Shown piece by piece: positions 1 through 50,564 of a stretch of DNA of 50,564 nt (positions are counted from its first letter, which is position 1; every line of letters starts with the position of its first letter). The notes below the pieces were generated by a model. The model was not told where the DNA came from, searched no databases, and saw only the letters and a list, made by a program, of their open reading frames with translations. A program made the position numbers and the translations under genes. The stretch covers positions 1 to 50,564 of the forward strand of contig SVTZ01000002.1 in NCBI GenBank assembly GCA_015063525.1, written 5' to 3'. Origin of the DNA: Oscillospiraceae bacterium (GTDB taxonomy: Bacteria > Bacillota > Clostridia > Oscillospirales > CAG-272).

Positions 1-138
1 CAGAAGAAGAGCTTTGCAGAGCTTCTTGCAGTATTCAGCAAGCCTGCAGCAGATGCAGCGGCACCCGAGGCTCCCGCAGCTGAGGCAGCTCCCGAGGCAG
101 AAGAAGCTCCCGCAGAGGAAGAAACCCCTGCAGAGTAA
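1..138 (+). CDS. 3' end of an upstream CDS (partial); Ala/Pro/Glu-rich C-terminal tail, function unknown
   Basis: Frame 1 is open from the window edge to TAA at 136-138 (..SKPAADAAAPEAPAAEAAPEAEEAPAEEETPAE*). A strong hairpin follows at 181-204. Read directly from the sequence because it is below the ORF-track cutoff. Confidence 0.4.
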   Translation, partial: QKKSFAELLAVFSKPAADAAAPEAPAAEAAPEAEEAPAEEETPAE

Positions 139-180
139 TAACAACTCTTCACAATAACAATAAATAACCAATATAAATAA

Positions 181-204
181 AAAGGCGGCCAAAAGGCCGC
201 CTTT
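181..204. terminator. Bidirectional rho-independent terminator between convergent genes
   Basis: Perfect 10-bp stem aaaggcggcc / ggccgccttt with loop aaaa. It is A-rich upstream and T-rich downstream, so it reads as hairpin plus U-run on both strands. Confidence 0.75.
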
Positions 205-229
205 ATGCTGTAATTATGGAATAAGTTTG

Positions 230-3200
230 TTATTTCTTCTTTAATGTCAGTTTTATTATGAAACTGTCGAGAAGGTAAAGGAGCGAGGGGAGTACCAGTA
301 TTATCATCACCGTGGAGATAAGCGTTCCTCTGCAAAGCAGGAAACCGACCGAGGAAATGGAGGTCTGGCTGGCAATAAATCCAACCACAAGACCGCATAT
401 CATCAGTATCAGTCCGGAGGTAAATACCGTGGGGATTGCTGCGTCTACTGCTTTATAAAGGGACTCTCTTCTATCAAGCGTCTCACGATGTTTGACGTAA
501 TTCGTCGAGAGAAGTATTCCGTAGTCAATAGTTGCGCCCATTAGGATACACATTGACATAATGTAGCTCATAAAGAACATTGGTCCGGAAACGAGAGACA
601 TTGACATTGCTATCCATATAGCGCCCTGAATTATAGCTACGAGAATAATCGGCAGGGATAGCGACCTAAATACTACCATAATAATAACAAATATTGATAC
701 AACGGTAAATACGCTGATAAGTCTGTTGTCATCGTCAAAGGCTTTGATAAGGTCATTTGTGGTTGCTATTTCGCCCGCAACGTAGGCGTCCTCGCCGAAG
801 ATGTCCTTGACAGTCCTCGTAAGATACTCAATGAAGCGCGAGGATTCCTCGCTCTCCGCAGGTAGATTTACAGTTAGAAGCATTCTGGAGTAATTTTTTG
901 CCGAGAGTAGCTTTTGGGCGCTGATCATGTTCTCCTGAGACTCTCGTATGGTCTCCTGCATCTCGCTGTTTATGCTCGATGCAAGAAGCTCGTTGCTTTC
1001 TGCCTCATCAAGCACGAAGGAGAGAAGGTCGGTAGCGGAAATGCTTCCGGTCTCGACAAGCTCATTTGCGACTGCGTATTTGACGTACACACCCATCATC
1101 ACACTCTCGGGGATAGTAAAGTTGATTTCGGTGCTCTGTATATTCGCAATAAAGCCGTCAAGGAGAGTCGTAAGCTCGAGATAATCGTATTTTTCAGTGT
1201 CATTAAGAATAGCTTCAAGCTTAAGCGCGTCTGCCTCAAGTGTGGAGAGCATATCCACTATGCCCTCGGGCAGTCGGTCGGCAATCATTTTGCTCGTACC
1301 GGCAAGCTCTACTACATAATTAATAAGCTCGATTAAGCCCATATCGCCGTCGGGCATTCTTCCGTCGTCAATATAATACATAATGTAGAGCTGCTTCATC
1401 ATATCGTCTGCCTCAGCACCCGAGGGAAGCGAAGCCGCCTCTCCGGAAACCTTCAAAACGATATTATTCAAAGCGGGTAAAAATTCGGTGTGCGAGTACT
1501 CCGACTCAAATGCGGAGTTAACGGTGGTAATCATACCGTAAATCTCGGCATAATCATCTGTGCCAAGTCTCTCAAAGGCGGATATCATATCCTCCGGAAG
1601 TTCTGATCTGTATTGGCTGAGAAGTATTGAGAACAGGTCGCTGAACGGTATTTTGGCAGTGGGGCTAAGTCCCAATCCACCAAGCTGAGTTGGTGACGTC
1701 CACGCAAGTGCGGGGCTGATGCCGTCGGGCAGAGATATATCAAATTGGTCGATAAGCTCAGCGAATTTTTTAACATCAATCTTCTCTGTAGGTGTGGGAA
1801 GAGGAGGAAAGGCGTCAATCATTTCCTTTGCCTTCGGCAGCATCATAAGGCTTTCTGCCGTTTCGTCGTTAAGATAACCCGACTCGATAATGTAATTAAC
1901 CATATCTCCAAAAGCAACTCTTTTATTGGTTACGTCATCGAAGAAACGGTTGCCGTAAAGCTGCTTTACCGCGCTCTCGTCAATCGCCACGCCCTCGAGC
2001 ATATCAAGCGAAGAGATGATGGAGTATAGCTCGTATGCGGTGTGCTTCTCATACGCAATCTCTTCAAAGGAGGGGAGAAGCGAGAGGAGCTTAACGAACT
2101 CGGGGCTAACAAATCCTTGCGCATCTTCATCATTTTCAATCAGGTCAACGGCAAAGGAAATAAAGGTCTTAATATCCATTTTAACCGCAGAGCCGTCCTC
2201 GGTGAAGCGATAGATCGTAAAGAGAAGCTCGGCGTCCTTCATTGACAGACCGAGGTCTGCCGACGCCTTTTCGACGTCATATATCTGACCGATAGTGTTG
2301 CTGTAAGCAACATGGCTCTTAAGAACCTCCTTGCCTTCCTCGGTTTTATAGGACGCGAGAAGCTCTGCAAGGATCTTTTCCTTTTCCTCGTTGCCCTCAG
2401 CGTTCTTGTAAAGGACGATAAGAGTTCCGCTTTCTCCAAATTTATCGGTGATATTCTCGTTCTTATTACAACTGTCAACGAAGCTATAGGTGTTTCCGAT
2501 ATTGAGCACGCAGCAGACGGTGATTATGACGAAAGCAGTGGGGACAATAAGCTTGCCGGCCTTGATGGAAACATCGCAGAAAAGCTTGCCCTTAACGATT
2601 AGGGGCTTCTTTACAGTCTTCTGCATCAGCTTATCAAAAATAAGAAGGAATGCGGGAAGCAGGGTCAGCGAGGTGATTGCGGAAATAACGATACTCTTCA
2701 TAAGTACGATTCCAATATCAAATCCGATGGTAAATGACATAAACAGCAGGGCGAGCAGACCCGCAATAGTAGTCAACGCACTTGCCGAAACCGGCTTGAT
2801 AACCTCTTTGATGGCTCTGATCATTGCTCGTTCGTTTTCGTACGCAGGATCCTTTTCTTTTATACTACGGTAGCTGTGCAGAAGCACGATGCTGTAGTCG
2901 ATAGACAGCGCGAGCTGGAGAATGGCTGCGATGGCATTCGTAATATAGGATATTTCACCGAAGATGGCGTTCGTGCCCATATTAATCAGTACCGCAATTC
3001 CGGACGCGGCAAGAAGCACGAGAGGCTCGATCCAGCTTGATGCGGTAAGGAGCATCAGCACTGCCACTAGGCAAACAGATATTCCGAGGATCATAATTAT
3101 CTCGCCCTGAATAGCCTCGCGTAGCAGTTTTTTCTCCATTACCGTGCCGCCAAGGTTCAGTCTGTCGCCATATCTTTCACCAAGGGCTGACTCAATGTCA

Positions 3201-3583
3201 CCAAGGACGGCTTTTGCGCTTTCCGAATATTCATTTCCATCTACGAGAACGACAAAAAGCGCAGTTCCGTCTTTATAATAATCTGTATTTTGCGAATTAA
3301 AGTTTACAAAATTAACATTTTCAATGTTTTTAAGCTGAGTTTTTATTTCCTCGGCCTCTTCTGGTGTAACATCGTCAACCATGACTTGAATATTGCTGAT
3401 AAGGCCGAACTCATCCTCCATAATGCCGAGAGAGATCTTAGTCTCGGTGGAGTCGTCAAGATAGTCGGATATATTATAATTTATCTTGACCGTACCTATA
3501 AGAAGCACCGACAGAACGGAAAGGAGTGTAAATATCAAGAGAATTATATATTTTGAGTTTTTTATTATTTTGTTTTTTTTCAT
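230..3583 (-). CDS. MMPL/RND-superfamily membrane transporter with a very large second extracytoplasmic domain
   Basis: Two blocks of about 5-6 hydrophobic helices (..GEIIMILGISVCLVAVLMLL.. and ..LISVFTVVSIFVIIMVVFRSLSLPIILVAIIQGAIW..), each preceded by a soluble domain, which is typical MMPL topology. The ATG at 3583 (MKKNKII) follows GGGAGG; the track start at 3595 is a TTG inside that RBS. Confidence 0.75.
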   Translation of the reverse strand: MKKNKIIKNSKYIILLIFTLLSVLSVLLIGTVKINYNISDYLDDSTETKISLGIMEDEFGLISNIQVMVDDVTPEEAEEIKTQLKNIENVNFVNFNSQNTDYYKDGTALFVVLVDGNEYSESAKAVLGDIESALGERYGDRLNLGGTVMEKKLLREAIQGEIIMILGISVCLVAVLMLLTASSWIEPLVLLAASGIAVLINMGTNAIFGEISYITNAIAAILQLALSIDYSIVLLHSYRSIKEKDPAYENERAMIRAIKEVIKPVSASALTTIAGLLALLFMSFTIGFDIGIVLMKSIVISAITSLTLLPAFLLIFDKLMQKTVKKPLIVKGKLFCDVSIKAGKLIVPTAFVIITVCCVLNIGNTYSFVDSCNKNENITDKFGESGTLIVLYKNAEGNEEKEKILAELLASYKTEEGKEVLKSHVAYSNTIGQIYDVEKASADLGLSMKDAELLFTIYRFTEDGSAVKMDIKTFISFAVDLIENDEDAQGFVSPEFVKLLSLLPSFEEIAYEKHTAYELYSIISSLDMLEGVAIDESAVKQLYGNRFFDDVTNKRVAFGDMVNYIIESGYLNDETAESLMMLPKAKEMIDAFPPLPTPTEKIDVKKFAELIDQFDISLPDGISPALAWTSPTQLGGLGLSPTAKIPFSDLFSILLSQYRSELPEDMISAFERLGTDDYAEIYGMITTVNSAFESEYSHTEFLPALNNIVLKVSGEAASLPSGAEADDMMKQLYIMYYIDDGRMPDGDMGLIELINYVVELAGTSKMIADRLPEGIVDMLSTLEADALKLEAILNDTEKYDYLELTTLLDGFIANIQSTEINFTIPESVMMGVYVKYAVANELVETGSISATDLLSFVLDEAESNELLASSINSEMQETIRESQENMISAQKLLSAKNYSRMLLTVNLPAESEESSRFIEYLTRTVKDIFGEDAYVAGEIATTNDLIKAFDDDNRLISVFTVVSIFVIIMVVFRSLSLPIILVAIIQGAIWIAMSMSLVSGPMFFMSYIMSMCILMGATIDYGILLSTNYVKHRETLDRRESLYKAVDAAIPTVFTSGLILMICGLVVGFIASQTSISSVGFLLCRGTLISTVMIILVLPSLLYLLDSFIIKLTLKKK

Positions 3584-3766
3584 TTTTCCTCCCAACGTTT
3601 AAGATTTAAGGTATTAAAACATATAAATTATATATTGTATCTCGACGAAATGCAACGGCTTTTTGTAAAAATTAATAATAATTTATCGTATATTTTACAG
3701 AAAGAACACACAAAAGGTTTTTAAAAAGAAGTCTTCTTGATATTTTTACATTTAAAAATATTTCTA

Positions 3767-3795
3767 TTGAAAAAAATGAAAATCGGTGTTATAAT
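3767..3795 (+). promoter_or_regulatory. Sigma-A type promoter for ktrBA
   Basis: TTGAAA (3767-3772), 17-nt spacer, TATAAT (3790-3795), with a TGn extended -10 (gTGtTATAAT). Confidence 0.55.
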
Positions 3796-3829
3796 AGGAT
3801 TAACCGAAATGCAAGGAGGTGTTCTTGTT

Positions 3830-5179
3830 GTGCGAAAAAGAAAGAACAGCCTTTCAACTACACATATAATTATGATAAGCTTTCTTTGCGCTATTTTGCT
3901 CGGAAGCCTGCTTCTCTCACTGCCCATAAGCTCTGCTGACGGTGAGAGAGTTCCTTATATTGACGCTTTGTTTACTGCCACTACGGCAACCTGCGTTACC
4001 GGACTTGTTACTCTGCCGACCGCTATAGCCTGGAGCTTCTTTGGGCAGGCGGTTATACTTGTCCTAATACAGATCGGAGGTCTGGGAGTTATAACGGTAA
4101 TGTCCGGACTTATGTTGCTTTTAAATCGTAAAATGGGTATTGGAGACCGTCTTTTGCTTCAAGATGCCTTTAATCTTAATACACTTTCCGGCCTTGCAGA
4201 TTTTGTCAAAAAGGTACTTGTCGGAACCTTTCTTATAGAGGGATTAGGAGCGCTGCTTTATATGACGGTATTCGTTCCGCAGTTTGGCGCTCGCGGCGTG
4301 TGGATCTCGATATTTAATGCTATCTCCGCTTTTTGCAATGCCGGAATGGACGTTATCGGAGAGAATAGTCTTGGCGATTATGCCACGAGTCCTTTGGTTT
4401 GCGGTGTAACGAGCGCGCTTATAATTCTTGGCGGTATCGGATATATCGTCTGGTGGGATATTATACGGGTGTTTGGTGAAAAAAAGCGCAGACCCCTCAG
4501 AAGTCTTACCCTACATAGTAAGATCGCTATAACGACATCGCTTTTCTTGATATTTGTCGGTGCGGTGCTTATTCTTATATTTGAGTATAATAATCCGGAT
4601 ACCATAGCATCTCTTTCGCTTTTTGATAAAATTCAGGTTTCGCTCTTTCAGTCTGTGACGACACGTACCGCAGGATTTGCAAGCATTCCGCAACAAGAGC
4701 TGACCGATCCAACGTCCTTGCTTTGCCTTTTCTTGATGTTTACAGGAGGATCGCCTGTGGGTACAGCCGGCGGTATTAAAACGGTTACGATGGTGGTGCT
4801 TGTTGCCTCGGCTGTCTCTGCTATAAAGGGCAAAAATGACGTTTGTCTTTTCGGCAGAAACGTTTCAAAGCCGGCGGTCGGCAAGTCTGTGGCGGTCTGC
4901 ACTATGTCCTTCGGCATCGCGTTTCTCTCTGCCATTCTCCTTTCTCTCGTTACAGATGCGGCAACAATGGACATTCTTTACGAAACGGTCAGCGCAACCG
5001 CAACGGTGGGACTCAGCCGCGGTATCACTCCGTATTTAAACGAGATAGGAAAGATTATAATTATTTTGACGATGTATCTTGGGCGGGTAGGACCGATTTC
5101 TCTGGCTCTTGCGCTTAATACCGGAAGGACAAGACAAAATATAATAAAGAACCCCACAGAGGATATAAGTGTGGGATAA
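3830..5179 (+). CDS. ktrB: TrkH/KtrB-family potassium uptake membrane subunit
   Basis: Multi-pass membrane protein with repeated pore-loop-like GxG segments (ATCVTGL, NAGMDV, RTAGFAS, TVGLSRG), typical of TrkH/KtrB. The GTG at 3830 lies 10 nt after AAGGAGG and downstream of the predicted promoter. The ORF-track start at 3737 lies upstream of the -35 element. Confidence 0.85.
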   Translation: MRKRKNSLSTTHIIMISFLCAILLGSLLLSLPISSADGERVPYIDALFTATTATCVTGLVTLPTAIAWSFFGQAVILVLIQIGGLGVITVMSGLMLLLNRKMGIGDRLLLQDAFNLNTLSGLADFVKKVLVGTFLIEGLGALLYMTVFVPQFGARGVWISIFNAISAFCNAGMDVIGENSLGDYATSPLVCGVTSALIILGGIGYIVWWDIIRVFGEKKRRPLRSLTLHSKIAITTSLFLIFVGAVLILIFEYNNPDTIASLSLFDKIQVSLFQSVTTRTAGFASIPQQELTDPTSLLCLFLMFTGGSPVGTAGGIKTVTMVVLVASAVSAIKGKNDVCLFGRNVSKPAVGKSVAVCTMSFGIAFLSAILLSLVTDAATMDILYETVSATATVGLSRGITPYLNEIGKIIIILTMYLGRVGPISLALALNTGRTRQNIIKNPTEDISVG

Positions 5180-5221
5180 CATAAACCATCATTTATATTT
5201 TAATGAAAAAGAGGTAATAAT

Positions 5222-5872
5222 ATGAGTATCAATAAAACCTACGCCGTGTTCGGTCTTGGACGATACGGTCTTGCCGCTGCAAGGGAGCTTATAAATAGTG
5301 GTGTAGAGATTATCGCTGTTGATATGGACGAGAGCAAGGTAAACGCGCACACATCAGAGCTTCCTGTATGTAAGTGCGCTGACGTGACAGATCCCGAGGT
5401 TATTCGTCAGCTTGGCATCGGAGGTGTGGACGTGGTTATAATCTCAATGGCAAACAATCTTGAAGCAAGTGTTATGGCGGTTACTCTATGTAAAGAAGCC
5501 GGAGTCAAAACCGTCATTGCAAAGTGCGCAAACGAAATGCATAGAAAGATACTCTCTCGCGTTGGTGCTGACGTTGTGGTTTTTCCCGAGAATGAGTCGG
5601 GAATTCGCCTTGCGAAAAATCTGTTAAGCTCTGGATTTGCAGATATGATTACTCTTTCAAAGGAATTTTCTATGATCGAGCTTGACGTTAGGCCCGAATG
5701 GGTAGGTAAAAGCTTGCTTGAGCTTCATTTGCGTAAAAAATACGCCATCAACGTGGTCGCAATCAAACGCGGAGACAGGCTTACGGTCAATATAAATCCT
5801 GAGGAAAAGCTGACTGCCGATAGCTCACTTATTGTTATTGCCAATCCTCAAAAGCTTTCAAAACTTAGATAG
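5222..5872 (+). CDS. ktrA: TrkA/KtrA-family potassium uptake regulatory subunit (RCK N and C domains)
   Basis: N-terminal Rossmann motif VFGLGRYG, about 216 aa, immediately downstream of ktrB; an RBS (GAGG) precedes the ATG. Confidence 0.85.
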   Translation: MSINKTYAVFGLGRYGLAAARELINSGVEIIAVDMDESKVNAHTSELPVCKCADVTDPEVIRQLGIGGVDVVIISMANNLEASVMAVTLCKEAGVKTVIAKCANEMHRKILSRVGADVVVFPENESGIRLAKNLLSSGFADMITLSKEFSMIELDVRPEWVGKSLLELHLRKKYAINVVAIKRGDRLTVNINPEEKLTADSSLIVIANPQKLSKLR

Positions 5873-5956
5873 ATTAGCAAAAATTTACTTTTTGGTCACA
5901 TTTGCTCATTAAAAAAGTGGTAAAATATGTATTAAAGTAAATGAGCGAGGCAAAAA

Positions 5957-7435
5957 ATGTCTAAAGTACTTATTATCGGCGGCGGTGTTGCGGGGCTTTC
6001 CGCAGGAATTTACGCCCGCCTCCACGGTCACGAGGCCGTTGTTTGCGAGAAGCATACTATTCCAGGTGGAAATCTCACCGGATGGAGTAGGGGAGAATAC
6101 CATATCGATAACTGTATTCATTGGCTTACCGGCACAAACCCCTCCTCGGCGCTTTATGAGATGTGGGTTGAGTTGGGCGCTCTCGGCAATGGAATAGGTG
6201 TCGTTCAAGGTAACAGTCTTATCACCTGCGAGAGAGACGGAAAATCGATGTCTCTTTATTGCTCGCTGGATAAGATAAAGGCTGAGATGCTTGCACTATC
6301 GCCCGAGGATGAGCGCGAGATAAAAAGATTTATAAACGCCATAGAGCTGGTTATGGCACTTGACCATATCGCGGGAGAGGACTGCAACGAGGGTATTACT
6401 CTACCCAGACTTCTTCGGGGTATCGGCCCTGCGCTTAAGTATTATAAGCTTACTACAGGACAGCTTGCAAAGCGCTTTAAAAGTCCTGCCCTCCAATGTT
6501 TCATTACAGGATTCTGGGGCCATGACTTCGGTGCATACGCTCTTCTCTTCGTGTTTGCAACCTATTGCGGACGCAATGGCGCTCTGCCGAAGGGCGGCTC
6601 TTTGAAGATGGCCGAGAGAATGACTGAGAGGTTTAAATCCCTCGGTGGTGCTCTTAAGCTGAAAAAAGAAGCTGTGCGTGTAAATCTTGATGGAAATCGC
6701 GCCGTATCAGTTGTTTTTGCCGACGGAAGCATCGAAAGTGCGGATTATATTGTTATGACTACCGACGCAGCAATCACTTTTGGCAAGATGCTCGATAGAC
6801 CCATGCCGGAGAAACTGAAAAAGCTTTACGATGACCCCCGAATGCGCCGTTTCTCTGCATATCATACCGCCTTTGCCTGCGATCTTGCCGAGCTTCCCTT
6901 TGAGGGAGACTTGATCTTTGATGTGCCTAAGGAGTATGTTGATATTCTTCATACTGAGCAGGTAATTCTCCGCGAGTTTTCCCACGAACCATCATACGCT
7001 CCCGAGGGAAAAAATATTTTGCAGACTATGACCTTCTGCTTCGAGAAGGACTGTAATGAGTTTATCAGGCTTCGCAGAGAGGATAAGGAGGCGTATAAGG
7101 CGAAGAAAGAACAGCTTTCATCTATCCTTCAGATGCTTATAGAGGAGCATTGTCCCTCGCTTCGCGGTAGGCTTACTATTATCGACGTCTGGACACCGGC
7201 AAGCTATGAGCGATTCATAGGCTCACAGGTGGGCTCATTTATGAGCTTTGCTCTTCCCGAGAGCTATATTCCTGTCTGCCTTGACGGATCTGATACCGGC
7301 GTTGATAATCTGCTTTTGGCAACCCAATGGCAGCAGTCGCCGGGAGGACTGCCTATTGCGGCCGAGTGCGGAAAGAAAGCGATAGAGACAATTTCCGAGA
7401 TTGAAAAGAAAAAACAAAGGTCTAAAAAATCATAA
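5957..7435 (+). CDS. NAD(P)/FAD-dependent oxidoreductase, phytoene-desaturase (CrtI)-like family
   Basis: N-terminal dinucleotide-binding motif VLIIGGGVAGLSAG..E(x)n..GG and about 490 aa length, typical of amine-oxidase/CrtI-like flavoproteins. Substrate not inferable. Confidence 0.7.
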   Translation: MSKVLIIGGGVAGLSAGIYARLHGHEAVVCEKHTIPGGNLTGWSRGEYHIDNCIHWLTGTNPSSALYEMWVELGALGNGIGVVQGNSLITCERDGKSMSLYCSLDKIKAEMLALSPEDEREIKRFINAIELVMALDHIAGEDCNEGITLPRLLRGIGPALKYYKLTTGQLAKRFKSPALQCFITGFWGHDFGAYALLFVFATYCGRNGALPKGGSLKMAERMTERFKSLGGALKLKKEAVRVNLDGNRAVSVVFADGSIESADYIVMTTDAAITFGKMLDRPMPEKLKKLYDDPRMRRFSAYHTAFACDLAELPFEGDLIFDVPKEYVDILHTEQVILREFSHEPSYAPEGKNILQTMTFCFEKDCNEFIRLRREDKEAYKAKKEQLSSILQMLIEEHCPSLRGRLTIIDVWTPASYERFIGSQVGSFMSFALPESYIPVCLDGSDTGVDNLLLATQWQQSPGGLPIAAECGKKAIETISEIEKKKQRSKKS

Positions 7436-7457
7436 AAATTCAAAAATAAAAAACAAA

Positions 7458-7487
7458 GGCTATCCTTGGAAACAACCTTGGATAGCC
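7458..7487. terminator. Bidirectional terminator hairpin between convergent oxidoreductase and PPIase genes
   Basis: ggctatcc..ggatagcc 8-bp stem plus inner gg/cc pairs. Flanked by an A-run (7441-7457) and a T-run (7489-7493). Confidence 0.6.
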
Positions 7488-7520
7488 ATTTTTACTAAGT
7501 TTTATTTACAAAAAGTGATA

Positions 7521-8198
7521 TTAGTGAGATGCGTGGAGGGAAATACCGGTGATTTTGGGCGCATCATTTATCTTGCCGTCATCGCCGACAGAGAGACTTT
7601 CAATAAGCTCTTCAAATACATCCATATCGCTTACCTTGCCGAATGCTGCGTATTTACCCTTAAGAGAGGAGTCGTTTTCGGTAAGGAAGAAGAACTGTCC
7701 GTAGGCGGAGTCATTACCGTTGCCTCTCGCCATAGCGATAACACCTTTTTTCATAGGAACTTTGTTGTCAAATCCGTTGTCGGAAAACTCGCCCTTGATG
7801 GAGCTAGAGCCGCCGTCTGCTATCTGAGAGCCACCGTAAAGAAGGCCGTCGAGAAGAGTGTGTATGCTCTTGCCGTCAAAATATCCGTCCTCGCACAGAT
7901 CAATGAAATGTTTGACCGTCTTGGGCGCATCGTTGCCGAAAAGCTCAACGTGAAGAGCATCGTGTCCCTCAATATTTATCGTTGCGTGATAGGTTGCTTC
8001 GGGAGAGTAGGTGAATGCACCGCAGGCGATAAGAATACCGAACAGAATTACAAGAAACGCTGCTGCGCCGCCTATCCAAATAGCAGCTATCCTTGTCGTT
8101 TTTGCCTTCTTTTCCTTCAATTTCGCCGCTTCTTTTTCCGCTTTTGCAGCGATGGTTTTATCGGTTACGTAATTTGAATTTTTCTTTTTATTTGACAT
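7521..8198 (-). CDS. Cyclophilin-type peptidyl-prolyl cis-trans isomerase with N-terminal membrane anchor
   Basis: TM helix IAAIWIGGAAAFLVILFGILIACGAF followed by cyclophilin motifs (FIDLCEDGYFDG, VIAMARGNGNDSAYGQFFF). AAGGAG RBS upstream of the ATG. Confidence 0.85.
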   Translation of the reverse strand: MSNKKKNSNYVTDKTIAAKAEKEAAKLKEKKAKTTRIAAIWIGGAAAFLVILFGILIACGAFTYSPEATYHATINIEGHDALHVELFGNDAPKTVKHFIDLCEDGYFDGKSIHTLLDGLLYGGSQIADGGSSSIKGEFSDNGFDNKVPMKKGVIAMARGNGNDSAYGQFFFLTENDSSLKGKYAAFGKVSDMDVFEELIESLSVGDDGKINDAPKITGISLHASH

Positions 8199-8230
8199 TT
8201 TTTGTTTCTCCTTCGTTTTTTGACGAACAT

Positions 8231-8259
8231 ATTATAACAAAAAATTTAGCCGATGTCAA
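8231..8259 (-). promoter_or_regulatory. Perfect-consensus sigma-A promoter for the PPIase gene
   Basis: On the minus strand: TTGACA, 17 nt, TATAAT (forward tgtcaa 8254-8259, attata 8231-8236), with TGT preceding the -10. Confidence 0.6.
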
Positions 8260-8386
8260 TGATATTGAAAAATGATTTTATGCTAAATTTTAGTGGTCAT
8301 TTCTTAACTATTTTGATTTAATTCTTGAATTGAGAGCACGGCTTAAAGTTATTTTTATGCTCCAATTAATTGTTAAAATCGACATA

Positions 8387-8415
8387 TTGACAAGGATAAG
8401 ATTTTGTGTTATTAT
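8387..8415 (+). promoter_or_regulatory. Sigma-A promoter for the pectate lyase gene
   Basis: TTGACA (8387-8392), 17 nt, TATTAT (8410-8415), with a TGn extended -10. Confidence 0.55.
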
Positions 8416-8481
8416 ATATAATGTAATATTACCTTCTATTTTTGATGTATCAAAAAATTTAAGGTTTTAGGAGGATCTGAA

Positions 8482-11283
8482 ATGAAACGCGATAACAAAA
8501 ATATTCTCAGTGTTATTCTGCTAATATCTCTTCTCGTATATGCTTTGCCGTTTACGGCGGTTGGCGCATCGGCATCTTCGGGATCGGGTATTATTGATGC
8601 TTCAGGCTGGCTAGAGTCGGCTTATGCGGAGTGGGCCCCTGTTAGCGGAGCTGACGGCTACAATGCTTACGTTGCGGGCAGCGACTCGTCCGTTTGGACA
8701 AAGATCGACAGTGCCCTTATCCGAGATTATTCGAGCTACTACCGCGTTGACGCTCTTGGTCTTAAGGCCGGTAGCTATCAGATCAAAATAATTCCCACAT
8801 CCGGCGGCGCAGAGCTTTCCGACAAGGCGCTTACCACCGAGACGCTTGTCGTTTCTCCTTACGATCGCTCTGGCTATGCACACTTTAATTACACCGACGG
8901 TGTCGGCGCGTATAACGACGACGGAACCTTGAAGGAAGGCGCAATAATCCTCTATGTTACCGAGGATAACAAGAATACTGTTTCGGTTACCTCCAAGGAC
9001 GGAACTACCGTTACCGGTATAGGAAATATTCTTAACTCGGTAGGCCAGGACGTTGGCGGAGGCAAGACCTCTAAGGGGGGCATCGCAAACTCTAATTCGG
9101 ATATTATCCGCAAGCTTGCTAATGACGGAACTCCTCTTGTGGTCCGTATTATCGGCAACGTTACCGCGCCCGACGGACTTACCGCCTTCAACTCTGTTAA
9201 TTACGGTGGATCTACCGGCGACAACGGCTATATGGCGAGAATGTCCGGCGGTAAGAATATCACTATCGAGGGCGTCGGCTTTGACGCGGCTATCAACGGC
9301 TGGGGTCTGCACTTTATCTGCCAGACCGCAGATTATAAGAACGGAATAGGCAAGAGCTTTGAGGTCCGTAATATTGCCTTCAGGAACGTTCCCGAGGATT
9401 GCGTTGGTATGGAGGGTCAGCAGGAGGGCTCTACCCTTACTGCACCCGTTGAGCGTTGTTGGATCCACCATTGCTCTTTCTACGCCCCCAAGATAGCAAA
9501 TCCTGCGGAGAGTGATAAAGATGGCGGTGACGGCGCTTGCGACTTCAAGCGAGGTCAGTATTTCACTAACGCATATTGCCTTTACGAGGGATATCACAAG
9601 ACAAATCTTATTGGCTCCGGAGATGATTCGCTGCAGTATCACATAACCTATCACCATAACTATTGGAGAAACTGCGAGTCTCGCGGACCTCTTGCACGTC
9701 AGGCGAATATTCATATGTATAACAACATCTTTGAGGGGCAAACCTCTTATTGTATGAGCATTCGCGCAAATGCGTATATATTCTCTGAATACAATATGTT
9801 CTTTAATTCAAAGAAGGTAAGTGAAAATAGAAATGGCGGTGTTTGCAAGAGCTATAACAACAGCTTCGTTTCATGCTCCGGGGCAGACGCCTCTGATATT
9901 ATCTACGTTGCTGACAGAGATGCTACCGTTTCATCGTCTTGCAAGTACGCAAACTTTGATACCAATTCCGCGCTCAGCTATATTCCCTCCGGAGATTACG
10001 TTCTCCAGGAGAGTATCTCCGAGATGAAGGCTGTCGTTATGGCCGAAGCCGGCACTCAAAAGGAGAATATTGTCACTCCCGATGAGGTAAACACCTCGGT
10101 TATTCCTGCAGCACTGTATCCCACCGCGGCAGTCGTTCTTGACTATTCCAAAAATCTTAACAAGAGCTATATCTCCTCTGCCGGCACATACGACAATATT
10201 GTTTTCAGCGTTTCTAAGTTCTTGGGTGATTACATAAGCCTTGGCGGTAATTCAACTCCTTGCAATATCGTGTTCTATGCAGATACCTCAGTTAATGTTA
10301 CGGTTACTCAGTATAGCGACAGCGCAAATGACGTGATTCTCTGTAGCGCTGTTGGCGAGTGCATTATGGTCGGCGGCGGAACAGCGGAAAATTTGCCATC
10401 GGGTTATTACTTTATCCAATCGAATAGCTATGACGTGGGTGAGGGCAAATATAAAGAGGCCAAGATCTCCGGCTTGACTATTACTGCCGTTGATCCTAAT
10501 GCTTCTACCAATCCCATTCCCACGCCTCCCTCTGTGACAGATCCCGATAACGGCGGTAATGCCGGTGGCGGTTCGACAATTTTGCCGGCAGGCGCATATA
10601 TGCACAGCTTTACCGAAAACGGTCTTACCGATCCTTCCGGATTCTTCAGCTTCTTCGATGCTAATCTTTCCGATTCGAAGGGAACGGTTGAATATAACGG
10701 TCTAACTCTTGATGTTTGCCTTAAGATCGAGAGCAAAACCAACATAAGCCTTACTGCTCCTGAAAGAGGAACTCTCCTTCTCGTCTTTGGCGGCTCGACC
10801 AATGCATCCGGCAAGCAGATTAAGATCGATGGCACGTCCACCGATATTGATTCCACCCAGATTCTTTCGGTAAGCGTTGAGGCGGGAGTCCACACTGTTA
10901 CAAAGGATGATTCTATCTTCCTCTACTATATCGCATACTTCTCCGAGTCTCAGGAAGAGCATACTCATGATTACTTCGAGGAGGAAATTGTTGCGGCAAC
11001 CTGCACTGAGGCAGGACTTCACACATTCGTTTGTGCGTGCGGTGACAGCTACACTGAGGAGATCGCTGCAAAGGGGCACGACTTCGAGGATGGTTTCTGC
11101 GTTGATTGCGGAATAAATGATCCCGACGGCGGCGAGAACGGCGAGGATGATCCCATATCTCCCGATGAAGGCGAAACAGAAATCGAAGCTCCCGACGAGC
11201 CCGAGGAAGAGCTTAACTTCTTTGAGCGAATTTGGAAGGCGATCGTAGATTTCTTCAAGAAACTTTTCGGAATAAAAGATTAA
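8482..11283 (+). CDS. Secreted multidomain pectate lyase (PL1-type parallel beta-helix) with C-terminal Cys/His module, acidic linker and amphipathic tail
   Basis: Signal peptide (..ALPFTAVGASA). PL1 signature blocks WIHHCSF, DGGDGACDFKRG, KTNLIGSGDD, ITYHHNYWRNCESRGPLARQANIHMYNN. GGAGG RBS. Confidence 0.75.
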   Translation: MKRDNKNILSVILLISLLVYALPFTAVGASASSGSGIIDASGWLESAYAEWAPVSGADGYNAYVAGSDSSVWTKIDSALIRDYSSYYRVDALGLKAGSYQIKIIPTSGGAELSDKALTTETLVVSPYDRSGYAHFNYTDGVGAYNDDGTLKEGAIILYVTEDNKNTVSVTSKDGTTVTGIGNILNSVGQDVGGGKTSKGGIANSNSDIIRKLANDGTPLVVRIIGNVTAPDGLTAFNSVNYGGSTGDNGYMARMSGGKNITIEGVGFDAAINGWGLHFICQTADYKNGIGKSFEVRNIAFRNVPEDCVGMEGQQEGSTLTAPVERCWIHHCSFYAPKIANPAESDKDGGDGACDFKRGQYFTNAYCLYEGYHKTNLIGSGDDSLQYHITYHHNYWRNCESRGPLARQANIHMYNNIFEGQTSYCMSIRANAYIFSEYNMFFNSKKVSENRNGGVCKSYNNSFVSCSGADASDIIYVADRDATVSSSCKYANFDTNSALSYIPSGDYVLQESISEMKAVVMAEAGTQKENIVTPDEVNTSVIPAALYPTAAVVLDYSKNLNKSYISSAGTYDNIVFSVSKFLGDYISLGGNSTPCNIVFYADTSVNVTVTQYSDSANDVILCSAVGECIMVGGGTAENLPSGYYFIQSNSYDVGEGKYKEAKISGLTITAVDPNASTNPIPTPPSVTDPDNGGNAGGGSTILPAGAYMHSFTENGLTDPSGFFSFFDANLSDSKGTVEYNGLTLDVCLKIESKTNISLTAPERGTLLLVFGGSTNASGKQIKIDGTSTDIDSTQILSVSVEAGVHTVTKDDSIFLYYIAYFSESQEEHTHDYFEEEIVAATCTEAGLHTFVCACGDSYTEEIAAKGHDFEDGFCVDCGINDPDGGENGEDDPISPDEGETEIEAPDEPEEELNFFERIWKAIVDFFKKLFGIKD

Positions 11284-11293
11284 ATAATATTTA

Positions 11294-11324
11294 GCGGCAG
11301 GTGAAAACCTGCCGCGTTCTTTTG
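11294..11324 (+). terminator. Rho-independent terminator of the pectate lyase gene
   Basis: gcggcagg / cctgccgc 8-bp stem, loop tgaaaa, followed by gttctttt. Confidence 0.7.
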
Positions 11325-11421
11325 CTATAAGCGCTTTGTGACCTTGTCACGGAAAGTCTCCCTTTATTTTGCTATAATGTAGTCAGAAAAAACAAAAACA
11401 CAAAATGAAAAGGAGAAAAAT

Positions 11422-11730
11422 ATGTCAGCATTAAGACTTAATAAAGAAAACTTTGATAAGGCAAGAAAAAATGAGGGAATAGCGCTTCTTGATTTCTATG
11501 CAGAATGGTGCGGCCCATGCCGTATGGTACTTCCCATAGTTGATGAGATCGCTGAGGAAAGATCAGACCTTATGGTCGCGAAGATAAACGTGGAGGAAAG
11601 TCCCGAGCTTGCCCGTGAGTTTGGCGTGCTCAGCATTCCGACTCTCATAGTTATGAAAAACGGCGAAATAATAAACCGCGTAAGCGGAGCGAGGAGCAAG
11701 GAAAAAATCCTTGAAATGCTGGTCGTGTAA
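11422..11730 (+). CDS. trxA: Thioredoxin
   Basis: 102 aa with the WCGPC active site and thioredoxin fold motifs (SIPTLIVMKNGE). AGGAG RBS. A TGcTATAAT extended -10 lies at 11370-11378. Confidence 0.9.
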   Translation: MSALRLNKENFDKARKNEGIALLDFYAEWCGPCRMVLPIVDEIAEERSDLMVAKINVEESPELAREFGVLSIPTLIVMKNGEIINRVSGARSKEKILEMLVV

Positions 11731-11748
11731 GTTAAAAGGACAATTATT

Positions 11749-11775
11749 GTAGGGGCGAGCGATGCTCGCCCCTAC
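11749..11775. repeat. GC-rich palindromic (REP-like) element, intact copy; likely also serves as the trxA terminator
   Basis: gtaggggcgagc-gat-gctcgcccctac, a perfect 12-bp stem followed by gatttt. Two decayed copies of the same left arm occur at 41561-41582 and 41663-41685. Confidence 0.6.
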
Positions 11776-11886
11776 GATTTTGAAGCTCAAGAGAGTTATT
11801 TAGACAAATATTACCAAAGAATGAGTAAAATGTATCAAAAGTCCTCGAAAAATAAAGAAATATTTAGTAATTTTTAAATAAATGTA

Positions 11887-11915
11887 TTGACATTACTTTA
11901 TTTAAATGGTATAAT
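11887..11915 (+). promoter_or_regulatory. Perfect-consensus sigma-A promoter of the 12022-16466 operon
   Basis: TTGACA (11887-11892), exactly 17 nt, TATAAT (11910-11915), within an AT-rich region; about 100-nt leader. Confidence 0.65.
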
Positions 11916-12021
11916 TAGCCTGATAAAAAATGTTAATTTTTCTTAAAATTTTACATTTTTCACGGCTTTTGCTCCAAAATATGGAATAAAAGCACGACAA
12001 ATTTGAAAGGACTAAATTAAA

Positions 12022-13611
12022 ATGAATGCAAAAATTCGTATTTTAAGTCTCCTTGTAGCGGCAGTTATGATCTTCGGCTGCCTTCCCATGACCGCTTTTG
12101 CGACCGGTGATGAGGCAGAGGCGTTGCTTCAATCTGCAGAACACTTTGATAAAGATTGTGACTATGCCTGCGATAATTGCGGCAATGCTTTAGCTCTTAC
12201 TTTTGATGACTATGTAACCGATGGTGAAGCCGGAGAAGAGAGATATTCTTCTAATGGTTATGTTAGCTTTACAAACATTGCAGCAACGAGTGGTACTAGC
12301 TACTCGGATGCAAGAGACTATGTATTAAAGAGTACTGCTCGTCCCGAAGGTCATACCAAGGGTACATGGCTCTATCTTGGAGCAAATCCTGCTGATGCAA
12401 ATGATACTGTTCTTGTTTCAAACTCTGTAAGCGCCAGTAGTATGACTGATGATGCAATATCCGACGTTAATTTCACTCCTATTGTTCAAGATGAAAAAGG
12501 AGAATTGGTAGTTCTTGAGTTCGATTACCGTATTGACGGTGGTGCGGCGAGCAAAAATACATTCAAATTCGTGTATAATCATGAAGATGACACTGTTACC
12601 AGAGCTAACGGAACATATACATCTGCAGCAGATGGAGTATCGTATATCAGACTTGTTGCTGATGAAAAAGGTGTTTACAAGTTCACCTATAAAACTTGGG
12701 TAAGAATTAGACTTGTATGTAATGATGAAACACAAAATATTTACACTTATCTTTCGACAGATGGTGGAAATACATACGTACAGTGTAGCACAATCGGAGA
12801 CTACAAAACCAATAGCCCGATAACTTCTCTGGGTTTAACATACATTGGCTATGGTGTAAATTCCACTCAGTATTATGATAACATCGTATGTGTAAGAACA
12901 TCTCAGGAATATCTTGATCTTCCAGAGAGTGAATATGCTTGTGAAGAAATTTGCTCCTTCGCAGACGCTATTGCAAATGCTTCCGAAGGTGACGCTGTTT
13001 CTCTTCTTGCAGACGTGGATGCTTCCGGTTATGTTTCCGTAAAGGGTGGCGTTACCCTTGACCTTAACGGTCACAACCTTACTGCTGACGGTATTGCTCT
13101 TTACGGCGATGCTAACGTTATTGACAGCGCGGAGACTAAAGGCTCTCTTGTGGTTCCTGAGGGTAATTTCGCAGCGGCTGCTACAGCAACCGGTGCACTG
13201 CCTGTGTGGAATGGCTCGGCTTACGTTCTTGCTGATGTAACTGCTAACAATCAGCTTACGGACAATGGCGATGGTAGCTTTAAGGTGCTCTTCAAGCCCG
13301 GTTTTACCGGTATTGATGCTGCAACATTGTTCGCTGACGGCGCTGCTGATAACGGACTTCACTGGGCAGTTGAGATTGACTGCATTAAGGAAGGCGCGGT
13401 TGTACAGACCATCCGCTTTGATGTAGCTAATGAAGGTGAAGCGGGCTCCGGAGCTATTGGCAGTGTATACGGAACAGAGAATGCTATAAGCCTTACCGTA
13501 GGCGGCGCAACCAACTTCGAGAGCTATAGTATTAGAATGGTTATTGAGGCCGATTGCGGCATTACTTATTCCGAGGTAATGTGTGTTTATCCCGTTGTAT
13601 CGGCGGAGTAA
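12022..13611 (+). CDS. Secreted protein of unknown function with an N-terminal D-x-x-C-D-N-C-G Cys module; first gene of the RiPP-like operon
   Basis: Signal peptide (..CLPMTAFA|TGDE), then HFDKDCDYACDNCGNAL. No recognisable catalytic motif. AAAGGA RBS. Stops 14 nt before the small-peptide ORF, with no terminator between them. Confidence 0.55.
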   Translation: MNAKIRILSLLVAAVMIFGCLPMTAFATGDEAEALLQSAEHFDKDCDYACDNCGNALALTFDDYVTDGEAGEERYSSNGYVSFTNIAATSGTSYSDARDYVLKSTARPEGHTKGTWLYLGANPADANDTVLVSNSVSASSMTDDAISDVNFTPIVQDEKGELVVLEFDYRIDGGAASKNTFKFVYNHEDDTVTRANGTYTSAADGVSYIRLVADEKGVYKFTYKTWVRIRLVCNDETQNIYTYLSTDGGNTYVQCSTIGDYKTNSPITSLGLTYIGYGVNSTQYYDNIVCVRTSQEYLDLPESEYACEEICSFADAIANASEGDAVSLLADVDASGYVSVKGGVTLDLNGHNLTADGIALYGDANVIDSAETKGSLVVPEGNFAAAATATGALPVWNGSAYVLADVTANNQLTDNGDGSFKVLFKPGFTGIDAATLFADGAADNGLHWAVEIDCIKEGAVVQTIRFDVANEGEAGSGAIGSVYGTENAISLTVGGATNFESYSIRMVIEADCGITYSEVMCVYPVVSAE

Positions 13612-13625
13612 TTAAGGAGGAAAAA

Positions 13626-13754
13626 ATGAAGAAAGAATATATTAAGCCCGAAGCAGAGTATATCAGCTTCTACTCCGAGGAAGAAATTACCGCTGATGTT
13701 GACACAGGTCTCTCTGGCTCCTTTGGTGAGGAACCGGCTCCCGGAGACTGGTGA
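13626..13754 (+). CDS. 42-aa acidic peptide; candidate RiPP precursor (MKKEYIKPEAEYISFYSEEEITADVDTGLSGSFGEEPAPGDW)
   Basis: The ATG is preceded by AAGGAGG with a 6-nt spacer. Its TGA stop overlaps the next gene's ATG (TGATG). It has a Y-x-x-P motif near the N-terminus. The ORF-track entry 13554-13754 includes an unlikely N-terminal extension. Confidence 0.6.
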   Translation: MKKEYIKPEAEYISFYSEEEITADVDTGLSGSFGEEPAPGDW

Positions 13755-14470
13755 TGCTCTGCAAGATAGCAGACCTATTCGTTGAAATATCCGAGGCGGG
13801 GGGCATTGCCCCCCGCTGTGTGAATTATATGGCGGATTGCGCGGTCGATGTCGATATTATAATTGATAAAGAACTCTACAAGCCCGAAAGATGGAAGGGC
13901 CTCTCCTACGAGCAGGCTGTTTATATGGACTCGGGCTTGATATTTTATGCCGAGCTTCTTAAGTTCGGCGGTATGATGTTACATGCATCGGCGGTGGAGC
14001 TTGATGGCAAGGCATATCTTTTCTCCGGTCCCTCGGGTATGGGAAAATCCACACACGCCCGTCTTTGGCAGCAGAGCTTTCCCGGGGCGAGGGTGTTTAA
14101 TGATGATAAGCCCGCCCTTCGAAAGCTTGACGGTGTATGGTACGCCTACGGTACTCCTTGGTGCGGTAAGGACGGCATTAATATTAATTTAAAGGTACCG
14201 CTTGAAGGTATCTGCTTCTTAAGACGTGGCGAGAAGAACGAAATTCGCCGCCTTTCGCCATTAGAGGCCGCGTCTGCAATTATAAGCCAGACCTTAAGGC
14301 GGTTTTCAAGCACGAAGGGCCTTGCGCTTATGACCGACACGGTGGACAGCCTTACTCGTGATATTCCGGTGTTCGAGCTTCGCTGCCGACCTGATACCGA
14401 GGCGGCTATTATGAGCTACAAGGCGTTAAACAAAAGCAGCAGAGAGGTAAAAAATGAAGATAAAAAGTAA
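13754..14470 (+). CDS. HPr-kinase-C-terminal-domain-like (HprK-related) putative peptide serine kinase
   Basis: LHASAVELDGKAYLFSGPSGMGKSTHARLW...FNDDKP matches the HprK C-domain P-loop (G-x-S-G-x-GKS) and the downstream DD motif. ATG at 13754 (or GTG at 13751) is translationally coupled to the peptide ORF. Confidence 0.7.
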   Translation: MLCKIADLFVEISEAGGIAPRCVNYMADCAVDVDIIIDKELYKPERWKGLSYEQAVYMDSGLIFYAELLKFGGMMLHASAVELDGKAYLFSGPSGMGKSTHARLWQQSFPGARVFNDDKPALRKLDGVWYAYGTPWCGKDGININLKVPLEGICFLRRGEKNEIRRLSPLEAASAIISQTLRRFSSTKGLALMTDTVDSLTRDIPVFELRCRPDTEAAIMSYKALNKSSREVKNEDKK

Positions 14471-14720
14471 TTTCACTCTTAGAAATATAGCGGACACTTG
14501 GGTGGCGCTTCCCCTTGGCGAGGCGGCGGTTGACTTCACCGGTATGCTGACTCTTAACGAGTCGGGCGTTATGCTCTGGCGCTTACTTGAGGGCGGCTCA
14601 ACCCGTGAGGAGATGGCCGACGCGCTTCTTAAAGAGTACGAGGTTTCATACAATGAGGCGCTTGCTGACGTTGATGCGTTTATCGCAAGGCTGAATGACG
14701 CAGGCTGTATAGATGCCTAA
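14454..14720 (+). CDS. PqqD-family protein (RiPP recognition element / peptide chaperone)
   Basis: 88 aa. The pattern ..FTLRNIADTWVALPL...LTLNESGVMLWRLLEGGSTREEMADALLKEYEVSYNEALADVDAFIARL is the classic PqqD/RRE winged-helix pattern. Overlaps the preceding gene by 17 nt; GAGG RBS. Confidence 0.85.
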   Translation: MKIKSNFTLRNIADTWVALPLGEAAVDFTGMLTLNESGVMLWRLLEGGSTREEMADALLKEYEVSYNEALADVDAFIARLNDAGCIDA

Positions 14721-14728
14721 TCGTTCAG

Positions 14729-14753
14729 GAGTTCGGCAGGCGCCGAATTCTTT
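14729..14753 (+). other. Intra-operon hairpin followed by TTT (possible partial terminator or processing site)
   Basis: gagttcggc / gccgaattc 9-bp stem (one G-U pair), loop aggc, then ttt. Lies between the PqqD and peptidase genes. Confidence 0.35.
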
Positions 14754-14780
14754 GACTAAAAAATAGGAGAGGTAGCTTTT

Positions 14781-15248
14781 ATGAATAAGAGAGAATCGGT
14801 TTTTGTAAATATGTCCTCTCTTGCCTCTGTTATCGAGGAGAAGATCTCCGACGGCGGATCGGTCGAGCTTTCTATAAGAGGGGTCAGTATGCGTCCGCTT
14901 CTGCGAGAGGGAAAGGACAGCGTTGTTCTCTCGCCTCTTATGGGGAGGTTAAAAAAAGGCGATATTGCCCTTTTTCGAAGGAATAACGGCGCATATGTGC
15001 TTCATCGCGTCGCAAAGGTAGCTGACAGCAGATACAGCTTTGTCGGAGATAATCAGTACTTCCTTGAGCCCGTCATCGACGCTCAGATCATTGCCGTTGT
15101 CAGCGCGATCAGACGTGACGGCAGGTTGTTTGAATGCGGGAATTTTGCCTATCGCGTCTACGCATTCCTTTGGCAGACCTCGCGGCCGCTTCGTTTTCTT
15201 TTATTCCGCATTCTAAGAAAGCTAAAGAAAATTTTAAAAATCGCATAA
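14781..15248 (+). CDS. S24/S26-family serine peptidase, SipW/archaeal-type Ser-His variant, no N-terminal TM anchor
   Basis: GVSMRPLL (nucleophile Ser box), GDIALF and YVLHRV (His in place of the usual Lys of K-R-V) resemble ER/SipW-type signal peptidase boxes. No hydrophobic N-terminus. GGAGAGG RBS. Confidence 0.65.
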   Translation: MNKRESVFVNMSSLASVIEEKISDGGSVELSIRGVSMRPLLREGKDSVVLSPLMGRLKKGDIALFRRNNGAYVLHRVAKVADSRYSFVGDNQYFLEPVIDAQIIAVVSAIRRDGRLFECGNFAYRVYAFLWQTSRPLRFLLFRILRKLKKILKIA

Positions 15249-15281
15249 TTCCGATAAAAACAAAAAAGGAGAACGTCTGCC

Positions 15282-16466
15282 TTGGAAAAGAAGGAAATAT
15301 CACCCATATGCCTTGATATGATATATCTTGCCGCCTGCTCGTTTCACGGTAGGCTTCCCGAGCGAGCGCGTATTGAGGAAATGGACCTTCATGCTGTCTA
15401 TAAAATGGCAAAACGCCATTCTATGCAATCTATAGTTTACATTCTTGTATCAAAATGCGTGAAGGAATACGGCGGGGAGATTATCGACACAGAGCTTCTT
15501 TTGCGCTGGAAGCAGGATCATCACGCAACCCTCGCCCGTCTTGTCAGCTTTGATATTGAGCGCGAGCAGCTGCTTGATTTCCTTGATAAGAATGGCATTT
15601 GGTATCTCTGCCTTAAGGGTATTCTGCTTCAGCATTATTATCCCGCACTTGGTATGCGTCAGATGACCGATAACGATATTCTCGTTGACCGGGCAGGGTG
15701 TAGGAAAATTAGGGAGTATATGACCGAGCGCGGCTTTGAGGTCTATTCCTACGGCACGCACTGCCACGATACCTATATTAAGGGCGGCGTTGCGTTTGAG
15801 ATACACCGCACCTTAGCCGAGGACGGCGGGAAAACGAAGGATGCTTTCTCCTATTACGAGAACGTTAAGGACAAACTCCTGCCCGGTAAAAGAGCCGCCG
15901 AGCTTCAATTTTGCGACGAGGATTTTTATATTTATTATATCTTCCACGCCTACAAGCATTATTCCATCGCCGGTTGCGGAGTACGCACGCTGATGGATAT
16001 TTATGCCTTTCTGTCGAAAAAGGGCGATGGCCTTGATAAGGAATACCTGAACGCCGAGCTTTCCGCCTTGGGTCTTACCGAATACGAGAGGCGGTCGAGA
16101 GAGCTTGCGTTTGCGCTCTTTTCAGCCGATGCGACAGAGCAGTCAGCCGATATTCTTGCTTTAGATGATGAGCTTACCCAAATGCTTAACTACTATCTTC
16201 ACTCAGGTACCTTCGGCACGAAAAATCAGCAGATCGAAAACTCTGTTTCCGAAATATCGCGCGGTGGAGATGTGACCGTATTTACAAAGCTTCTATATCT
16301 TATAAGGCGTGTTTTTCCGGGTATGGATTACTACAGAAACTCCTACCCGAGGGCAAGCAAATTTCTCGTTACCATTCCCTTTTTATGGCTTATAAGGATT
16401 TTCCGCGGAATAGGGAAGGGAAAGAGCGTTGCAAAAGAGGTTGAACATTTAAAGGAAATAAAATAA
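15282..16466 (+). CDS. Nucleotidyltransferase-family protein (NTP_transf_5 / uncharacterised nucleotidyltransferase type)
   Basis: The core LCLKGILLQHYYPALGMRQMTDNDILVD...GFE.......HDTY...FEIH matches the PF14907-type pattern (KG..l...Yp....R...D.D.LV). TTG start at 15282 is 10 nt after AAGGAG; an alternative in-frame ATG lies at 15318. Confidence 0.7.
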   Translation: MEKKEISPICLDMIYLAACSFHGRLPERARIEEMDLHAVYKMAKRHSMQSIVYILVSKCVKEYGGEIIDTELLLRWKQDHHATLARLVSFDIEREQLLDFLDKNGIWYLCLKGILLQHYYPALGMRQMTDNDILVDRAGCRKIREYMTERGFEVYSYGTHCHDTYIKGGVAFEIHRTLAEDGGKTKDAFSYYENVKDKLLPGKRAAELQFCDEDFYIYYIFHAYKHYSIAGCGVRTLMDIYAFLSKKGDGLDKEYLNAELSALGLTEYERRSRELAFALFSADATEQSADILALDDELTQMLNYYLHSGTFGTKNQQIENSVSEISRGGDVTVFTKLLYLIRRVFPGMDYYRNSYPRASKFLVTIPFLWLIRIFRGIGKGKSVAKEVEHLKEIK

Positions 16467-16491
16467 GGGACGCGAGAAAATCGTGTCCCTT
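16465..16491 (+). terminator. Terminator hairpin ending the 12022-16466 operon
   Basis: aagggacgcga / tcgtgtccctt 11-bp stem (one G-U pair), loop gaaaa, overlapping the stop codon. Weak T-tract (ttatt). Confidence 0.55.
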
Positions 16492-16513
16492 ATTAACATA
16501 AAGTTAGAAAAGA

Positions 16514-16537
16514 GGGCAGGCTTTGAGAAGCCCGCCC
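16514..16537 (-). terminator. Terminator of the malQ-pullulanase transcript
   Basis: gggcaggctt / aagcccgccc stem (one mismatch), followed on the minus strand by tctcttttct. Confidence 0.55.
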
Positions 16538-16544
16538 TTAAATA

Positions 16545-18725
16545 TTATTTACCAATAACGTTGACGTTAACTAGAACGATCGCGCTGTAAGCAGGAATGG
16601 TCACATTCGTGCAAGCACCGTCAAGGAGATTGGTTGCTCCTGCCTGAGTTCCGTCGCAAACGAGATAGTACTCGCCGTCCGCGGTATATTCATACGTCTC
16701 CTCGGTGGGGTTAAGGACGATAACAGCCTTTCCGCCCATATGGTTGTCAATAACAACAGATGCTCTCGCGGTGTTTCCAATTGTAGAACCGGTTATAGCG
16801 GTATTGTTGTCTGTGAAGATGTCAAATGACTTTCTCATCTCAATAAGACCCTTGTAGTACTGAAGCATATTGTACTCATTAGTACCGTCGCTCAGCACGT
16901 TCCAATTGATGTTGTTAACCTCGTCGCTCGATTTATAGCTGTTTCGGTCGTAGCAGCCGTTGCCGTCGGGCTTGGTGCGGAGCATTTCCTCGCCTGCCTG
17001 AAAGAATACTATACCCTTGGAGATCATAAGGATGGTGGCACCAAGTCGGTTCATCGCCATTCTGTCCTCAACCGAGTTGGTTTCGTTGGAGAGAATAAGC
17101 TTATCCCAAAGGGTGTTGTTATCGTGAGCAGACATATAGTTAACTACCATAGCATCCTTTACGGTCCAGCTTGCGCCCGTGCCTGCGCCTCCTCTGATTC
17201 CGAAGAGAACGGAAGGGAATGCGCCTGAGCCGATTCCGCTGATGTAGCCCTTTGATGTATCGTTGAATACGCTGCCCTTAAGACCGTCACGTATCGCGTC
17301 GTTAAATACTGCTATGCCGCCGATAGCACTCTCGAAGGGAATGATATTCTTGATCTGGCTTTGGTTAGCCATTGCGCTTCCGTCTATCGTAGCGCCCATA
17401 GTCCAACCTTCGCCGTAGATTAGTGCCTGGGGATTTATGGTGTGAACTGCGGTCTCAACCTCCTGCATAGTATGGAGATCGTGGAGACCCATAAGGTCGA
17501 AGCGTAGTCCGTCAAGGTGGTATTCTTTCATCCAGTAGCCGGTGGAGTCAACCATAAACTTACCGTACATATATCTCTCGGATGCGGTGTCGTTGCCACA
17601 GCCGGATGCGGAGGATTTTGCCCCCGATGCGTTGTATCTGTAGTAATAGTAAGGAACGATCTTGTTTAAGCCGGAGTTAGCATCGTAGGTGTGGTTATAA
17701 ACAACGTCCATAACAACACCGATTCCAGCAGCGTGAAGAGCCTGAACCATTCTTTTGTATTCTCTGATTCTCACTTCACCGTTATATGGATCGGTGGAGT
17801 AGCTTCCATCGGGAACATTGTAGTTTTTGGGATCGTACCCCCAGTTGAACTGGCTGTCGGGATTTGCTTCATCTACGGTTGCGTAATCACAAACAGGAAG
17901 AAGTTGAACGTGGGTGATACCAAGCTTAACGAGATAATCAACGCCAACGCTCTCTCCGTGCTCGTTTATAAGACCTCTTTCGGTGAAGGAAAGGTACTTT
18001 CCCTTATACTTGGAGAGAGAGATCTTGTTGGAGAAGTCTCTTATGTGAACCTCCCAGATGATAGCATCGGAGTAGCTTTTGATTTCGGTGGAGAAGTCTG
18101 CGTCCTCTTCCCATCCCTCGGGATTGGTGAGAGAAAGGTCGACTACCATTCCGCGGTTTCCGTTAAGGCCTGCAGCCTTTGCATAAGGGTCAACAGCCTC
18201 CTGAGTGCCGACAGAGGTGGTAACGGTGTAGGTGTAATATGTGCCGTGTCCGCAGTTCGCGCTGTGGGACCAGACGCCCTTGCCGCCCTTTTTCATTTCA
18301 ACCTGCTCGTAAGCAGTGCCATTGTGGCCCGACTCGAAGAGATTAAGCACAACCTTGGATGCAGTGGGTGCCCATACCTTGAAGGTGGTCTTGTCGCCTT
18401 TAATTATAGCACCCAGATCGTCGCCGTTATAGTTGTAGGTGTTCTTGAATTCCGCAGTGTCAAAGATCTTCGTGGGGACGACGTTCTTCTCTCCATAGCC
18501 CTCGAGAAAAACACGGTAGGTCTTAGAGACATCAAGAGTTTCCTTGATCTCAATACTGCCGGTTATATCCTCTTTACCCATATTGGTTATGTTAAGAATT
18601 GTCAGTTCCTTTTCACCCTCGTATACCTTTATCTGGCTATACTTGGTAATCGCAGCCTTGGGAGTAATTGTGTATTCGATGTGATGGAAATCTATCATTC
18701 CCGCCAGGGAGAATTTCTTTGTCAT
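16545..18725 (-). CDS. pulA: Type I pullulanase (GH13, with N-terminal CBM41/CBM48-like modules)
   Basis: Conserved GH13/pullulanase regions: YNWGYDPKNY, GIGVVMDVVYNHT, LDGLRFDLMG, IYGEGW, YMSAHDN. Confidence 0.9.
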   Translation of the reverse strand: MTKKFSLAGMIDFHHIEYTITPKAAITKYSQIKVYEGEKELTILNITNMGKEDITGSIEIKETLDVSKTYRVFLEGYGEKNVVPTKIFDTAEFKNTYNYNGDDLGAIIKGDKTTFKVWAPTASKVVLNLFESGHNGTAYEQVEMKKGGKGVWSHSANCGHGTYYTYTVTTSVGTQEAVDPYAKAAGLNGNRGMVVDLSLTNPEGWEEDADFSTEIKSYSDAIIWEVHIRDFSNKISLSKYKGKYLSFTERGLINEHGESVGVDYLVKLGITHVQLLPVCDYATVDEANPDSQFNWGYDPKNYNVPDGSYSTDPYNGEVRIREYKRMVQALHAAGIGVVMDVVYNHTYDANSGLNKIVPYYYYRYNASGAKSSASGCGNDTASERYMYGKFMVDSTGYWMKEYHLDGLRFDLMGLHDLHTMQEVETAVHTINPQALIYGEGWTMGATIDGSAMANQSQIKNIIPFESAIGGIAVFNDAIRDGLKGSVFNDTSKGYISGIGSGAFPSVLFGIRGGAGTGASWTVKDAMVVNYMSAHDNNTLWDKLILSNETNSVEDRMAMNRLGATILMISKGIVFFQAGEEMLRTKPDGNGCYDRNSYKSSDEVNNINWNVLSDGTNEYNMLQYYKGLIEMRKSFDIFTDNNTAITGSTIGNTARASVVIDNHMGGKAVIVLNPTEETYEYTADGEYYLVCDGTQAGATNLLDGACTNVTIPAYSAIVLVNVNVIGK

Positions 18726-18781
18726 TGTTTGTTCGCCTTTGCTGTTGGGATGATTATTTTAAAGGATAAAACTTATAACAC

Positions 18782-20293
18782 TTATTTAACCGCGCGTCCG
18801 TTTCGCTCGGTCATTTCCTTGATCTTTCTCGTGAGAGAGGGGGTTCTGTATCTCTTGGACAGACGCCAGTTCCAGTTGCCCTCCGCAACTGCGGGAGTAT
18901 TGATTCTACCCTCATCGTTGGTAAGCTCAAGATAGTCCTGTATAGGAATTACCGCAAGGCCTGCACGGCTTGACATAGCAAGTTCAATCAGGTCGTAGGT
19001 GCGGCTCTGCCCGGGGATGGAGGGACACTCCTTCCTGAAGCGTCGCTTGGCTTCGCCTGAGAGGTTTTTCGACCAGGTTTTGGTGCAGTCGGAATCGTGA
19101 GAACCGGAGTAAACTACACAATTGGAGTGAGGATACATTCTGGGAAGATACTCCGAGTCGTCATCAAAGAAAGCAAACTGAAGTATCTTCATTCCGGGAA
19201 AACCGCAGTCGTCAAGAAGCTCGCGCACGTCGGAGGTGATAAAGCCAAGGTCTTCAGCGATGATCCTCGCCTTGGGGAAGTTTTTCGCTATCGTCCTGAA
19301 CAGGGAAATGCCCGGAGCAGGATCCCACTTGCCGTTTCTTGCGGTTGTTTCGCCGTAAGGAATATTATAGTATCCAGCAAAGCCTCTGAAATGATCTATG
19401 CGGAGAATGTCGTATAGCTTAAAGCTCTCTTGCACTCTCCTTTGCCACCAGGAGAAGCCGTCGGTCTCCATAAATGCCCAGTCGTAAATGGGGTTACCCC
19501 AAAGCTGACCGTCGGGAGAGAAGCCGTCGGGAGGACAGCCGGCAACAACTGTGGGATTGAAATTCTCGTCAAGCAGGAACTGCTCGGGAGCTTGCCATAC
19601 ATCCATACTGTCGTGGGCAACGTAGATAGGCATATCTCCGATTACTACTATACCCTTGGAATGGGCATATGAAAGGAGAGCCTGCCACTGATTGCTGAAT
19701 TCGTACTGTATCCAGATCCAGAAGCCGCACTCGGCTTCAAAATCGCCTCTCTTGGCTCTCGCCTGCTTTACGTCCTTGTGCTCGTCTGCCCAGGAGGTCC
19801 ATACTTCGTAGCTATAATGAACCTTCAGCGCCATAAAGAGCGAGTAGTCGTTAAGCCAATGTGAGTTCTTTCTGACGTAAGCTTTATATTTAGGGGACGT
19901 ATCACTCTTTTTGTCAATAAATCTTTCGTATGCCTTTCGAAGCACTACGTATCTTGTGTTAAATAGCCAACCATAATCGACCCTTAAGGTGTCGTGTATG
20001 TTTTCTTTAAGCTCATCCTTTGTAAGAAGCCCTTCCTTGGCAAGAATTTCAAGGTCGATAAAGTAGGGATTGCCTGCGATCGACGCGGGTGATTGATATG
20101 GACTGTCACCGTAGGAAGTAGGGTTGAGAGGTAAAACCTGCCAACACTTCGTCCTTGTATCAAATAGAAAATCCACGAAATCGTATGCGCTTTTACCGAA
20201 GGAGCCGATTCCGTATGGAGAGGGCAGGGAACTTATAGGCATTAAAATTCCGCTTTTGTGTCGGAAGCTGAAATTAGTTTGTAGGTTATTCAT
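18782..20293 (-). CDS. malQ: 4-alpha-glucanotransferase (amylomaltase, GH77)
   Basis: GH77 motifs: SPYGIGSFG, QVLPLNPT..DSPYQS, GDMPIYV, LRIDHFRGF, IIAEDLG, SGSHD. Confidence 0.9.
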   Translation of the reverse strand: MNNLQTNFSFRHKSGILMPISSLPSPYGIGSFGKSAYDFVDFLFDTRTKCWQVLPLNPTSYGDSPYQSPASIAGNPYFIDLEILAKEGLLTKDELKENIHDTLRVDYGWLFNTRYVVLRKAYERFIDKKSDTSPKYKAYVRKNSHWLNDYSLFMALKVHYSYEVWTSWADEHKDVKQARAKRGDFEAECGFWIWIQYEFSNQWQALLSYAHSKGIVVIGDMPIYVAHDSMDVWQAPEQFLLDENFNPTVVAGCPPDGFSPDGQLWGNPIYDWAFMETDGFSWWQRRVQESFKLYDILRIDHFRGFAGYYNIPYGETTARNGKWDPAPGISLFRTIAKNFPKARIIAEDLGFITSDVRELLDDCGFPGMKILQFAFFDDDSEYLPRMYPHSNCVVYSGSHDSDCTKTWSKNLSGEAKRRFRKECPSIPGQSRTYDLIELAMSSRAGLAVIPIQDYLELTNDEGRINTPAVAEGNWNWRLSKRYRTPSLTRKIKEMTERNGRAVK

Positions 20294-20351
20294 ATTGATG
20301 CAGGCCCTTTCGCCTTTTTTGCGTTACCGAGCAGGTGCTCGATCCTATAAT

Positions 20352-20380
20352 ATTTTATCATCTAAATGCGTTATTGTCAA
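20352..20380 (-). promoter_or_regulatory. Sigma-A promoter for malQ-pulA
   Basis: Minus strand: TTGACA (forward tgtcaa 20375-20380), 17 nt, TAAAAT (forward atttta 20352-20357). Confidence 0.55.
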
Positions 20381-20545
20381 CATCATTATATTAAATATAA
20401 AGCATTTGGAAACTATATTTATTCCCTTGTTTTTTATTTGATTTGTATTAATTATACCTTGATGAAAAACTAAATATAACAAATCGGGATCATAAAGAGT
20501 GACATCTCCTAAGTAAAACCCAAAACGGATTTGCAAATATTTTCA

Positions 20546-20574
20546 TTGATTTTCTTGTCGTTTTATGATATAAT
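20546..20574 (+). promoter_or_regulatory. Sigma-A promoter for the DHH-DHH-surE operon
   Basis: TTGATT (20546-20551), 17 nt, TATAAT (20569-20574). The leader carries a 7-bp GC hairpin cgagccg/cggctcg at 20594-20611, just before the RBS. Confidence 0.55.
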
Positions 20575-20624
20575 ATTTAAGTTAAAGATGTATCGAGCCG
20601 TGCGCGGCTCGGAAAGGATTTGAA

Positions 20625-21563
20625 ATGTTTGAAAAAATAATTGAGCTTATAGAGAAATACGACAGAATAATAATCCATCGACATAAAAATCCCGACGGTG
20701 ACGCCATCGGAAGCCAGATGGGACTTTATCATATTATAAAGGACACCTATCCCGAAAAGGAGGTTTATGCTGTCGGCGATCTGACACCGCGTTATGCTTT
20801 TATGCTGACTCGTCCCATAGATGAGATCGGTGACGAGCTATACGCGGGCGCTTTGGCAATTATTCTTGACACCTCTGCAAGGAGCCTCATCTCGGATGAG
20901 AGATACACTATTGCCGAGGCTACTGCAAGAATGGATCATCACCTTTTTGTTGAAAAAATTGCCGACGAGGAGGTAGTATGTACGTCATACGAAAGCTGTG
21001 CAGGTCTCGTTGCGGCGATGGCCAAGGAGTGTGGTCTCACCGTTTCCTCTGCTGCGGCAAAGGCGCTTTTCACCGGTATTATTACCGATTCCGGCCGTTT
21101 CAGATACGATTCCACAAGCTCCGAGACCTTCCGTATCGCATCATTCCTTATGGAACGTAAATTCGACACTTCCGACATCTACAAGAATCTTTACGCAGAC
21201 GAGCTTTCCTTCATTCAGCTCCGCGCAAAATTCGTGCTTAAAATTCAGCTAGCCACAAAGAAGGTTGCTTTTATTTATACCGATAAGGCTGAGGCGGAAA
21301 GCTACGACGCGGACTCCTTCACTATCTCTCGCGGTATGGTAAACGTTATGGGTGAGATACGCGGAGTAGAGAGCTGGGTCAACTTTACCGAGTCCGACGG
21401 AGGCGTTCTCTGCGAGATTCGCTCGAATACACATAATATCAACCCAATCGCGGTAAAATACGGCGGAGGCGGCCATCAGAAGGCCAGCGGCGCAACCCTT
21501 AAGGACCGCGGCGAGGCAATGGCACTTCTTGCTGATCTAATAGCACAGACCGAGGAGGTGTAA
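20625..21563 (+). CDS. DHH/DHHA1-family phosphoesterase, NrnA-like (nanoRNase / pAp phosphatase type), paralog 1
   Basis: HRHKNPDGDAIGS (DHH motifs I and II), ILDTS, DHH, and the C-terminal GGGHQKASGA DHHA1 motif; 312 aa. Confidence 0.8.
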   Translation: MFEKIIELIEKYDRIIIHRHKNPDGDAIGSQMGLYHIIKDTYPEKEVYAVGDLTPRYAFMLTRPIDEIGDELYAGALAIILDTSARSLISDERYTIAEATARMDHHLFVEKIADEEVVCTSYESCAGLVAAMAKECGLTVSSAAAKALFTGIITDSGRFRYDSTSSETFRIASFLMERKFDTSDIYKNLYADELSFIQLRAKFVLKIQLATKKVAFIYTDKAEAESYDADSFTISRGMVNVMGEIRGVESWVNFTESDGGVLCEIRSNTHNINPIAVKYGGGGHQKASGATLKDRGEAMALLADLIAQTEEV

Positions 21564-21564
21564 T

Positions 21565-22554
21565 ATGCATTACGAAAATTACGAGACAAAAAAGAGAATA
21601 CTTGATAAAATAAAAGAATACGGCAGAATATTGATATTCCGTCATAAGCGCCCTGATGGTGATGCCACAGGCTCAACTAAGGGTCTGCAGAGAATTCTCA
21701 AGCTTACCTATCCCGAGAAGGAAATACTGCTTCAGAACTGTGATTTTGCTGACTATATGGCCTTTCTCGGTGGTGAGGATGAGCTTATTCCCGATGAAAA
21801 ATACGCCGATGCTCTTGGTATCGTAATTGATACCGGTACAGAGGAGAGGATATCTAACCGGAAATTCAGTCTTTGCAAGGAGCTTATTAAAATTGACCAT
21901 CATATCAATATCGCTCCTTATGGAGATCTTATGTGGGTGGAGGAGGAGAGATCCTCGGCCTGTGAGATGATAGCAGACTTTTATGCCACCTTTAAGGACG
22001 AGCTTAAGATCGACACCGAGGCCGCAACATATATTTATTGCGGTATGGTAACCGACTCCGGCCGTTTCCGCTTCCGCAGCGTTTCGGGCGATACTATGCG
22101 CCTTGGAGGTATGCTTCTTGACCTTAATATTGACGTTGACACCCTTTATGCCAACCTTTATATGAAGGAGTTTAACACCTTTAAGTTCGAGTCCTATGCT
22201 TACGGTAAGATGCAGATTACCGAGAACGGTGTTGCATATCTACACGTTACTAAGGAAATGCAGGAGGAGTTTGGTCTTTCACAGGAGGACGCCAGCGCAT
22301 CTGTTTCGCTTATGGACTCCATTAAGAACAGCCTTATTTGGCTCGCTTTTATCGACAACGACGACGGCAGCATCAGAGTACGCTTGCGCTCTCGCTTTGT
22401 TACAATTAACTGTATCGGCGAGAAGTACTCGGGCGGAGGACATGCCTGCGCCGCGGGTGCTACCGTTTACTCGGTGGAGGAGATGAATTCGCTTATCGCC
22501 GATGCCGACGCGCGCCTTAAGGAATATAAGGAAAATAACGAGGGCTGGCTATGA
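21565..22554 (+). CDS. DHH/DHHA1-family phosphoesterase, NrnA-like, paralog 2
   Basis: FRHKRPDGDATGS, VIDTG, DHH, GGGHACAAGA. Starts 1 nt after the paralog 1 stop, with GAGGAGG inside the end of the upstream gene. Confidence 0.8.
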   Translation: MHYENYETKKRILDKIKEYGRILIFRHKRPDGDATGSTKGLQRILKLTYPEKEILLQNCDFADYMAFLGGEDELIPDEKYADALGIVIDTGTEERISNRKFSLCKELIKIDHHINIAPYGDLMWVEEERSSACEMIADFYATFKDELKIDTEAATYIYCGMVTDSGRFRFRSVSGDTMRLGGMLLDLNIDVDTLYANLYMKEFNTFKFESYAYGKMQITENGVAYLHVTKEMQEEFGLSQEDASASVSLMDSIKNSLIWLAFIDNDDGSIRVRLRSRFVTINCIGEKYSGGGHACAAGATVYSVEEMNSLIADADARLKEYKENNEGWL

Positions 22555-23273
22555 GAATTCTTATAACCAACGACGATGGAATTAATGCGGAGGGCATTCG
22601 CGTTCTTGCCGAATGGGCTAAAACTAAAGGTGAGGTCACCGTTGTCGCTCCCAAGGTGGAGCAAAGCGGCAAGAGCCACGCTATCGACTTCACAAGACCG
22701 ATTGAGATTAAAAAGGTAGCGCTTATGGATGGCATCGAGGCCTATTCTATGGATTCCACTCCTGCGGATTGTGTACGTTTCGCCTATCTCGGCCTTAAGG
22801 GTAAGTACGACATTCTCTTCTCAGGCGTAAACCGCGGGTTTAATCTCGGTAAAGATATAGTTTATTCGGGTACTGCGGGCGCGATCTTCGAGGGTGGAAG
22901 GCTCGGAATTCCCGGCATCGCCTTCTCCACCGACCCGAAAAGCTTTGACGCCGCACGTAAATATCTTGAGAAGGCATATAGCTTTACTATGGACAACCAG
23001 CTTCTTGATAAAAATATGCTATACAACGTAAATATTCCTGACTGTGACGGTGAGATCAGAATCACAAAGCAGGGCGGAATTTATTTCGAGGATGAGTTTA
23101 AGTATCTTGGTAAGGATATGTGGGAGCAGACAGGGCATATCGTTAACCAAAACGAGGGTAATGATAACTTTGATACCGACACTGTAAGGAATGGATTTAT
23201 CTCAGTAACCCCGCTTATGTGTGGCAGAACTAATATGACGGTTTTTGAAGAAATTAAGGGATTATGTAAATAA
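22551..23273 (+). CDS. surE: 5'/3'-nucleotidase SurE
   Basis: Canonical N-terminus MRILITNDDGI, GxNxG (SGVNRGFNLG) and YSGTAGA motifs. ATGA overlap with the upstream stop. Confidence 0.9.
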   Translation: MRILITNDDGINAEGIRVLAEWAKTKGEVTVVAPKVEQSGKSHAIDFTRPIEIKKVALMDGIEAYSMDSTPADCVRFAYLGLKGKYDILFSGVNRGFNLGKDIVYSGTAGAIFEGGRLGIPGIAFSTDPKSFDAARKYLEKAYSFTMDNQLLDKNMLYNVNIPDCDGEIRITKQGGIYFEDEFKYLGKDMWEQTGHIVNQNEGNDNFDTDTVRNGFISVTPLMCGRTNMTVFEEIKGLCK

Positions 23274-23292
23274 CTATAGTCAAAAAACAACA

Positions 23293-23326
23293 AAAGACGG
23301 AAGATTTTCATCCTCCGTCTTTTTTA
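23293..23326. terminator. Bidirectional terminator between surE and the RNase gene
   Basis: aaagacgga...tccgtcttt stem followed by tttttta; A-rich on the other flank. Confidence 0.7.
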
Positions 23327-23350
23327 TATGCCTTAGTTTTGGGTTTGATA

Positions 23351-25120
23351 TTAAGCCGCATATTCCCGTTTTGGAATATAGTAGTAAATTACCACGGTCG
23401 CGGTCACTTCTTTCAGTGAGTCGTGAACGACTGTAACGTAATCCGTGGGGTTGCAATCGTATTTGCTGGAAATAGTACCGCCACCGGTTATATTACCAAA
23501 CATCTCACCCCAGCCGCCGTAGTAGTTAAGGTATTCCTGAAAATCGTTATAGTGATTGTAGGTATAGAATACGTATCTTTCGTCAAGGTCGATTATCTTA
23601 TTTCCGTTAAGGTCGCTGTGCGAATAGACTATTCGGGCCGCGCCTCTTGTGATGCTGTAGCCGTTGTTGTAAAGGGCGGCAGTATATTTTGGATCGCAGT
23701 CGGTTCCCGTAGTACCAATATCCATCTCGTAGTAGATGAAATCGCCGCCGCAACCGGAAATTCGGGGAAGAACGGGCTCGTAAGGATATCTCGAGGTGTC
23801 GCCGCTGAATTTTGTATGGTTAACTCTTAGATATTCGCCCCAAGGACTTTCGGTCGGCTCTGTGTTTTTGGAATAGGATTGGTTTGCGGGAGGCTCGCCA
23901 AAGGCGAATACGTATGCCGCAACCTCTTCAAGAATAACGTAAGCACCACCCTTGTATATCTCGGAGGTAATCTCGCCGTAGCAGTCCACAACGTAGTAGG
24001 TGTTTTTGTCCTCGGAGAATATATAGATGTTGTTTCTAATAAATTTACCGTCTGATTTTGGCTGATATGCCGATATCGTAGGCCGCTGATCCTGCTCCGC
24101 GATGCTTCCTGACATAAGACCGTGCTGAGTTCTGTAATAGGCGTCCATATAGCTTATCGCAGGAGTGTAATTGGCGTAGAACTCTTTAACGTCAACGTCT
24201 GCGTAAGGGTCGCTAGTCACGGGATCGTCTGTGCCCGGATTGGTAACGTTCTCACCAGAGCCGCTGCTATTTTCACCTTCTTCACCGTTATCCGAGTCGC
24301 CACCATCTCCCTGATCGGGCTTTGTGGGGGTATCAATGCCGGGTGTATAGTAATTAATTATCTTTCCGCGCTCGATTTCAAGCGTGCCTCTGTAATTTCT
24401 CAGAGTTCCGCTGATAATAAGCATATCACCTACTGAAAGATCGCTTGAAGAAAGACTCGTGCCGTTAATGTATGTGCTTCTGTAAACGTAAATAGAGCCG
24501 GTTTCGTCAAAAATTGTCATTTCGCCGTTTCTAAGACTCTCAATTTCGGAAATTGTGGCTACGATATAGTATTTTTCAGAAGACGCAGAGCTTGTGTATC
24601 TCTCGGCAAGTTCCAGCGCCTTTGCAACCGTGATGCATGGATATTCCAAGCCGAAAACGTACTCGTCCTCTTCATCAGCATCGCTGTTTCCACCATTTTC
24701 GGTGTCGTTTTCACTGTTTTCAGTGTCATTCTCACCGTCTCCGCCGATTTCGGTGTCGGTATCCGCTGTAACCTTTACTGTAACTCTGTCAACCTTGTCA
24801 CCAAGAGCTGCCTTAATTACGGCTGTACCTTCAGCCAGAGCTGTAACAACGCCGTCTTCAACCGAAGCACAGCTACTGCTACTTGTCCAGACAACCTCGC
24901 CCTCCGCCTCGTCGGAGCGTATAATCGTAAGACTTACAGTCTCACCGACCATAAGATTGATTGTGCTCTCTTCGTCTATGTAAAATGACTTATCGTCAGG
25001 CGGGTTAGCTTCACCGCCTCCGCCGAGGTTAATATTTGGGAGAATATCGCAGGATACTGTGTTGAAAAGCAGGACGAATACTATTATTATTGCTGCTGTA
25101 ATTTTACTGAAACGCTTCAT
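23351..25120 (-). CDS. Surface lipoprotein: Big_2 Ig-like domain, OB-fold-like domain, and a C-terminal barnase/RNase Sa (N1/T1-superfamily) ribonuclease domain
   Basis: Lipobox NTVSC. Big_2-like VGETVSLTI...VTALAEGTAVIKA. C-terminal blocks YEPVLP, FIYYEMDI, TRGAARIVY and YVFYTYNHYNDFQEY align with RNase Sa blocks (ESVLP, YYHEYTV, TRGTRRII, YYTGDHYATF). Confidence 0.7.
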   Translation of the reverse strand: MKRFSKITAAIIIVFVLLFNTVSCDILPNINLGGGGEANPPDDKSFYIDEESTINLMVGETVSLTIIRSDEAEGEVVWTSSSSCASVEDGVVTALAEGTAVIKAALGDKVDRVTVKVTADTDTEIGGDGENDTENSENDTENGGNSDADEEDEYVFGLEYPCITVAKALELAERYTSSASSEKYYIVATISEIESLRNGEMTIFDETGSIYVYRSTYINGTSLSSSDLSVGDMLIISGTLRNYRGTLEIERGKIINYYTPGIDTPTKPDQGDGGDSDNGEEGENSSGSGENVTNPGTDDPVTSDPYADVDVKEFYANYTPAISYMDAYYRTQHGLMSGSIAEQDQRPTISAYQPKSDGKFIRNNIYIFSEDKNTYYVVDCYGEITSEIYKGGAYVILEEVAAYVFAFGEPPANQSYSKNTEPTESPWGEYLRVNHTKFSGDTSRYPYEPVLPRISGCGGDFIYYEMDIGTTGTDCDPKYTAALYNNGYSITRGAARIVYSHSDLNGNKIIDLDERYVFYTYNHYNDFQEYLNYYGGWGEMFGNITGGGTISSKYDCNPTDYVTVVHDSLKEVTATVVIYYYIPKREYAA

Positions 25121-25153
25121 AAAAACCTCATTTGCGCAATTTTCTACATTAAC

Positions 25154-25182
25154 ATTATATCACAACAGAAAACGATATTCAA
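25154..25182 (-). promoter_or_regulatory. Sigma-A promoter dedicated to the RNase lipoprotein gene
   Basis: Minus strand: TTGAAT (forward attcaa 25177-25182), 17 nt, TATAAT (forward attata 25154-25159). Confidence 0.55.
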
Positions 25183-25262
25183 CATTTTCCTTACCTTTAT
25201 TATATAGATGAAATAATCATTTATATAAAAAACAATAGGTGGGGAACACGAACAAAAAAGAA

Positions 25263-25286
25263 AACCGCACCCCGAAGGGTGCGGTT
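25263..25286 (-). terminator. Rho-independent terminator ending the ABC-nuclease transcript
   Basis: aaccgcaccc / gggtgcggtt 10-bp stem, loop cgaa, followed on the minus strand by ttttcttttttg. Confidence 0.75.
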
Positions 25287-25309
25287 CAATAGTGTTATGT
25301 TAAATACTA

Positions 25310-27901
25310 TTAGTTTTCAACAAGCTTGTAAACAGTAAAGTTGGAGGGATAGGAGCTGGGATAGCTGGATACAGTGCTTGACTTATAGCCACGGAACTTG
25401 AGGTACTGAGAATCGGTATTGAATGCAAGAATTACAGTATCAGCACCTGTGCCTGTGAATGTGAATGTACCGTCCTCGTTAAGAGTCCAAGCCCAGTTAT
25501 AAGCGGTGCCTGTAGCAATACCGTTGTTGTTGCCGCCCTTAGGAGCAATGTACACGCCATTCTTGTCTGCAAGGGTTGCAGAAGAACCGTTAACAGTGAT
25601 TGTCCAATTAGCATCAGCTGCACCGGAGATAGTGTTGTCAGAAATAACAGGCTGTGTAGCGAGAATCCAAGTGCCATCTACATAGGATGGAGCATAACCG
25701 TTCTCAACTACGATAACGTACTTGCCGCTGGTGAACTGATCTGCGCTGGTAATCTTAACATAGGTGCTACCGCTGGTCTCGCCTTCGCCCTCGCCTTCAC
25801 CTTCGCCTTCGCTGGAAGCTACGGTGTGAGAAACGAGCCAAGCGTTTTTAAGCTGAGCAGTGCCATTGTACTGACCAACTATAGAAAGAACAGTGATGGT
25901 GTCGCCAACTGCGGGAGCAGTAGTAAGAGCGTCATATCTAACCTTACCGGTTTCATCGTAAAGACCATAGATGTAAATTTTGTTGCCCTCAGCATCAGTG
26001 ATGTAAAGGTTACCGTAAGTAGTGTTAGAAACTTCGGAAACAGTACCGGTTACGAGATACTTTTCTTCGGTGTAGGTGTTGTGTTCCTTTGCCGCGCCCA
26101 TTTCGCTAGCCTCAGGAATGGAGAGAGAGCCGTTGGAAGAAAGGATCCAACCATTCTTCATCTGTGCTGTGCCATTGTACTGGCCAAGAACGCCAAGGAT
26201 TACAACGTAATCGCCTGCTACGGGAGCGTCGGTCATTGCATCGTATCTTGCTGAACCGTCTGCACTATATGTACCGTAAACGGTGATCTCGTTACCGTAA
26301 GCGTCAACGAGATAAAGGTTGCCGTAAGTGGAGTTATAAACTTCCTTGATGATACCTGCGATCATGTACTTATCTTCGGTATAGGTGTTATGATCCTTTG
26401 CCGCGCCGATTGCAATAGCGTCAACGATGGAAGTTATAGACTTGGAAAGCTTAATCTCGAATTCCTTGGTTGTGGTAGCATCGCCAAGGGTAAGAGTAGC
26501 GGTAAGCTTAACAGTAACTTCATCATTAGGAATAACGATGGTAGCCTTGCCGTCTGCAATAACGATTGCATCGTTATCGGAAGTCCAAGAAATAACTACA
26601 CTGTCATAAGTGGTTCCTACAACAGGAAGATCGATAACTGTGTCGGAGGTGAACTTGGAAGCAATGTTGATAGCGCCAAGCTCAAGTTCAAGCTTCTCAG
26701 CATCGGTTCTCTCGGGAGTCTGAATGTTGTTGAAGCAATCTACAGCGGTGGGAATAATGTAAGGAACTTTTCCATACATAATGAAGATACCGTAAACGTC
26801 AGCGGTGTTACCATAGTTAGCTGCATGAAGAGCGTCGATGGTAGCCTTATCTTCAGTCTTAAGAGTGGTGGGGAAGTCGGTAACGTAGGTTCTTACGTAA
26901 GACTCAACACCGTTAACAGTGAAGAAGAGATACTGGGATGAAGCGGTTTCAAGCTCTTGACCGCCAAGAGTAACACCCTTGATAACAACGGGAAGAGCTA
27001 CGAACTCTGCAAAGTTAGCATCCTTAACAAACTTCTCGGTGATATCAATGTAATCAAATTTCTTGATGGTTTCGTCAATAATCTTAGCAGTACCGCCCTT
27101 GATCTCCATCATCGGATCGTAGGGAGCAGCAGGACCGGTAACGCGAACGGTCATACCAACCTCAATGCCAAGTTCAGCAACGGGATCTACATCCATCTGG
27201 TAGGAGTAGTAACCGCCGCAACCGGTAGCATCCATAAGGAAGAGATGGTTTCTGGTGTTGCCAAGGGACTTGGAGTTGATGGCTACAACAATACCGTCAA
27301 CGATAAGGTTGTCGCCTTCCTTAGCTGCCATATATTCTTCCCAGGTGTTAACCTTGAACTTGGGAACAACGTGCTCAAAGGACTTGGAAAGAGTGTCGCC
27401 ATCTTCATTAGAGATGGTAGCAGTAAGAACGTAAGTAATGTCGCTATAGGGCTCACCTTCTTCGTTGGGAACGTCGATAGTAACAGATCCGTCCTCATTA
27501 ACTACGACCTGGATCTCCTCGGAGTCAACGGTCCAGGTAATAGCGTATCCGAATGCAGAACCAATGAGGGAGTAATCCGAGCTGGTAGCCTTGGGATCAT
27601 CCTTGTACATCTGACGGATGTAATCGGCTGCTGCCTGTAGATCCTCATCAACCTCGGGTTCGGGAACGTAGTCGGGATCCTTTTCGCCGCACGCGCACTC
27701 GCCTTCAACAAAGTTGTGATCGTGGGGCTTTTCAAGCTCAGCTCCGCAGTTGTCACAAACATAGTTGCTGTCTTCGTCAACATGCTCGGTGCATGTTTCA
27801 TCGCCGCCAAGACCTGGAATGATCTGGCTGAGCTGATCGCAGCTTGCAAGCACGGTGAGAGCGAGAGCAAGAACGAGAATTAAGGTCAAAATTCTTTTCA
27901 T
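25310..27901 (-). CDS. 863-aa surface lipoprotein with an N-terminal Cys/His module, three OB-fold-like domains (two as a tandem repeat), a (GE)n linker and a C-terminal beta-rich domain; no recognisable catalytic motif
   Basis: Lipobox VLASC. CTEHVDEDSNYVCDNCG..HDHNFVEGECACGEKDPDY. Repeats of the pattern YxVxGxVxxVxNxxYGNLYxxDxxGNxIxxYG....GDxxxVxGxxGQYNGTAQ. AAGGAG RBS. Confidence 0.6.
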   Translation of the reverse strand: MKRILTLILVLALALTVLASCDQLSQIIPGLGGDETCTEHVDEDSNYVCDNCGAELEKPHDHNFVEGECACGEKDPDYVPEPEVDEDLQAAADYIRQMYKDDPKATSSDYSLIGSAFGYAITWTVDSEEIQVVVNEDGSVTIDVPNEEGEPYSDITYVLTATISNEDGDTLSKSFEHVVPKFKVNTWEEYMAAKEGDNLIVDGIVVAINSKSLGNTRNHLFLMDATGCGGYYSYQMDVDPVAELGIEVGMTVRVTGPAAPYDPMMEIKGGTAKIIDETIKKFDYIDITEKFVKDANFAEFVALPVVIKGVTLGGQELETASSQYLFFTVNGVESYVRTYVTDFPTTLKTEDKATIDALHAANYGNTADVYGIFIMYGKVPYIIPTAVDCFNNIQTPERTDAEKLELELGAINIASKFTSDTVIDLPVVGTTYDSVVISWTSDNDAIVIADGKATIVIPNDEVTVKLTATLTLGDATTTKEFEIKLSKSITSIVDAIAIGAAKDHNTYTEDKYMIAGIIKEVYNSTYGNLYLVDAYGNEITVYGTYSADGSARYDAMTDAPVAGDYVVILGVLGQYNGTAQMKNGWILSSNGSLSIPEASEMGAAKEHNTYTEEKYLVTGTVSEVSNTTYGNLYITDAEGNKIYIYGLYDETGKVRYDALTTAPAVGDTITVLSIVGQYNGTAQLKNAWLVSHTVASSEGEGEGEGEGETSGSTYVKITSADQFTSGKYVIVVENGYAPSYVDGTWILATQPVISDNTISGAADANWTITVNGSSATLADKNGVYIAPKGGNNNGIATGTAYNWAWTLNEDGTFTFTGTGADTVILAFNTDSQYLKFRGYKSSTVSSYPSSYPSNFTVYKLVEN
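25829..26446 (-). repeat. In-frame tandem duplication (2 x 309 nt) encoding two OB-fold-like modules
   Basis: gccattgtactg recurs at 25862 and 26171 (period 309 nt). The peptide units ..GAAKDHNTYTEDKYMIAG..GQYNGTAQMKNGWI and ..GAAKEHNTYTEEKYLVTG..GQYNGTAQLKNAWL are clearly homologous. Confidence 0.8.
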
Positions 27902-27988
27902 GTTTTTAGCTCCTTTTTATTATTTAATTTTGGTAAACTAATTCATGAACCACCCCAAAAGGGGCAGTGGGTTTAATAAACGTTCTGA

Positions 27989-29596
27989 TTATTCAAATGT
28001 GAAATCGTTAATACTGAATACCTTGATCTGATACTCACCGTTATAGGAGTCGATAATACCTTTAACCGAAATCACAGTACCGGCAGGGAAATCGCTCTTC
28101 TCAACAACGGTAAGGTTATCGTTGTGTATAAGCTTTTCTGCCGTGCGGATTTTAATCCTGACTCCGTTCTCGTCCTCACAGGTAATAGTAAGGGCACCGT
28201 CGGAGTCGGTATCGGATTGTGTAGTCCAAACGCTTTTAACGGTAAGATTCTTTACGGTAACCGAGCTGTAATGAGCAAGCTCACCGTAATCAAAGATTTT
28301 CTCAGTAATGGTTGTGTCAATAATTTCGCCATTTTCATCCTGTATTTCGGTGATAACGTCAAGCGTAATAGAACCGTTCATAATAGTGCCGGCATCAATT
28401 TCACCAAAGGATGCAGAGTGACCTGTGCTGAGAACGCGGCATCCGCCTTCCCAGTTGGGATCAAGCGTTTTGTATTTAAGGTTGGAAATCTGGTATGTTC
28501 CGCCAAGTTCATAGTACTGGAGAGTACCTACTATGGACATACGGTTTCCGATCTGGAATTCATTCATCTTAGGATAACCGTAACCGCAGAAAATCTGCAT
28601 ACCGAAGTACATATCATGCTCGGCATCGTATTCTTCAATGTATATAGTAGGTCCAACCTGCTTTGCAACAACACCCTCAAACTTAACGAGCTTACCCTCG
28701 TATTTGTTCTGGTGTTTACCCTTTTCATCATCCCAATAGGTGTTAGCCTTAAGCTCCTTGAGCGAAACCTCAATAGCTCCGCCGTAGTAGAAATCGGGGT
28801 CCTTTTCCTTTGAGAATACGTGATACTTCAGCGCCTTTGCCTGGTTAAGGGAAGAAAGCGCGTAATAACCGTAGGTGTTGGAGGAAACATTAGAACCGTA
28901 TGCAAGACCCTGCTGAAGGATCTCAAGGTTAAGGTTTCTATACTCCTCATTCTCGGAGGTTCTGTACCAAACCCAAACGAGATATCTATCACCTGTGGAG
29001 TCAAGGTTCCAGGTAGCGGTATCAGACTCTACGATAATGGAGGTAGCCTCAAGAAGTCTGCTCTTGGTATAGTTGGAAGCCTTCTTGCCCCAGGGCTCGA
29101 TAACGCCTGTGGACTCCGGTGTATTGATGCCAAGATATCTTGCTTTAAGGAATCCTTCAGAAATATACTCCTTGTCAATGTAGAAGTGGGTGGTGTCACC
29201 GTCAATGTAAGACTTTACTTCAACCTCAGCCCAAGCCTTACCGGACTTCGGATCGAACTTAACCTGACTTGCGTAATCGATAGGCTCGAAATTGGGATCA
29301 ACTTCTCCGCAGGCACAAGTACCGTAGTAGAAGTTATGTACGTGAGGAGCGTAGTCGGGATCCTCTTCACCACACTCGCACTTGCCTTCTACGAAGGTGT
29401 GCTCATGTGGAGATTCGAGCTTTGCGCTACAATTGTCGCAAACAAGGTCGCTGTTTGCGTCAACGTGCTCGGTGCAGGTAGTGTCGCCACCACCCTGTCC
29501 GGGCATTATCAGCTCGCAGGCTGCGAGGCAGCCTACGAGCATTGCGATTACGGCAAGCAGTGTCAATAATCTTGATAACTTGTTCATAATCTTCAT
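27989..29596 (-). CDS. Lipoprotein thermonuclease (staphylococcal nuclease/SNase domain) with an N-terminal duplicated Cys/His module and a C-terminal OB-fold-like domain
   Basis: Lipobox MLVGC. SNase motifs YIDGDTTHF and ARYLGINTPES...WGKKAS. Preferred start is MKIMNKL at 29596; the track start at 29638 adds 14 non-signal-like residues. No clear RBS for either start. Confidence 0.8.
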   Translation of the reverse strand: MKIMNKLSRLLTLLAVIAMLVGCLAACELIMPGQGGGDTTCTEHVDANSDLVCDNCSAKLESPHEHTFVEGKCECGEEDPDYAPHVHNFYYGTCACGEVDPNFEPIDYASQVKFDPKSGKAWAEVEVKSYIDGDTTHFYIDKEYISEGFLKARYLGINTPESTGVIEPWGKKASNYTKSRLLEATSIIVESDTATWNLDSTGDRYLVWVWYRTSENEEYRNLNLEILQQGLAYGSNVSSNTYGYYALSSLNQAKALKYHVFSKEKDPDFYYGGAIEVSLKELKANTYWDDEKGKHQNKYEGKLVKFEGVVAKQVGPTIYIEEYDAEHDMYFGMQIFCGYGYPKMNEFQIGNRMSIVGTLQYYELGGTYQISNLKYKTLDPNWEGGCRVLSTGHSASFGEIDAGTIMNGSITLDVITEIQDENGEIIDTTITEKIFDYGELAHYSSVTVKNLTVKSVWTTQSDTDSDGALTITCEDENGVRIKIRTAEKLIHNDNLTVVEKSDFPAGTVISVKGIIDSYNGEYQIKVFSINDFTFE

Positions 29597-29648
29597 TTTA
29601 CTATAAATATTTAAAGTAAGTACTGGATGTGTAAGCATTTAAGCAGTC

Positions 29649-31196
29649 TTAAATGTCTGCAAGGCACTCGTTGATTGCCTTCTTGAACGCGTCAAGAATA
29701 AGTTCGTCAACGGTTTCGAATCCGGAACCTGCAAGAGGAGTCTGGAAGCAGTACTTAATAAGCTCACCAACCTGGTCACGCGCTTTAGAGGAGCCGTTGA
29801 ATGCGGGAGATACAAAGTAATATTCGGTATTCTCAAGAGCAATCTTGGTAGCAAGAGCAATAACGCCGTCCTTGGAGTTGCCGTTAGCAGAGTTGATCCA
29901 ATCAGAGTATACAGAAATATCCATAACCGACTTGATTACGGGCATGTAACCGGAAACCTTAGAGAATGAAGCTTGGAATTCAGCATCGGTAGTAATGAAC
30001 TTAACGAAGAGCCAAGAAGCAACTACTTCCTGCTTGTTGTCCTGGTCGAAGATGCAGAGAGAGGGACCCTGGGAGATAGCTTTGGGGTTCTCTGGATCTA
30101 CCTGAGGAAGGGGAGCGATACCAACCTCGAAGGTCTGCTGGCCGTCCTTAGCAAGGGGGGCCTGGTGCTGAGCACCACCGGTAGAACCGATACACATATA
30201 GATGTTGGGCTTGGTGGGATCAAGCTCAGTGAAGAGACCGGATGTGTATGCACCGTAAAGCTCCTGAGTGGTTACGTAACCCTTCTCGTACCATCCTCTG
30301 AACATCTTAACGAAGTCTCTGTTCGTCTTGTTGTTGAAGAGGAAGTGGTTGTCCTTATCAGTAGAGGTGTAGTTGGAGCCATACTGCTCGCACATGGTGA
30401 TGAACCAGTTGGACTCGGAGTCGTAGCCAAGAATCTTATTGGTGTCGTTATCGGGATTGTTGTCGTTTTTAAGAATTTCCTGGATCTGTGCACAAACTGC
30501 TTCCATTTCTGCCCAAGTGGTGGGAGCCTTGATGTCGTGCTGATCGAAGAAGGTCTTGTTGTAGTAGAGAACCTCAGTAGACTTAGACATAGGCATAGTG
30601 TACATAGTGCCTGCCGCATCAAATACGGTACCCTCTTTGTAGTAACCGGGGATGAAATCAGCTACCTGTTCGTCGGTGAGACCGAGAATTTCGGTAGTGC
30701 CGTCTTCTCTGTTAACCACGATCTTGCTCTCAATGAAGTTGTCAAGGGGAACAACCTTCTTGGAGAGATTGTAGAGAGCAACGTGGTCGGGATAGCAGTA
30801 AGCGATGTTGGGCTGGTTGCCGCCTGCAAGTTCATTCTTTATCTGATCGCGAACTTCGTTGTAACCACCGATCTGGGTATGAGTTACGGTGATGTTGGGG
30901 AAGAGCTCATTGAAGCGCGCGATAGCCATATCAAGCTCAGCGCGGAGATTTTCGCCCATGGTGTGAGAAAAGGTGATCTCAACCTCACTGCCGTCATATC
31001 CAATCTCGGGAACATCGTAGCGAACCTTTTCGGGAGCAGGAGTTTCTCCGCCGCCGTTGTTGCCGTTACCTCCCTGTTCACCGCCGTTGCCGCCGTTACC
31101 TGCGGGAGGGTTTGGGGTAGGAGTATTGCCGCCGACACATGCAACCATAGTGAAGCACATAACGACGAGGAGAAGGAGTGCAATAATCTTCTTCAT
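29649..31196 (-). CDS. ABC transporter extracellular solute-binding lipoprotein (family 1, CUT1 type)
   Basis: Lipobox TMVAC followed by a Gly/Asn-rich linker. About 515 aa with the SBP_bac_1-like layout, directly downstream of two MalFG-type permeases. Confidence 0.8.
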   Translation of the reverse strand: MKKIIALLLLVVMCFTMVACVGGNTPTPNPPAGNGGNGGEQGGNGNNGGGETPAPEKVRYDVPEIGYDGSEVEITFSHTMGENLRAELDMAIARFNELFPNITVTHTQIGGYNEVRDQIKNELAGGNQPNIAYCYPDHVALYNLSKKVVPLDNFIESKIVVNREDGTTEILGLTDEQVADFIPGYYKEGTVFDAAGTMYTMPMSKSTEVLYYNKTFFDQHDIKAPTTWAEMEAVCAQIQEILKNDNNPDNDTNKILGYDSESNWFITMCEQYGSNYTSTDKDNHFLFNNKTNRDFVKMFRGWYEKGYVTTQELYGAYTSGLFTELDPTKPNIYMCIGSTGGAQHQAPLAKDGQQTFEVGIAPLPQVDPENPKAISQGPSLCIFDQDNKQEVVASWLFVKFITTDAEFQASFSKVSGYMPVIKSVMDISVYSDWINSANGNSKDGVIALATKIALENTEYYFVSPAFNGSSKARDQVGELIKYCFQTPLAGSGFETVDELILDAFKKAINECLADI

Positions 31197-31264
31197 TTTT
31201 TGTTTTCCATCCTTTTTATTTTTATTTTTTTAAAAGACCTTAGTCATTTTAAAACAAAATTGAA

Positions 31265-32179
31265 TTAGCCCTTGATACCCGATCTGGATACGCCCTTCAT
31301 AATGTACTTACGAAGGAAGATGAATACAAGGAAGAGAGGAATAGATACCAGCGTTACTGCTGCCATCTGCTGGGGAATGTTTGCATTTCCGGTGTTTGCA
31401 TCCTGAAACGCGGTACGCAGACCGTTAGTGATCAGGTGATATTCCTTGGTAGTAACGAGTCTGGGCCACACGTAGGAGTTCCACGCTCCCATCATCTTAA
31501 GGATAGTGATTGAAATGAGGGTGGGAAGCGCAAGAGGGATCATAACCTTCCAAAGGTATTTAAGATCCTTAGTACCGTCAACCTTAGCGGCCAGGTACAG
31601 CTCGTTAGGTATCTGCATAAAGTTCTGCCTTAACAGATAAATGTAGAATACGCTGACGAGGAAGGGCACAATAAGCACCGCATATCCCTCGAAGGGAGTA
31701 ACGCCAGCACCGACCCAACCCCATTCGGTAACTGTTACGTAGTTGGTGATGGTGAAGAGCTCACCGGGGATCATCATCGTTGCGAGCAGAAGCGCGAATA
31801 GCGCGTCTCTGCCCTTAAATTCAAGTCTTGCAAATACGAACGCCGTGATTACGGTGATTACAAGAGAGAGAATGGTGGACACAACACCGACGATAACGGT
31901 GTTCTTGAAGAGATTGTAAAGGTTAGCGGTCTTGATCGCCTCGGAGTAGTTAGACCAAACGATCGTCTCGGGGAAGAGCGTAGGAATTGCCTGCTCGTAC
32001 TCGGGAACGGTCTTAAGAGAGGATATGATCATCCAATAGAAGGGAAAGACTACTATGAGTGCCATGACGCAAAGAAAGAGGTAAAGAAAAACCTTACCTA
32101 AAACTCCCATAACCTTTTGGGCGGAGGCAACCTTCTTCATATCTTTTTCTTTCATCGTGACAATTTTAGATTCAGACAT
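31265..32179 (-). CDS. ABC transporter permease (MalG/UgpE-like, CUT1)
   Basis: Six TM segments and the EAA-loop motif (ELYLAAKVDGTKDLKYLWKVMIPLALP). Confidence 0.85.
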   Translation of the reverse strand: MSESKIVTMKEKDMKKVASAQKVMGVLGKVFLYLFLCVMALIVVFPFYWMIISSLKTVPEYEQAIPTLFPETIVWSNYSEAIKTANLYNLFKNTVIVGVVSTILSLVITVITAFVFARLEFKGRDALFALLLATMMIPGELFTITNYVTVTEWGWVGAGVTPFEGYAVLIVPFLVSVFYIYLLRQNFMQIPNELYLAAKVDGTKDLKYLWKVMIPLALPTLISITILKMMGAWNSYVWPRLVTTKEYHLITNGLRTAFQDANTGNANIPQQMAAVTLVSIPLFLVFIFLRKYIMKGVSRSGIKG

Positions 32180-32196
32180 TTCAGAATACCTCCTTA

Positions 32197-33339
32197 TTAA
32201 TAATGAGTATTCTTCTTACTTACTCTGAGGTTAACAAGAGTAACCGCAAAGATAAGAATGAAGAGAAGAATTGCCGCTGCGGATGCAATACCCTCGGAAT
32301 CTCCAAGCTTGTCGTAGATGTAACCGACCATCGTCTGAAGACGAGGAGTACCGATCTCTGCTCCGGGAGGCTGCATAGTCTCACCGAAGATACCTACGAT
32401 ACTGGTATATTCCTTGAATCCGCCGATGAAGCCCGTAATAACAACGTAGGTAATCATAGGCGAGAGAAGCGGAACGGTGATTCTGGTGAAAACTCTCCAT
32501 GGGGGAGTAGAGTCGATCTTCGCCGCCTCGTAGTACTGCTTGTTAACGCTCTGAAGTCCTCCGAGAAGAATGAGAATCTTGAAGGGAAGTGCGTTCCAGA
32601 CAATGTAGATGATCATAACGGCTATATTAGCCCAATAGCCAGATCCCTGGTTGATCCAGTTGACAGGATCAACGCCGAATACTCCTAAAATATTATTTAT
32701 AATACCGAGAGACTTACTTAAATCAAGGTTGTGCTCATTTACGCCGACGATATTGAACATCGCGGCGAATACCATGCCTATCGCTATCGAGTTGGTAACG
32801 TAGGGCATAAAGAAAATAGTCTGAAGGAATCTTCTAAGTGGCTTGATCGCGTTAAGACAAACGGCAATCAAAAGCGCTAAGAATGTTGAGATTGGAACCG
32901 TCGCAACGCAAAGAATTATGGTATTCTGCATTATCCGGAAGAATCCGTCGTAATTAAGAATTTCTTTGAAGTTGTTAAAGCCAAATTCGAAATCGGTTTC
33001 TCCTGCTATATCAAGAATTATGCTGTATCCCTTGTACATTCCGTAGCCGTCGATGGCAAGTTTACCGGTGTCGTCGTCGTAAACGATCTCGCCGTTTTCA
33101 TCATACTCATAAATGGGAGCCTCGGGATCCCAATATACGGTAAACGCCATTTTGACAGTATTGAAGATAGGCCAAATAGTAAATATAGCAAGCAAAACAA
33201 GCGTCGGAGCCAGGTAGATCCAAGCCTTCCATTTGTCGAATTTCTTGTAAACAAGGTTTACGAAGAAGCCCTTCCAAATCCACTGCTTACAGAAAATCTC
33301 AACAAACCACACGAAAATGTTTTGTTTCTTTTCTGCCAT
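32197..33339 (-). CDS. ABC transporter permease (MalF/UgpA-like, CUT1) with an extended first external loop
   Basis: TM segments plus the EAA loop (QYYEAAKIDSTPPWRVFTRITVPLLSP). Confidence 0.85.
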   Translation of the reverse strand: MAEKKQNIFVWFVEIFCKQWIWKGFFVNLVYKKFDKWKAWIYLAPTLVLLAIFTIWPIFNTVKMAFTVYWDPEAPIYEYDENGEIVYDDDTGKLAIDGYGMYKGYSIILDIAGETDFEFGFNNFKEILNYDGFFRIMQNTIILCVATVPISTFLALLIAVCLNAIKPLRRFLQTIFFMPYVTNSIAIGMVFAAMFNIVGVNEHNLDLSKSLGIINNILGVFGVDPVNWINQGSGYWANIAVMIIYIVWNALPFKILILLGGLQSVNKQYYEAAKIDSTPPWRVFTRITVPLLSPMITYVVITGFIGGFKEYTSIVGIFGETMQPPGAEIGTPRLQTMVGYIYDKLGDSEGIASAAAILLFILIFAVTLVNLRVSKKNTHY

Positions 33340-33340
33340 T

Positions 33341-34444
33341 TTACTTCACCTCAAACCTGATTCTTTCTTCGGTTTCTGCGTCAAAGAGGAATACCTTGTG
33401 TGCCTTGAGGGAGAAGCTGACGTACTCGGCGTTCTTGTTGATCTTGTAGTCTGCGTCGATGATTGAGCGAACAACGGGATTGAGAGATGCGCTGTTGGCA
33501 GAAACCACCGAAACGTCACGTCCCATTACCTCAACGTTGTTAAGCTTACAGGTTAGTGCACCATTTGCATCAGGAATGAAGCCCTCGGGACGGACACCTA
33601 CGATAACCTTGCGGTCGTCTACTCCGGGAACATCAATAATCGCACTCTCGCCGATGTAAAGCTTGCCACCCTTAACCTCGCCGTCAAACACGTTGATGGG
33701 AGGAGTACCAAGGAACTTGGCAACAAAAAGATTGGTGGGGTCGTCGTAAACCTCTTGGGGTTTACCGATCTGTTGAACCACACCAAGCTTCATAACGACT
33801 ATGATGTCAGAAATGGACATAGCCTCTTCCTGGTCGTGAGTTACAAACACGGTGGTGATTCCTGTCTCTCTCTGAATTCTTCTGATCTCCTCACGGGTCT
33901 GAAGACGCAGACGCGCGTCGAGATTGGAGAGGGGCTCGTCGAGAAGAAGAACTCTGGGCATTTTTACGAGAGCTCTTGCAATAGCAACTCTCTGCTGCTG
34001 ACCGCCGGAAAGCTCGCTGGGCTTTCTGTCCATAAGCTCGTCGATCTGTACGAGCTTTGCAGCCTCGTAAGCTCTTTCGATCATCTGGTCCTTGGTCATT
34101 TTGTCCTCGCCCTTGAGGTTTTGGAGAGGGAACATAATGTTCTGCTTTACGGTCATATGAGGGTAAAGCGCATAGTTCTGGAATACCAGACCAATACCTC
34201 TGTTCTCGGGAGAGAGCTCTGTTACATCCTCGTCTCCAAAGAAGATTTTTCCGCCTGTAGGCTGCTGAAGGCCACTTATCATATAAAGAGTGGTGGACTT
34301 ACCGCATCCGGAAGGACCGAGAAGACCGACGAGCTGGCCGTCGGGAATGGTAAAGGTAAAGTTGTTTACAGCTATTACCTCTTCTCCGGACTTCTTGTTC
34401 CTACTGGGGAAGATTTTTGTTAGATTTTGCAACTCAACTTTCAT
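33341..34444 (-). CDS. ABC transporter ATP-binding protein (MalK/MsmX/UgpC type with C-terminal regulatory/TOBE domain)
   Basis: Walker A GPSGCGKST, Q-loop, signature LSGGQQQR, Walker B LLLDEPLS, H-loop THD; 367 aa. Confidence 0.9.
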   Translation of the reverse strand: MKVELQNLTKIFPSRNKKSGEEVIAVNNFTFTIPDGQLVGLLGPSGCGKSTTLYMISGLQQPTGGKIFFGDEDVTELSPENRGIGLVFQNYALYPHMTVKQNIMFPLQNLKGEDKMTKDQMIERAYEAAKLVQIDELMDRKPSELSGGQQQRVAIARALVKMPRVLLLDEPLSNLDARLRLQTREEIRRIQRETGITTVFVTHDQEEAMSISDIIVVMKLGVVQQIGKPQEVYDDPTNLFVAKFLGTPPINVFDGEVKGGKLYIGESAIIDVPGVDDRKVIVGVRPEGFIPDANGALTCKLNNVEVMGRDVSVVSANSASLNPVVRSIIDADYKINKNAEYVSFSLKAHKVFLFDAETEERIRFEVK

Positions 34445-34491
34445 GGAATCTTCCTTTCGTTTTTTTATTTATGTTGTTTAAAACTAACTTC

Positions 34492-35253
34492 TTAATAATC
34501 GGACTTTGCCGCTATTTCTGCCTGCCGCTTCTTTTTGTATTCGAGAAGATCCTCTGCCGTGTCGAATATTCTCTGGCTTGCTATATCAACCGTTACGGTT
34601 ACTGCCATCAGATCGTGAATAGGCGTTCTCGCCTTGGTTACTATGAGCAGGATACACTGTGCAAGAACCAAAGCAAAAAGAACGACAAGTCCTAAAACAC
34701 CGGTAACGTTGGAAATGATCATAATTACAACAAGTACGGGAATAAGAGTCTCCACGGTGCATTTTCCGAGAATGGCACGTACGAACATCTGAAATGCCGT
34801 TACCTTAACTCCGTCGGATCGCATTACTGCAATGCCGAAAATCTTCTTACCGAGAGTTTGTCCATTTCCTAATATCAGCGGAACGATCAGCTCAATTAGA
34901 AGATGTCCGACTAGCACGCTGATAATCACTATAATAAGCATAAGATTTACCGTCATGCTGTAGTAATAATATCTCACGTCGTCGGTCATAAGCTTTTTGG
35001 AAGCTTCGTCGTACTTCTGCCTCTCCTCATCGGTTAGCTTTTCAAATTCTTCGGCGGTGATGTCAAAATCGATGCCGAATTCCTCTTCGTACGCCTTATC
35101 GCAGGCGTCAAGATGGTTTTTGAAATCGTCAAACCTCAGCGCAGCGGAAAGCGCCCACGCAACTCCGACGATTACGATTCCAATAATAATGAAATCGAAA
35201 AGAAACGCTGAAATGCGTTTCCAGAAATCTGCTCTTTGTAAATCGTTGTTCAT
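34492..35253 (-). CDS. RDD-family integral membrane protein
   Basis: N-terminal FWKRISAFLFDFIIIG (RDD-domain start) and multiple TM helices. Lies 47 nt upstream of the ABC ATPase gene with no terminator, so it is probably co-transcribed. Confidence 0.7.
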   Translation of the reverse strand: MNNDLQRADFWKRISAFLFDFIIIGIVIVGVAWALSAALRFDDFKNHLDACDKAYEEEFGIDFDITAEEFEKLTDEERQKYDEASKKLMTDDVRYYYYSMTVNLMLIIVIISVLVGHLLIELIVPLILGNGQTLGKKIFGIAVMRSDGVKVTAFQMFVRAILGKCTVETLIPVLVVIMIISNVTGVLGLVVLFALVLAQCILLIVTKARTPIHDLMAVTVTVDIASQRIFDTAEDLLEYKKKRQAEIAAKSDY

Positions 35254-35382
35254 TTTATAAATTTTCTTCGATCGAAAGTGATCGCCTTTTTATAGTCACG
35301 CCGACTCGTAAATTCAAATAACAATGCTGAGCGTGCACTTTTTTCGCGCACGTATAATAAGAGTACATACTCGTGCAAGAAT

Positions 35383-35411
35383 ATTTTAACATAAAGAAAT
35401 AGCAAAATCAA
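35383..35411 (-). promoter_or_regulatory. Sigma-A promoter for the RDD-ABC-nuclease operon
   Basis: Minus strand: TTGATT (forward aatcaa 35406-35411), 17 nt, TAAAAT (forward atttta 35383-35388), with a TGn extended -10. Predicts a leader of about 120 nt containing mutually exclusive small hairpins. Confidence 0.5.
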
Positions 35412-36016
35412 CCCTTATTTTCAAAAAAAATATACCAAAATTACCAATTATTTTGGGGATGATGCACAAATACTAAGGAATTTTGTAGAAAGTATTGGTT
35501 AATTGTTGACGAAATAAGGTTGATTAACGCGGAAAAATGTATAAATCAAAAATTTTATAGGAAAAATTTGTAATGTGTCAATTACACTGATACCTGAGCT
35601 CCGGGTGTATAACTTGCGATAGAAAGCTCTGTGTCCCCGTCTGCGTTTACGGCGGCGGTTAAGCGGATGTAGGATAATTTTCGCCTTCATATACGACCGT
35701 CTCATAGCCGCCATTACCCGCACCGATTTTGATGTGATTGATGTACGTCGGTAGAAGCAAAAAACGCAATTTTAGAGCTAAAATGACAACATTACTTTGC
35801 ATTCTTAGGTCAAAATCCTTCAAAATCGGAGCTAAACAGCCTGTCCGGACCCTCTGCGAGAAGAGCAAAAATTTGTGTGTTTTGGCTATAAGCCAACCCG
35901 CATAATTAGACCTTCGATGCGAAGGTTTATCTGTATAATACCCATCAATAATTTGGTAAGTGAGTGATTATAAAAGCGTGGTACAGAAATCTATTATATA
36001 CAACTTACTTAATGAA

Positions 36017-36044
36017 GAGAAAGCCTTCGCGCTTTCTTTTTTTT
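36017..36044 (+). terminator. Orphan terminator-like hairpin plus U-tract with no upstream ORF
   Basis: gagaaagc / gctttct(t) stem, loop cttcgc, followed by an 8-T run. No plus-strand ORF of 60 aa or more lies upstream between 35254 and 36016. Confidence 0.45.
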
Positions 36045-36220
36045 GCTAAAAAAACTTCTCTTTGCGGGGCGGGGGTAGTACAAAAAATGCTCAAAAGAAG
36101 CATAGGTATTAAAGCAATTGTTTTTATTGGTGCAAAGGGTTGATGCTTACCTATATTTACCAATTATGACTCCGATATCCTGCTTAACCTAAAATTAGTA
36201 AACATATTTACTAAAAAACC

Positions 36221-36249
36221 TTGACAAATAACGACTTATAAGTTATAAT
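36221..36249 (+). promoter_or_regulatory. Perfect-consensus sigma-A promoter for the pilin-signal protein operon
   Basis: TTGACA (36221-36226), exactly 17 nt, TATAAT (36244-36249). Confidence 0.65.
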
Positions 36250-36330
36250 TATAATAAATAACTATCTATTTTTTTTATTATGCTTAGTAAAGATATTTAT
36301 TAAAATAAAATTCATAAAGGAGAAAAACTT

Positions 36331-39300
36331 ATGAAGAAACAAAACAGAAAGGCCTTTACGATCGTCGAGCTCGTAATCGTTATTGCAGTAATAGGAATAC
36401 TTGCTGCGGTATTGATTCCGACGTTTGCCGGCATAATCGGAAATGCAAATAAGTCAGCCGACCAATCTGTGGCAGCCACACTTACGACGCAGCTTCGCTT
36501 ACATAGTATTGACGGCGAAATTACCGACGAGGCAGGTCTTGTAAAGGTACTTGCAAAGGTTGACCCTGACGGAACAAAGCTTGTTCCTAAGGCGCTTGGT
36601 GACGGCTACCATTTCTGGTTTGAAATGGAAACTCAGACTATAATTGTTGATAAAATTGAAAATATTCCGGCACCTATGGCTCGTATTGCCGGAACAGCAA
36701 ATACAAGCTTCCGCGATATTAAGGGGTCTGGTTACTACCTCATTGACGCAGGTGTTCTCTCTGCTGAATTCAGCACTGCAGACATTAAATACGATGTATT
36801 CAGCTTTATTGATGAGCTTGCAACCGCGAGTGACTACACCAGATTGTTTACAACACTTTCTGCAGTAGCAGATGCTCATAATTATAAGGATATTGCTGAC
36901 CTTGTACTTGCAAAGCTTGCAACGACAACAATCAGAACCGAGGCGGGCGCATTCTTCACGGCAAATGCAAATCGGGAGTATATTTCCGCGTCTGCTACCT
37001 TCCTTGGTGCTACATTCCACAAGTATGCCGACAACAGAACTACGCTTGTTGAGTCTGACGAGGTTCCTGTTCCTTCGGGCGAATTTGGCATTCCCTCTAA
37101 CATTGAGTATGTTTCTGAGGGAGCGCTTGATTATGCCGAGGATTCTAACGTTGTAATCCTTATGCCTTCTGTTAACAGTATTGTAAACTCCTTCTCTCCC
37201 GCGGCAACAAACGCTACCATTAAGGTTGGCGATGCAACCTACATGGTTGGAGATCTTAATGGTGAAAATACTGACAAGCTTTATACAACTGCTGGTGAGT
37301 ATGTAGCAGACCTTGTTGTAAAGCTACCTTTCGCAGAGTTTGAAATCGGCTACAATAATAACGGTGTTGTCAACCACACCGGCAGCGGTGAAGAGAAGAT
37401 CATCTACGTTGCATATAGAAACGGTACACTTCGCTTAAACGCTGTAAATGCTGAGAACGCGGCCCAGTCATCTAACAAGGTTCAGGAATGGTCTGTTCTT
37501 CCGGGCGATTATGGCACAGTTACAATTGATCCTAAGACCGGTATTGTTAATCTTGAAACAGCTACATTTGTAAACAACGTTTGCGAGATTACAGTTCAGG
37601 CCAAGGCTCTTAATGTTAATGACGAGGTGCGTATTGAAACTGCAAAGGTTGTTGTAGTAAAGCCTCTCACAGCTACCGTGACGATTATTACTACATTTAC
37701 CGATAAGACTATTGATTTTGCAGCAGACAGTCATGCAATCTCCCTTCCTTTCAATGGCGAGCTTACATCCTATCAGACAACTGTTGTTGCAACCTACACT
37801 AAGGACAGCACCTCTATTACCAACCCCACGGCACCTAATGATGTTGTTGCTATTCTTGGAATCAAGCCTCAGCTTAGCATAGATGAAAACACTTATTTCC
37901 GTTGCTCATCTCAGGATAACAAGCTTATTTATCAGACTACTGAGGATAGTGATGGCAATCTCATTGGTGGAGACCAGACCTTTGTTCTCAAGGTTGATAA
38001 TTACCTCGAGGCATCAATAACTGCAACAATGGCTGATATGTCTGCAGCAATTTTTAAGACCGATTTCCATCACGAGCGTACCGAAGATCGTCAGTACTAT
38101 ATCGGAAGCGGAAACGTAATCAAGCTTTCTGACCTTTATAACATTGATACATCCAAGTTTACAGCAGATAAGGATGCAATCATCAACATTTACGATAGAG
38201 TAGGTGGAACCGGGCAACTTTATCCCATGTATCTCGCAAATAACGATCCTGATGATGACGTTGATTATAACGATAAGCTGAATCTTACGGTTAAGGTTAA
38301 CGTAGATGCAGACGGTAAGTACACACTCGAGGGTGATAATTTAGTTGAAAAGGATTCCTTCAATGTTACAGCTAACGATTGGGAGAATGTTGTTCTTCAG
38401 TTTGATTATGAAGATGTAAATACCTCTACCGATGGTAAGACTTTAGAGGCATATATCGAGATTATCCCCAGCGACGGTAGTGTTTCCACTATTGTTAAGT
38501 TCAGCGTTGTTAAGGACGCTCTTAATGTAACAGATATTAGTGGACTTGTTGCAAAGGATAAGGACGGAAATATTATTACTCACACAACTGATATTGTAAT
38601 TCAGAAAGATATTTCCTCGGTTACAAATGCTGATAAAATCGTACTCGGCGATAAGACTCTTTACGGTAATGGATACAAGATTACTGCTCAAAACTATAAG
38701 TCGGTTGCCACCGGAACAAGAGATGATTATTTTATTAAGGTGAGTGGTGGTACAGTTGATAATGTATATATTAACGGTCCTATTTATCCCGAGCTTGATT
38801 ACGAAAATGCAAATCACGGATATGACGTGTCTGGTATTGTAGCAGAAAATGGATCGAAGATAAATAACTCATATATCAAAGGCTTCCGTCAGCCTGTCGC
38901 TGCAGATGGTGGATATGGTGGTAGTGTATCAATTACAAACACTACTCTTCATGCAGGTAATTACGCTAACCTTCAGCTCGTAACCGGAACGCTTACCTTG
39001 GAAGATGTTACTACCATTCAGGATCAGAACGGTACCGAAAATACGTTTGGTGTACAAGATGGAGCTTGGAAAAAGACAACAAGAAAAGTTCTTGGCATGG
39101 GCATCGTAATTGAGATGACTGCACTGAGAGATGATGGAACGGCAGCCAAGAAGAACAACCCCATTACTCTCAAGGGATATCTTGATCAATTTAACTGGGT
39201 TGAAAAAGGCCAGAAAGCAACGATGCCTACCGTTATGGGCTTTGATATGGGTGCTGTTTTCCCATATTTATACGAAACCAGCCTGTTTAGTAGCATGGAG

Positions 39301-39780
39301 ACATATGTGCATACCGTAGGATCAGGATGGGGCGCAAAGCAATACGTAAATATGGGTATAATTTGTATTATTGTGAATCCGGAAGAGTTTGATGATAACC
39401 TTGCAGATCCTTACAAAGATGCTTATAAATTTGACAAAGATGGAGACGGCAAAATTGATTCAGGATATAATTACTCCACATATATTAGGCATAATCTTGT
39501 AATAAAGGATGAACGTGATGTAGCCGGTTCTGCCATATGTGCTAAGAAAACACTGGGTCATCTGTATATGCCTACATTTAACTACAAAAAGGCTACATTA
39601 GAGACTGGTCTGAATTATATATTTGAAGGTATGTTACGATTAATAGGTCTCAATCTCAATGAGTTGGACGGTCAGATTAACCTTATAACATATGTAAATA
39701 ATCAGGAATCCTATACCATAGGTACTACAACAGGCTATCCTCTTGATTACAGCGGTTACTATACAAATTACGGCAATTAA
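36331..39780 (+). CDS. 1149-aa protein with a prepilin-type (class III) N-terminal cleavage/methylation signal and a C-terminal right-handed beta-helix-like region
   Basis: N-terminus MKKQNRKA|FTIVELVIVIAVIGILAAVLIP fits the type IV pilin/pseudopilin signal (F at +1, E at +5). Repetitive beta-helix-like segment around ..GNGYKITAQN..VSGGTVDNVYINGPI..VSGIVAENGSKINNSYIKGF..SITNTTLHAGNYANLQL. AGGAG RBS. Confidence 0.7.
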   Translation: MKKQNRKAFTIVELVIVIAVIGILAAVLIPTFAGIIGNANKSADQSVAATLTTQLRLHSIDGEITDEAGLVKVLAKVDPDGTKLVPKALGDGYHFWFEMETQTIIVDKIENIPAPMARIAGTANTSFRDIKGSGYYLIDAGVLSAEFSTADIKYDVFSFIDELATASDYTRLFTTLSAVADAHNYKDIADLVLAKLATTTIRTEAGAFFTANANREYISASATFLGATFHKYADNRTTLVESDEVPVPSGEFGIPSNIEYVSEGALDYAEDSNVVILMPSVNSIVNSFSPAATNATIKVGDATYMVGDLNGENTDKLYTTAGEYVADLVVKLPFAEFEIGYNNNGVVNHTGSGEEKIIYVAYRNGTLRLNAVNAENAAQSSNKVQEWSVLPGDYGTVTIDPKTGIVNLETATFVNNVCEITVQAKALNVNDEVRIETAKVVVVKPLTATVTIITTFTDKTIDFAADSHAISLPFNGELTSYQTTVVATYTKDSTSITNPTAPNDVVAILGIKPQLSIDENTYFRCSSQDNKLIYQTTEDSDGNLIGGDQTFVLKVDNYLEASITATMADMSAAIFKTDFHHERTEDRQYYIGSGNVIKLSDLYNIDTSKFTADKDAIINIYDRVGGTGQLYPMYLANNDPDDDVDYNDKLNLTVKVNVDADGKYTLEGDNLVEKDSFNVTANDWENVVLQFDYEDVNTSTDGKTLEAYIEIIPSDGSVSTIVKFSVVKDALNVTDISGLVAKDKDGNIITHTTDIVIQKDISSVTNADKIVLGDKTLYGNGYKITAQNYKSVATGTRDDYFIKVSGGTVDNVYINGPIYPELDYENANHGYDVSGIVAENGSKINNSYIKGFRQPVAADGGYGGSVSITNTTLHAGNYANLQLVTGTLTLEDVTTIQDQNGTENTFGVQDGAWKKTTRKVLGMGIVIEMTALRDDGTAAKKNNPITLKGYLDQFNWVEKGQKATMPTVMGFDMGAVFPYLYETSLFSSMETYVHTVGSGWGAKQYVNMGIICIIVNPEEFDDNLADPYKDAYKFDKDGDGKIDSGYNYSTYIRHNLVIKDERDVAGSAICAKKTLGHLYMPTFNYKKATLETGLNYIFEGMLRLIGLNLNELDGQINLITYVNNQESYTIGTTTGYPLDYSGYYTNYGN

Positions 39781-39788
39781 TTAGAAAA

Positions 39789-39816
39789 ACTGTGGTGGTA
39801 GAAATGCCACCACAGT
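39789..39816 (+). other. Intercistronic hairpin without a U-tract
   Basis: actgtggtgg / ccaccacagt 10-bp stem, loop tagaaatg, not followed by Ts. Likely an mRNA-stability or attenuating structure rather than a full terminator. Confidence 0.35.
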
Positions 39817-39850
39817 AACATACAATGCTATTTAAAAAAGGAATTTTATT

Positions 39851-40630
39851 ATGGCAAAGAAAGATTCATTTTCCTTTGACAGCGAGGGTAGCTCGTTTAG
39901 CCTTAAACAGAAGATTTCTCAGTGGGAGGAAAATCTTACACAAAAGCAGAAGGTATTTATAATAGCCATAGCCGTGGCGGTTGTTGTAATCATAATTTCG
40001 GTTGTTTGCATTTGCGTTGCTACAAGTGGCAATACTAATGGCAACTCAAACAGTGGCGGTGATAATAATCAGGGCGATACCAATTCTGGGGATGAAAACC
40101 ACGAAATAATTAACATGTATATTTCTGCTACGCCTAACCGTTCAACCTATTATGTGGGCGATACCGCGGATTATTCCGGTTTGAAGTTGGCTATCGATGT
40201 TTATCAAGCACCTTCATATTATGTGTCTTACGAAGAAAATTCAGAAGATTTTACCATTAATGGTTTTGATAGTAGTGCTCCAACCGAAAGTCAGGTTATT
40301 ACTGTTGAATACAAGGGCTTCACCGCTACATTTATGGTAAAGATTCTTGAGGTTCCGCTTACAGCACCTACATTACAAAGCATTTATCTTAGTCCCGTGC
40401 CTAAGAGCACTTGCAAGGTTGGAAGATCGCCCAGCGTTAGAGATGCAAGACTGGTATGTGTTTACAGCGACGGTAGCGAAGAGTCTATCCCTCTTGCATA
40501 TAGCCATCTCTATGACTATGAGGAGGATCTAATGGCAGCGCAAGTTGGCGATACCGTAACTATTAGAGTTAGATATAGTGAAGACGGCTATGTTGCCGAA
40601 ACCTCTTACACTGTTACTATTGTAGAATAA
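39851..40630 (+). CDS. Membrane-anchored protein with two bacterial Ig-like (Big_3-type) domains
   Basis: TM helix VFIIAIAVAVVVIIISVVCICVA, a Gly/Asn/Ser linker, then two units of the pattern Y.vGd..d.sGL.l......s..V....s..f.i.GFDSS..G.qvitVeYkGft..f.V. Confidence 0.6.
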   Translation: MAKKDSFSFDSEGSSFSLKQKISQWEENLTQKQKVFIIAIAVAVVVIIISVVCICVATSGNTNGNSNSGGDNNQGDTNSGDENHEIINMYISATPNRSTYYVGDTADYSGLKLAIDVYQAPSYYVSYEENSEDFTINGFDSSAPTESQVITVEYKGFTATFMVKILEVPLTAPTLQSIYLSPVPKSTCKVGRSPSVRDARLVCVYSDGSEESIPLAYSHLYDYEEDLMAAQVGDTVTIRVRYSEDGYVAETSYTVTIVE

Positions 40631-40658
40631 CATTCTGCAAGTCAAATAAAACTAACCG

Positions 40659-40686
40659 AAAAAGCCTGTATCCGCAGGCTTTTTCT
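40659..40686 (+). terminator. Rho-independent terminator of the pilin-signal/Ig-like operon
   Basis: aaaagcctg / caggctttt stem, loop tatccg, running into ttttct. Confidence 0.7.
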
Positions 40687-40807
40687 ATTTCATCATCGCG
40701 TTGGAAAAGAAATGATGTTTTTGCTTACGCAAAAGTGATGTTATTCGCACAGCTCTAATAATGTTGCTCCCGATGGTCGCAGTGATGTGACGTTTGCCAT
40801 AAAATGT

Positions 40808-40897
40808 GGCGTAGCCATACATCATTCGCGTCAGCGTCATCATTGGGCAAAGCCCTGCATCATTTGCCGAAGGCAAACATCATTCGGCAGAATGCCG
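40808..40897 (+). promoter_or_regulatory. Array of four direct CATCATT repeats, each followed by a different mini-palindrome, immediately upstream of a promoter
   Basis: CATCATT at 40820, 40838, 40858 and 40878 (spacing 18/20/20 nt). The repeats are followed by cgc-gtca-gcg, gggc-aaa-gccc, tgcc-gaa-ggca and cggca-gaa-tgccg. The last unit ends 10 nt before the -35 element. Confidence 0.4.
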
Positions 40898-40907
40898 AAA
40901 TTCCCCC

Positions 40908-40936
40908 TTGAATTATCCTTTCCGGTTTGATATAAT
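40908..40936 (+). promoter_or_regulatory. Sigma-A promoter for the flavin reductase gene
   Basis: TTGAAT (40908-40913), 17 nt, TATAAT (40931-40936). Confidence 0.55.
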
Positions 40937-40970
40937 ATAAATGAAGATTTTTTACGAAAAGGAGACTTTT

Positions 40971-41528
40971 ATGCGCAAGAATTTTGGTGCCAAGACCTGG
41001 CTTTACCCTATGCCTGTGCTTATCGTCGGTACTTACGGCGAGGACGGCACGCCAAACGCGATGAACGCCGCCTGGGGCGGTATTTACGACACTAATTTGG
41101 TGATGGTCTGCCTTGCAGACGATCATAAGACCACCGAGAACATTAAGAAAACCTCTGCCTTCACCCTTAGCTTTGCCACCCGCGAGACCGTCGCGCCCTG
41201 CGACTACGTGGGCATCGTTTCGGCAAACGACGTTCCGGATAAATTCTCCCGCGCGGGCTTCCACGCGACGAAGAGTGAGTTCGTCAACGCGCCCCTTATC
41301 GACGAGCTGCCTATGGCGGTTGAGTGCAGACTCCTTAAGTTTAACGAGGACGGCATCTGCATCGGCGAGATCCTGAATATTTCCGCAGACGAGAGCATTC
41401 TTGACGCGGACGGTAAGATCGACGCCGCAAAGCTTGATCCCATAATCTACGACAGCGTCAGCCACGCCTACCGGAGCTTCGGTGAGAAGGTGGGACAGGC
41501 ATTTTCCGACGGAAAGAGCATTAAATAA
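40971..41528 (+). CDS. Flavin reductase-like (FMN-binding split-barrel) domain protein
   Basis: MRKNFGAKTWLYPMPVLIVGTYGEDGTPNAMNAAWGG.. is the typical flavoredoxin/flavin reductase N-terminus. The ATG at 40971 follows AAGGAG; the track start at 40941 overlaps the predicted transcription start. Confidence 0.8.
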   Translation: MRKNFGAKTWLYPMPVLIVGTYGEDGTPNAMNAAWGGIYDTNLVMVCLADDHKTTENIKKTSAFTLSFATRETVAPCDYVGIVSANDVPDKFSRAGFHATKSEFVNAPLIDELPMAVECRLLKFNEDGICIGEILNISADESILDADGKIDAAKLDPIIYDSVSHAYRSFGEKVGQAFSDGKSIK

Positions 41529-41560
41529 ATTCGGAATTCGGAATTCGAAATTGATACACT

Positions 41561-41685
41561 GTAGGGTCGAGCATCGCTCGTCAAAGCAGCCTTCCCTGTT
41601 GGGGAAGGTGGCAGGCGAAAGCCTGACGGATGAGGTGAGATAAACAATGGATGATGAATACCGTAGGGGCGAGCACTGCTCGTCC
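41561..41685. repeat. Composite intergenic repeat: two decayed copies of the GTAGGGGCGAGC palindrome flanking a double-hairpin module
   Basis: gtagggtcgagcatcgctcg (41561-41580) and gtaggggcgagcactgctcg (41663-41682) share the left arm of the 11749-11775 palindrome. Between them lie ccttccc-tgtt-ggggaagg and caggc-gaaa-gcctg hairpins (41590-41628). Confidence 0.5.
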
Positions 41686-41710
41686 GAAAATATAAAAAAA
41701 CAAAGAAAAA

Positions 41711-41738
41711 AGCATAGAAAACGGCTGTTTTCTATGCT
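41711..41738. terminator. Strong hairpin terminator (long U-tract on the minus strand, weak on the plus strand)
   Basis: agcatagaaaac / gttttctatgct perfect 12-bp stem, loop ggct. The minus strand continues ttttttctttgttttttt. Confidence 0.65.
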
Positions 41739-41860
41739 TTCCAGGTCTACTTAAAAAGAGATTATTTGAAATTATATTTTTTGAGATTTTTCCTATTACT
41801 ACGTAATAGGATTTTGAGATATGTAAATTTTCCTATACGTATTATTCTCTCAAATGACAA

Positions 41861-41894
41861 AAAGCCGATACGGGCTTTATACCGTATCGGCTTT
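41861..41894. terminator. Bidirectional terminator ending the opp operon
   Basis: aaagccgatacgg / ccgtatcggcttt 13-bp stem with an 8-nt loop; T-runs on both strands. Confidence 0.7.
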
Positions 41895-41936
41895 TATACT
41901 GTTTTTGCACTTTCATTTTAAGTTGTACGTTTTGCG

Positions 41937-43208
41937 TTATTCTGTAAATTCTGCAGTGAATTTCGTTTTACCGTCGTCGTAAAGTTCCTTAAAAACCGCA
42001 GTTTCTTCATTATGACGAAGCAATGTTCCGTTAAACCAAATCGAATAAATGCCGTCTCGCGAAAGGCTCGTAAGTTTTTCTTGTTCAAACGCATTGCTGA
42101 TGTAGATAGGTATGACAGAGAGTAGAACCTCAGCGCAAGTAGCATCACTCGAATATGAAATCAAAGTATTGAGCGAGTTTTTGCACAATCCATCATTTAC
42201 GTCAACGTAAGCGTGTCGTTCCGTACCGTCCTCATAGCGATAGTAAGTCATATCCAATTTGTTTGTTTTGAAGGAACGAAGGAAAACAATGCTGTTTTCG
42301 CCCACATATTCATATCTTCCGACGTCATATGCATCGCCTGCATATTGAGCTATGAGATTATAGGAATAGGAGACGTTTTCTCTTATGTCGAAGTTTCGCA
42401 TAAATCCGTCATAGGCGGAAATGGTTCCGTAAACGTAGCCTTTTTCTACAAGCGAATCGGCAATATAGTCTACAATAAAAGCGTTTTTAGCCCAGAAGAA
42501 ATCAATGAAGGTATCTATGGCATTCTCCTGCGCAAAGGACTGAAATTCGGGTGAAACAACAAGCTTAACCTTGTTATTGCCCAGCAGCTCAAGGTTAACA
42601 TGCTCCTCGCTTGATGTAAATGCGGAGAGTTGAGCAAAATACTCTGCAATCTGCTCATCAACGTACGGATCAAATTCGCTTGCCGAATAATCCTCCGTGG
42701 AAGCGAACAAATTTATATACTCGGTATAAAAAGGCGCGGCAAATAAAAATCTGTTTCCTGTACTTTGAATTTGCTCAAAAGCGTGATACAGTGCCGAGTC
42801 AACCTCTATCTCTTTACCGATATTGCGGTTGATATAATATGGATTATGCACACCCTCAAAGCCGTAATCCGCATGGAATATACGGTACGCTTTGCTACAA
42901 AGGTCGGTATAGAGGAGGGAAAGTGATTTATATTCCGAGGTGGTGGAGCTATCTGATACGCCAAGCTCGTAAAGGAGTATCAGCTCTGATGCAACGCTTT
43001 CACTTGACGGCGTGGTCGTCTCAACGCGAGTCCAACCGGCATCGTAGCTTAACCATTTGTAAACTGATATACCGATAAAGGTAAGTCCTATAACGAGCAG
43101 CACCGCCGCTATGATTATTCTTTTATTTATTCCCTTTTTCTCCGGAGGCTCGCTTTGTTGAACGGGCTCCGGAGCTTTATCGGAAACTATTCCATTATCT
43201 TCTATCAT
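41937..43208 (-). CDS. Membrane-anchored extracytoplasmic protein of unknown function; weak, divergent resemblance to the ApbE (FAD:protein FMN transferase) fold
   Basis: N-terminal TM anchor IIIAAVLLVIGLTFIGISVY. Blocks ..INRNIGKEIEVDSALYHAF.., ..WAKNAFIVDYIADSLVEKGYVYGTISAYDG.. and ..RHAYVDVNDGL.. loosely parallel ApbE blocks (iN...g..v.v...l; KGyavD.....L...G......lGG; HhiidP.tG). Starts 3 nt after the oppF stop. Confidence 0.4.
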   Translation of the reverse strand: MIEDNGIVSDKAPEPVQQSEPPEKKGINKRIIIAAVLLVIGLTFIGISVYKWLSYDAGWTRVETTTPSSESVASELILLYELGVSDSSTTSEYKSLSLLYTDLCSKAYRIFHADYGFEGVHNPYYINRNIGKEIEVDSALYHAFEQIQSTGNRFLFAAPFYTEYINLFASTEDYSASEFDPYVDEQIAEYFAQLSAFTSSEEHVNLELLGNNKVKLVVSPEFQSFAQENAIDTFIDFFWAKNAFIVDYIADSLVEKGYVYGTISAYDGFMRNFDIRENVSYSYNLIAQYAGDAYDVGRYEYVGENSIVFLRSFKTNKLDMTYYRYEDGTERHAYVDVNDGLCKNSLNTLISYSSDATCAEVLLSVIPIYISNAFEQEKLTSLSRDGIYSIWFNGTLLRHNEETAVFKELYDDGKTKFTAEFTE

Positions 43209-43211
43209 ATA

Positions 43212-44531
43212 TCATAGTACAGCGCAAAGCAACGCCAAGCCAAACAGACCGATGATCGCGCCAAGAGCGCAAAGCCCGGCTATAGCGCCTTTCTTACATG
43301 CCTTGTAATTGCGTATATAATTGTGTTTTTTGAAGATTGCGCCTGCAATAAATCCGGCAATCGTTCCAACAATGGGAATGAACGCACCAATGGTATAGAG
43401 AATGTTGCCCGTATCGTGAATGGGAGTATCCAAAATGGCACTTTCATCCACGGTATCGTATTGGTTCGTCTGAGCCTCGGCCGCCATTTCCTCGTCAGTC
43501 ATGATAGTAATAGATTTAAGGGTGGTGCCGGATTTTCGAATTTGTTTGTATTTCTCAATTTCAGCCTCGTTGCCGAAAACGAAATGTCCGTGGCCAATAT
43601 CCTGAAGCGAAGGCTTGCTCTCGCTGTAATCGTGAATTGAAGGATCATATGCAAAGAGCTTTTTGCGCTTTTCCAACTCGGGATCAGGAATGGGAATTGC
43701 AGAAATAAGAGATCTTGTATAGGGGTGAAGCGGGAAATTGAAAAGTTCCTCCGCATCTGCAATCTCAACGATATCACCCTTGTAAATAACTCCAATACGG
43801 TCGGAGATGAAGCGAACTATTGAAAGATCGTGAGCAATGAAGAGATATGTTGTTTGTCTCTCTTTTTGGAACTTCTTGAGCAGATTCAACACCTGCGCTC
43901 GAATAGAAACGTCCAAAGCCGAAATAGGCTCGTCTGCGACGACTAGCTCGGGCTCCATAACCATAGCGCGGGCTACGCCGATTCTCTGACGCTGACCACC
44001 CGAGAACTCGTGGGGATAACGTGTGAGATGCTCGCGTAGCAGACCTACCTCCTCGATCATATTTTCAACCTTGGCGACTCTGTCTGCCTCATTCTCGTAG
44101 AGGTGGAAATTGTAAAGTCCCTCGGAGATTATATAATCGACCGTTGCGCGCTCGTTCAGTGACGCTGCGGGATCCTGGAAGATCATCTGAATGTTTCTGA
44201 TAACCTCACGGTCAAGGCTTTTCGGGATTTTTCCCGAAATTGGAACGCCCTTGTAAAAAATACGTCCGTTTGCGCAAGGGTTTACGCGGATGACCGCGCG
44301 ACCAATAGTGGTTTTGCCCGAACCGGACTCGCCAACAAGGGAGAAGGTCTCTCCCTTGTAAATATCAAACGATGCGTTTTTAACAGCTCTTACAGCCTTG
44401 TCACCTTTACCAAAGGTGATGTCAACGTTTTTGAGTGAAAGCAAGATCTCCTTGCCTGCTTCGTCTATCGGACCGTGTTCAGGCAGGTGCTTTATTTTTA
44501 CATTTTCGTTTTTATTGAACTTCATAAACAT
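43212..44531 (-). CDS. oppF: Oligopeptide-type ABC transporter ATP-binding protein (OppF-like) with a C-terminal double-TM extension
   Basis: Walker [10 protein letters not shown], signature FSGGQRQR, Walker [13 protein letters not shown]-loop AHD and an oligopeptide C-terminal domain (HPYT). An extra tail of about 110 aa ends in two hydrophobic helices. Confidence 0.8.
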
Positions 44532-44543
44532 AACCTGCCTTTC

Positions 44544-46295
44544 TTAGATATTAAACACGTTACTGAGCTTCTCATGAATGTTTTGGATTGCCTCAGGCTT
44601 TTCAACTTTTGGCGAACGAGGATCGAGAAGCCAGGTCTTTGCGTAATGAGTGTCCGAAACACGGAACATAGGGGGCTCCTTGAGGGTATCAATCTTCATG
44701 CAATACTGATTTCTCGGCGCAAATGGATCGCCGACGATAGTATTGTAAAGTGAAGGGGGCGTACCCGCGATCGAGAAGAGCTTGGAATGTCTCTCAGCCA
44801 ACTGAGGCAGAGAGGAGAGAAGCGCCCAGGTATAGGGATGACGCGGGTCGTAGAATATGTCGTAAACGTTTCCGACTTCAACTATCTGTCCTGCGTAAAG
44901 CACGGCTACTCGGTCGGCTACGTTTGCCACGACGCCAAGGTCATGGGTGATGAATACGATGGTGTAATTGAACTCTCTCTGCAGCTTTTTGAGCAGATCG
45001 AGAATCTGCGCCTGAATGGTAACGTCAAGTGCAGTGGTGGGTTCGTCGCAAATAAGAATCTTGGGTTGGCAGGAAAGAGCAATAGCAATAACTATTCTCT
45101 GTCGCATACCACCGGAATACTGGAAGGGATAATCGTCAAAGCGTTTTTCGGCGTTGGGAATACCAACCTTGTGCATAATTGCGATAGCTCTTTTTCTCGC
45201 CTCAATCTCACTGCAGTGCTGATGCTTGATAATTACGGAGGAAATCTGCTTTCCGATAGTGATAATTGGGTTAAGAGAGGTCATAGGATCCTGGAAGACG
45301 GTTGCAATACGGTCGCCTCTGATCTGAGTCCAGTCCTTGCCGTCCTTGATTTTTGCGAGGTTCAGAACGCATCTGCCGTGAAGACGGTCTTCGGTTTCAT
45401 CAATGTAACGAACGCGGAAGAGAATGGTATCAAAGACCTTGTTGAGCTCAGATTCATTATTAAGGTCCACACCGATGGTCATAGCAGTCTTCAGAGCCTT
45501 CATAAGATCATACATCAATCTTTGACGTCTGATTAAGCTAAATCTTCCTGCAGAAAGGTGAACTTCCTTGGCAATTCTCAAATTGCGTTCAACAGTCTCG
45601 TCTGAAATTTCGCCCGCAATTTCGCGGTTGTACTGCTCGCGAAGCACTTCAAGCTTATTGCGGTATGCCTCAATAGCAGTCTTGTCGTTGTCGTATGCTG
45701 CCTTGTTAGCTGCTTTCTTGGCGTTGAAATCGTCAGTAATGCGCTTGATTTCATCTCTATAAGCAGCGATTGTCGCAGAAGCCTCCGCAATTTCCTTTTT
45801 CTCAGTCTTGCGATCCATGGTCTGACGGCGGTTAAAGATCTCTGTCATCTTGAAATTCAGGTCTGCAATCTTTTCGTTGTATTCCTGCTCCTCATCTGCG
45901 GAGATCTCGTATTTTCCCTTTTCCTCAGACTCCATCTTTTTGATTTCCTGGTATGTCTTTGCACCAAGCTCAAGCTTAGAGAATTTGTTAAGCTTGAGGG
46001 CGAGAGATGCCACAAGCTTTTTGTTGGATTTGGTATAATCAACGTAGGTTTCAGCCAACTCGTCGTCGCTGAATATAATATCTCCCTCGCTGATAAATCC
46101 GTTTTCGTCGAGCATACCCGCAAAGGTTTTGGTAAATACCGACTTACCCGAGCCCGACTCACCAACGATGGCGATGGATTCATTTTCGTAAATGTCAAGA
46201 GAAATGCCGCGTATAGCGGTAAGTATTCTTCCACGAACACGGAATTTTACATGCAGATCCTTGATGGATAGCAGTACTTTTTTGTTATTTTCCAT
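44544..46295 (-). CDS. oppD: Oligopeptide-type ABC transporter ATP-binding protein (OppD-like) carrying a charged, coiled-coil-like insertion of about 235 aa
   Basis: Walker [10 protein letters not shown] (aa 45-53), then the Q-loop context [19 protein letters not shown] only at aa ~325-343; signature YSGGMRQR, Walker [14 protein letters not shown]-loop THD, HPYT. Confidence 0.8.
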
Positions 46296-46307
46296 TTGTT
46301 GCCCTCC

Positions 46308-47285
46308 TTACATATGCGTTCTGGGGTCGGAGGCATCACCAAGATTTTGTCCAACCACGTAAAGAACGACAGTAATTATAGATGCAACCGTTACGGGAGC
46401 CCAGAACTGAAGCTCACGTCCGGGGGTGAACATACTTGCGCTGGCGCGCTCGATAATTCTACCCAGGGACATATCGTCCATCTGCAGACCGATATAGGAG
46501 AGGAACGCCTCGTAAGAAATGTACGAGGGGATCTCGGTAGCCGCCAAGGTAACTATAACGGATACCATGAAGGGAAGAATGTTCTTGAGTGCAATGCGGA
46601 AATTAGACGTACCGAGACAGCGGGATGCAAGATTGTACTCGCGGTCACGGATGATAATAACCTGAGTTCTGATGAAGTAAGCTATGCCCAGCCATCCTGT
46701 AACGGTAAGCGCGAACACCATGCTCCAAAAGCTTGCAGAAAGGATCATAACAACAACCGATATCAAAAGAATATAGGGTACGTTACCTATAATGTTATAT
46801 ACCTCGGTCATAATTATGTCGAATTTCTTTGAGAAGCCCCAAATAGCGCCGATAATTACGCCGATAGTCATATTGATAATAGCGCAAATGAATGCAAAGG
46901 ACAACGAAATGCGCGCACCGGACCAAAGCTTATCGAATACCGATTCTCCGGCAGGACCGGAGCCGAGGATCCAGTGGATGTTGTGTCCGTACTTATCCAT
47001 AGCATCGGAGGGGTTAAGATTCTTACCGTTTTCAACGATAACGTTGGCGGTAGCATCGTAGTTTGAGAACATAGGATAAACGAACGAGAATAAGATCAGA
47101 ATTGCAAGCGCGGAGAGGATAACGATGTTGATCTTCTTTTTGAAGAACACTCGCAGAACCGAACGCCAGTAGGAATATCTGGGCGCGGTGATTTTCTCCG
47201 CGTCGGCAGCGCTGTTTTCAACGTGAGCAAAAAGCTCCTCCTCAGACAAACCGAGGTCAGAAATATCTATTAAATTTTCATTCAT
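46308..47285 (-). CDS. oppC: Oligopeptide-type ABC transporter permease (OppC-like)
   Basis: Six TM segments and an EAA-like loop (REYNLASRCLGTSNFRIALKNILPFM); about 325 aa. Confidence 0.85.
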   Translation of the reverse strand: MNENLIDISDLGLSEEELFAHVENSAADAEKITAPRYSYWRSVLRVFFKKKINIVILSALAILILFSFVYPMFSNYDATANVIVENGKNLNPSDAMDKYGHNIHWILGSGPAGESVFDKLWSGARISLSFAFICAIINMTIGVIIGAIWGFSKKFDIIMTEVYNIIGNVPYILLISVVVMILSASFWSMVFALTVTGWLGIAYFIRTQVIIIRDREYNLASRCLGTSNFRIALKNILPFMVSVIVTLAATEIPSYISYEAFLSYIGLQMDDMSLGRIIERASASMFTPGRELQFWAPVTVASIITVVLYVVGQNLGDASDPRTHM

Positions 47286-47290
47286 ATCAT

Positions 47291-48892
47291 TTACCTCGCT
47301 TTGTTACTAAAGGATATTCTCGGGTCAACCAGAGACATAAGAATGTCGCCGAGAATGATTGCCGTAATAGAGATGAGTGCGTAGAAGAGAGTAAGACCGA
47401 CGATTACCGAATTATCGTAAAGGTTGATAGCGTTGGTAAGCAAATTACCTACGCCGGGAACGTAGTAGATCTTCTCTGTAATGATTGCTCCGACGAGAGC
47501 CGAAAGAATGCTGCCGGGGATACCGTGTACAATAGGAATTGCTGCATTCTTAAAGATATGCTTTCTGAATATTTCGCCCTCTGTAAGACCGCCCGAACGC
47601 GCAAACTTTACGTAGTCCGAGTTCATCTGGTCTATCATATAACGGCGCAGCCACTTCATAAGGTTTGCAATAGAAGGCATTGCAAGCGATACGATAGGCA
47701 GAATATACATCAGAGGCGTTTCGTTCATCAGATCCATAAAGTGCGGCAGTCCCGCTGCGCGTCCCAATGCCTGAACCATAAAGATGTACGCAAGCGAGGG
47801 GCAGGCGATGATAAAGATGATGTAGAACGTGCCGAGCTTGTCGAGCAGCTTGTCCTTTCTTCTCGCCATAACGATACCGATAGGAAGACCTATACAGTAT
47901 GCAAGCACCGATGAGATAACACCTATAACAAAGGAATATCCCATTCTGGATTTATTCTGACGGAAGGGAGATACGTTGGTGTAATCATCTGTGAAACGGT
48001 CTGAAAGCAGGGAGGTCGAGAGATGCGTTCCTGCGGAGGAATAGGTCGCGCTGTGAAGATCGTCAGCGCTCGTCTCGGTAAGACCCGTGGGATAGGTCAT
48101 AGTAGACTGAACGTAAGCACCCTGAGTCTGTACCATAGTATCAAAAACGTCTACGTTACGGTTTACAGAATAAGAAGTACCAAGATTAACGCCTATCAGA
48201 TTCTGATGAATATAGGGGAACTTTGAATCACAGTAAAGTAAATACTTGTGATGCGTGCCGTTGCCGATAATAGCGGGGGAGAACACCTTTTTGACCACCT
48301 CGCCTGTTCCGGGCTCGGTGTTATATACGGGGTCGTAGAAGGTGAAGGTCAGACCCCTGTTCTCTATGTCGTCTTCTACCTTGTGAATATTATCAATGAC
48401 AACAAGGTTGCCAAAGAAGGAGAGCATACGCTTGAAAACGGGAATATCCTTGTGGGCAAAGAGCTGCTGCTTTCCGCCTGCCGCCAGCTTAGTGGAGGTC
48501 AGCATTTTTGCGTCAAGTCGCTCTACCTTATAACCGAGCGATTCGTAATACTCGGTGAATTGCTTAACGTATTTCGCAACGATTTCAGAATCTCCGCTTT
48601 CCTTACGCGCAAATTTTGTGGCGGCAGCTCGGGTTTCCTCGTCTATTTCACCCGACTTTGCCAGCGCGTTCAGATAATCGGTGTACTGAACGTAATCGAG
48701 ATATCCATATTTTTCCCATTGCGAATACTTGTATACTTCTCGCTCATTGTTCTGCTTTTTGGTATAGATGCCGTCGCCCGCAAATATTCTGTCACGATCT
48801 GTGAACGTGAAGATAAGCATCATAACGAGCGCGACGACCACAACTACAGAAAAAATGCCGAGACCTATTCGCTTTAACAAATATTTTGTCAT
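47291..48892 (-). CDS. oppB: Oligopeptide-type ABC transporter permease (OppB-like) with a greatly expanded first extracytoplasmic loop
   Basis: Canonical OppB N-terminus MTKYLLKRIGLGIFSVV and C-terminal EAA region (DYVKFARSGGLTEGEIFRKHIFKNAAIPIV), but about 285 aa separate TM1 and TM2. Start at 48892; the track start at 48940 adds non-homologous residues. Confidence 0.8.
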   Translation of the reverse strand: MTKYLLKRIGLGIFSVVVVVALVMMLIFTFTDRDRIFAGDGIYTKKQNNEREVYKYSQWEKYGYLDYVQYTDYLNALAKSGEIDEETRAAATKFARKESGDSEIVAKYVKQFTEYYESLGYKVERLDAKMLTSTKLAAGGKQQLFAHKDIPVFKRMLSFFGNLVVIDNIHKVEDDIENRGLTFTFYDPVYNTEPGTGEVVKKVFSPAIIGNGTHHKYLLYCDSKFPYIHQNLIGVNLGTSYSVNRNVDVFDTMVQTQGAYVQSTMTYPTGLTETSADDLHSATYSSAGTHLSTSLLSDRFTDDYTNVSPFRQNKSRMGYSFVIGVISSVLAYCIGLPIGIVMARRKDKLLDKLGTFYIIFIIACPSLAYIFMVQALGRAAGLPHFMDLMNETPLMYILPIVSLAMPSIANLMKWLRRYMIDQMNSDYVKFARSGGLTEGEIFRKHIFKNAAIPIVHGIPGSILSALVGAIITEKIYYVPGVGNLLTNAINLYDNSVIVGLTLFYALISITAIILGDILMSLVDPRISFSNKAR

Positions 48893-49004
48893 AATATTTA
48901 TTCCTGAATTATTTATTTTTAAAAATTGCGCCGTGCGCAATTAGGATTGGCGAATTTAAGTTTAGTTTGCGCTAAAAAATTTAAATTATGATATTTGCAC
49001 AATA

Positions 49005-49030
49005 GAGGGGATAGAAATTTCTATCCCCTC
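49005..49030 (-). other. Perfect 26-nt palindrome between oppA and oppB (intercistronic stabiliser or attenuator hairpin)
   Basis: gaggggatagaaa / tttctatcccctc, 40 nt downstream of the oppA stop on the minus strand. No immediate U-tract. Confidence 0.5.
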
Positions 49031-49070
49031 GCTGTTTAAACTGCGATTTTTATAAAATCGTGAGAGTTAA

Positions 49071-50564
49071 TTAATAGAGACCGATGCACTTGAGCATGTA
49101 ACCGCCAAGGAACATGGTGTCAAGGTATGTCGAAGGATCACCGTAGTCAGGACCCCAACCGGAGTTATCCATAAGGTTGAAGTTCATGTCGTCTCCTGCC
49201 AAAGGATAATAGGTAGCGTAGTACCAGTTAAGAGCATTTTCACCGCCGCACTTAACAAGAACGATGTCAACGAGACCTTCGGTAGAAGCCTCGATGGACT
49301 GCTCAAGAGCAGCTGCGCGGTTGGTGTAAATATCGCTTACGTCATAGTAAGGAATTTCAAGCTTAAGAGGATTCTCCTTGGTGATCTCAACGTTCTGAGC
49401 CTTGAGCTCGGTAACAGCCTTAGCAAGAAGCTCACGGCAGTACTCAACGTTGTACCAACCGTCGAAGCCGAAGGAAGCGCCGATGCCGCCGTCAGCGGTG
49501 GGATCCCAAACGGTAACCTTAACGCCGTCTGCGTCAAGCTGATCCTGCATGATCTTACCGTAGAATGTACCTGCTGCATAGGTCTTGTCAACGCCGTTGA
49601 TCTTAACGGTTACTTCTTCTTCAAGCTTAACGAAGTTACCGGGAGTGTAGGAGTTAACGAGAGAAGCAAGCTTGAGGTCGTCGCCAACGGTAGTTGCGTT
49701 GTAAGCACCTCTGTCAAGAGAGGTTGTAAGAGCAAGACGGAAGTTCTTGTTCTGCATAGCAAGGTTAGCTCTAACCTTATCGAGATCGCTGAGAGTGGTG
49801 GGAGCTACGGACTCGTCGTTGTAGTTACCGTACTGTGCACGGTAAACGTTCATGAATACGGGGAAGGAGGTAGCGTCGGTACCGGAAACGTAAGCGTACT
49901 GATCGAACCAGCCGTCTTCCTTTGCCTTTGCAGCTGCGTCTGAGTTAAGACCTGAGCCTGCGAAGGTACCGTCCTTCATGAAGTCATAGCTTTCGGTTGC
50001 GTTCTTACCTGCAAGGAACTTCCAGGTGAGAGTCTTGATCTGAACCTTCTCGGTGTTCCAATATGCGTTATTAGCCTCGAAAACGATAGTGTTCTCAGCA
50101 ACTGCGCTCTTTACAAGGTAGGGACCGCAGTAAGCGATGTTCTCGTGAGAGGTACCGTAGAGATAATTTTCAGCATCAGCAGAAGCCTCTGCAAATGCAT
50201 CAACGCCGAACACACCACCCTTGGACTCGAAGAATGCCTTGGAGATGGGAGCGAATACGTTGTAGCCAAGCATAGTGGTGAAGTAAGAGGTGGGAGCCTC
50301 AAGAGTGTACTGAAGAGTGTAATCGTCAACTGCCTTTACACCAACCTGAGCGAAATCGGTGATATCGCCTGCAAGGTACTCATCAGCACCCTTAACTACG
50401 CCCTGAACGAGGTACTCAAGACCGCCTGCAGCGTCCATCATGTGCTGGAAGCCTGCAACGAAGCTGTGAGCAGTAACAGGCTCAATTACCTTACCCTGGT
50501 AGTCAACCCAGTTAACGCCCTCACGAATCTTGAAGGTGTAAACGGTGCCGTCCTCGGAAACGGT
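49071..50564 (-). CDS. oppA: Oligopeptide/dipeptide-type ABC substrate-binding protein (SBP family 5, OppA-like); 5' end outside the window
   Basis: The frame stays open to the window edge (..TVSEDGTVYTFKIREGVNWVDYQGKVIEPVTAHSFVAGFQHMMDAAGG..), which is the typical family-5 N-lobe block. The track Met at 50441 is internal. Confidence 0.85.
   Translation of the reverse strand, partial: TVSEDGTVYTFKIREGVNWVDYQGKVIEPVTAHSFVAGFQHMMDAAGGLEYLVQGVVKGADEYLAGDITDFAQVGVKAVDDYTLQYTLEAPTSYFTTMLGYNVFAPISKAFFESKGGVFGVDAFAEASADAENYLYGTSHENIAYCGPYLVKSAVAENTIVFEANNAYWNTEKVQIKTLTWKFLAGKNATESYDFMKDGTFAGSGLNSDAAAKAKEDGWFDQYAYVSGTDATSFPVFMNVYRAQYGNYNDESVAPTTLSDLDKVRANLAMQNKNFRLALTTSLDRGAYNATTVGDDLKLASLVNSYTPGNFVKLEEEVTVKINGVDKTYAAGTFYGKIMQDQLDADGVKVTVWDPTADGGIGASFGFDGWYNVEYCRELLAKAVTELKAQNVEITKENPLKLEIPYYDVSDIYTNRAAALEQSIEASTEGLVDIVLVKCGGENALNWYYATYYPLAGDDMNFNLMDNSGWGPDYGDPSTYLDTMFLGGYMLKCIGLY

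Follow-up and report, generated by a model that had tools for sequence, protein, structure and literature searches.

What kind of peptide pathway is encoded by a compact RiPP-like gene set that has no lasso cyclase beside it? The question is posed by positions 13626-16466 of a 50,564-nt stretch of contig SVTZ01000002.1 from an Oscillospiraceae bacterium (hereafter, the window), where genes for a small acidic peptide, an HprK-like protein, a PqqD-family protein, a Ser-His peptidase and an NTP_transf_5 protein stand in a row. Our reading, to which we assign a probability of about 0.75, is that the locus is a RiPP operon of a Clostridia clade and of the linear polyphosphorylated peptide (LPP) type (Popov et al., Nat Commun, May 2026; PMC13381572).

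The LPP class is represented by the lppA-K-B-S-D-N cluster of Paenibacillus alginolyticus DSM5050 and other Bacilli. In the P. alginolyticus system, Ser3 of the core peptide is polyphosphorylated by LppK. LppS together with the RiPP recognition element (RRE) LppB removes the leader, and this removal is abolished by S29A, H68A or D93A. LppS acts in the cytoplasm on the RRE-presented leader, not on Sec signal peptides; the products are linear, and no activity was seen for LppN. The published precursor motif is YxxPxVLxHQxIxFETxxS / Px9Fx[T/A]; the leader is cut after T-1, and the phospho-Ser stands at +3 (PMC13381572). The original prediction of a RiPP class not described biochemically is thus out of date. 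Its core, a linear leader-dependent peptide with HprK-like phosphorylation, an S24/S26-type leader protease and no cyclase, has been shown experimentally for the homologous lpp set of P. alginolyticus (PMC13381572).

Operon structure

Five co-directional ORFs occupy positions 13626-16466 of the plus strand in the ORF listing, and an independent gene caller applied to a public contig predicts identical genes, the 42-aa ORF included. The peptide and kinase genes meet in TGATG, where the last base of the peptide's TGA is also the first of the kinase ATG (13754); the listing also has an alternative in-frame GTG start for the kinase at 13751. The kinase and RRE genes overlap by 17 nt, and gaps of 60 nt and 33 nt separate the RRE gene from the peptidase gene and the latter from the NTP_transf_5 gene. 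The features of the region are as follows.

11746..11778, plus strand: likely terminator of the preceding unit, a GC-rich hairpin 3' of the thioredoxin gene (15-nt arms, 93 % complementary, 3-nt loop, then TTTT)
11887..11915, plus strand: sigma-70-type promoter TTGACA-17-TATAAT with extended -10 TG (12/12 consensus match; predicted function)
12022..13611, plus strand: secreted protein, 529 aa, N-terminal signal peptide, first gene of the operon (ORF); C-terminal domain (CTD) at about nt 13204-13608
13626..13754, plus strand: precursor peptide, LppA-like, 42 aa, MKKEYIKPEAEYISFYSEEEITADVDTGLSGSFGEEPAPGDW (strong ribosome-binding site, independent gene call, 66 distinct homologs)
13754..14470, plus strand: HprK-like P-loop kinase, LppK-like, Pfam ScmC PF27840, 238 aa (NCBIfam, PF27840, AF2/Foldseek fold)
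14454..14720, plus strand: discrete RRE, PqqD family, LppB-like role, 88 aa (PF05402, E=1.4e-17)
14781..15248, plus strand: archaeal/SipW-type S26 peptidase, predicted cytoplasmic, LppS-like leader peptidase, 155 aa (homology to LppS)
15282..16466, plus strand: NTP_transf_5 nucleotidyltransferase-fold protein, LppN/PsmN-like, 394 aa, TTG start (PF14907, E=2e-42)
16462..16494, plus strand: hairpin over the last stop codon (arms 16462-16475 / 16481-16494, 14 nt, 93 % complementary)
16513-16538: second hairpin, serving the convergent gene

The five genes, their junctions, the promoter and the hairpin had all been noted originally and are borne out by the ORF listing and by direct reading of the sequence. 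However, the promoter at 11887, while real, does not drive the five-gene cassette first, because the secreted-protein gene (12022-13611) comes before it. Since this gene follows the promoter directly and the thioredoxin hairpin (11746-11778) closes the preceding unit, the operon comprises six genes, that of the secreted protein and the five cassette genes. The cassette is not an orphan, as had been supposed, but the tail of this operon, tied to an upstream protein whose gene ends 14 nt ahead of the peptide gene.

The precursor peptide

The precursor ATG is preceded by an AAGGAGG-N6 ribosome-binding site. The encoded peptide can be divided into a leader of about residues 1-22 and an acidic Gly/Asp-rich core of about residues 23-42, the boundary being approximate. 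Tyr and Pro of the leader do not vary among 66 distinct homologous peptides, and the expectation that a small acidic ORF with a YxxP motif would be kept in relatives holds. The aromatic residue of the motif is Tyr in all 66 peptides and Trp in none, in agreement with an RRE pocket of the Tyr-specific, Asp-containing type. The leader contains YxxPx[A/V/I/L] and has the spacing Px6[F/L] in place of the published Px9Fx[T/A]; a Glu is conserved at Tyr+14. Tyr+18, the position of LppA Ser3, is Ala in the window peptide (D18/S8/N7 across the family).

The family core motif is hydrophobic-[D/S/G]-G-[S/T/E/D]-x-G. Ser32, within a conserved G-S-x-G motif, is the best guess for the phospho-acceptor. Of 56 peptides, 28 have Ser or Thr in the column of this residue and 16 have Glu or Asp. 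The cores have at least one Ser each, with a median net charge of -5. The peptides end in W, D or E after an aromatic residue; a terminal Ser is absent.

Predicted maturation enzymes

The product of the second cassette gene matches two NCBIfam models, both below threshold (TIGR04249, E=2.8e-10; TIGR04352, E=7.9e-5), and is assigned to PF27840 in the precomputed annotation; the Pfam profile search gave no match to PF07475 (Hpr_kinase_C). The best Foldseek matches of its AF2 model (pLDDT 91.5) are PEPCK and HprK/P (E ~3e-6, TM ~0.4-0.55). The Walker A motif GPSGMGKST is invariant in 52 homologs, and other invariant polar residues are kept as well. The modelled protein has the HprK/PEPCK fold, and kinase activity is predicted. 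Alternatively, this P-loop protein might not be a serine kinase and might serve in carboxylate activation, as a scaffold or as an ATPase, with a chemistry unlike that of LPP. Such a role would agree with the score of 40 bits against TIGR04249 (ScmC), whose cut-off is 125, with the missing Hpr_kinase_C match, with a fold that fits PEPCK as well as HprK/P, and with the frequent Glu or Asp in the acceptor column of extremely acidic cores. We consider it unlikely, since the same model families annotate proven LppK-type kinases (TIGR04249 and TIGR04352 were pooled as 'HprK kinase' in the LPP study; PMC13381572), the invariant polar residues including Walker A are retained, and no core is devoid of Ser.

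The RRE residues N35, Y62, D72 and F76 align with N33, Y60, D70 and F74 of LppB, the residues that contact the leader Tyr/Pro in the structure PDB 9X8Z. From these conserved contacts, the protein is predicted to bind a Tyr-type YxxP leader. It scores 25 bits against TIGR04248 (ScmD), whose cut-off is 100.

The peptidase is 30.5 % identical to LppS (BLASTP, E=4e-15; family HMM, E=3.5e-22). Its S36 and H75 align with the catalytic S29 and H68 of LppS, are invariant in 49 sequences and have the same spacing of 39 residues in both proteins. E96 aligns with the catalytic D93, and Glu occupies this position in 44 of 49 sequences; D90 of the GDN box is present. The protein has no N-terminal TM segment and ends in a hydrophobic/basic tail. 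The NCBIfam search yielded sub-threshold matches to sigpep_I_arch (1e-7), SipW and sod_Ni_protease, and the Peptidase_S24 match is also sub-threshold (E=0.0034). In the NTP_transf_5 protein, the D-x-D motif TDNDILV matches 28 of 32 family members (regex). Thus, of the Pfam families first proposed for the cassette, PqqD and NTP_transf_5 are solid, and Peptidase_S24, though sub-threshold, is backed by sigpep_I_arch and LppS homology. PF07475 finds no match, and the HprK-like nature of the kinase follows from the ScmC/HprK-related models and the fold.

Absence of lasso genes

The Pfam search of the 50-kb window detected no Asn-synthetase-like lasso cyclase, no B2 (Transglut_core) protease, no radical SAM enzyme and no YcaO, as originally stated. 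The concern that a cyclase might be linked to the cassette in relatives was addressed by a motif-based screen of 1.33 Mb around 80+ related cassettes, which found no SGGxDS-type PP-loop Asn-synthetase-like ORF of cyclase size. The motif matches in this DNA fell in a glycyl-radical enzyme, in LCP-family proteins and in N-terminal PP-loop proteins that do not reach the length of a lasso cyclase.

These results bear on a split lasso pathway, in which the precursor, RRE and tailoring enzymes would be encoded here and the cyclase and B2 protease elsewhere in the genome. The leader does carry the lasso-type YxxPx[A/V/I/L], the RRE matches the lasso PqqD model NF033530 (E=7e-10), a kinase with NTP_transf_5 is typical of paeninodin/pseudomycoidin tailoring, and lasso genes adjoin about one third of the LPP-type peptidases in Bacilli (PMC13381572). 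Yet such a split is highly improbable: neither the Pfam search of the window nor the motif screen of 1.33 Mb around related cassettes gave a cyclase candidate, the window has no transglutaminase match, the homologous LPP system gives linear products, and the cassette's own S26 leader peptidase would make a B2 protease redundant.

Distribution of the cassette

A cassette search in GTDB species-representative genomes gave 498 matching stretches, from which 80 loci were fetched, and the cassette is conserved across these. Because it recurs in the 80 fetched loci, with 66 homologous peptides of invariant Tyr/Pro, its arrangement is far beyond chance.

Two accessory genes vary among the relatives. 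An MsbA-like ABC exporter is encoded in 15 of 63 related loci (in 12 alone and in three along with NTP_transf_5), where its gene replaces or adjoins the position of the window's NTP_transf_5. Neither the operon nor the 50-kb window contains such an exporter, so the claim of no dedicated exporter is true of the window but does not describe the class. Protein X, which is membrane-anchored and whose extracellular domain is conserved, is found in 53 of 63 loci and is missing from the window operon. Genes for capsule, LCP and sortase proteins occur beside 14-16 related loci.

The absence of both X and the exporter could mark the operon as a decaying or silent remnant without a functional product, all the more as the upstream protein, 529 aa here, has 7,230 aa in the syntenic locus L004. 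However, all six ORFs are intact and have good ribosome-binding sites, the promoter is of consensus type, and catalytic residues and Walker A are kept. Moreover, the architecture with NTP_transf_5 only and no exporter occurs in 15 of 63 loci, and L004 and L098, which lie in the amylase/GH77 context of the window, have it as well. Decay is therefore very unlikely.

The upstream secreted protein

The 529-aa protein has no Pfam or NCBIfam match. Of 61 distinct proteins encoded upstream of related cassettes, which reach ~7,000 aa, 54 have a C-terminus homologous to its CTD. An AF2 model (pLDDT 82) is all-beta, and comparison with the PDB gave no specific match, the fold of this family-marking domain being a generic beta-sandwich. 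A CTD protein is encoded directly 5' of the precursor gene in 52 of 65 related loci, with a median gap of 21 nt to the peptide start.

The association extends beyond complete cassettes. Five CTD proteins were identified without reference to the kinase, and behind each of their genes a family peptide gene follows within 14-18 nt. At least two of these CTD-protein/peptide pairs (L096, L097) have no kinase, RRE or peptidase genes downstream, and a third (L092) has no kinase in the ~440 nt available. Loci L063 and L064 each have two pairs ahead of a single kinase-RRE-peptidase set, and L077 has one remote pair.

One explanation is that the peptide, instead of being a free natural product, is a dedicated partner of the upstream CTD protein (for example an anionic ligand, anchor, adaptor or assembly factor). 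The kinase, RRE, peptidase and NTP_transf_5 protein would then be a common maturation set that serves many such protein-peptide pairs. The proximity of the two genes, the supernumerary, remote and cassette-free pairs, the extracellular domain of X and the surface-related genes beside 14-16 loci all point this way. We hold this explanation only tentatively, at somewhat less than even odds. Binding or attachment of the peptide to the CTD protein is hypothetical, the beta-sandwich is uninformative, no CTD protein adjoins 13 of 65 cassettes, co-location could just lend the peptide gene a strong promoter, and an operon without X and exporter offers the peptide no evident route to the surface. The partnership concerns function and is compatible with LPP-type chemistry.

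Proposed pathway

For the LPP-type reading, four steps of maturation can be proposed: (i) the RRE would bind the 42-aa precursor through the leader motif Y5-x-x-P8-x-A10, as suggested by the conserved contact residues; (ii) the HprK-like kinase, by homology, would phosphorylate a core Ser, possibly repeatedly, with Ser32 as the leading candidate; (iii) the membrane-less SipW-like S26 peptidase, also by homology, would dock on the RRE-leader complex and cut off the ~22-residue leader at a site that is uncertain; and (iv) the NTP_transf_5 protein may further decorate the phosphate, by analogy with PsmN, nucleotidylation or glycosylation by such a protein being hypothetical for LPP as well. The precursor gene would be co-transcribed with the CTD-protein gene 14 nt ahead of it, and the mature anionic peptide would most likely work with the CTD protein at the cell surface.

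Comparison with known systems

Paeninodin and pseudomycoidin clusters (PadeK, PsmK, PsmN) share with the window an HprK-like kinase, theirs acting on the linear precursor, a PqqD-type B1 RRE with a [Y/W]xxP leader, and an NTP_transf_5 protein; PsmN is needed for the addition of hexose to phospho-Ser in pseudomycoidin. Unlike them, the window lacks both a macrolactam cyclase and a B2 cysteine protease; leader removal is predicted to fall to an S26 serine peptidase, and the peptide has no terminal Ser. Trp is typical of paeninodin leaders, whereas the window leader has Tyr.

The pairing of an HprK-related P-loop protein with a PqqD-like protein is also known from SynChlorMet (ScmC/ScmD, TIGR04249/TIGR04248) and HprK-related kinase A/B (TIGR04352/TIGR04355) systems. 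These models are the best NCBIfam matches of the window kinase and RRE, but the scores lie far under the curated cut-offs, and the radical SAM/SPASM partners ScmE/F are absent. Bacillus SipW, signal peptidase I of the archaeal-eukaryotic type (S26B) and the NiSOD maturation protease share the Ser-His core, the SM-P and HR motifs and the GDN box with the window peptidase. The latter differs in having no N-terminal membrane anchor and is predicted to cleave, inside the cytoplasm, a leader presented by the RRE, as LppS does.

The closest correspondence is to LPP clusters. The gene set and order are the same (precursor, HprK-like kinase, discrete RRE, SipW-type S26 leader peptidase, NTP_transf_5), the leader is of the Tyr-type YxxPx[hydrophobic], and a cyclase is absent in both. 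The kinase matches the models that annotate LppK-type kinases, neither peptidase has an N-terminal TM segment while their catalytic Ser and His align, the last gene is in the Pfam family of LppN, and surface-polysaccharide genes are often found near both LPP clusters and related cassettes. On the other hand, the Pro-Phe stretch of the window leader is three residues shorter, the peptide has no Ser at Tyr+18, and the third catalytic residue of the peptidase is Glu in place of Asp. The exporter LppD has no counterpart here and in the window's clade mostly alternates with NTP_transf_5, and most relatives add protein X.

LPP proper corresponds to SSN cluster 1, while clusters 4 and 9 (Clostridia) were left unanalysed in the LPP study (PMC13381572). 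The window peptidase scores best against members of clusters 4 and 9 (36 %, E 1e-26 to 1e-32), as does the RRE against the 'RRE others' of these clusters (E 1e-18 to 1e-28, compared with 3.5e-5 for LppB). Identities of the two proteins are 36-45 % to clusters 4/9 and about 30 % to cluster 1, and best-score comparison puts them outside the cluster 1 peptidases and the 'LPP RRE' clade. Sequence comparison thus places the window in a separate Clostridia clade, apart from LPP cluster 1. The pathway is a gut-Clostridia version of the LPP pathway and hence not a new RiPP class. What is new here, compared with LPP clusters, is the coupling of the precursor gene to the gene of a large secreted CTD protein, which hints at the purpose of these peptides.

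Operon organization and enzyme assignments

We assign the operon that holds the cassette at 13626-16466 to a pathway for linear polyphosphorylated peptides (LPPs; Popov et al., Nat Commun 2026, PMC13381572) with a probability of about 0.75. The present analysis establishes which genes are present, how they relate to known families, that catalytic and contact residues are conserved and that lasso genes are absent. Phosphorylation and cleavage are known from homologues elsewhere, and the chemistry of this clade, the acceptor, the cleavage site and the export are what we infer here.

Features of the operon and its boundaries
11746-11778, forward strand: terminator-like hairpin 3' of the thioredoxin gene, closing the preceding unit
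11887, forward strand: promoter TTGACA-17-TATAAT, 12/12 match, with an extended -10 TG
12022-13611, forward strand: first gene of the operon, secreted protein of 529 aa with a signal peptide; stop codon 14 nt before the peptide gene
13626-13754, forward strand: ORF for the precursor peptide, 42 aa, MKKEYIKPEAEYISFYSEEEITADVDTGLSGSFGEEPAPGDW; AAGGAGG ribosome-binding site in front
13754-14470, forward strand: ORF for the HprK-like kinase; start ATG begins at the last base of the peptide TGA (TGATG overlap)
14454-14720, forward strand: ORF for the PqqD-type RiPP recognition element (RRE); 17-nt overlap with the kinase gene
14781-15248, forward strand: ORF for the S26 peptidase, 60 nt after the RRE gene
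15282-16466, forward strand: ORF for the NTP_transf_5 protein; TTG start, 33 nt after the peptidase gene
End of the operon, forward strand: 14-nt hairpin overlapping the last stop codon of the cassette

The original prediction described a cassette of five forward-strand genes at 13626-16466, and ORF listing and sequence reading recovered all of them with their junctions, promoter and hairpin. The promoter at 11887 is present as described, but it first drives a sixth gene, 12022-13611, and the cassette is not its start. Since the promoter precedes this gene and a hairpin closes the thioredoxin unit, the operon comprises six genes. The same genes are present in a public Logan contig, where an independent gene caller also called the 42-aa ORF.

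Several neighbors of the operon deserve mention. A secreted pectate lyase of 933 aa (8482-11283) has a CBM77 module, an acidic linker and, at its C-terminal end, an amphipathic tail (NFFERIWKAIVDFFKKLFGIKD) with no recognisable anchor. Downstream, beyond their own terminator hairpin (16513-16538), lie convergent reverse-strand genes (16545-20293) for a glycogen/starch pair, CBM48 + alpha-amylase and GH77 4-alpha-glucanotransferase. This pair also flanks the cassette in the related loci L004 and L098. L004, the closest long relative, is syntenic in that it shares the amylase/GH77/DHH context and has a kinase with 65% identity; directly after its NTP_transf_5 gene it encodes a WapI-like immunity protein (12802-13239) that is absent from the window. 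Three further window ORFs, 23351-25120 (589 aa), 36331-39780 (1149 aa) and 41937-43208 (423 aa), gave no Pfam match at E<=1e-5.

The profile assignments proposed for the cassette were borne out in part. Pfam clearly identified PqqD in the RRE (E=1.4e-17) and NTP_transf_5 in the last gene product (E=2e-42), but Hpr_kinase_C was not matched by the kinase, and Peptidase_S24 was matched by the peptidase only below threshold (E=0.0034). The peptidase also matches the NCBIfam models for archaeal-type signal peptidase I (1e-7), SipW and NiSOD protease. The best NCBIfam models for the kinase are TIGR04249 (ScmC), at E=2.8e-10 and 40 bits where the cut-off is 125 bits, and the HprK-related kinase A model TIGR04352; its precomputed Pfam assignment is PF27840 ScmC. 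Among PDB sequences the kinase profile matched only generic P-loop/ABC proteins, and a fold search was used instead. An AlphaFold2 model from 52 homologues (pLDDT 91.5) has ATP-dependent PEP carboxykinases and HprK/P as its top PDB fold matches (E~3e-6, probability 1.0), and the Walker A sequence GPSGMGKST is invariant across the kinase family. A non-kinase role for this P-loop protein appears unlikely.

The genes whose absence had been predicted (lasso cyclase, B2 transglutaminase-like protease, radical SAM, YcaO, exporter) are indeed missing: when every large ORF in the 50-kb window was scanned against Pfam, neither an Asn synthase nor a transglutaminase came up, nor did a radical SAM enzyme, YcaO or MsbA-type exporter. 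A lasso cyclase linked to the cassette in relatives had been named as a refutation of the prediction; a motif-based screen of 1.33 Mb of related loci found no PP-loop Asn-synthetase-like ORF, so this test leaves the prediction standing. SGGxDS-like ORFs in these loci were rejected as hidden cyclases: Pfam scanning identified one as a glycyl-radical enzyme and another as an LCP-family protein and left one without a match, and the remaining ones have the size and motif position, the only criteria applied to them, of N-terminal PP-loop proteins under cyclase length. A split lasso pathway is hardly credible.

Related loci

Matching stretches in GTDB species representatives number 498, and kinase clusters in metagenomes about 2,800. 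The LPP toolkit is thus widespread among uncultured Clostridia of gut and rumen, and their version has a distinct leader grammar. The locus order is CTD-protein > peptide > K > B > (X) > S > (D and/or N), where CTD denotes the conserved C-terminal domain of the large secreted protein, K the kinase, B the RRE, X a membrane-anchored extra protein, S the peptidase, D the exporter and N the NTP_transf_5 protein.

Occurrence of cassette genes in the 63 distinct loci that extend 5 kb or more downstream
RRE: 59/63
Protein X: 53/63
S26 peptidase: 44/63
N only: 15/63
D only: 12/63
Both N and D: 3/63
Neither N nor D: 33/63

Thus, exporter and NTP_transf_5 genes rarely occur together in the Clostridia clade, whereas in the Bacilli LPP clusters they usually do. 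Protein X, encoded between the RRE and the peptidase (e.g., L002 11051-11713, L008 10974-11486, L098 14629-15078), begins with a TM segment or lipoprotein signal, continues with a low-complexity linker and ends in a well-conserved domain of ~60 aa with the consensus TYEEYxAMSxEEQQxxFxSFxSxxDFFxWYNAAKxEYE...IEIGGDGxIDLGDII. It has no Pfam match and is absent from the window.

In 14-16 loci the cassette is flanked by genes for Wzz, BY-kinase, CpsB/CapC, LCP (LytR-CpsA-Psr) or sortase (examples in L014 4049-4867, L016 14529-17737, L083 11203-11931, L070 14328-15278 and L093 1353-6500). In L093 the NTP_transf_5 gene itself lies upstream, beside LCP and cps genes, and not after the peptidase. This neighborhood echoes the Bacilli LPP clusters, which sit in capsule loci (PMC13381572).

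Precursor peptides

Eighty loci taken from the 498 matching stretches in GTDB species representatives, together with metagenome contigs, yielded 66 distinct family peptides of 30-63 aa. All 66 have the leader Tyr and a Pro at +3 from it. Relative to this Tyr, other positions are A/V/I/L at +5 (64 peptides), Glu at +6 (57), I/V/L at +8 (64), F/L at +10 (62), E/D at +14 (56) and A/M/T at +17. The RRE-binding part fits the LPP/lasso motif [Y/W]xxPx[L/V/I/F/A]; the spacing to the aromatic residue differs, being Px9Fx[T/A] in LPPs and Px6[F/L] in the window family.

The cores are rich in Gly, Asp, Glu and Ser; their net charge has a median of -5, and every one contains Ser. Their common motif is hydrophobic-[D/S/G]-G-[S/T/E/D]-x-G, with the last Gly in 54/64, and an aromatic residue, mostly Trp, is close to the C-terminus in 37 of the 38 peptides having that column. 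The motif points to Ser32 of the window peptide as a candidate phospho-acceptor. The corresponding column contains S/T in 28 peptides and E/D in 16, an alternation that would be compatible with a phospho-site. By analogy with [T/A] at -1 in LPPs, the leader may be cleaved after T22.

One peptide, in L093 (16397-16525; LKKDYLKPDAEYLVFYTQESITIDGDIEGPGADIGEGENSQGWE), starts with CTG instead of ATG, GTG or TTG, behind a GAAAGGAG ribosome-binding site; hence some peptides missing from the census may be start-codon artefacts.

Coupling of the precursor gene to a secreted protein

The gene directly upstream of the precursor gene encodes a secreted protein of 377 to >7,000 aa in almost all related loci. 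A homologous CTD of ~135 aa occupies the extreme end of 54 of the 61 distinct upstream proteins, and of the 65 loci whose upstream sequence is long enough, 52 have a CTD protein directly upstream. The peptide start follows after a median of 21 nt, with 38 of 41 gaps in the range of 6-50 nt. L063 (1-10004) and L064 (2015-4905) each contain two CTD-protein/peptide pairs before a single K-B-S set. In L077 (3-3660) the CTD protein lies 6.4 kb upstream of the kinase, and immediately after it comes a divergent family peptide (MNEYTAPEIIPMDLFEEDPRTVVGVTSSPLPSMPEDW), one not detected by the HMM. The size range before the same cassette is huge: 7,230 aa in L004 (1-9686) versus 529 aa in the window (12022-13611).

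As a reverse test, the window CTD alone was run in an exhaustive HMMER search against 1.84 billion representatives. It gave 102 matches, with the full-length single-stretch ones at the extreme C-terminus; word-indexed searches for CTD homologues, with a single sequence or a 45-sequence profile, found almost nothing. All five CTD matches picked independently of the kinase have a family peptide 14-18 nt downstream. In L093, with its CTG-start peptide, and in L098 a full cassette follows. In L096 (284-11628) the CTD protein and precursor are followed only by protein X, with no kinase, RRE or peptidase downstream, and in L097 (481-6219) by no pathway gene, enolase being next on the other strand. 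The L092 sequence (638-5535; peptide MKKDYIKPDAEYVEFYSLEETTTEIDSGVSGSWGEEDIPW) ends about 440 nt beyond the peptide, with no kinase in that stretch; an 82-aa gene fragment there was considered and rejected as a kinase. Since the peptide accompanies all five, some of them without the enzymes, the precursor gene has a closer tie to the CTD protein than to the modifying enzymes of its own pathway.

The CTD is modeled as an all-beta sandwich (pLDDT 82), and its fold matches in the PDB are all of a generic beta-sandwich kind (best E=5e-3), none informative on function. Resemblance of the CTD-protein tail to the peptide core was rejected as a general rule, being seen in L033 only. There, the tail (5570-5704, ...GEGLGGWETETENPEGWE) resembles the core of its own peptide (...FGLDIGGWETDVSLPEGWM, just upstream of 6328) with a local alignment score of 65, compared with a maximum of 25 in non-cognate pairs; this single case is possibly a fusion remnant.

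The coupling is a concrete functional lead on what LPPs are for, and it is the part of the findings that deserves pursuit. A functional rival or extension of the LPP-type assignment, with genomic linkage as its basis, makes the peptide a cell-surface partner of the CTD protein, which we hold possible at clearly less than even odds. A fuller version is more doubtful still. In gut Oscillospirales-like Clostridia, the LPP-type precursor would be an obligate genetic partner of CTD proteins of up to ~7,000 aa and not a stand-alone product, its gene lying 6-50 nt downstream and often far from the enzymes. One K/B/S set would mature all precursors in trans, and the polyanionic phospho(glyco)peptide would act as a CTD ligand, anchor or adaptor at the surface, possibly with X and the LCP/capsule machinery. 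If the partnership were real, it would provide the first biological function for LPPs and give Gram-positive bacteria a new system for displaying or assembling surface proteins.

Comparison with the LPP system

The LPP study is devoted almost wholly to Bacilli. The LPP gene order is A-K-B-S-D-N, without a lasso cyclase, and the window has the same set and order minus D. In B. subtilis expression, core Ser3 receives one to four phosphates in an LppK-dependent manner; LppS cuts the leader after T-1, LppB is required, and S29A, H68A or D93A abolishes cleavage; LppN had no detectable activity (PMC13381572). In the same study, TIGR04249 and TIGR04352 matches were pooled as 'HprK kinase' and the LppN group is NTP_transf_5. 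The window kinase and last gene match these very models; their homology to the LPP enzymes is one of common family models and not of direct alignment with LppK or LppN.

The peptidase and the RRE were compared with sequences from Supplementary Data 1 of PMC13381572. The window peptidase has 30.5% identity to LppS over 118 residues (E=4e-15), and an HMM of its family scores LppS at E=3.5e-22. Its S36 and H75 align with the catalytic S29 and H68, are invariant in 49 sequences and show the same spacing of 39 residues; LppS D93 aligns with E96, Glu being found in 44/49 family sequences. Both peptidases have no N-terminal membrane anchor. The match of the window RRE to crystallised LppB (PDB 9X8Z) is weak, yet the window protein retains N35, Y62, D72 and F76, equivalent to N33, Y60, D70 and F74 of LppB, which hold the leader Tyr and Pro. 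A decaying remnant, to be weighed with the missing exporter and protein X as well as with the conserved catalytic residues, is quite improbable. This reading, the split lasso pathway and the non-kinase P-loop protein are all less likely than the LPP-type pathway and the partnership with the CTD protein.

The closest entries of the LPP study to the window peptidase (36%) and RRE (36-45%) are from Clostridia, in SSN clusters 4 and 9, labelled 'RRE others' and left unanalysed there (PMC13381572). Because both proteins are closer to these entries than to LPP ones, they are placed by sequence scores in a clade other than the published one, probably a sister to it.

In the LPP-type pathway, the RRE would hold the Tyr-type leader, the HprK-like kinase would phosphorylate a core Ser, and the cytoplasmic S26 peptidase would cut off the leader on the RRE-leader complex. 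The phosphate may then be extended by the NTP_transf_5 protein, as with PsmN, without which the phospho-Ser of pseudomycoidin receives no hexose. The linear, leader-dependent mechanism with a kinase and an S26-type peptidase, as originally predicted, was essentially right, judging by the homologous LPP system, with NTP_transf_5 action still by analogy. The reasoning from sequence was mechanistically sound and was overtaken by the literature: the supposed RiPP class not described biochemically was published as the LPP class in May 2026 (PMC13381572). The window locus is a variant of that class, new in its RRE/peptidase clade, its leader spacing, its missing exporter and the coupling of its precursor gene to a large secreted protein.

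Follow-up and report, generated by a model that had tools for sequence, protein, structure and literature searches.

Linear polyphosphorylated peptides (LPPs) were described from Bacilli by Popov et al. (Nat Commun, May 2026; PMC13381572). Their gene clusters, which often lie inside capsule loci, are cyclase-free relatives of the paeninodin-type lasso clusters (PMC13381572). The lppA-K-B-S-D-N cluster of Paenibacillus alginolyticus encodes a precursor (LppA), an HprK kinase (LppK), a discrete RRE (LppB), a SipW-like SpI peptidase (LppS), an MsbA-type pump (LppD) and an NTP transferase (LppN) (PMC13381572). LppK adds up to four phosphates to core Ser3, and LppS (S29, H68, D93) cleaves after T-1 in a reaction that depends on LppB and favors the phosphorylated precursor (PMC13381572). 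In the crystal structure of the LppB-LppA complex (9x8z), N33 and D70 hold the proline kink and the tyrosine of the YxxP leader motif (PMC13381572). Here we analyze a short open reading frame in a 50,564-nt stretch of DNA from an Oscillospiraceae bacterium (contig SVTZ01000002.1, referred to below as the window), which probably encodes an LppA-type precursor of a linear, kinase-modified ribosomal peptide. Judged by its likeness to the characterized systems, the locus is most likely a gut-Clostridia branch of the LPP family.

The ORF, at positions 13626-13754 of the forward strand, translates to the 42-residue peptide MKKEYIKPEAEYISFYSEEEITADVDTGLSGSFGEEPAPGDW. A preliminary description of this DNA, made without database searches, had counted 11 acidic and 3 basic residues and no Cys, and had placed Y5-x-x-P8 ahead of T27 and the segment G28-L-S30-G-S32-F-G-E35-E36; our recount gave the same composition, and every position agrees with the translation. 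The strong ribosome binding site that it reported is the Shine-Dalgarno sequence AAGGAGG at 13614-13620 (+ strand), 5 nt before the ATG, and Shine-Dalgarno-like sites accompany 54 of 56 homologous peptide genes. The kinase gene has two possible in-frame start codons, GTG 13751 and ATG 13754, and both overlap the TGA stop codon (13752-13754), the latter as TGATG; this is in line with the translational coupling to the HprK-like gene proposed earlier. Since homologues begin MLCKIADL, ATG 13754 is the likely kinase start. As had also been noticed, the only entry for this gene in the ORF list is a spuriously extended one, of 66 aa, which starts at a TTG and spans 13554-13754. The peptide gave no match in Pfam, NCBIfam or PADLOC and its relatives carry no annotation in any source, which bears out its description as unannotatable; a search of 11000-17000 against Rfam also gave no match. 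The 42-codon ORF, which the preliminary description expected standard length cutoffs to miss, is nevertheless a real, conserved gene and not a chance feature: it has its own ribosome binding site, the TGATG overlap, 137 distinct relatives with a conserved leader, and a coding signature.

It is the first biosynthetic gene in the order precursor, HprK-like kinase, PqqD-type RRE, SipW-like peptidase and NTP_transf_5, all on the forward strand. The counterpart of LppK, PadeK and PsmK is an HprK-like P-loop kinase (ScmC, PF27840; 13754-14470), assigned from the PF27840 domain of its homologues and from invariant residues. The kinase gene is overlapped by 17 nt by that for a discrete PqqD-family RRE (14454-14720; PF05402, 1.4e-17), the counterpart of LppB and B1. 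A SipW/archaeal-type Ser/His(/Asp) peptidase with no membrane anchor (14781-15248; sigpep_I_arch, 1.1e-7) corresponds to LppS, and an NTP_transf_5 nucleotidyltransferase-like gene (15282-16466; PF14907, 2e-42) to LppN and PsmN. Upstream of the peptide gene, on the same strand, is the gene (12022-13611) of a secreted protein of 529 aa, which has a signal peptide but no Pfam match; 14 nt separate its stop codon from the ATG of the peptide gene. Ahead of 12022 the scan found a single strong promoter-like site, which is of the sigma-70 type, TTGACA-17-TATAAT with a TG extension (11887-11915, + strand; 12 of 12 hexamer matches), and it found no promoter-like site in the interval from the 529-aa gene to the peptide gene. 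A GC-rich hairpin with an 11-bp stem and 7 GC pairs (16513-16538; a near-perfect palindrome with no strand assigned, scored on the minus strand) sits between the convergent NTP_transf_5 and pullulanase-like genes and is likely to be the end of the operon.

A kinase-seeded genome scan yielded 80 related loci, at 36-65% identity, carried by gut and rumen Oscillospiraceae, Faecousia, Lachnospiraceae and Flavonifractor; at E <= 1e-5 the number of kinase clusters is 2770. In most of the 80 loci an equivalent small ORF ends at the start of the kinase homologue. The gap between peptide and kinase genes is 18 nt or less in 50 of 56 loci, with overlapping genes in 15, and 87-230 nt in six; kinase and RRE occur without a nearby peptide gene in 15 of 70 related loci. 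Alignment of 57 family peptides gave the leader consensus MKKxYxKPExExIxFxxxExI[A/T/M], and the leader is shared by 137 distinct relatives. The YxxP motif pointed out in the window peptide is a conserved hallmark of this family (Tyr in 56 and Pro in all 57 aligned peptides). When the small ORFs upstream of kinase homologues were aligned, a check that the preliminary description had proposed, conservation of YxxP was thus borne out, but the GLSGSFG/EE segment proved only semi-conserved (38 of 137 peptides). The pattern [STDE]G[STDE]-hydrophobic-G, of which the SGS-F-G of the window peptide is the commonest form, occurs in those 38 peptides compared with 2.6 in shuffles, although the sequences are related and do not provide an independent test.

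Beyond the leader, the 137 distinct peptides consist of 18% Gly, 14% Asp, 8% Ser and 8% Glu, contain no Cys, and have a median core net charge of -4. Ser or Thr occurs in all cores, Ser itself in 134 of 137; the C-terminal residue is aromatic in 41% and Ser in one. The window peptide follows the same layout, with approximately the first 22 (or 27) residues as leader and the remainder as an acidic core, rich in Gly, Asp and Ser, that ends in Trp. In the family as a whole, the third codon position is the most variable (entropy 1.70 vs. 1.24 and 0.97), and synonymous and nonsynonymous single-base codon differences number 5504 and 4111 in frame, as opposed to 2059 and 7881 in the +1 frame. A profile search of 5.8 billion proteins returned about 90 further called copies of the peptide, all unnamed and none with a Pfam domain. 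These data indicate that Oscillospiraceae of the gut and rumen, and their relatives, commonly carry a divergent LPP branch, and that its short acidic Clostridial precursors are mostly overlooked by standard gene callers.

Clustering of all ORFs within approximately 6 kb on either side of the kinase, in 81 loci, identified the recurrent neighbors. The kinase family is present in 81 of 81 loci, the PqqD family in 74, the S26-like peptidase family in 46, an ABC exporter family (ABC_membrane+ABC_tran) in 23, the NTP_transf_5 family in 17, a CpsC/D-like family in 16 and a CpsB family in six. A large secreted/SLH-like protein family is also recurrent, and SLH-domain proteins and capsule genes are frequent neighbors in the related loci. 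No exporter was found within the window operon (12022-16466).

The identities of the enzymes were examined through their conserved residues. Against NCBIfam the window kinase gave sub-threshold matches to ScmC and HprK_rel_A, and its homologues contain the PF27840:ScmC domain. H77, K98 (in GPSGMGKST), D117 and D118 are invariant in the family alignment and correspond to the His-Lys-Asp-Asp motif of lasso-peptide kinases, a set of residues that is essential in those enzymes (PMC9266682). An AF2 model of the kinase (pLDDT 91.9) matches ATP-PEPCK and HprK/P catalytic structures with E about 1e-6, while a sequence search of the PDB gave no match for either the kinase or the NTP transferase. The literature searched does not mention PF27840, and searches for ScmC, SynChlorMet and amphi-Trp returned unrelated acronyms only. 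The best NCBIfam neighbors of the RRE protein are lasso PqqD chaperones, and its PDB sequence matches are TbiB1, LppB (9x8z_B) and TfuB1. Its N35 and D72 align to N33 and D70 of LppB (9x8z_B), the residues that hold the Pro kink and Tyr of YxxP, and both are kept in the family consensus LN.sG ... A..Dv..F; this supports the earlier reading of Y5-x-x-P8 as a motif for an RRE. The RRE-Finder papers mention neither kinases nor signal peptidases.

Over 116 aa the peptidase shares 31% identity with LppS, which the profile of the peptidase family scores at 69.4 bits. G34, S36, M37, P39, H75, R76, G89 and D90 are invariant in the family, of which 31 of 38 members match the archaeal/ER-type signal peptidase model sigpep_I_arch. 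S36, H75 and D90 stand against S29, H68 and D93 of LppS, the 39-residue spacing of S36 and H75 equals that of the catalytic S29 and H68, and the gene adjoins the PqqD gene. Matches of the peptidase in the PDB were confined to weak ones with signal peptidases, even with a profile (E = 0.11), and a single-sequence AlphaFold model was unusable (pLDDT 46). Because none of 46 family members has a hydrophobic segment, the enzyme should be cytoplasmic; the same observation rules out a secretory signal peptidase for the neighboring secreted proteins. In the NTP_transf_5 protein, a conserved D130-x-D132 motif parallels D134/D136, which are required for PsmN activity (PMC6993621). A defence system was also considered for the locus and ruled out, as PADLOC gave no matches.

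The following pathway can be proposed, in which RRE binding, polyphosphorylation and SpI cleavage are carried over from what has been published for the homologous systems. The leader (MKKEYIKPEAEYISF...) would bind the PqqD-type RRE as an added beta-strand via Y5 and P8, and the RRE would present the peptide to the HprK-like kinase, which would place one or several phosphates onto a core serine. Serine phosphorylation by the adjacent kinase had been suggested in the preliminary description, and the idea gains support from the same modification in the homologous LPP system (PMC13381572). S30 is the best-guess acceptor, as T27|G28-L29-S30 has the T(-1)/S(+3) arrangement of LppA, and S32 is the alternative. 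The cytoplasmic SipW-like Ser/His peptidase would then remove the leader in an RRE-dependent manner, best after phosphorylation, with cleavage predicted after T27 or T22, and the NTP_transf_5 enzyme may further decorate the phosphate, as PsmN adds hexoses in pseudomycoidin. Such a pathway would form no macrolactam and would yield a short linear peptide that is phosphorylated and strongly acidic. The Thr at -1, previously flagged as misplaced for a lasso precursor, fits the LppS cut after T-1, but the T(-1)/S(+3) spacing varies across the family. For that reason the acceptor assignment stays a prediction. The cleavage site and all downstream biology are likewise inferred.

The upstream gene raises a rival explanation that we consider possible, if not probable. 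The peptide could above all be a dedicated companion of the large secreted protein, for example with a role in the maturation, anchoring or regulation of that protein or of the capsule; the kinase, RRE and peptidase would then be an optional module, and the peptide would not be a classical secreted antimicrobial RiPP. The 14-nt spacing from the 529-aa gene and the promoter common to both genes are consistent with such a partnership, and so is the frequency of SLH-domain proteins and capsule genes nearby. Residues ~310-520 of the 529-aa protein match the C-termini of upstream proteins in about 50 loci, and a profile of this C-terminal domain (~200 residues) matches 52 of 64 upstream ORFs, which often encode proteins of 1700-1950 aa or longer (in one case 7230 aa). 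The peptide tracks this domain: in the 70 kinase-anchored loci with enough upstream DNA to be counted, both were present in 49, neither in 15, the protein only in two and the peptide only in four (Fisher 6e-10, phylogeny ignored). In L044, two successive [large protein, peptide] units precede a single enzyme set; in L081, the peptide and kinase genes are set apart by a terminator hairpin behind the former and a consensus promoter of its own ahead of the latter.

Metagenomes were scanned with the peptide as anchor, using a degenerate DNA pattern for ATGAARAARNNNTAYNNNAARCCNGARNNNGAR, and at least 120 loci were recovered. Among the matches listed, a homologous large protein on the same strand was present in 80 of 120 loci, ending a median of 33 nt upstream of the peptide, and the kinase in seven of 120. 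The genes downstream of the peptide, again among the matches listed, are mutually unrelated (GH36, GH53, DUF4421, fimbrillin-like). Outside the search pattern, the peptides listed have L/I at Y+16, A/G/S-S at Y+18 to Y+20 and an acidic tail (median -5), with an aromatic residue in the last six positions of 81 of 99 and a coding signature of their own. Since most of the scanned peptides have no enzymes nearby, the enzymes may not be the peptide's only or main partners. Short metagenome contigs weaken this argument, as the enzymes could lie beyond their ends; adjacency to the large-protein gene could reflect hitch-hiking on a strongly expressed gene, and the large-protein family, built by single linkage, may have been joined by common repeat domains. 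The companion role is, moreover, compatible with a precursor and does not exclude it.

The locus offers a testable lead on LPP function, in that its precursor gene is co-transcribed with very large secreted-protein genes and tracks them phylogenetically, often in the neighborhood of SLH-domain and capsule genes. It is tempting to speculate that the peptide product acts at the cell envelope with the large secreted protein or the capsule. A broader proposal, which we put forward tentatively and regard as rather unlikely at present, is that acidic peptides of the MKKxYxKPExE... type form a large unannotated superfamily behind surface-protein genes in two phyla of gut anaerobes, each peptide being a dedicated surface-protein partner that might serve, for example, in envelope anchoring, maturation or regulation. 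The upstream protein ends, in Clostridia, in the domain of the window's 529-aa protein and, on Bacteroidota-like contigs, in KGxYIVNGKKVxIK, as many upstream proteins in the metagenome scan do among the matches listed. The latter ending resembles T9SS sorting domains, but an actual assignment was rejected, as TIGR04183 matched three and PF18962 one of 93 C-termini among the matches listed. The LPP kinase, RRE and SpI peptidase may, on such a proposal, be the Bacillota means of activating the peptide. Were it true, LPPs would gain a concrete biological function, and if the metagenome pairing holds, many "hypothetical" small ORFs behind surface-protein genes would be one family.

The preliminary description had also seen the geometry of a lasso macrolactam in the Gly...Glu arrangement, while noting that no cyclase was present. 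For the peptide to be a lasso precursor, some other part of the genome would have to encode a cyclase that links G28 to E35 or E36. The peptide's leader does resemble that of paeninodin (16.2 bits with the family leader profile, which gives 2000 shuffles no more than 6.3 bits), a ring of 8 or 9 residues would suit the Gly...Glu spacing, and the kinase, B1-like RRE and NTP transferase make up the accessory set of firmicute lasso clusters. The window ORFs scanned with Pfam, ten large ones outside the operon included, contain no Asn-synthetase-type cyclase, in agreement with the earlier observation, and the large ORFs among them no transglutaminase-like (B2) protein. Neither a cyclase nor a B2 family is recurrent within 6 kb on either side of the kinase in 80 loci. 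Ten families matched at least two of the 65 unclustered large ORFs of related loci, and Asn_synthase was not one of them; it was likewise missing from the singleton families among the matches listed (first 25 of 75 families), so that an isolated match further down is possible. The position after B1 is occupied in the window by the S26-like (SpI-like) peptidase and not by B2, as in the linear LPPs. Of the features expected of a lasso precursor (YxxP, Thr at -2, and a core that opens with G/A/S/C and carries Asp/Glu at position 7-9), the window peptide has YxxP and Gly...Glu but lacks Thr at -2 for a start at G28. The Gly...Glu spacing is not conserved among relatives, and spacing of Gly followed by an acidic residue is expected by chance in cores with 18% Gly and 22% Asp+Glu. 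Since neither a lasso cyclase nor B2 turned up in the window or recurs in the 80 loci, the macrolactam reading is not supported, the geometry is best regarded as coincidental, and a lasso precursor is very unlikely. Still less likely, and hardly credible, is that the ORF merely aids kinase-gene expression through a product without a function of its own: the TGATG overlap and the very short gaps in most loci would suit such a coupling device, but the leader is under strong purifying selection at the amino-acid level, the C-terminal part is compositionally constrained across the family, gaps of 87-230 nt occur in six of 56 loci, the L081 terminator falls between the peptide and kinase genes, and the peptide is widespread without the kinase (seven of 120 loci with a kinase among the matches listed).

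The precursor of a linear, phosphorylated peptide, our preferred reading, can be set against several known systems. Paeninodin and pseudomycoidin (C-A-K-B1-B2-(N)-D) share with the window the A-K-B1 order, an HprK-like kinase with a His-Lys-Asp-Asp motif, an NTP_transf_5 enzyme and the N-terminal leader MKKxYxKPxxE, and paeninodin also has an acidic core (PadeA: -6). They differ in that the window lacks a macrolactam synthetase and has a serine peptidase in place of the B2 cysteine protease, and in that a C-terminal Ser acceptor is impossible, as the window peptide ends in Trp and only one of 137 relatives ends in Ser. SynChlorMet (ScmC + ScmD) and the HprK-related kinase A/B systems (TIGR04249, TIGR04352, TIGR04355) likewise pair an ScmC-family (PF27840) kinase with a PqqD-family protein. 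The window proteins nevertheless score well below the SynChlorMet cut-offs (ScmC, 40 bits vs. 125; ScmD, 25 bits vs. 100), and radical SAM/SPASM genes, of which the SynChlorMet cassette has two, are absent from its operon. The peptidase has the Ser/His signature GxSMxP, HR, GDN in common with SipW of Bacillus subtilis and with SodX, the S26 enzyme of NiSOD maturation, and SodX is also a soluble enzyme that cuts off an N-terminal propeptide; the window peptidase differs in that it has no membrane anchor and, by homology with LppS, would act on an RRE-presented peptide.

The closest likeness is to the LPPs. The window order A-K-B-S-N matches lppA-K-B-S-(D)-N, there is no cyclase in LPP clusters and none was found in the window, and the YxxP leader is common to the window peptide and LppA. 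Both have an HprK-like kinase, an RRE with equivalents of N33/D70 and a homologous peptidase with the same Ser-His spacing. The LppN counterpart is present in the window and in 17 of 81 related loci, capsule genes (CpsC/D/B) and an ABC exporter are often near the related loci, and T27|G28-L29-S30 mimics the T(-1)/Ser(+3) geometry of LppA. The differences are also clear. The window locus is Clostridial, whereas the published LPPs come from Bacilli, and PMC13381572 does not describe a large secreted-protein gene as their constant companion. Agreement with the published consensus YxxPxVLxHQxIxFETxxS is limited to Y, P, a hydrophobic residue at Y+5 and an acidic one at Y+14; Y+13 to Y+18 is EEEITA in the window peptide and FETAQS in LppA, which scores at most 3.9 bits against the Clostridial family leader profile. 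The family cores are short and acidic (median -4), in contrast to the long, basic, Gly/Asn-rich cores of Bacilli (+4). Ser occurs at Y+17 to Y+19 in only 18 of 137 relatives, with no fixed offset, and the acceptor and cleavage sites may therefore differ from those of LppA. An MsbA-like pump (LppD) is missing from the window operon, although an exporter is found in 23 related loci. Finally, the peptidase and RRE group not with cluster 1 of the SSN in the LPP paper but with clusters 4, 9 and 20, to whose Clostridial proteins they are 34-45% identical and which are listed as 'other RRE', with no precursor and uncharacterised (PMC13381572). Because of these differences in leader, core, Ser offset, exporter and SSN grouping, we regard the locus as a variant of the LPP kind that lies outside the characterized cluster.

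At the junction between the peptide and kinase genes, the window differs from L081, an orthologous locus on a metagenome contig. The two genes overlap in the window, whereas L081 has a strong GC hairpin with a T-run behind the peptide gene and, between that hairpin and the kinase gene, a TTGACA-17-TATAAT promoter (L081:9846-10000). This arrangement suggests that the precursor may be co-expressed with the upstream protein and produced in excess over the enzymes.

L081 and two further metagenome contigs, L082 and L083, encode an identical kinase (P0024) and carry the same downstream genes. The protein gene upstream of the peptide ends at position 9686 in each of the three, and the length of its product is >7230 aa in L081, 838 aa in L082 and 1081 aa in L083. 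Because these lengths differ so greatly, the surface-protein gene is highly variable among strains. Synteny between L081 and the window on the downstream side covers pullulanase-like, GH77 and two DHH genes. In L081-L083, the next gene after NTP_transf_5 belongs to the WapI family (PF24716; 12802-13239) and is without an equivalent in the window.

Just ahead of the operon in the window is a gene (8482-11283) whose 933-aa secreted product combines a pectate lyase domain and CBM77 with a Cys-rich segment and ends in an acidic tail; a thioredoxin gene comes after it (11422-11730). Downstream of the operon, two minus-strand genes encode a pullulanase-like protein (16545-18725) and a 4-alpha-glucanotransferase-like protein (18782-20293). 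Most related loci recovered by the kinase-anchored scan (L001-L080) contain an extra gene, either between the RRE and S26-like peptidase genes or between the peptide and kinase genes, that encodes a signal-peptide protein with SLH domains (e.g., L070:7052-8014, L090:12773-13927); the window lacks this gene.

Two loci, L044 and L074, contain a duplicated peptide gene: in L044 each copy sits behind its own large-protein gene (491-598 and 5897-6004), and in L074 the two copies are nearly identical and in tandem (5642-5761 and 5865-5984). Several MAGs carry two separate kinase+RRE loci: JAZSMZ01 (L008, L037), JAZKXW01 (L025, L038), SVLT01 (L044, L058) and JAUNND01 (L065, L066). Leaving aside L008, which lies at a contig end, these loci each come with a separate large-protein gene and peptide, L025 being the exception. 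No recognisable peptide gene accompanies the most distant kinase+PqqD pairs (L079:6001-9239 and L080:1262-4506; 36-37% identity). There, the upstream large-protein gene stops a few bases 5′ of the kinase, and CpsC/CpsD-like and CpsB genes directly follow the pair.

The peptide-anchored scan of metagenomes yielded at least 120 loci (L084-L203) with small ORFs that start MKKxYxKPExE, carry L/I at Y+16 and A/G/S-S at Y+18 to Y+20, counted from the Tyr of the leader YxxP motif (e.g., L135:4986-5150, L172, L098), and finish in an acidic tail with an aromatic end. None of these peptides matched an NCBIfam model. Among the matches listed, an HprK-like kinase lies near the peptide gene in only 7 of 120 loci. 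The peptide ORFs are located a median of 33-41 nt 3′ of large-protein genes, many of whose products terminate in ...YNLxGQRVxxPxKGxYIVNGKKVxIK, a C-terminus whose sequence resembles a T9SS sorting domain.
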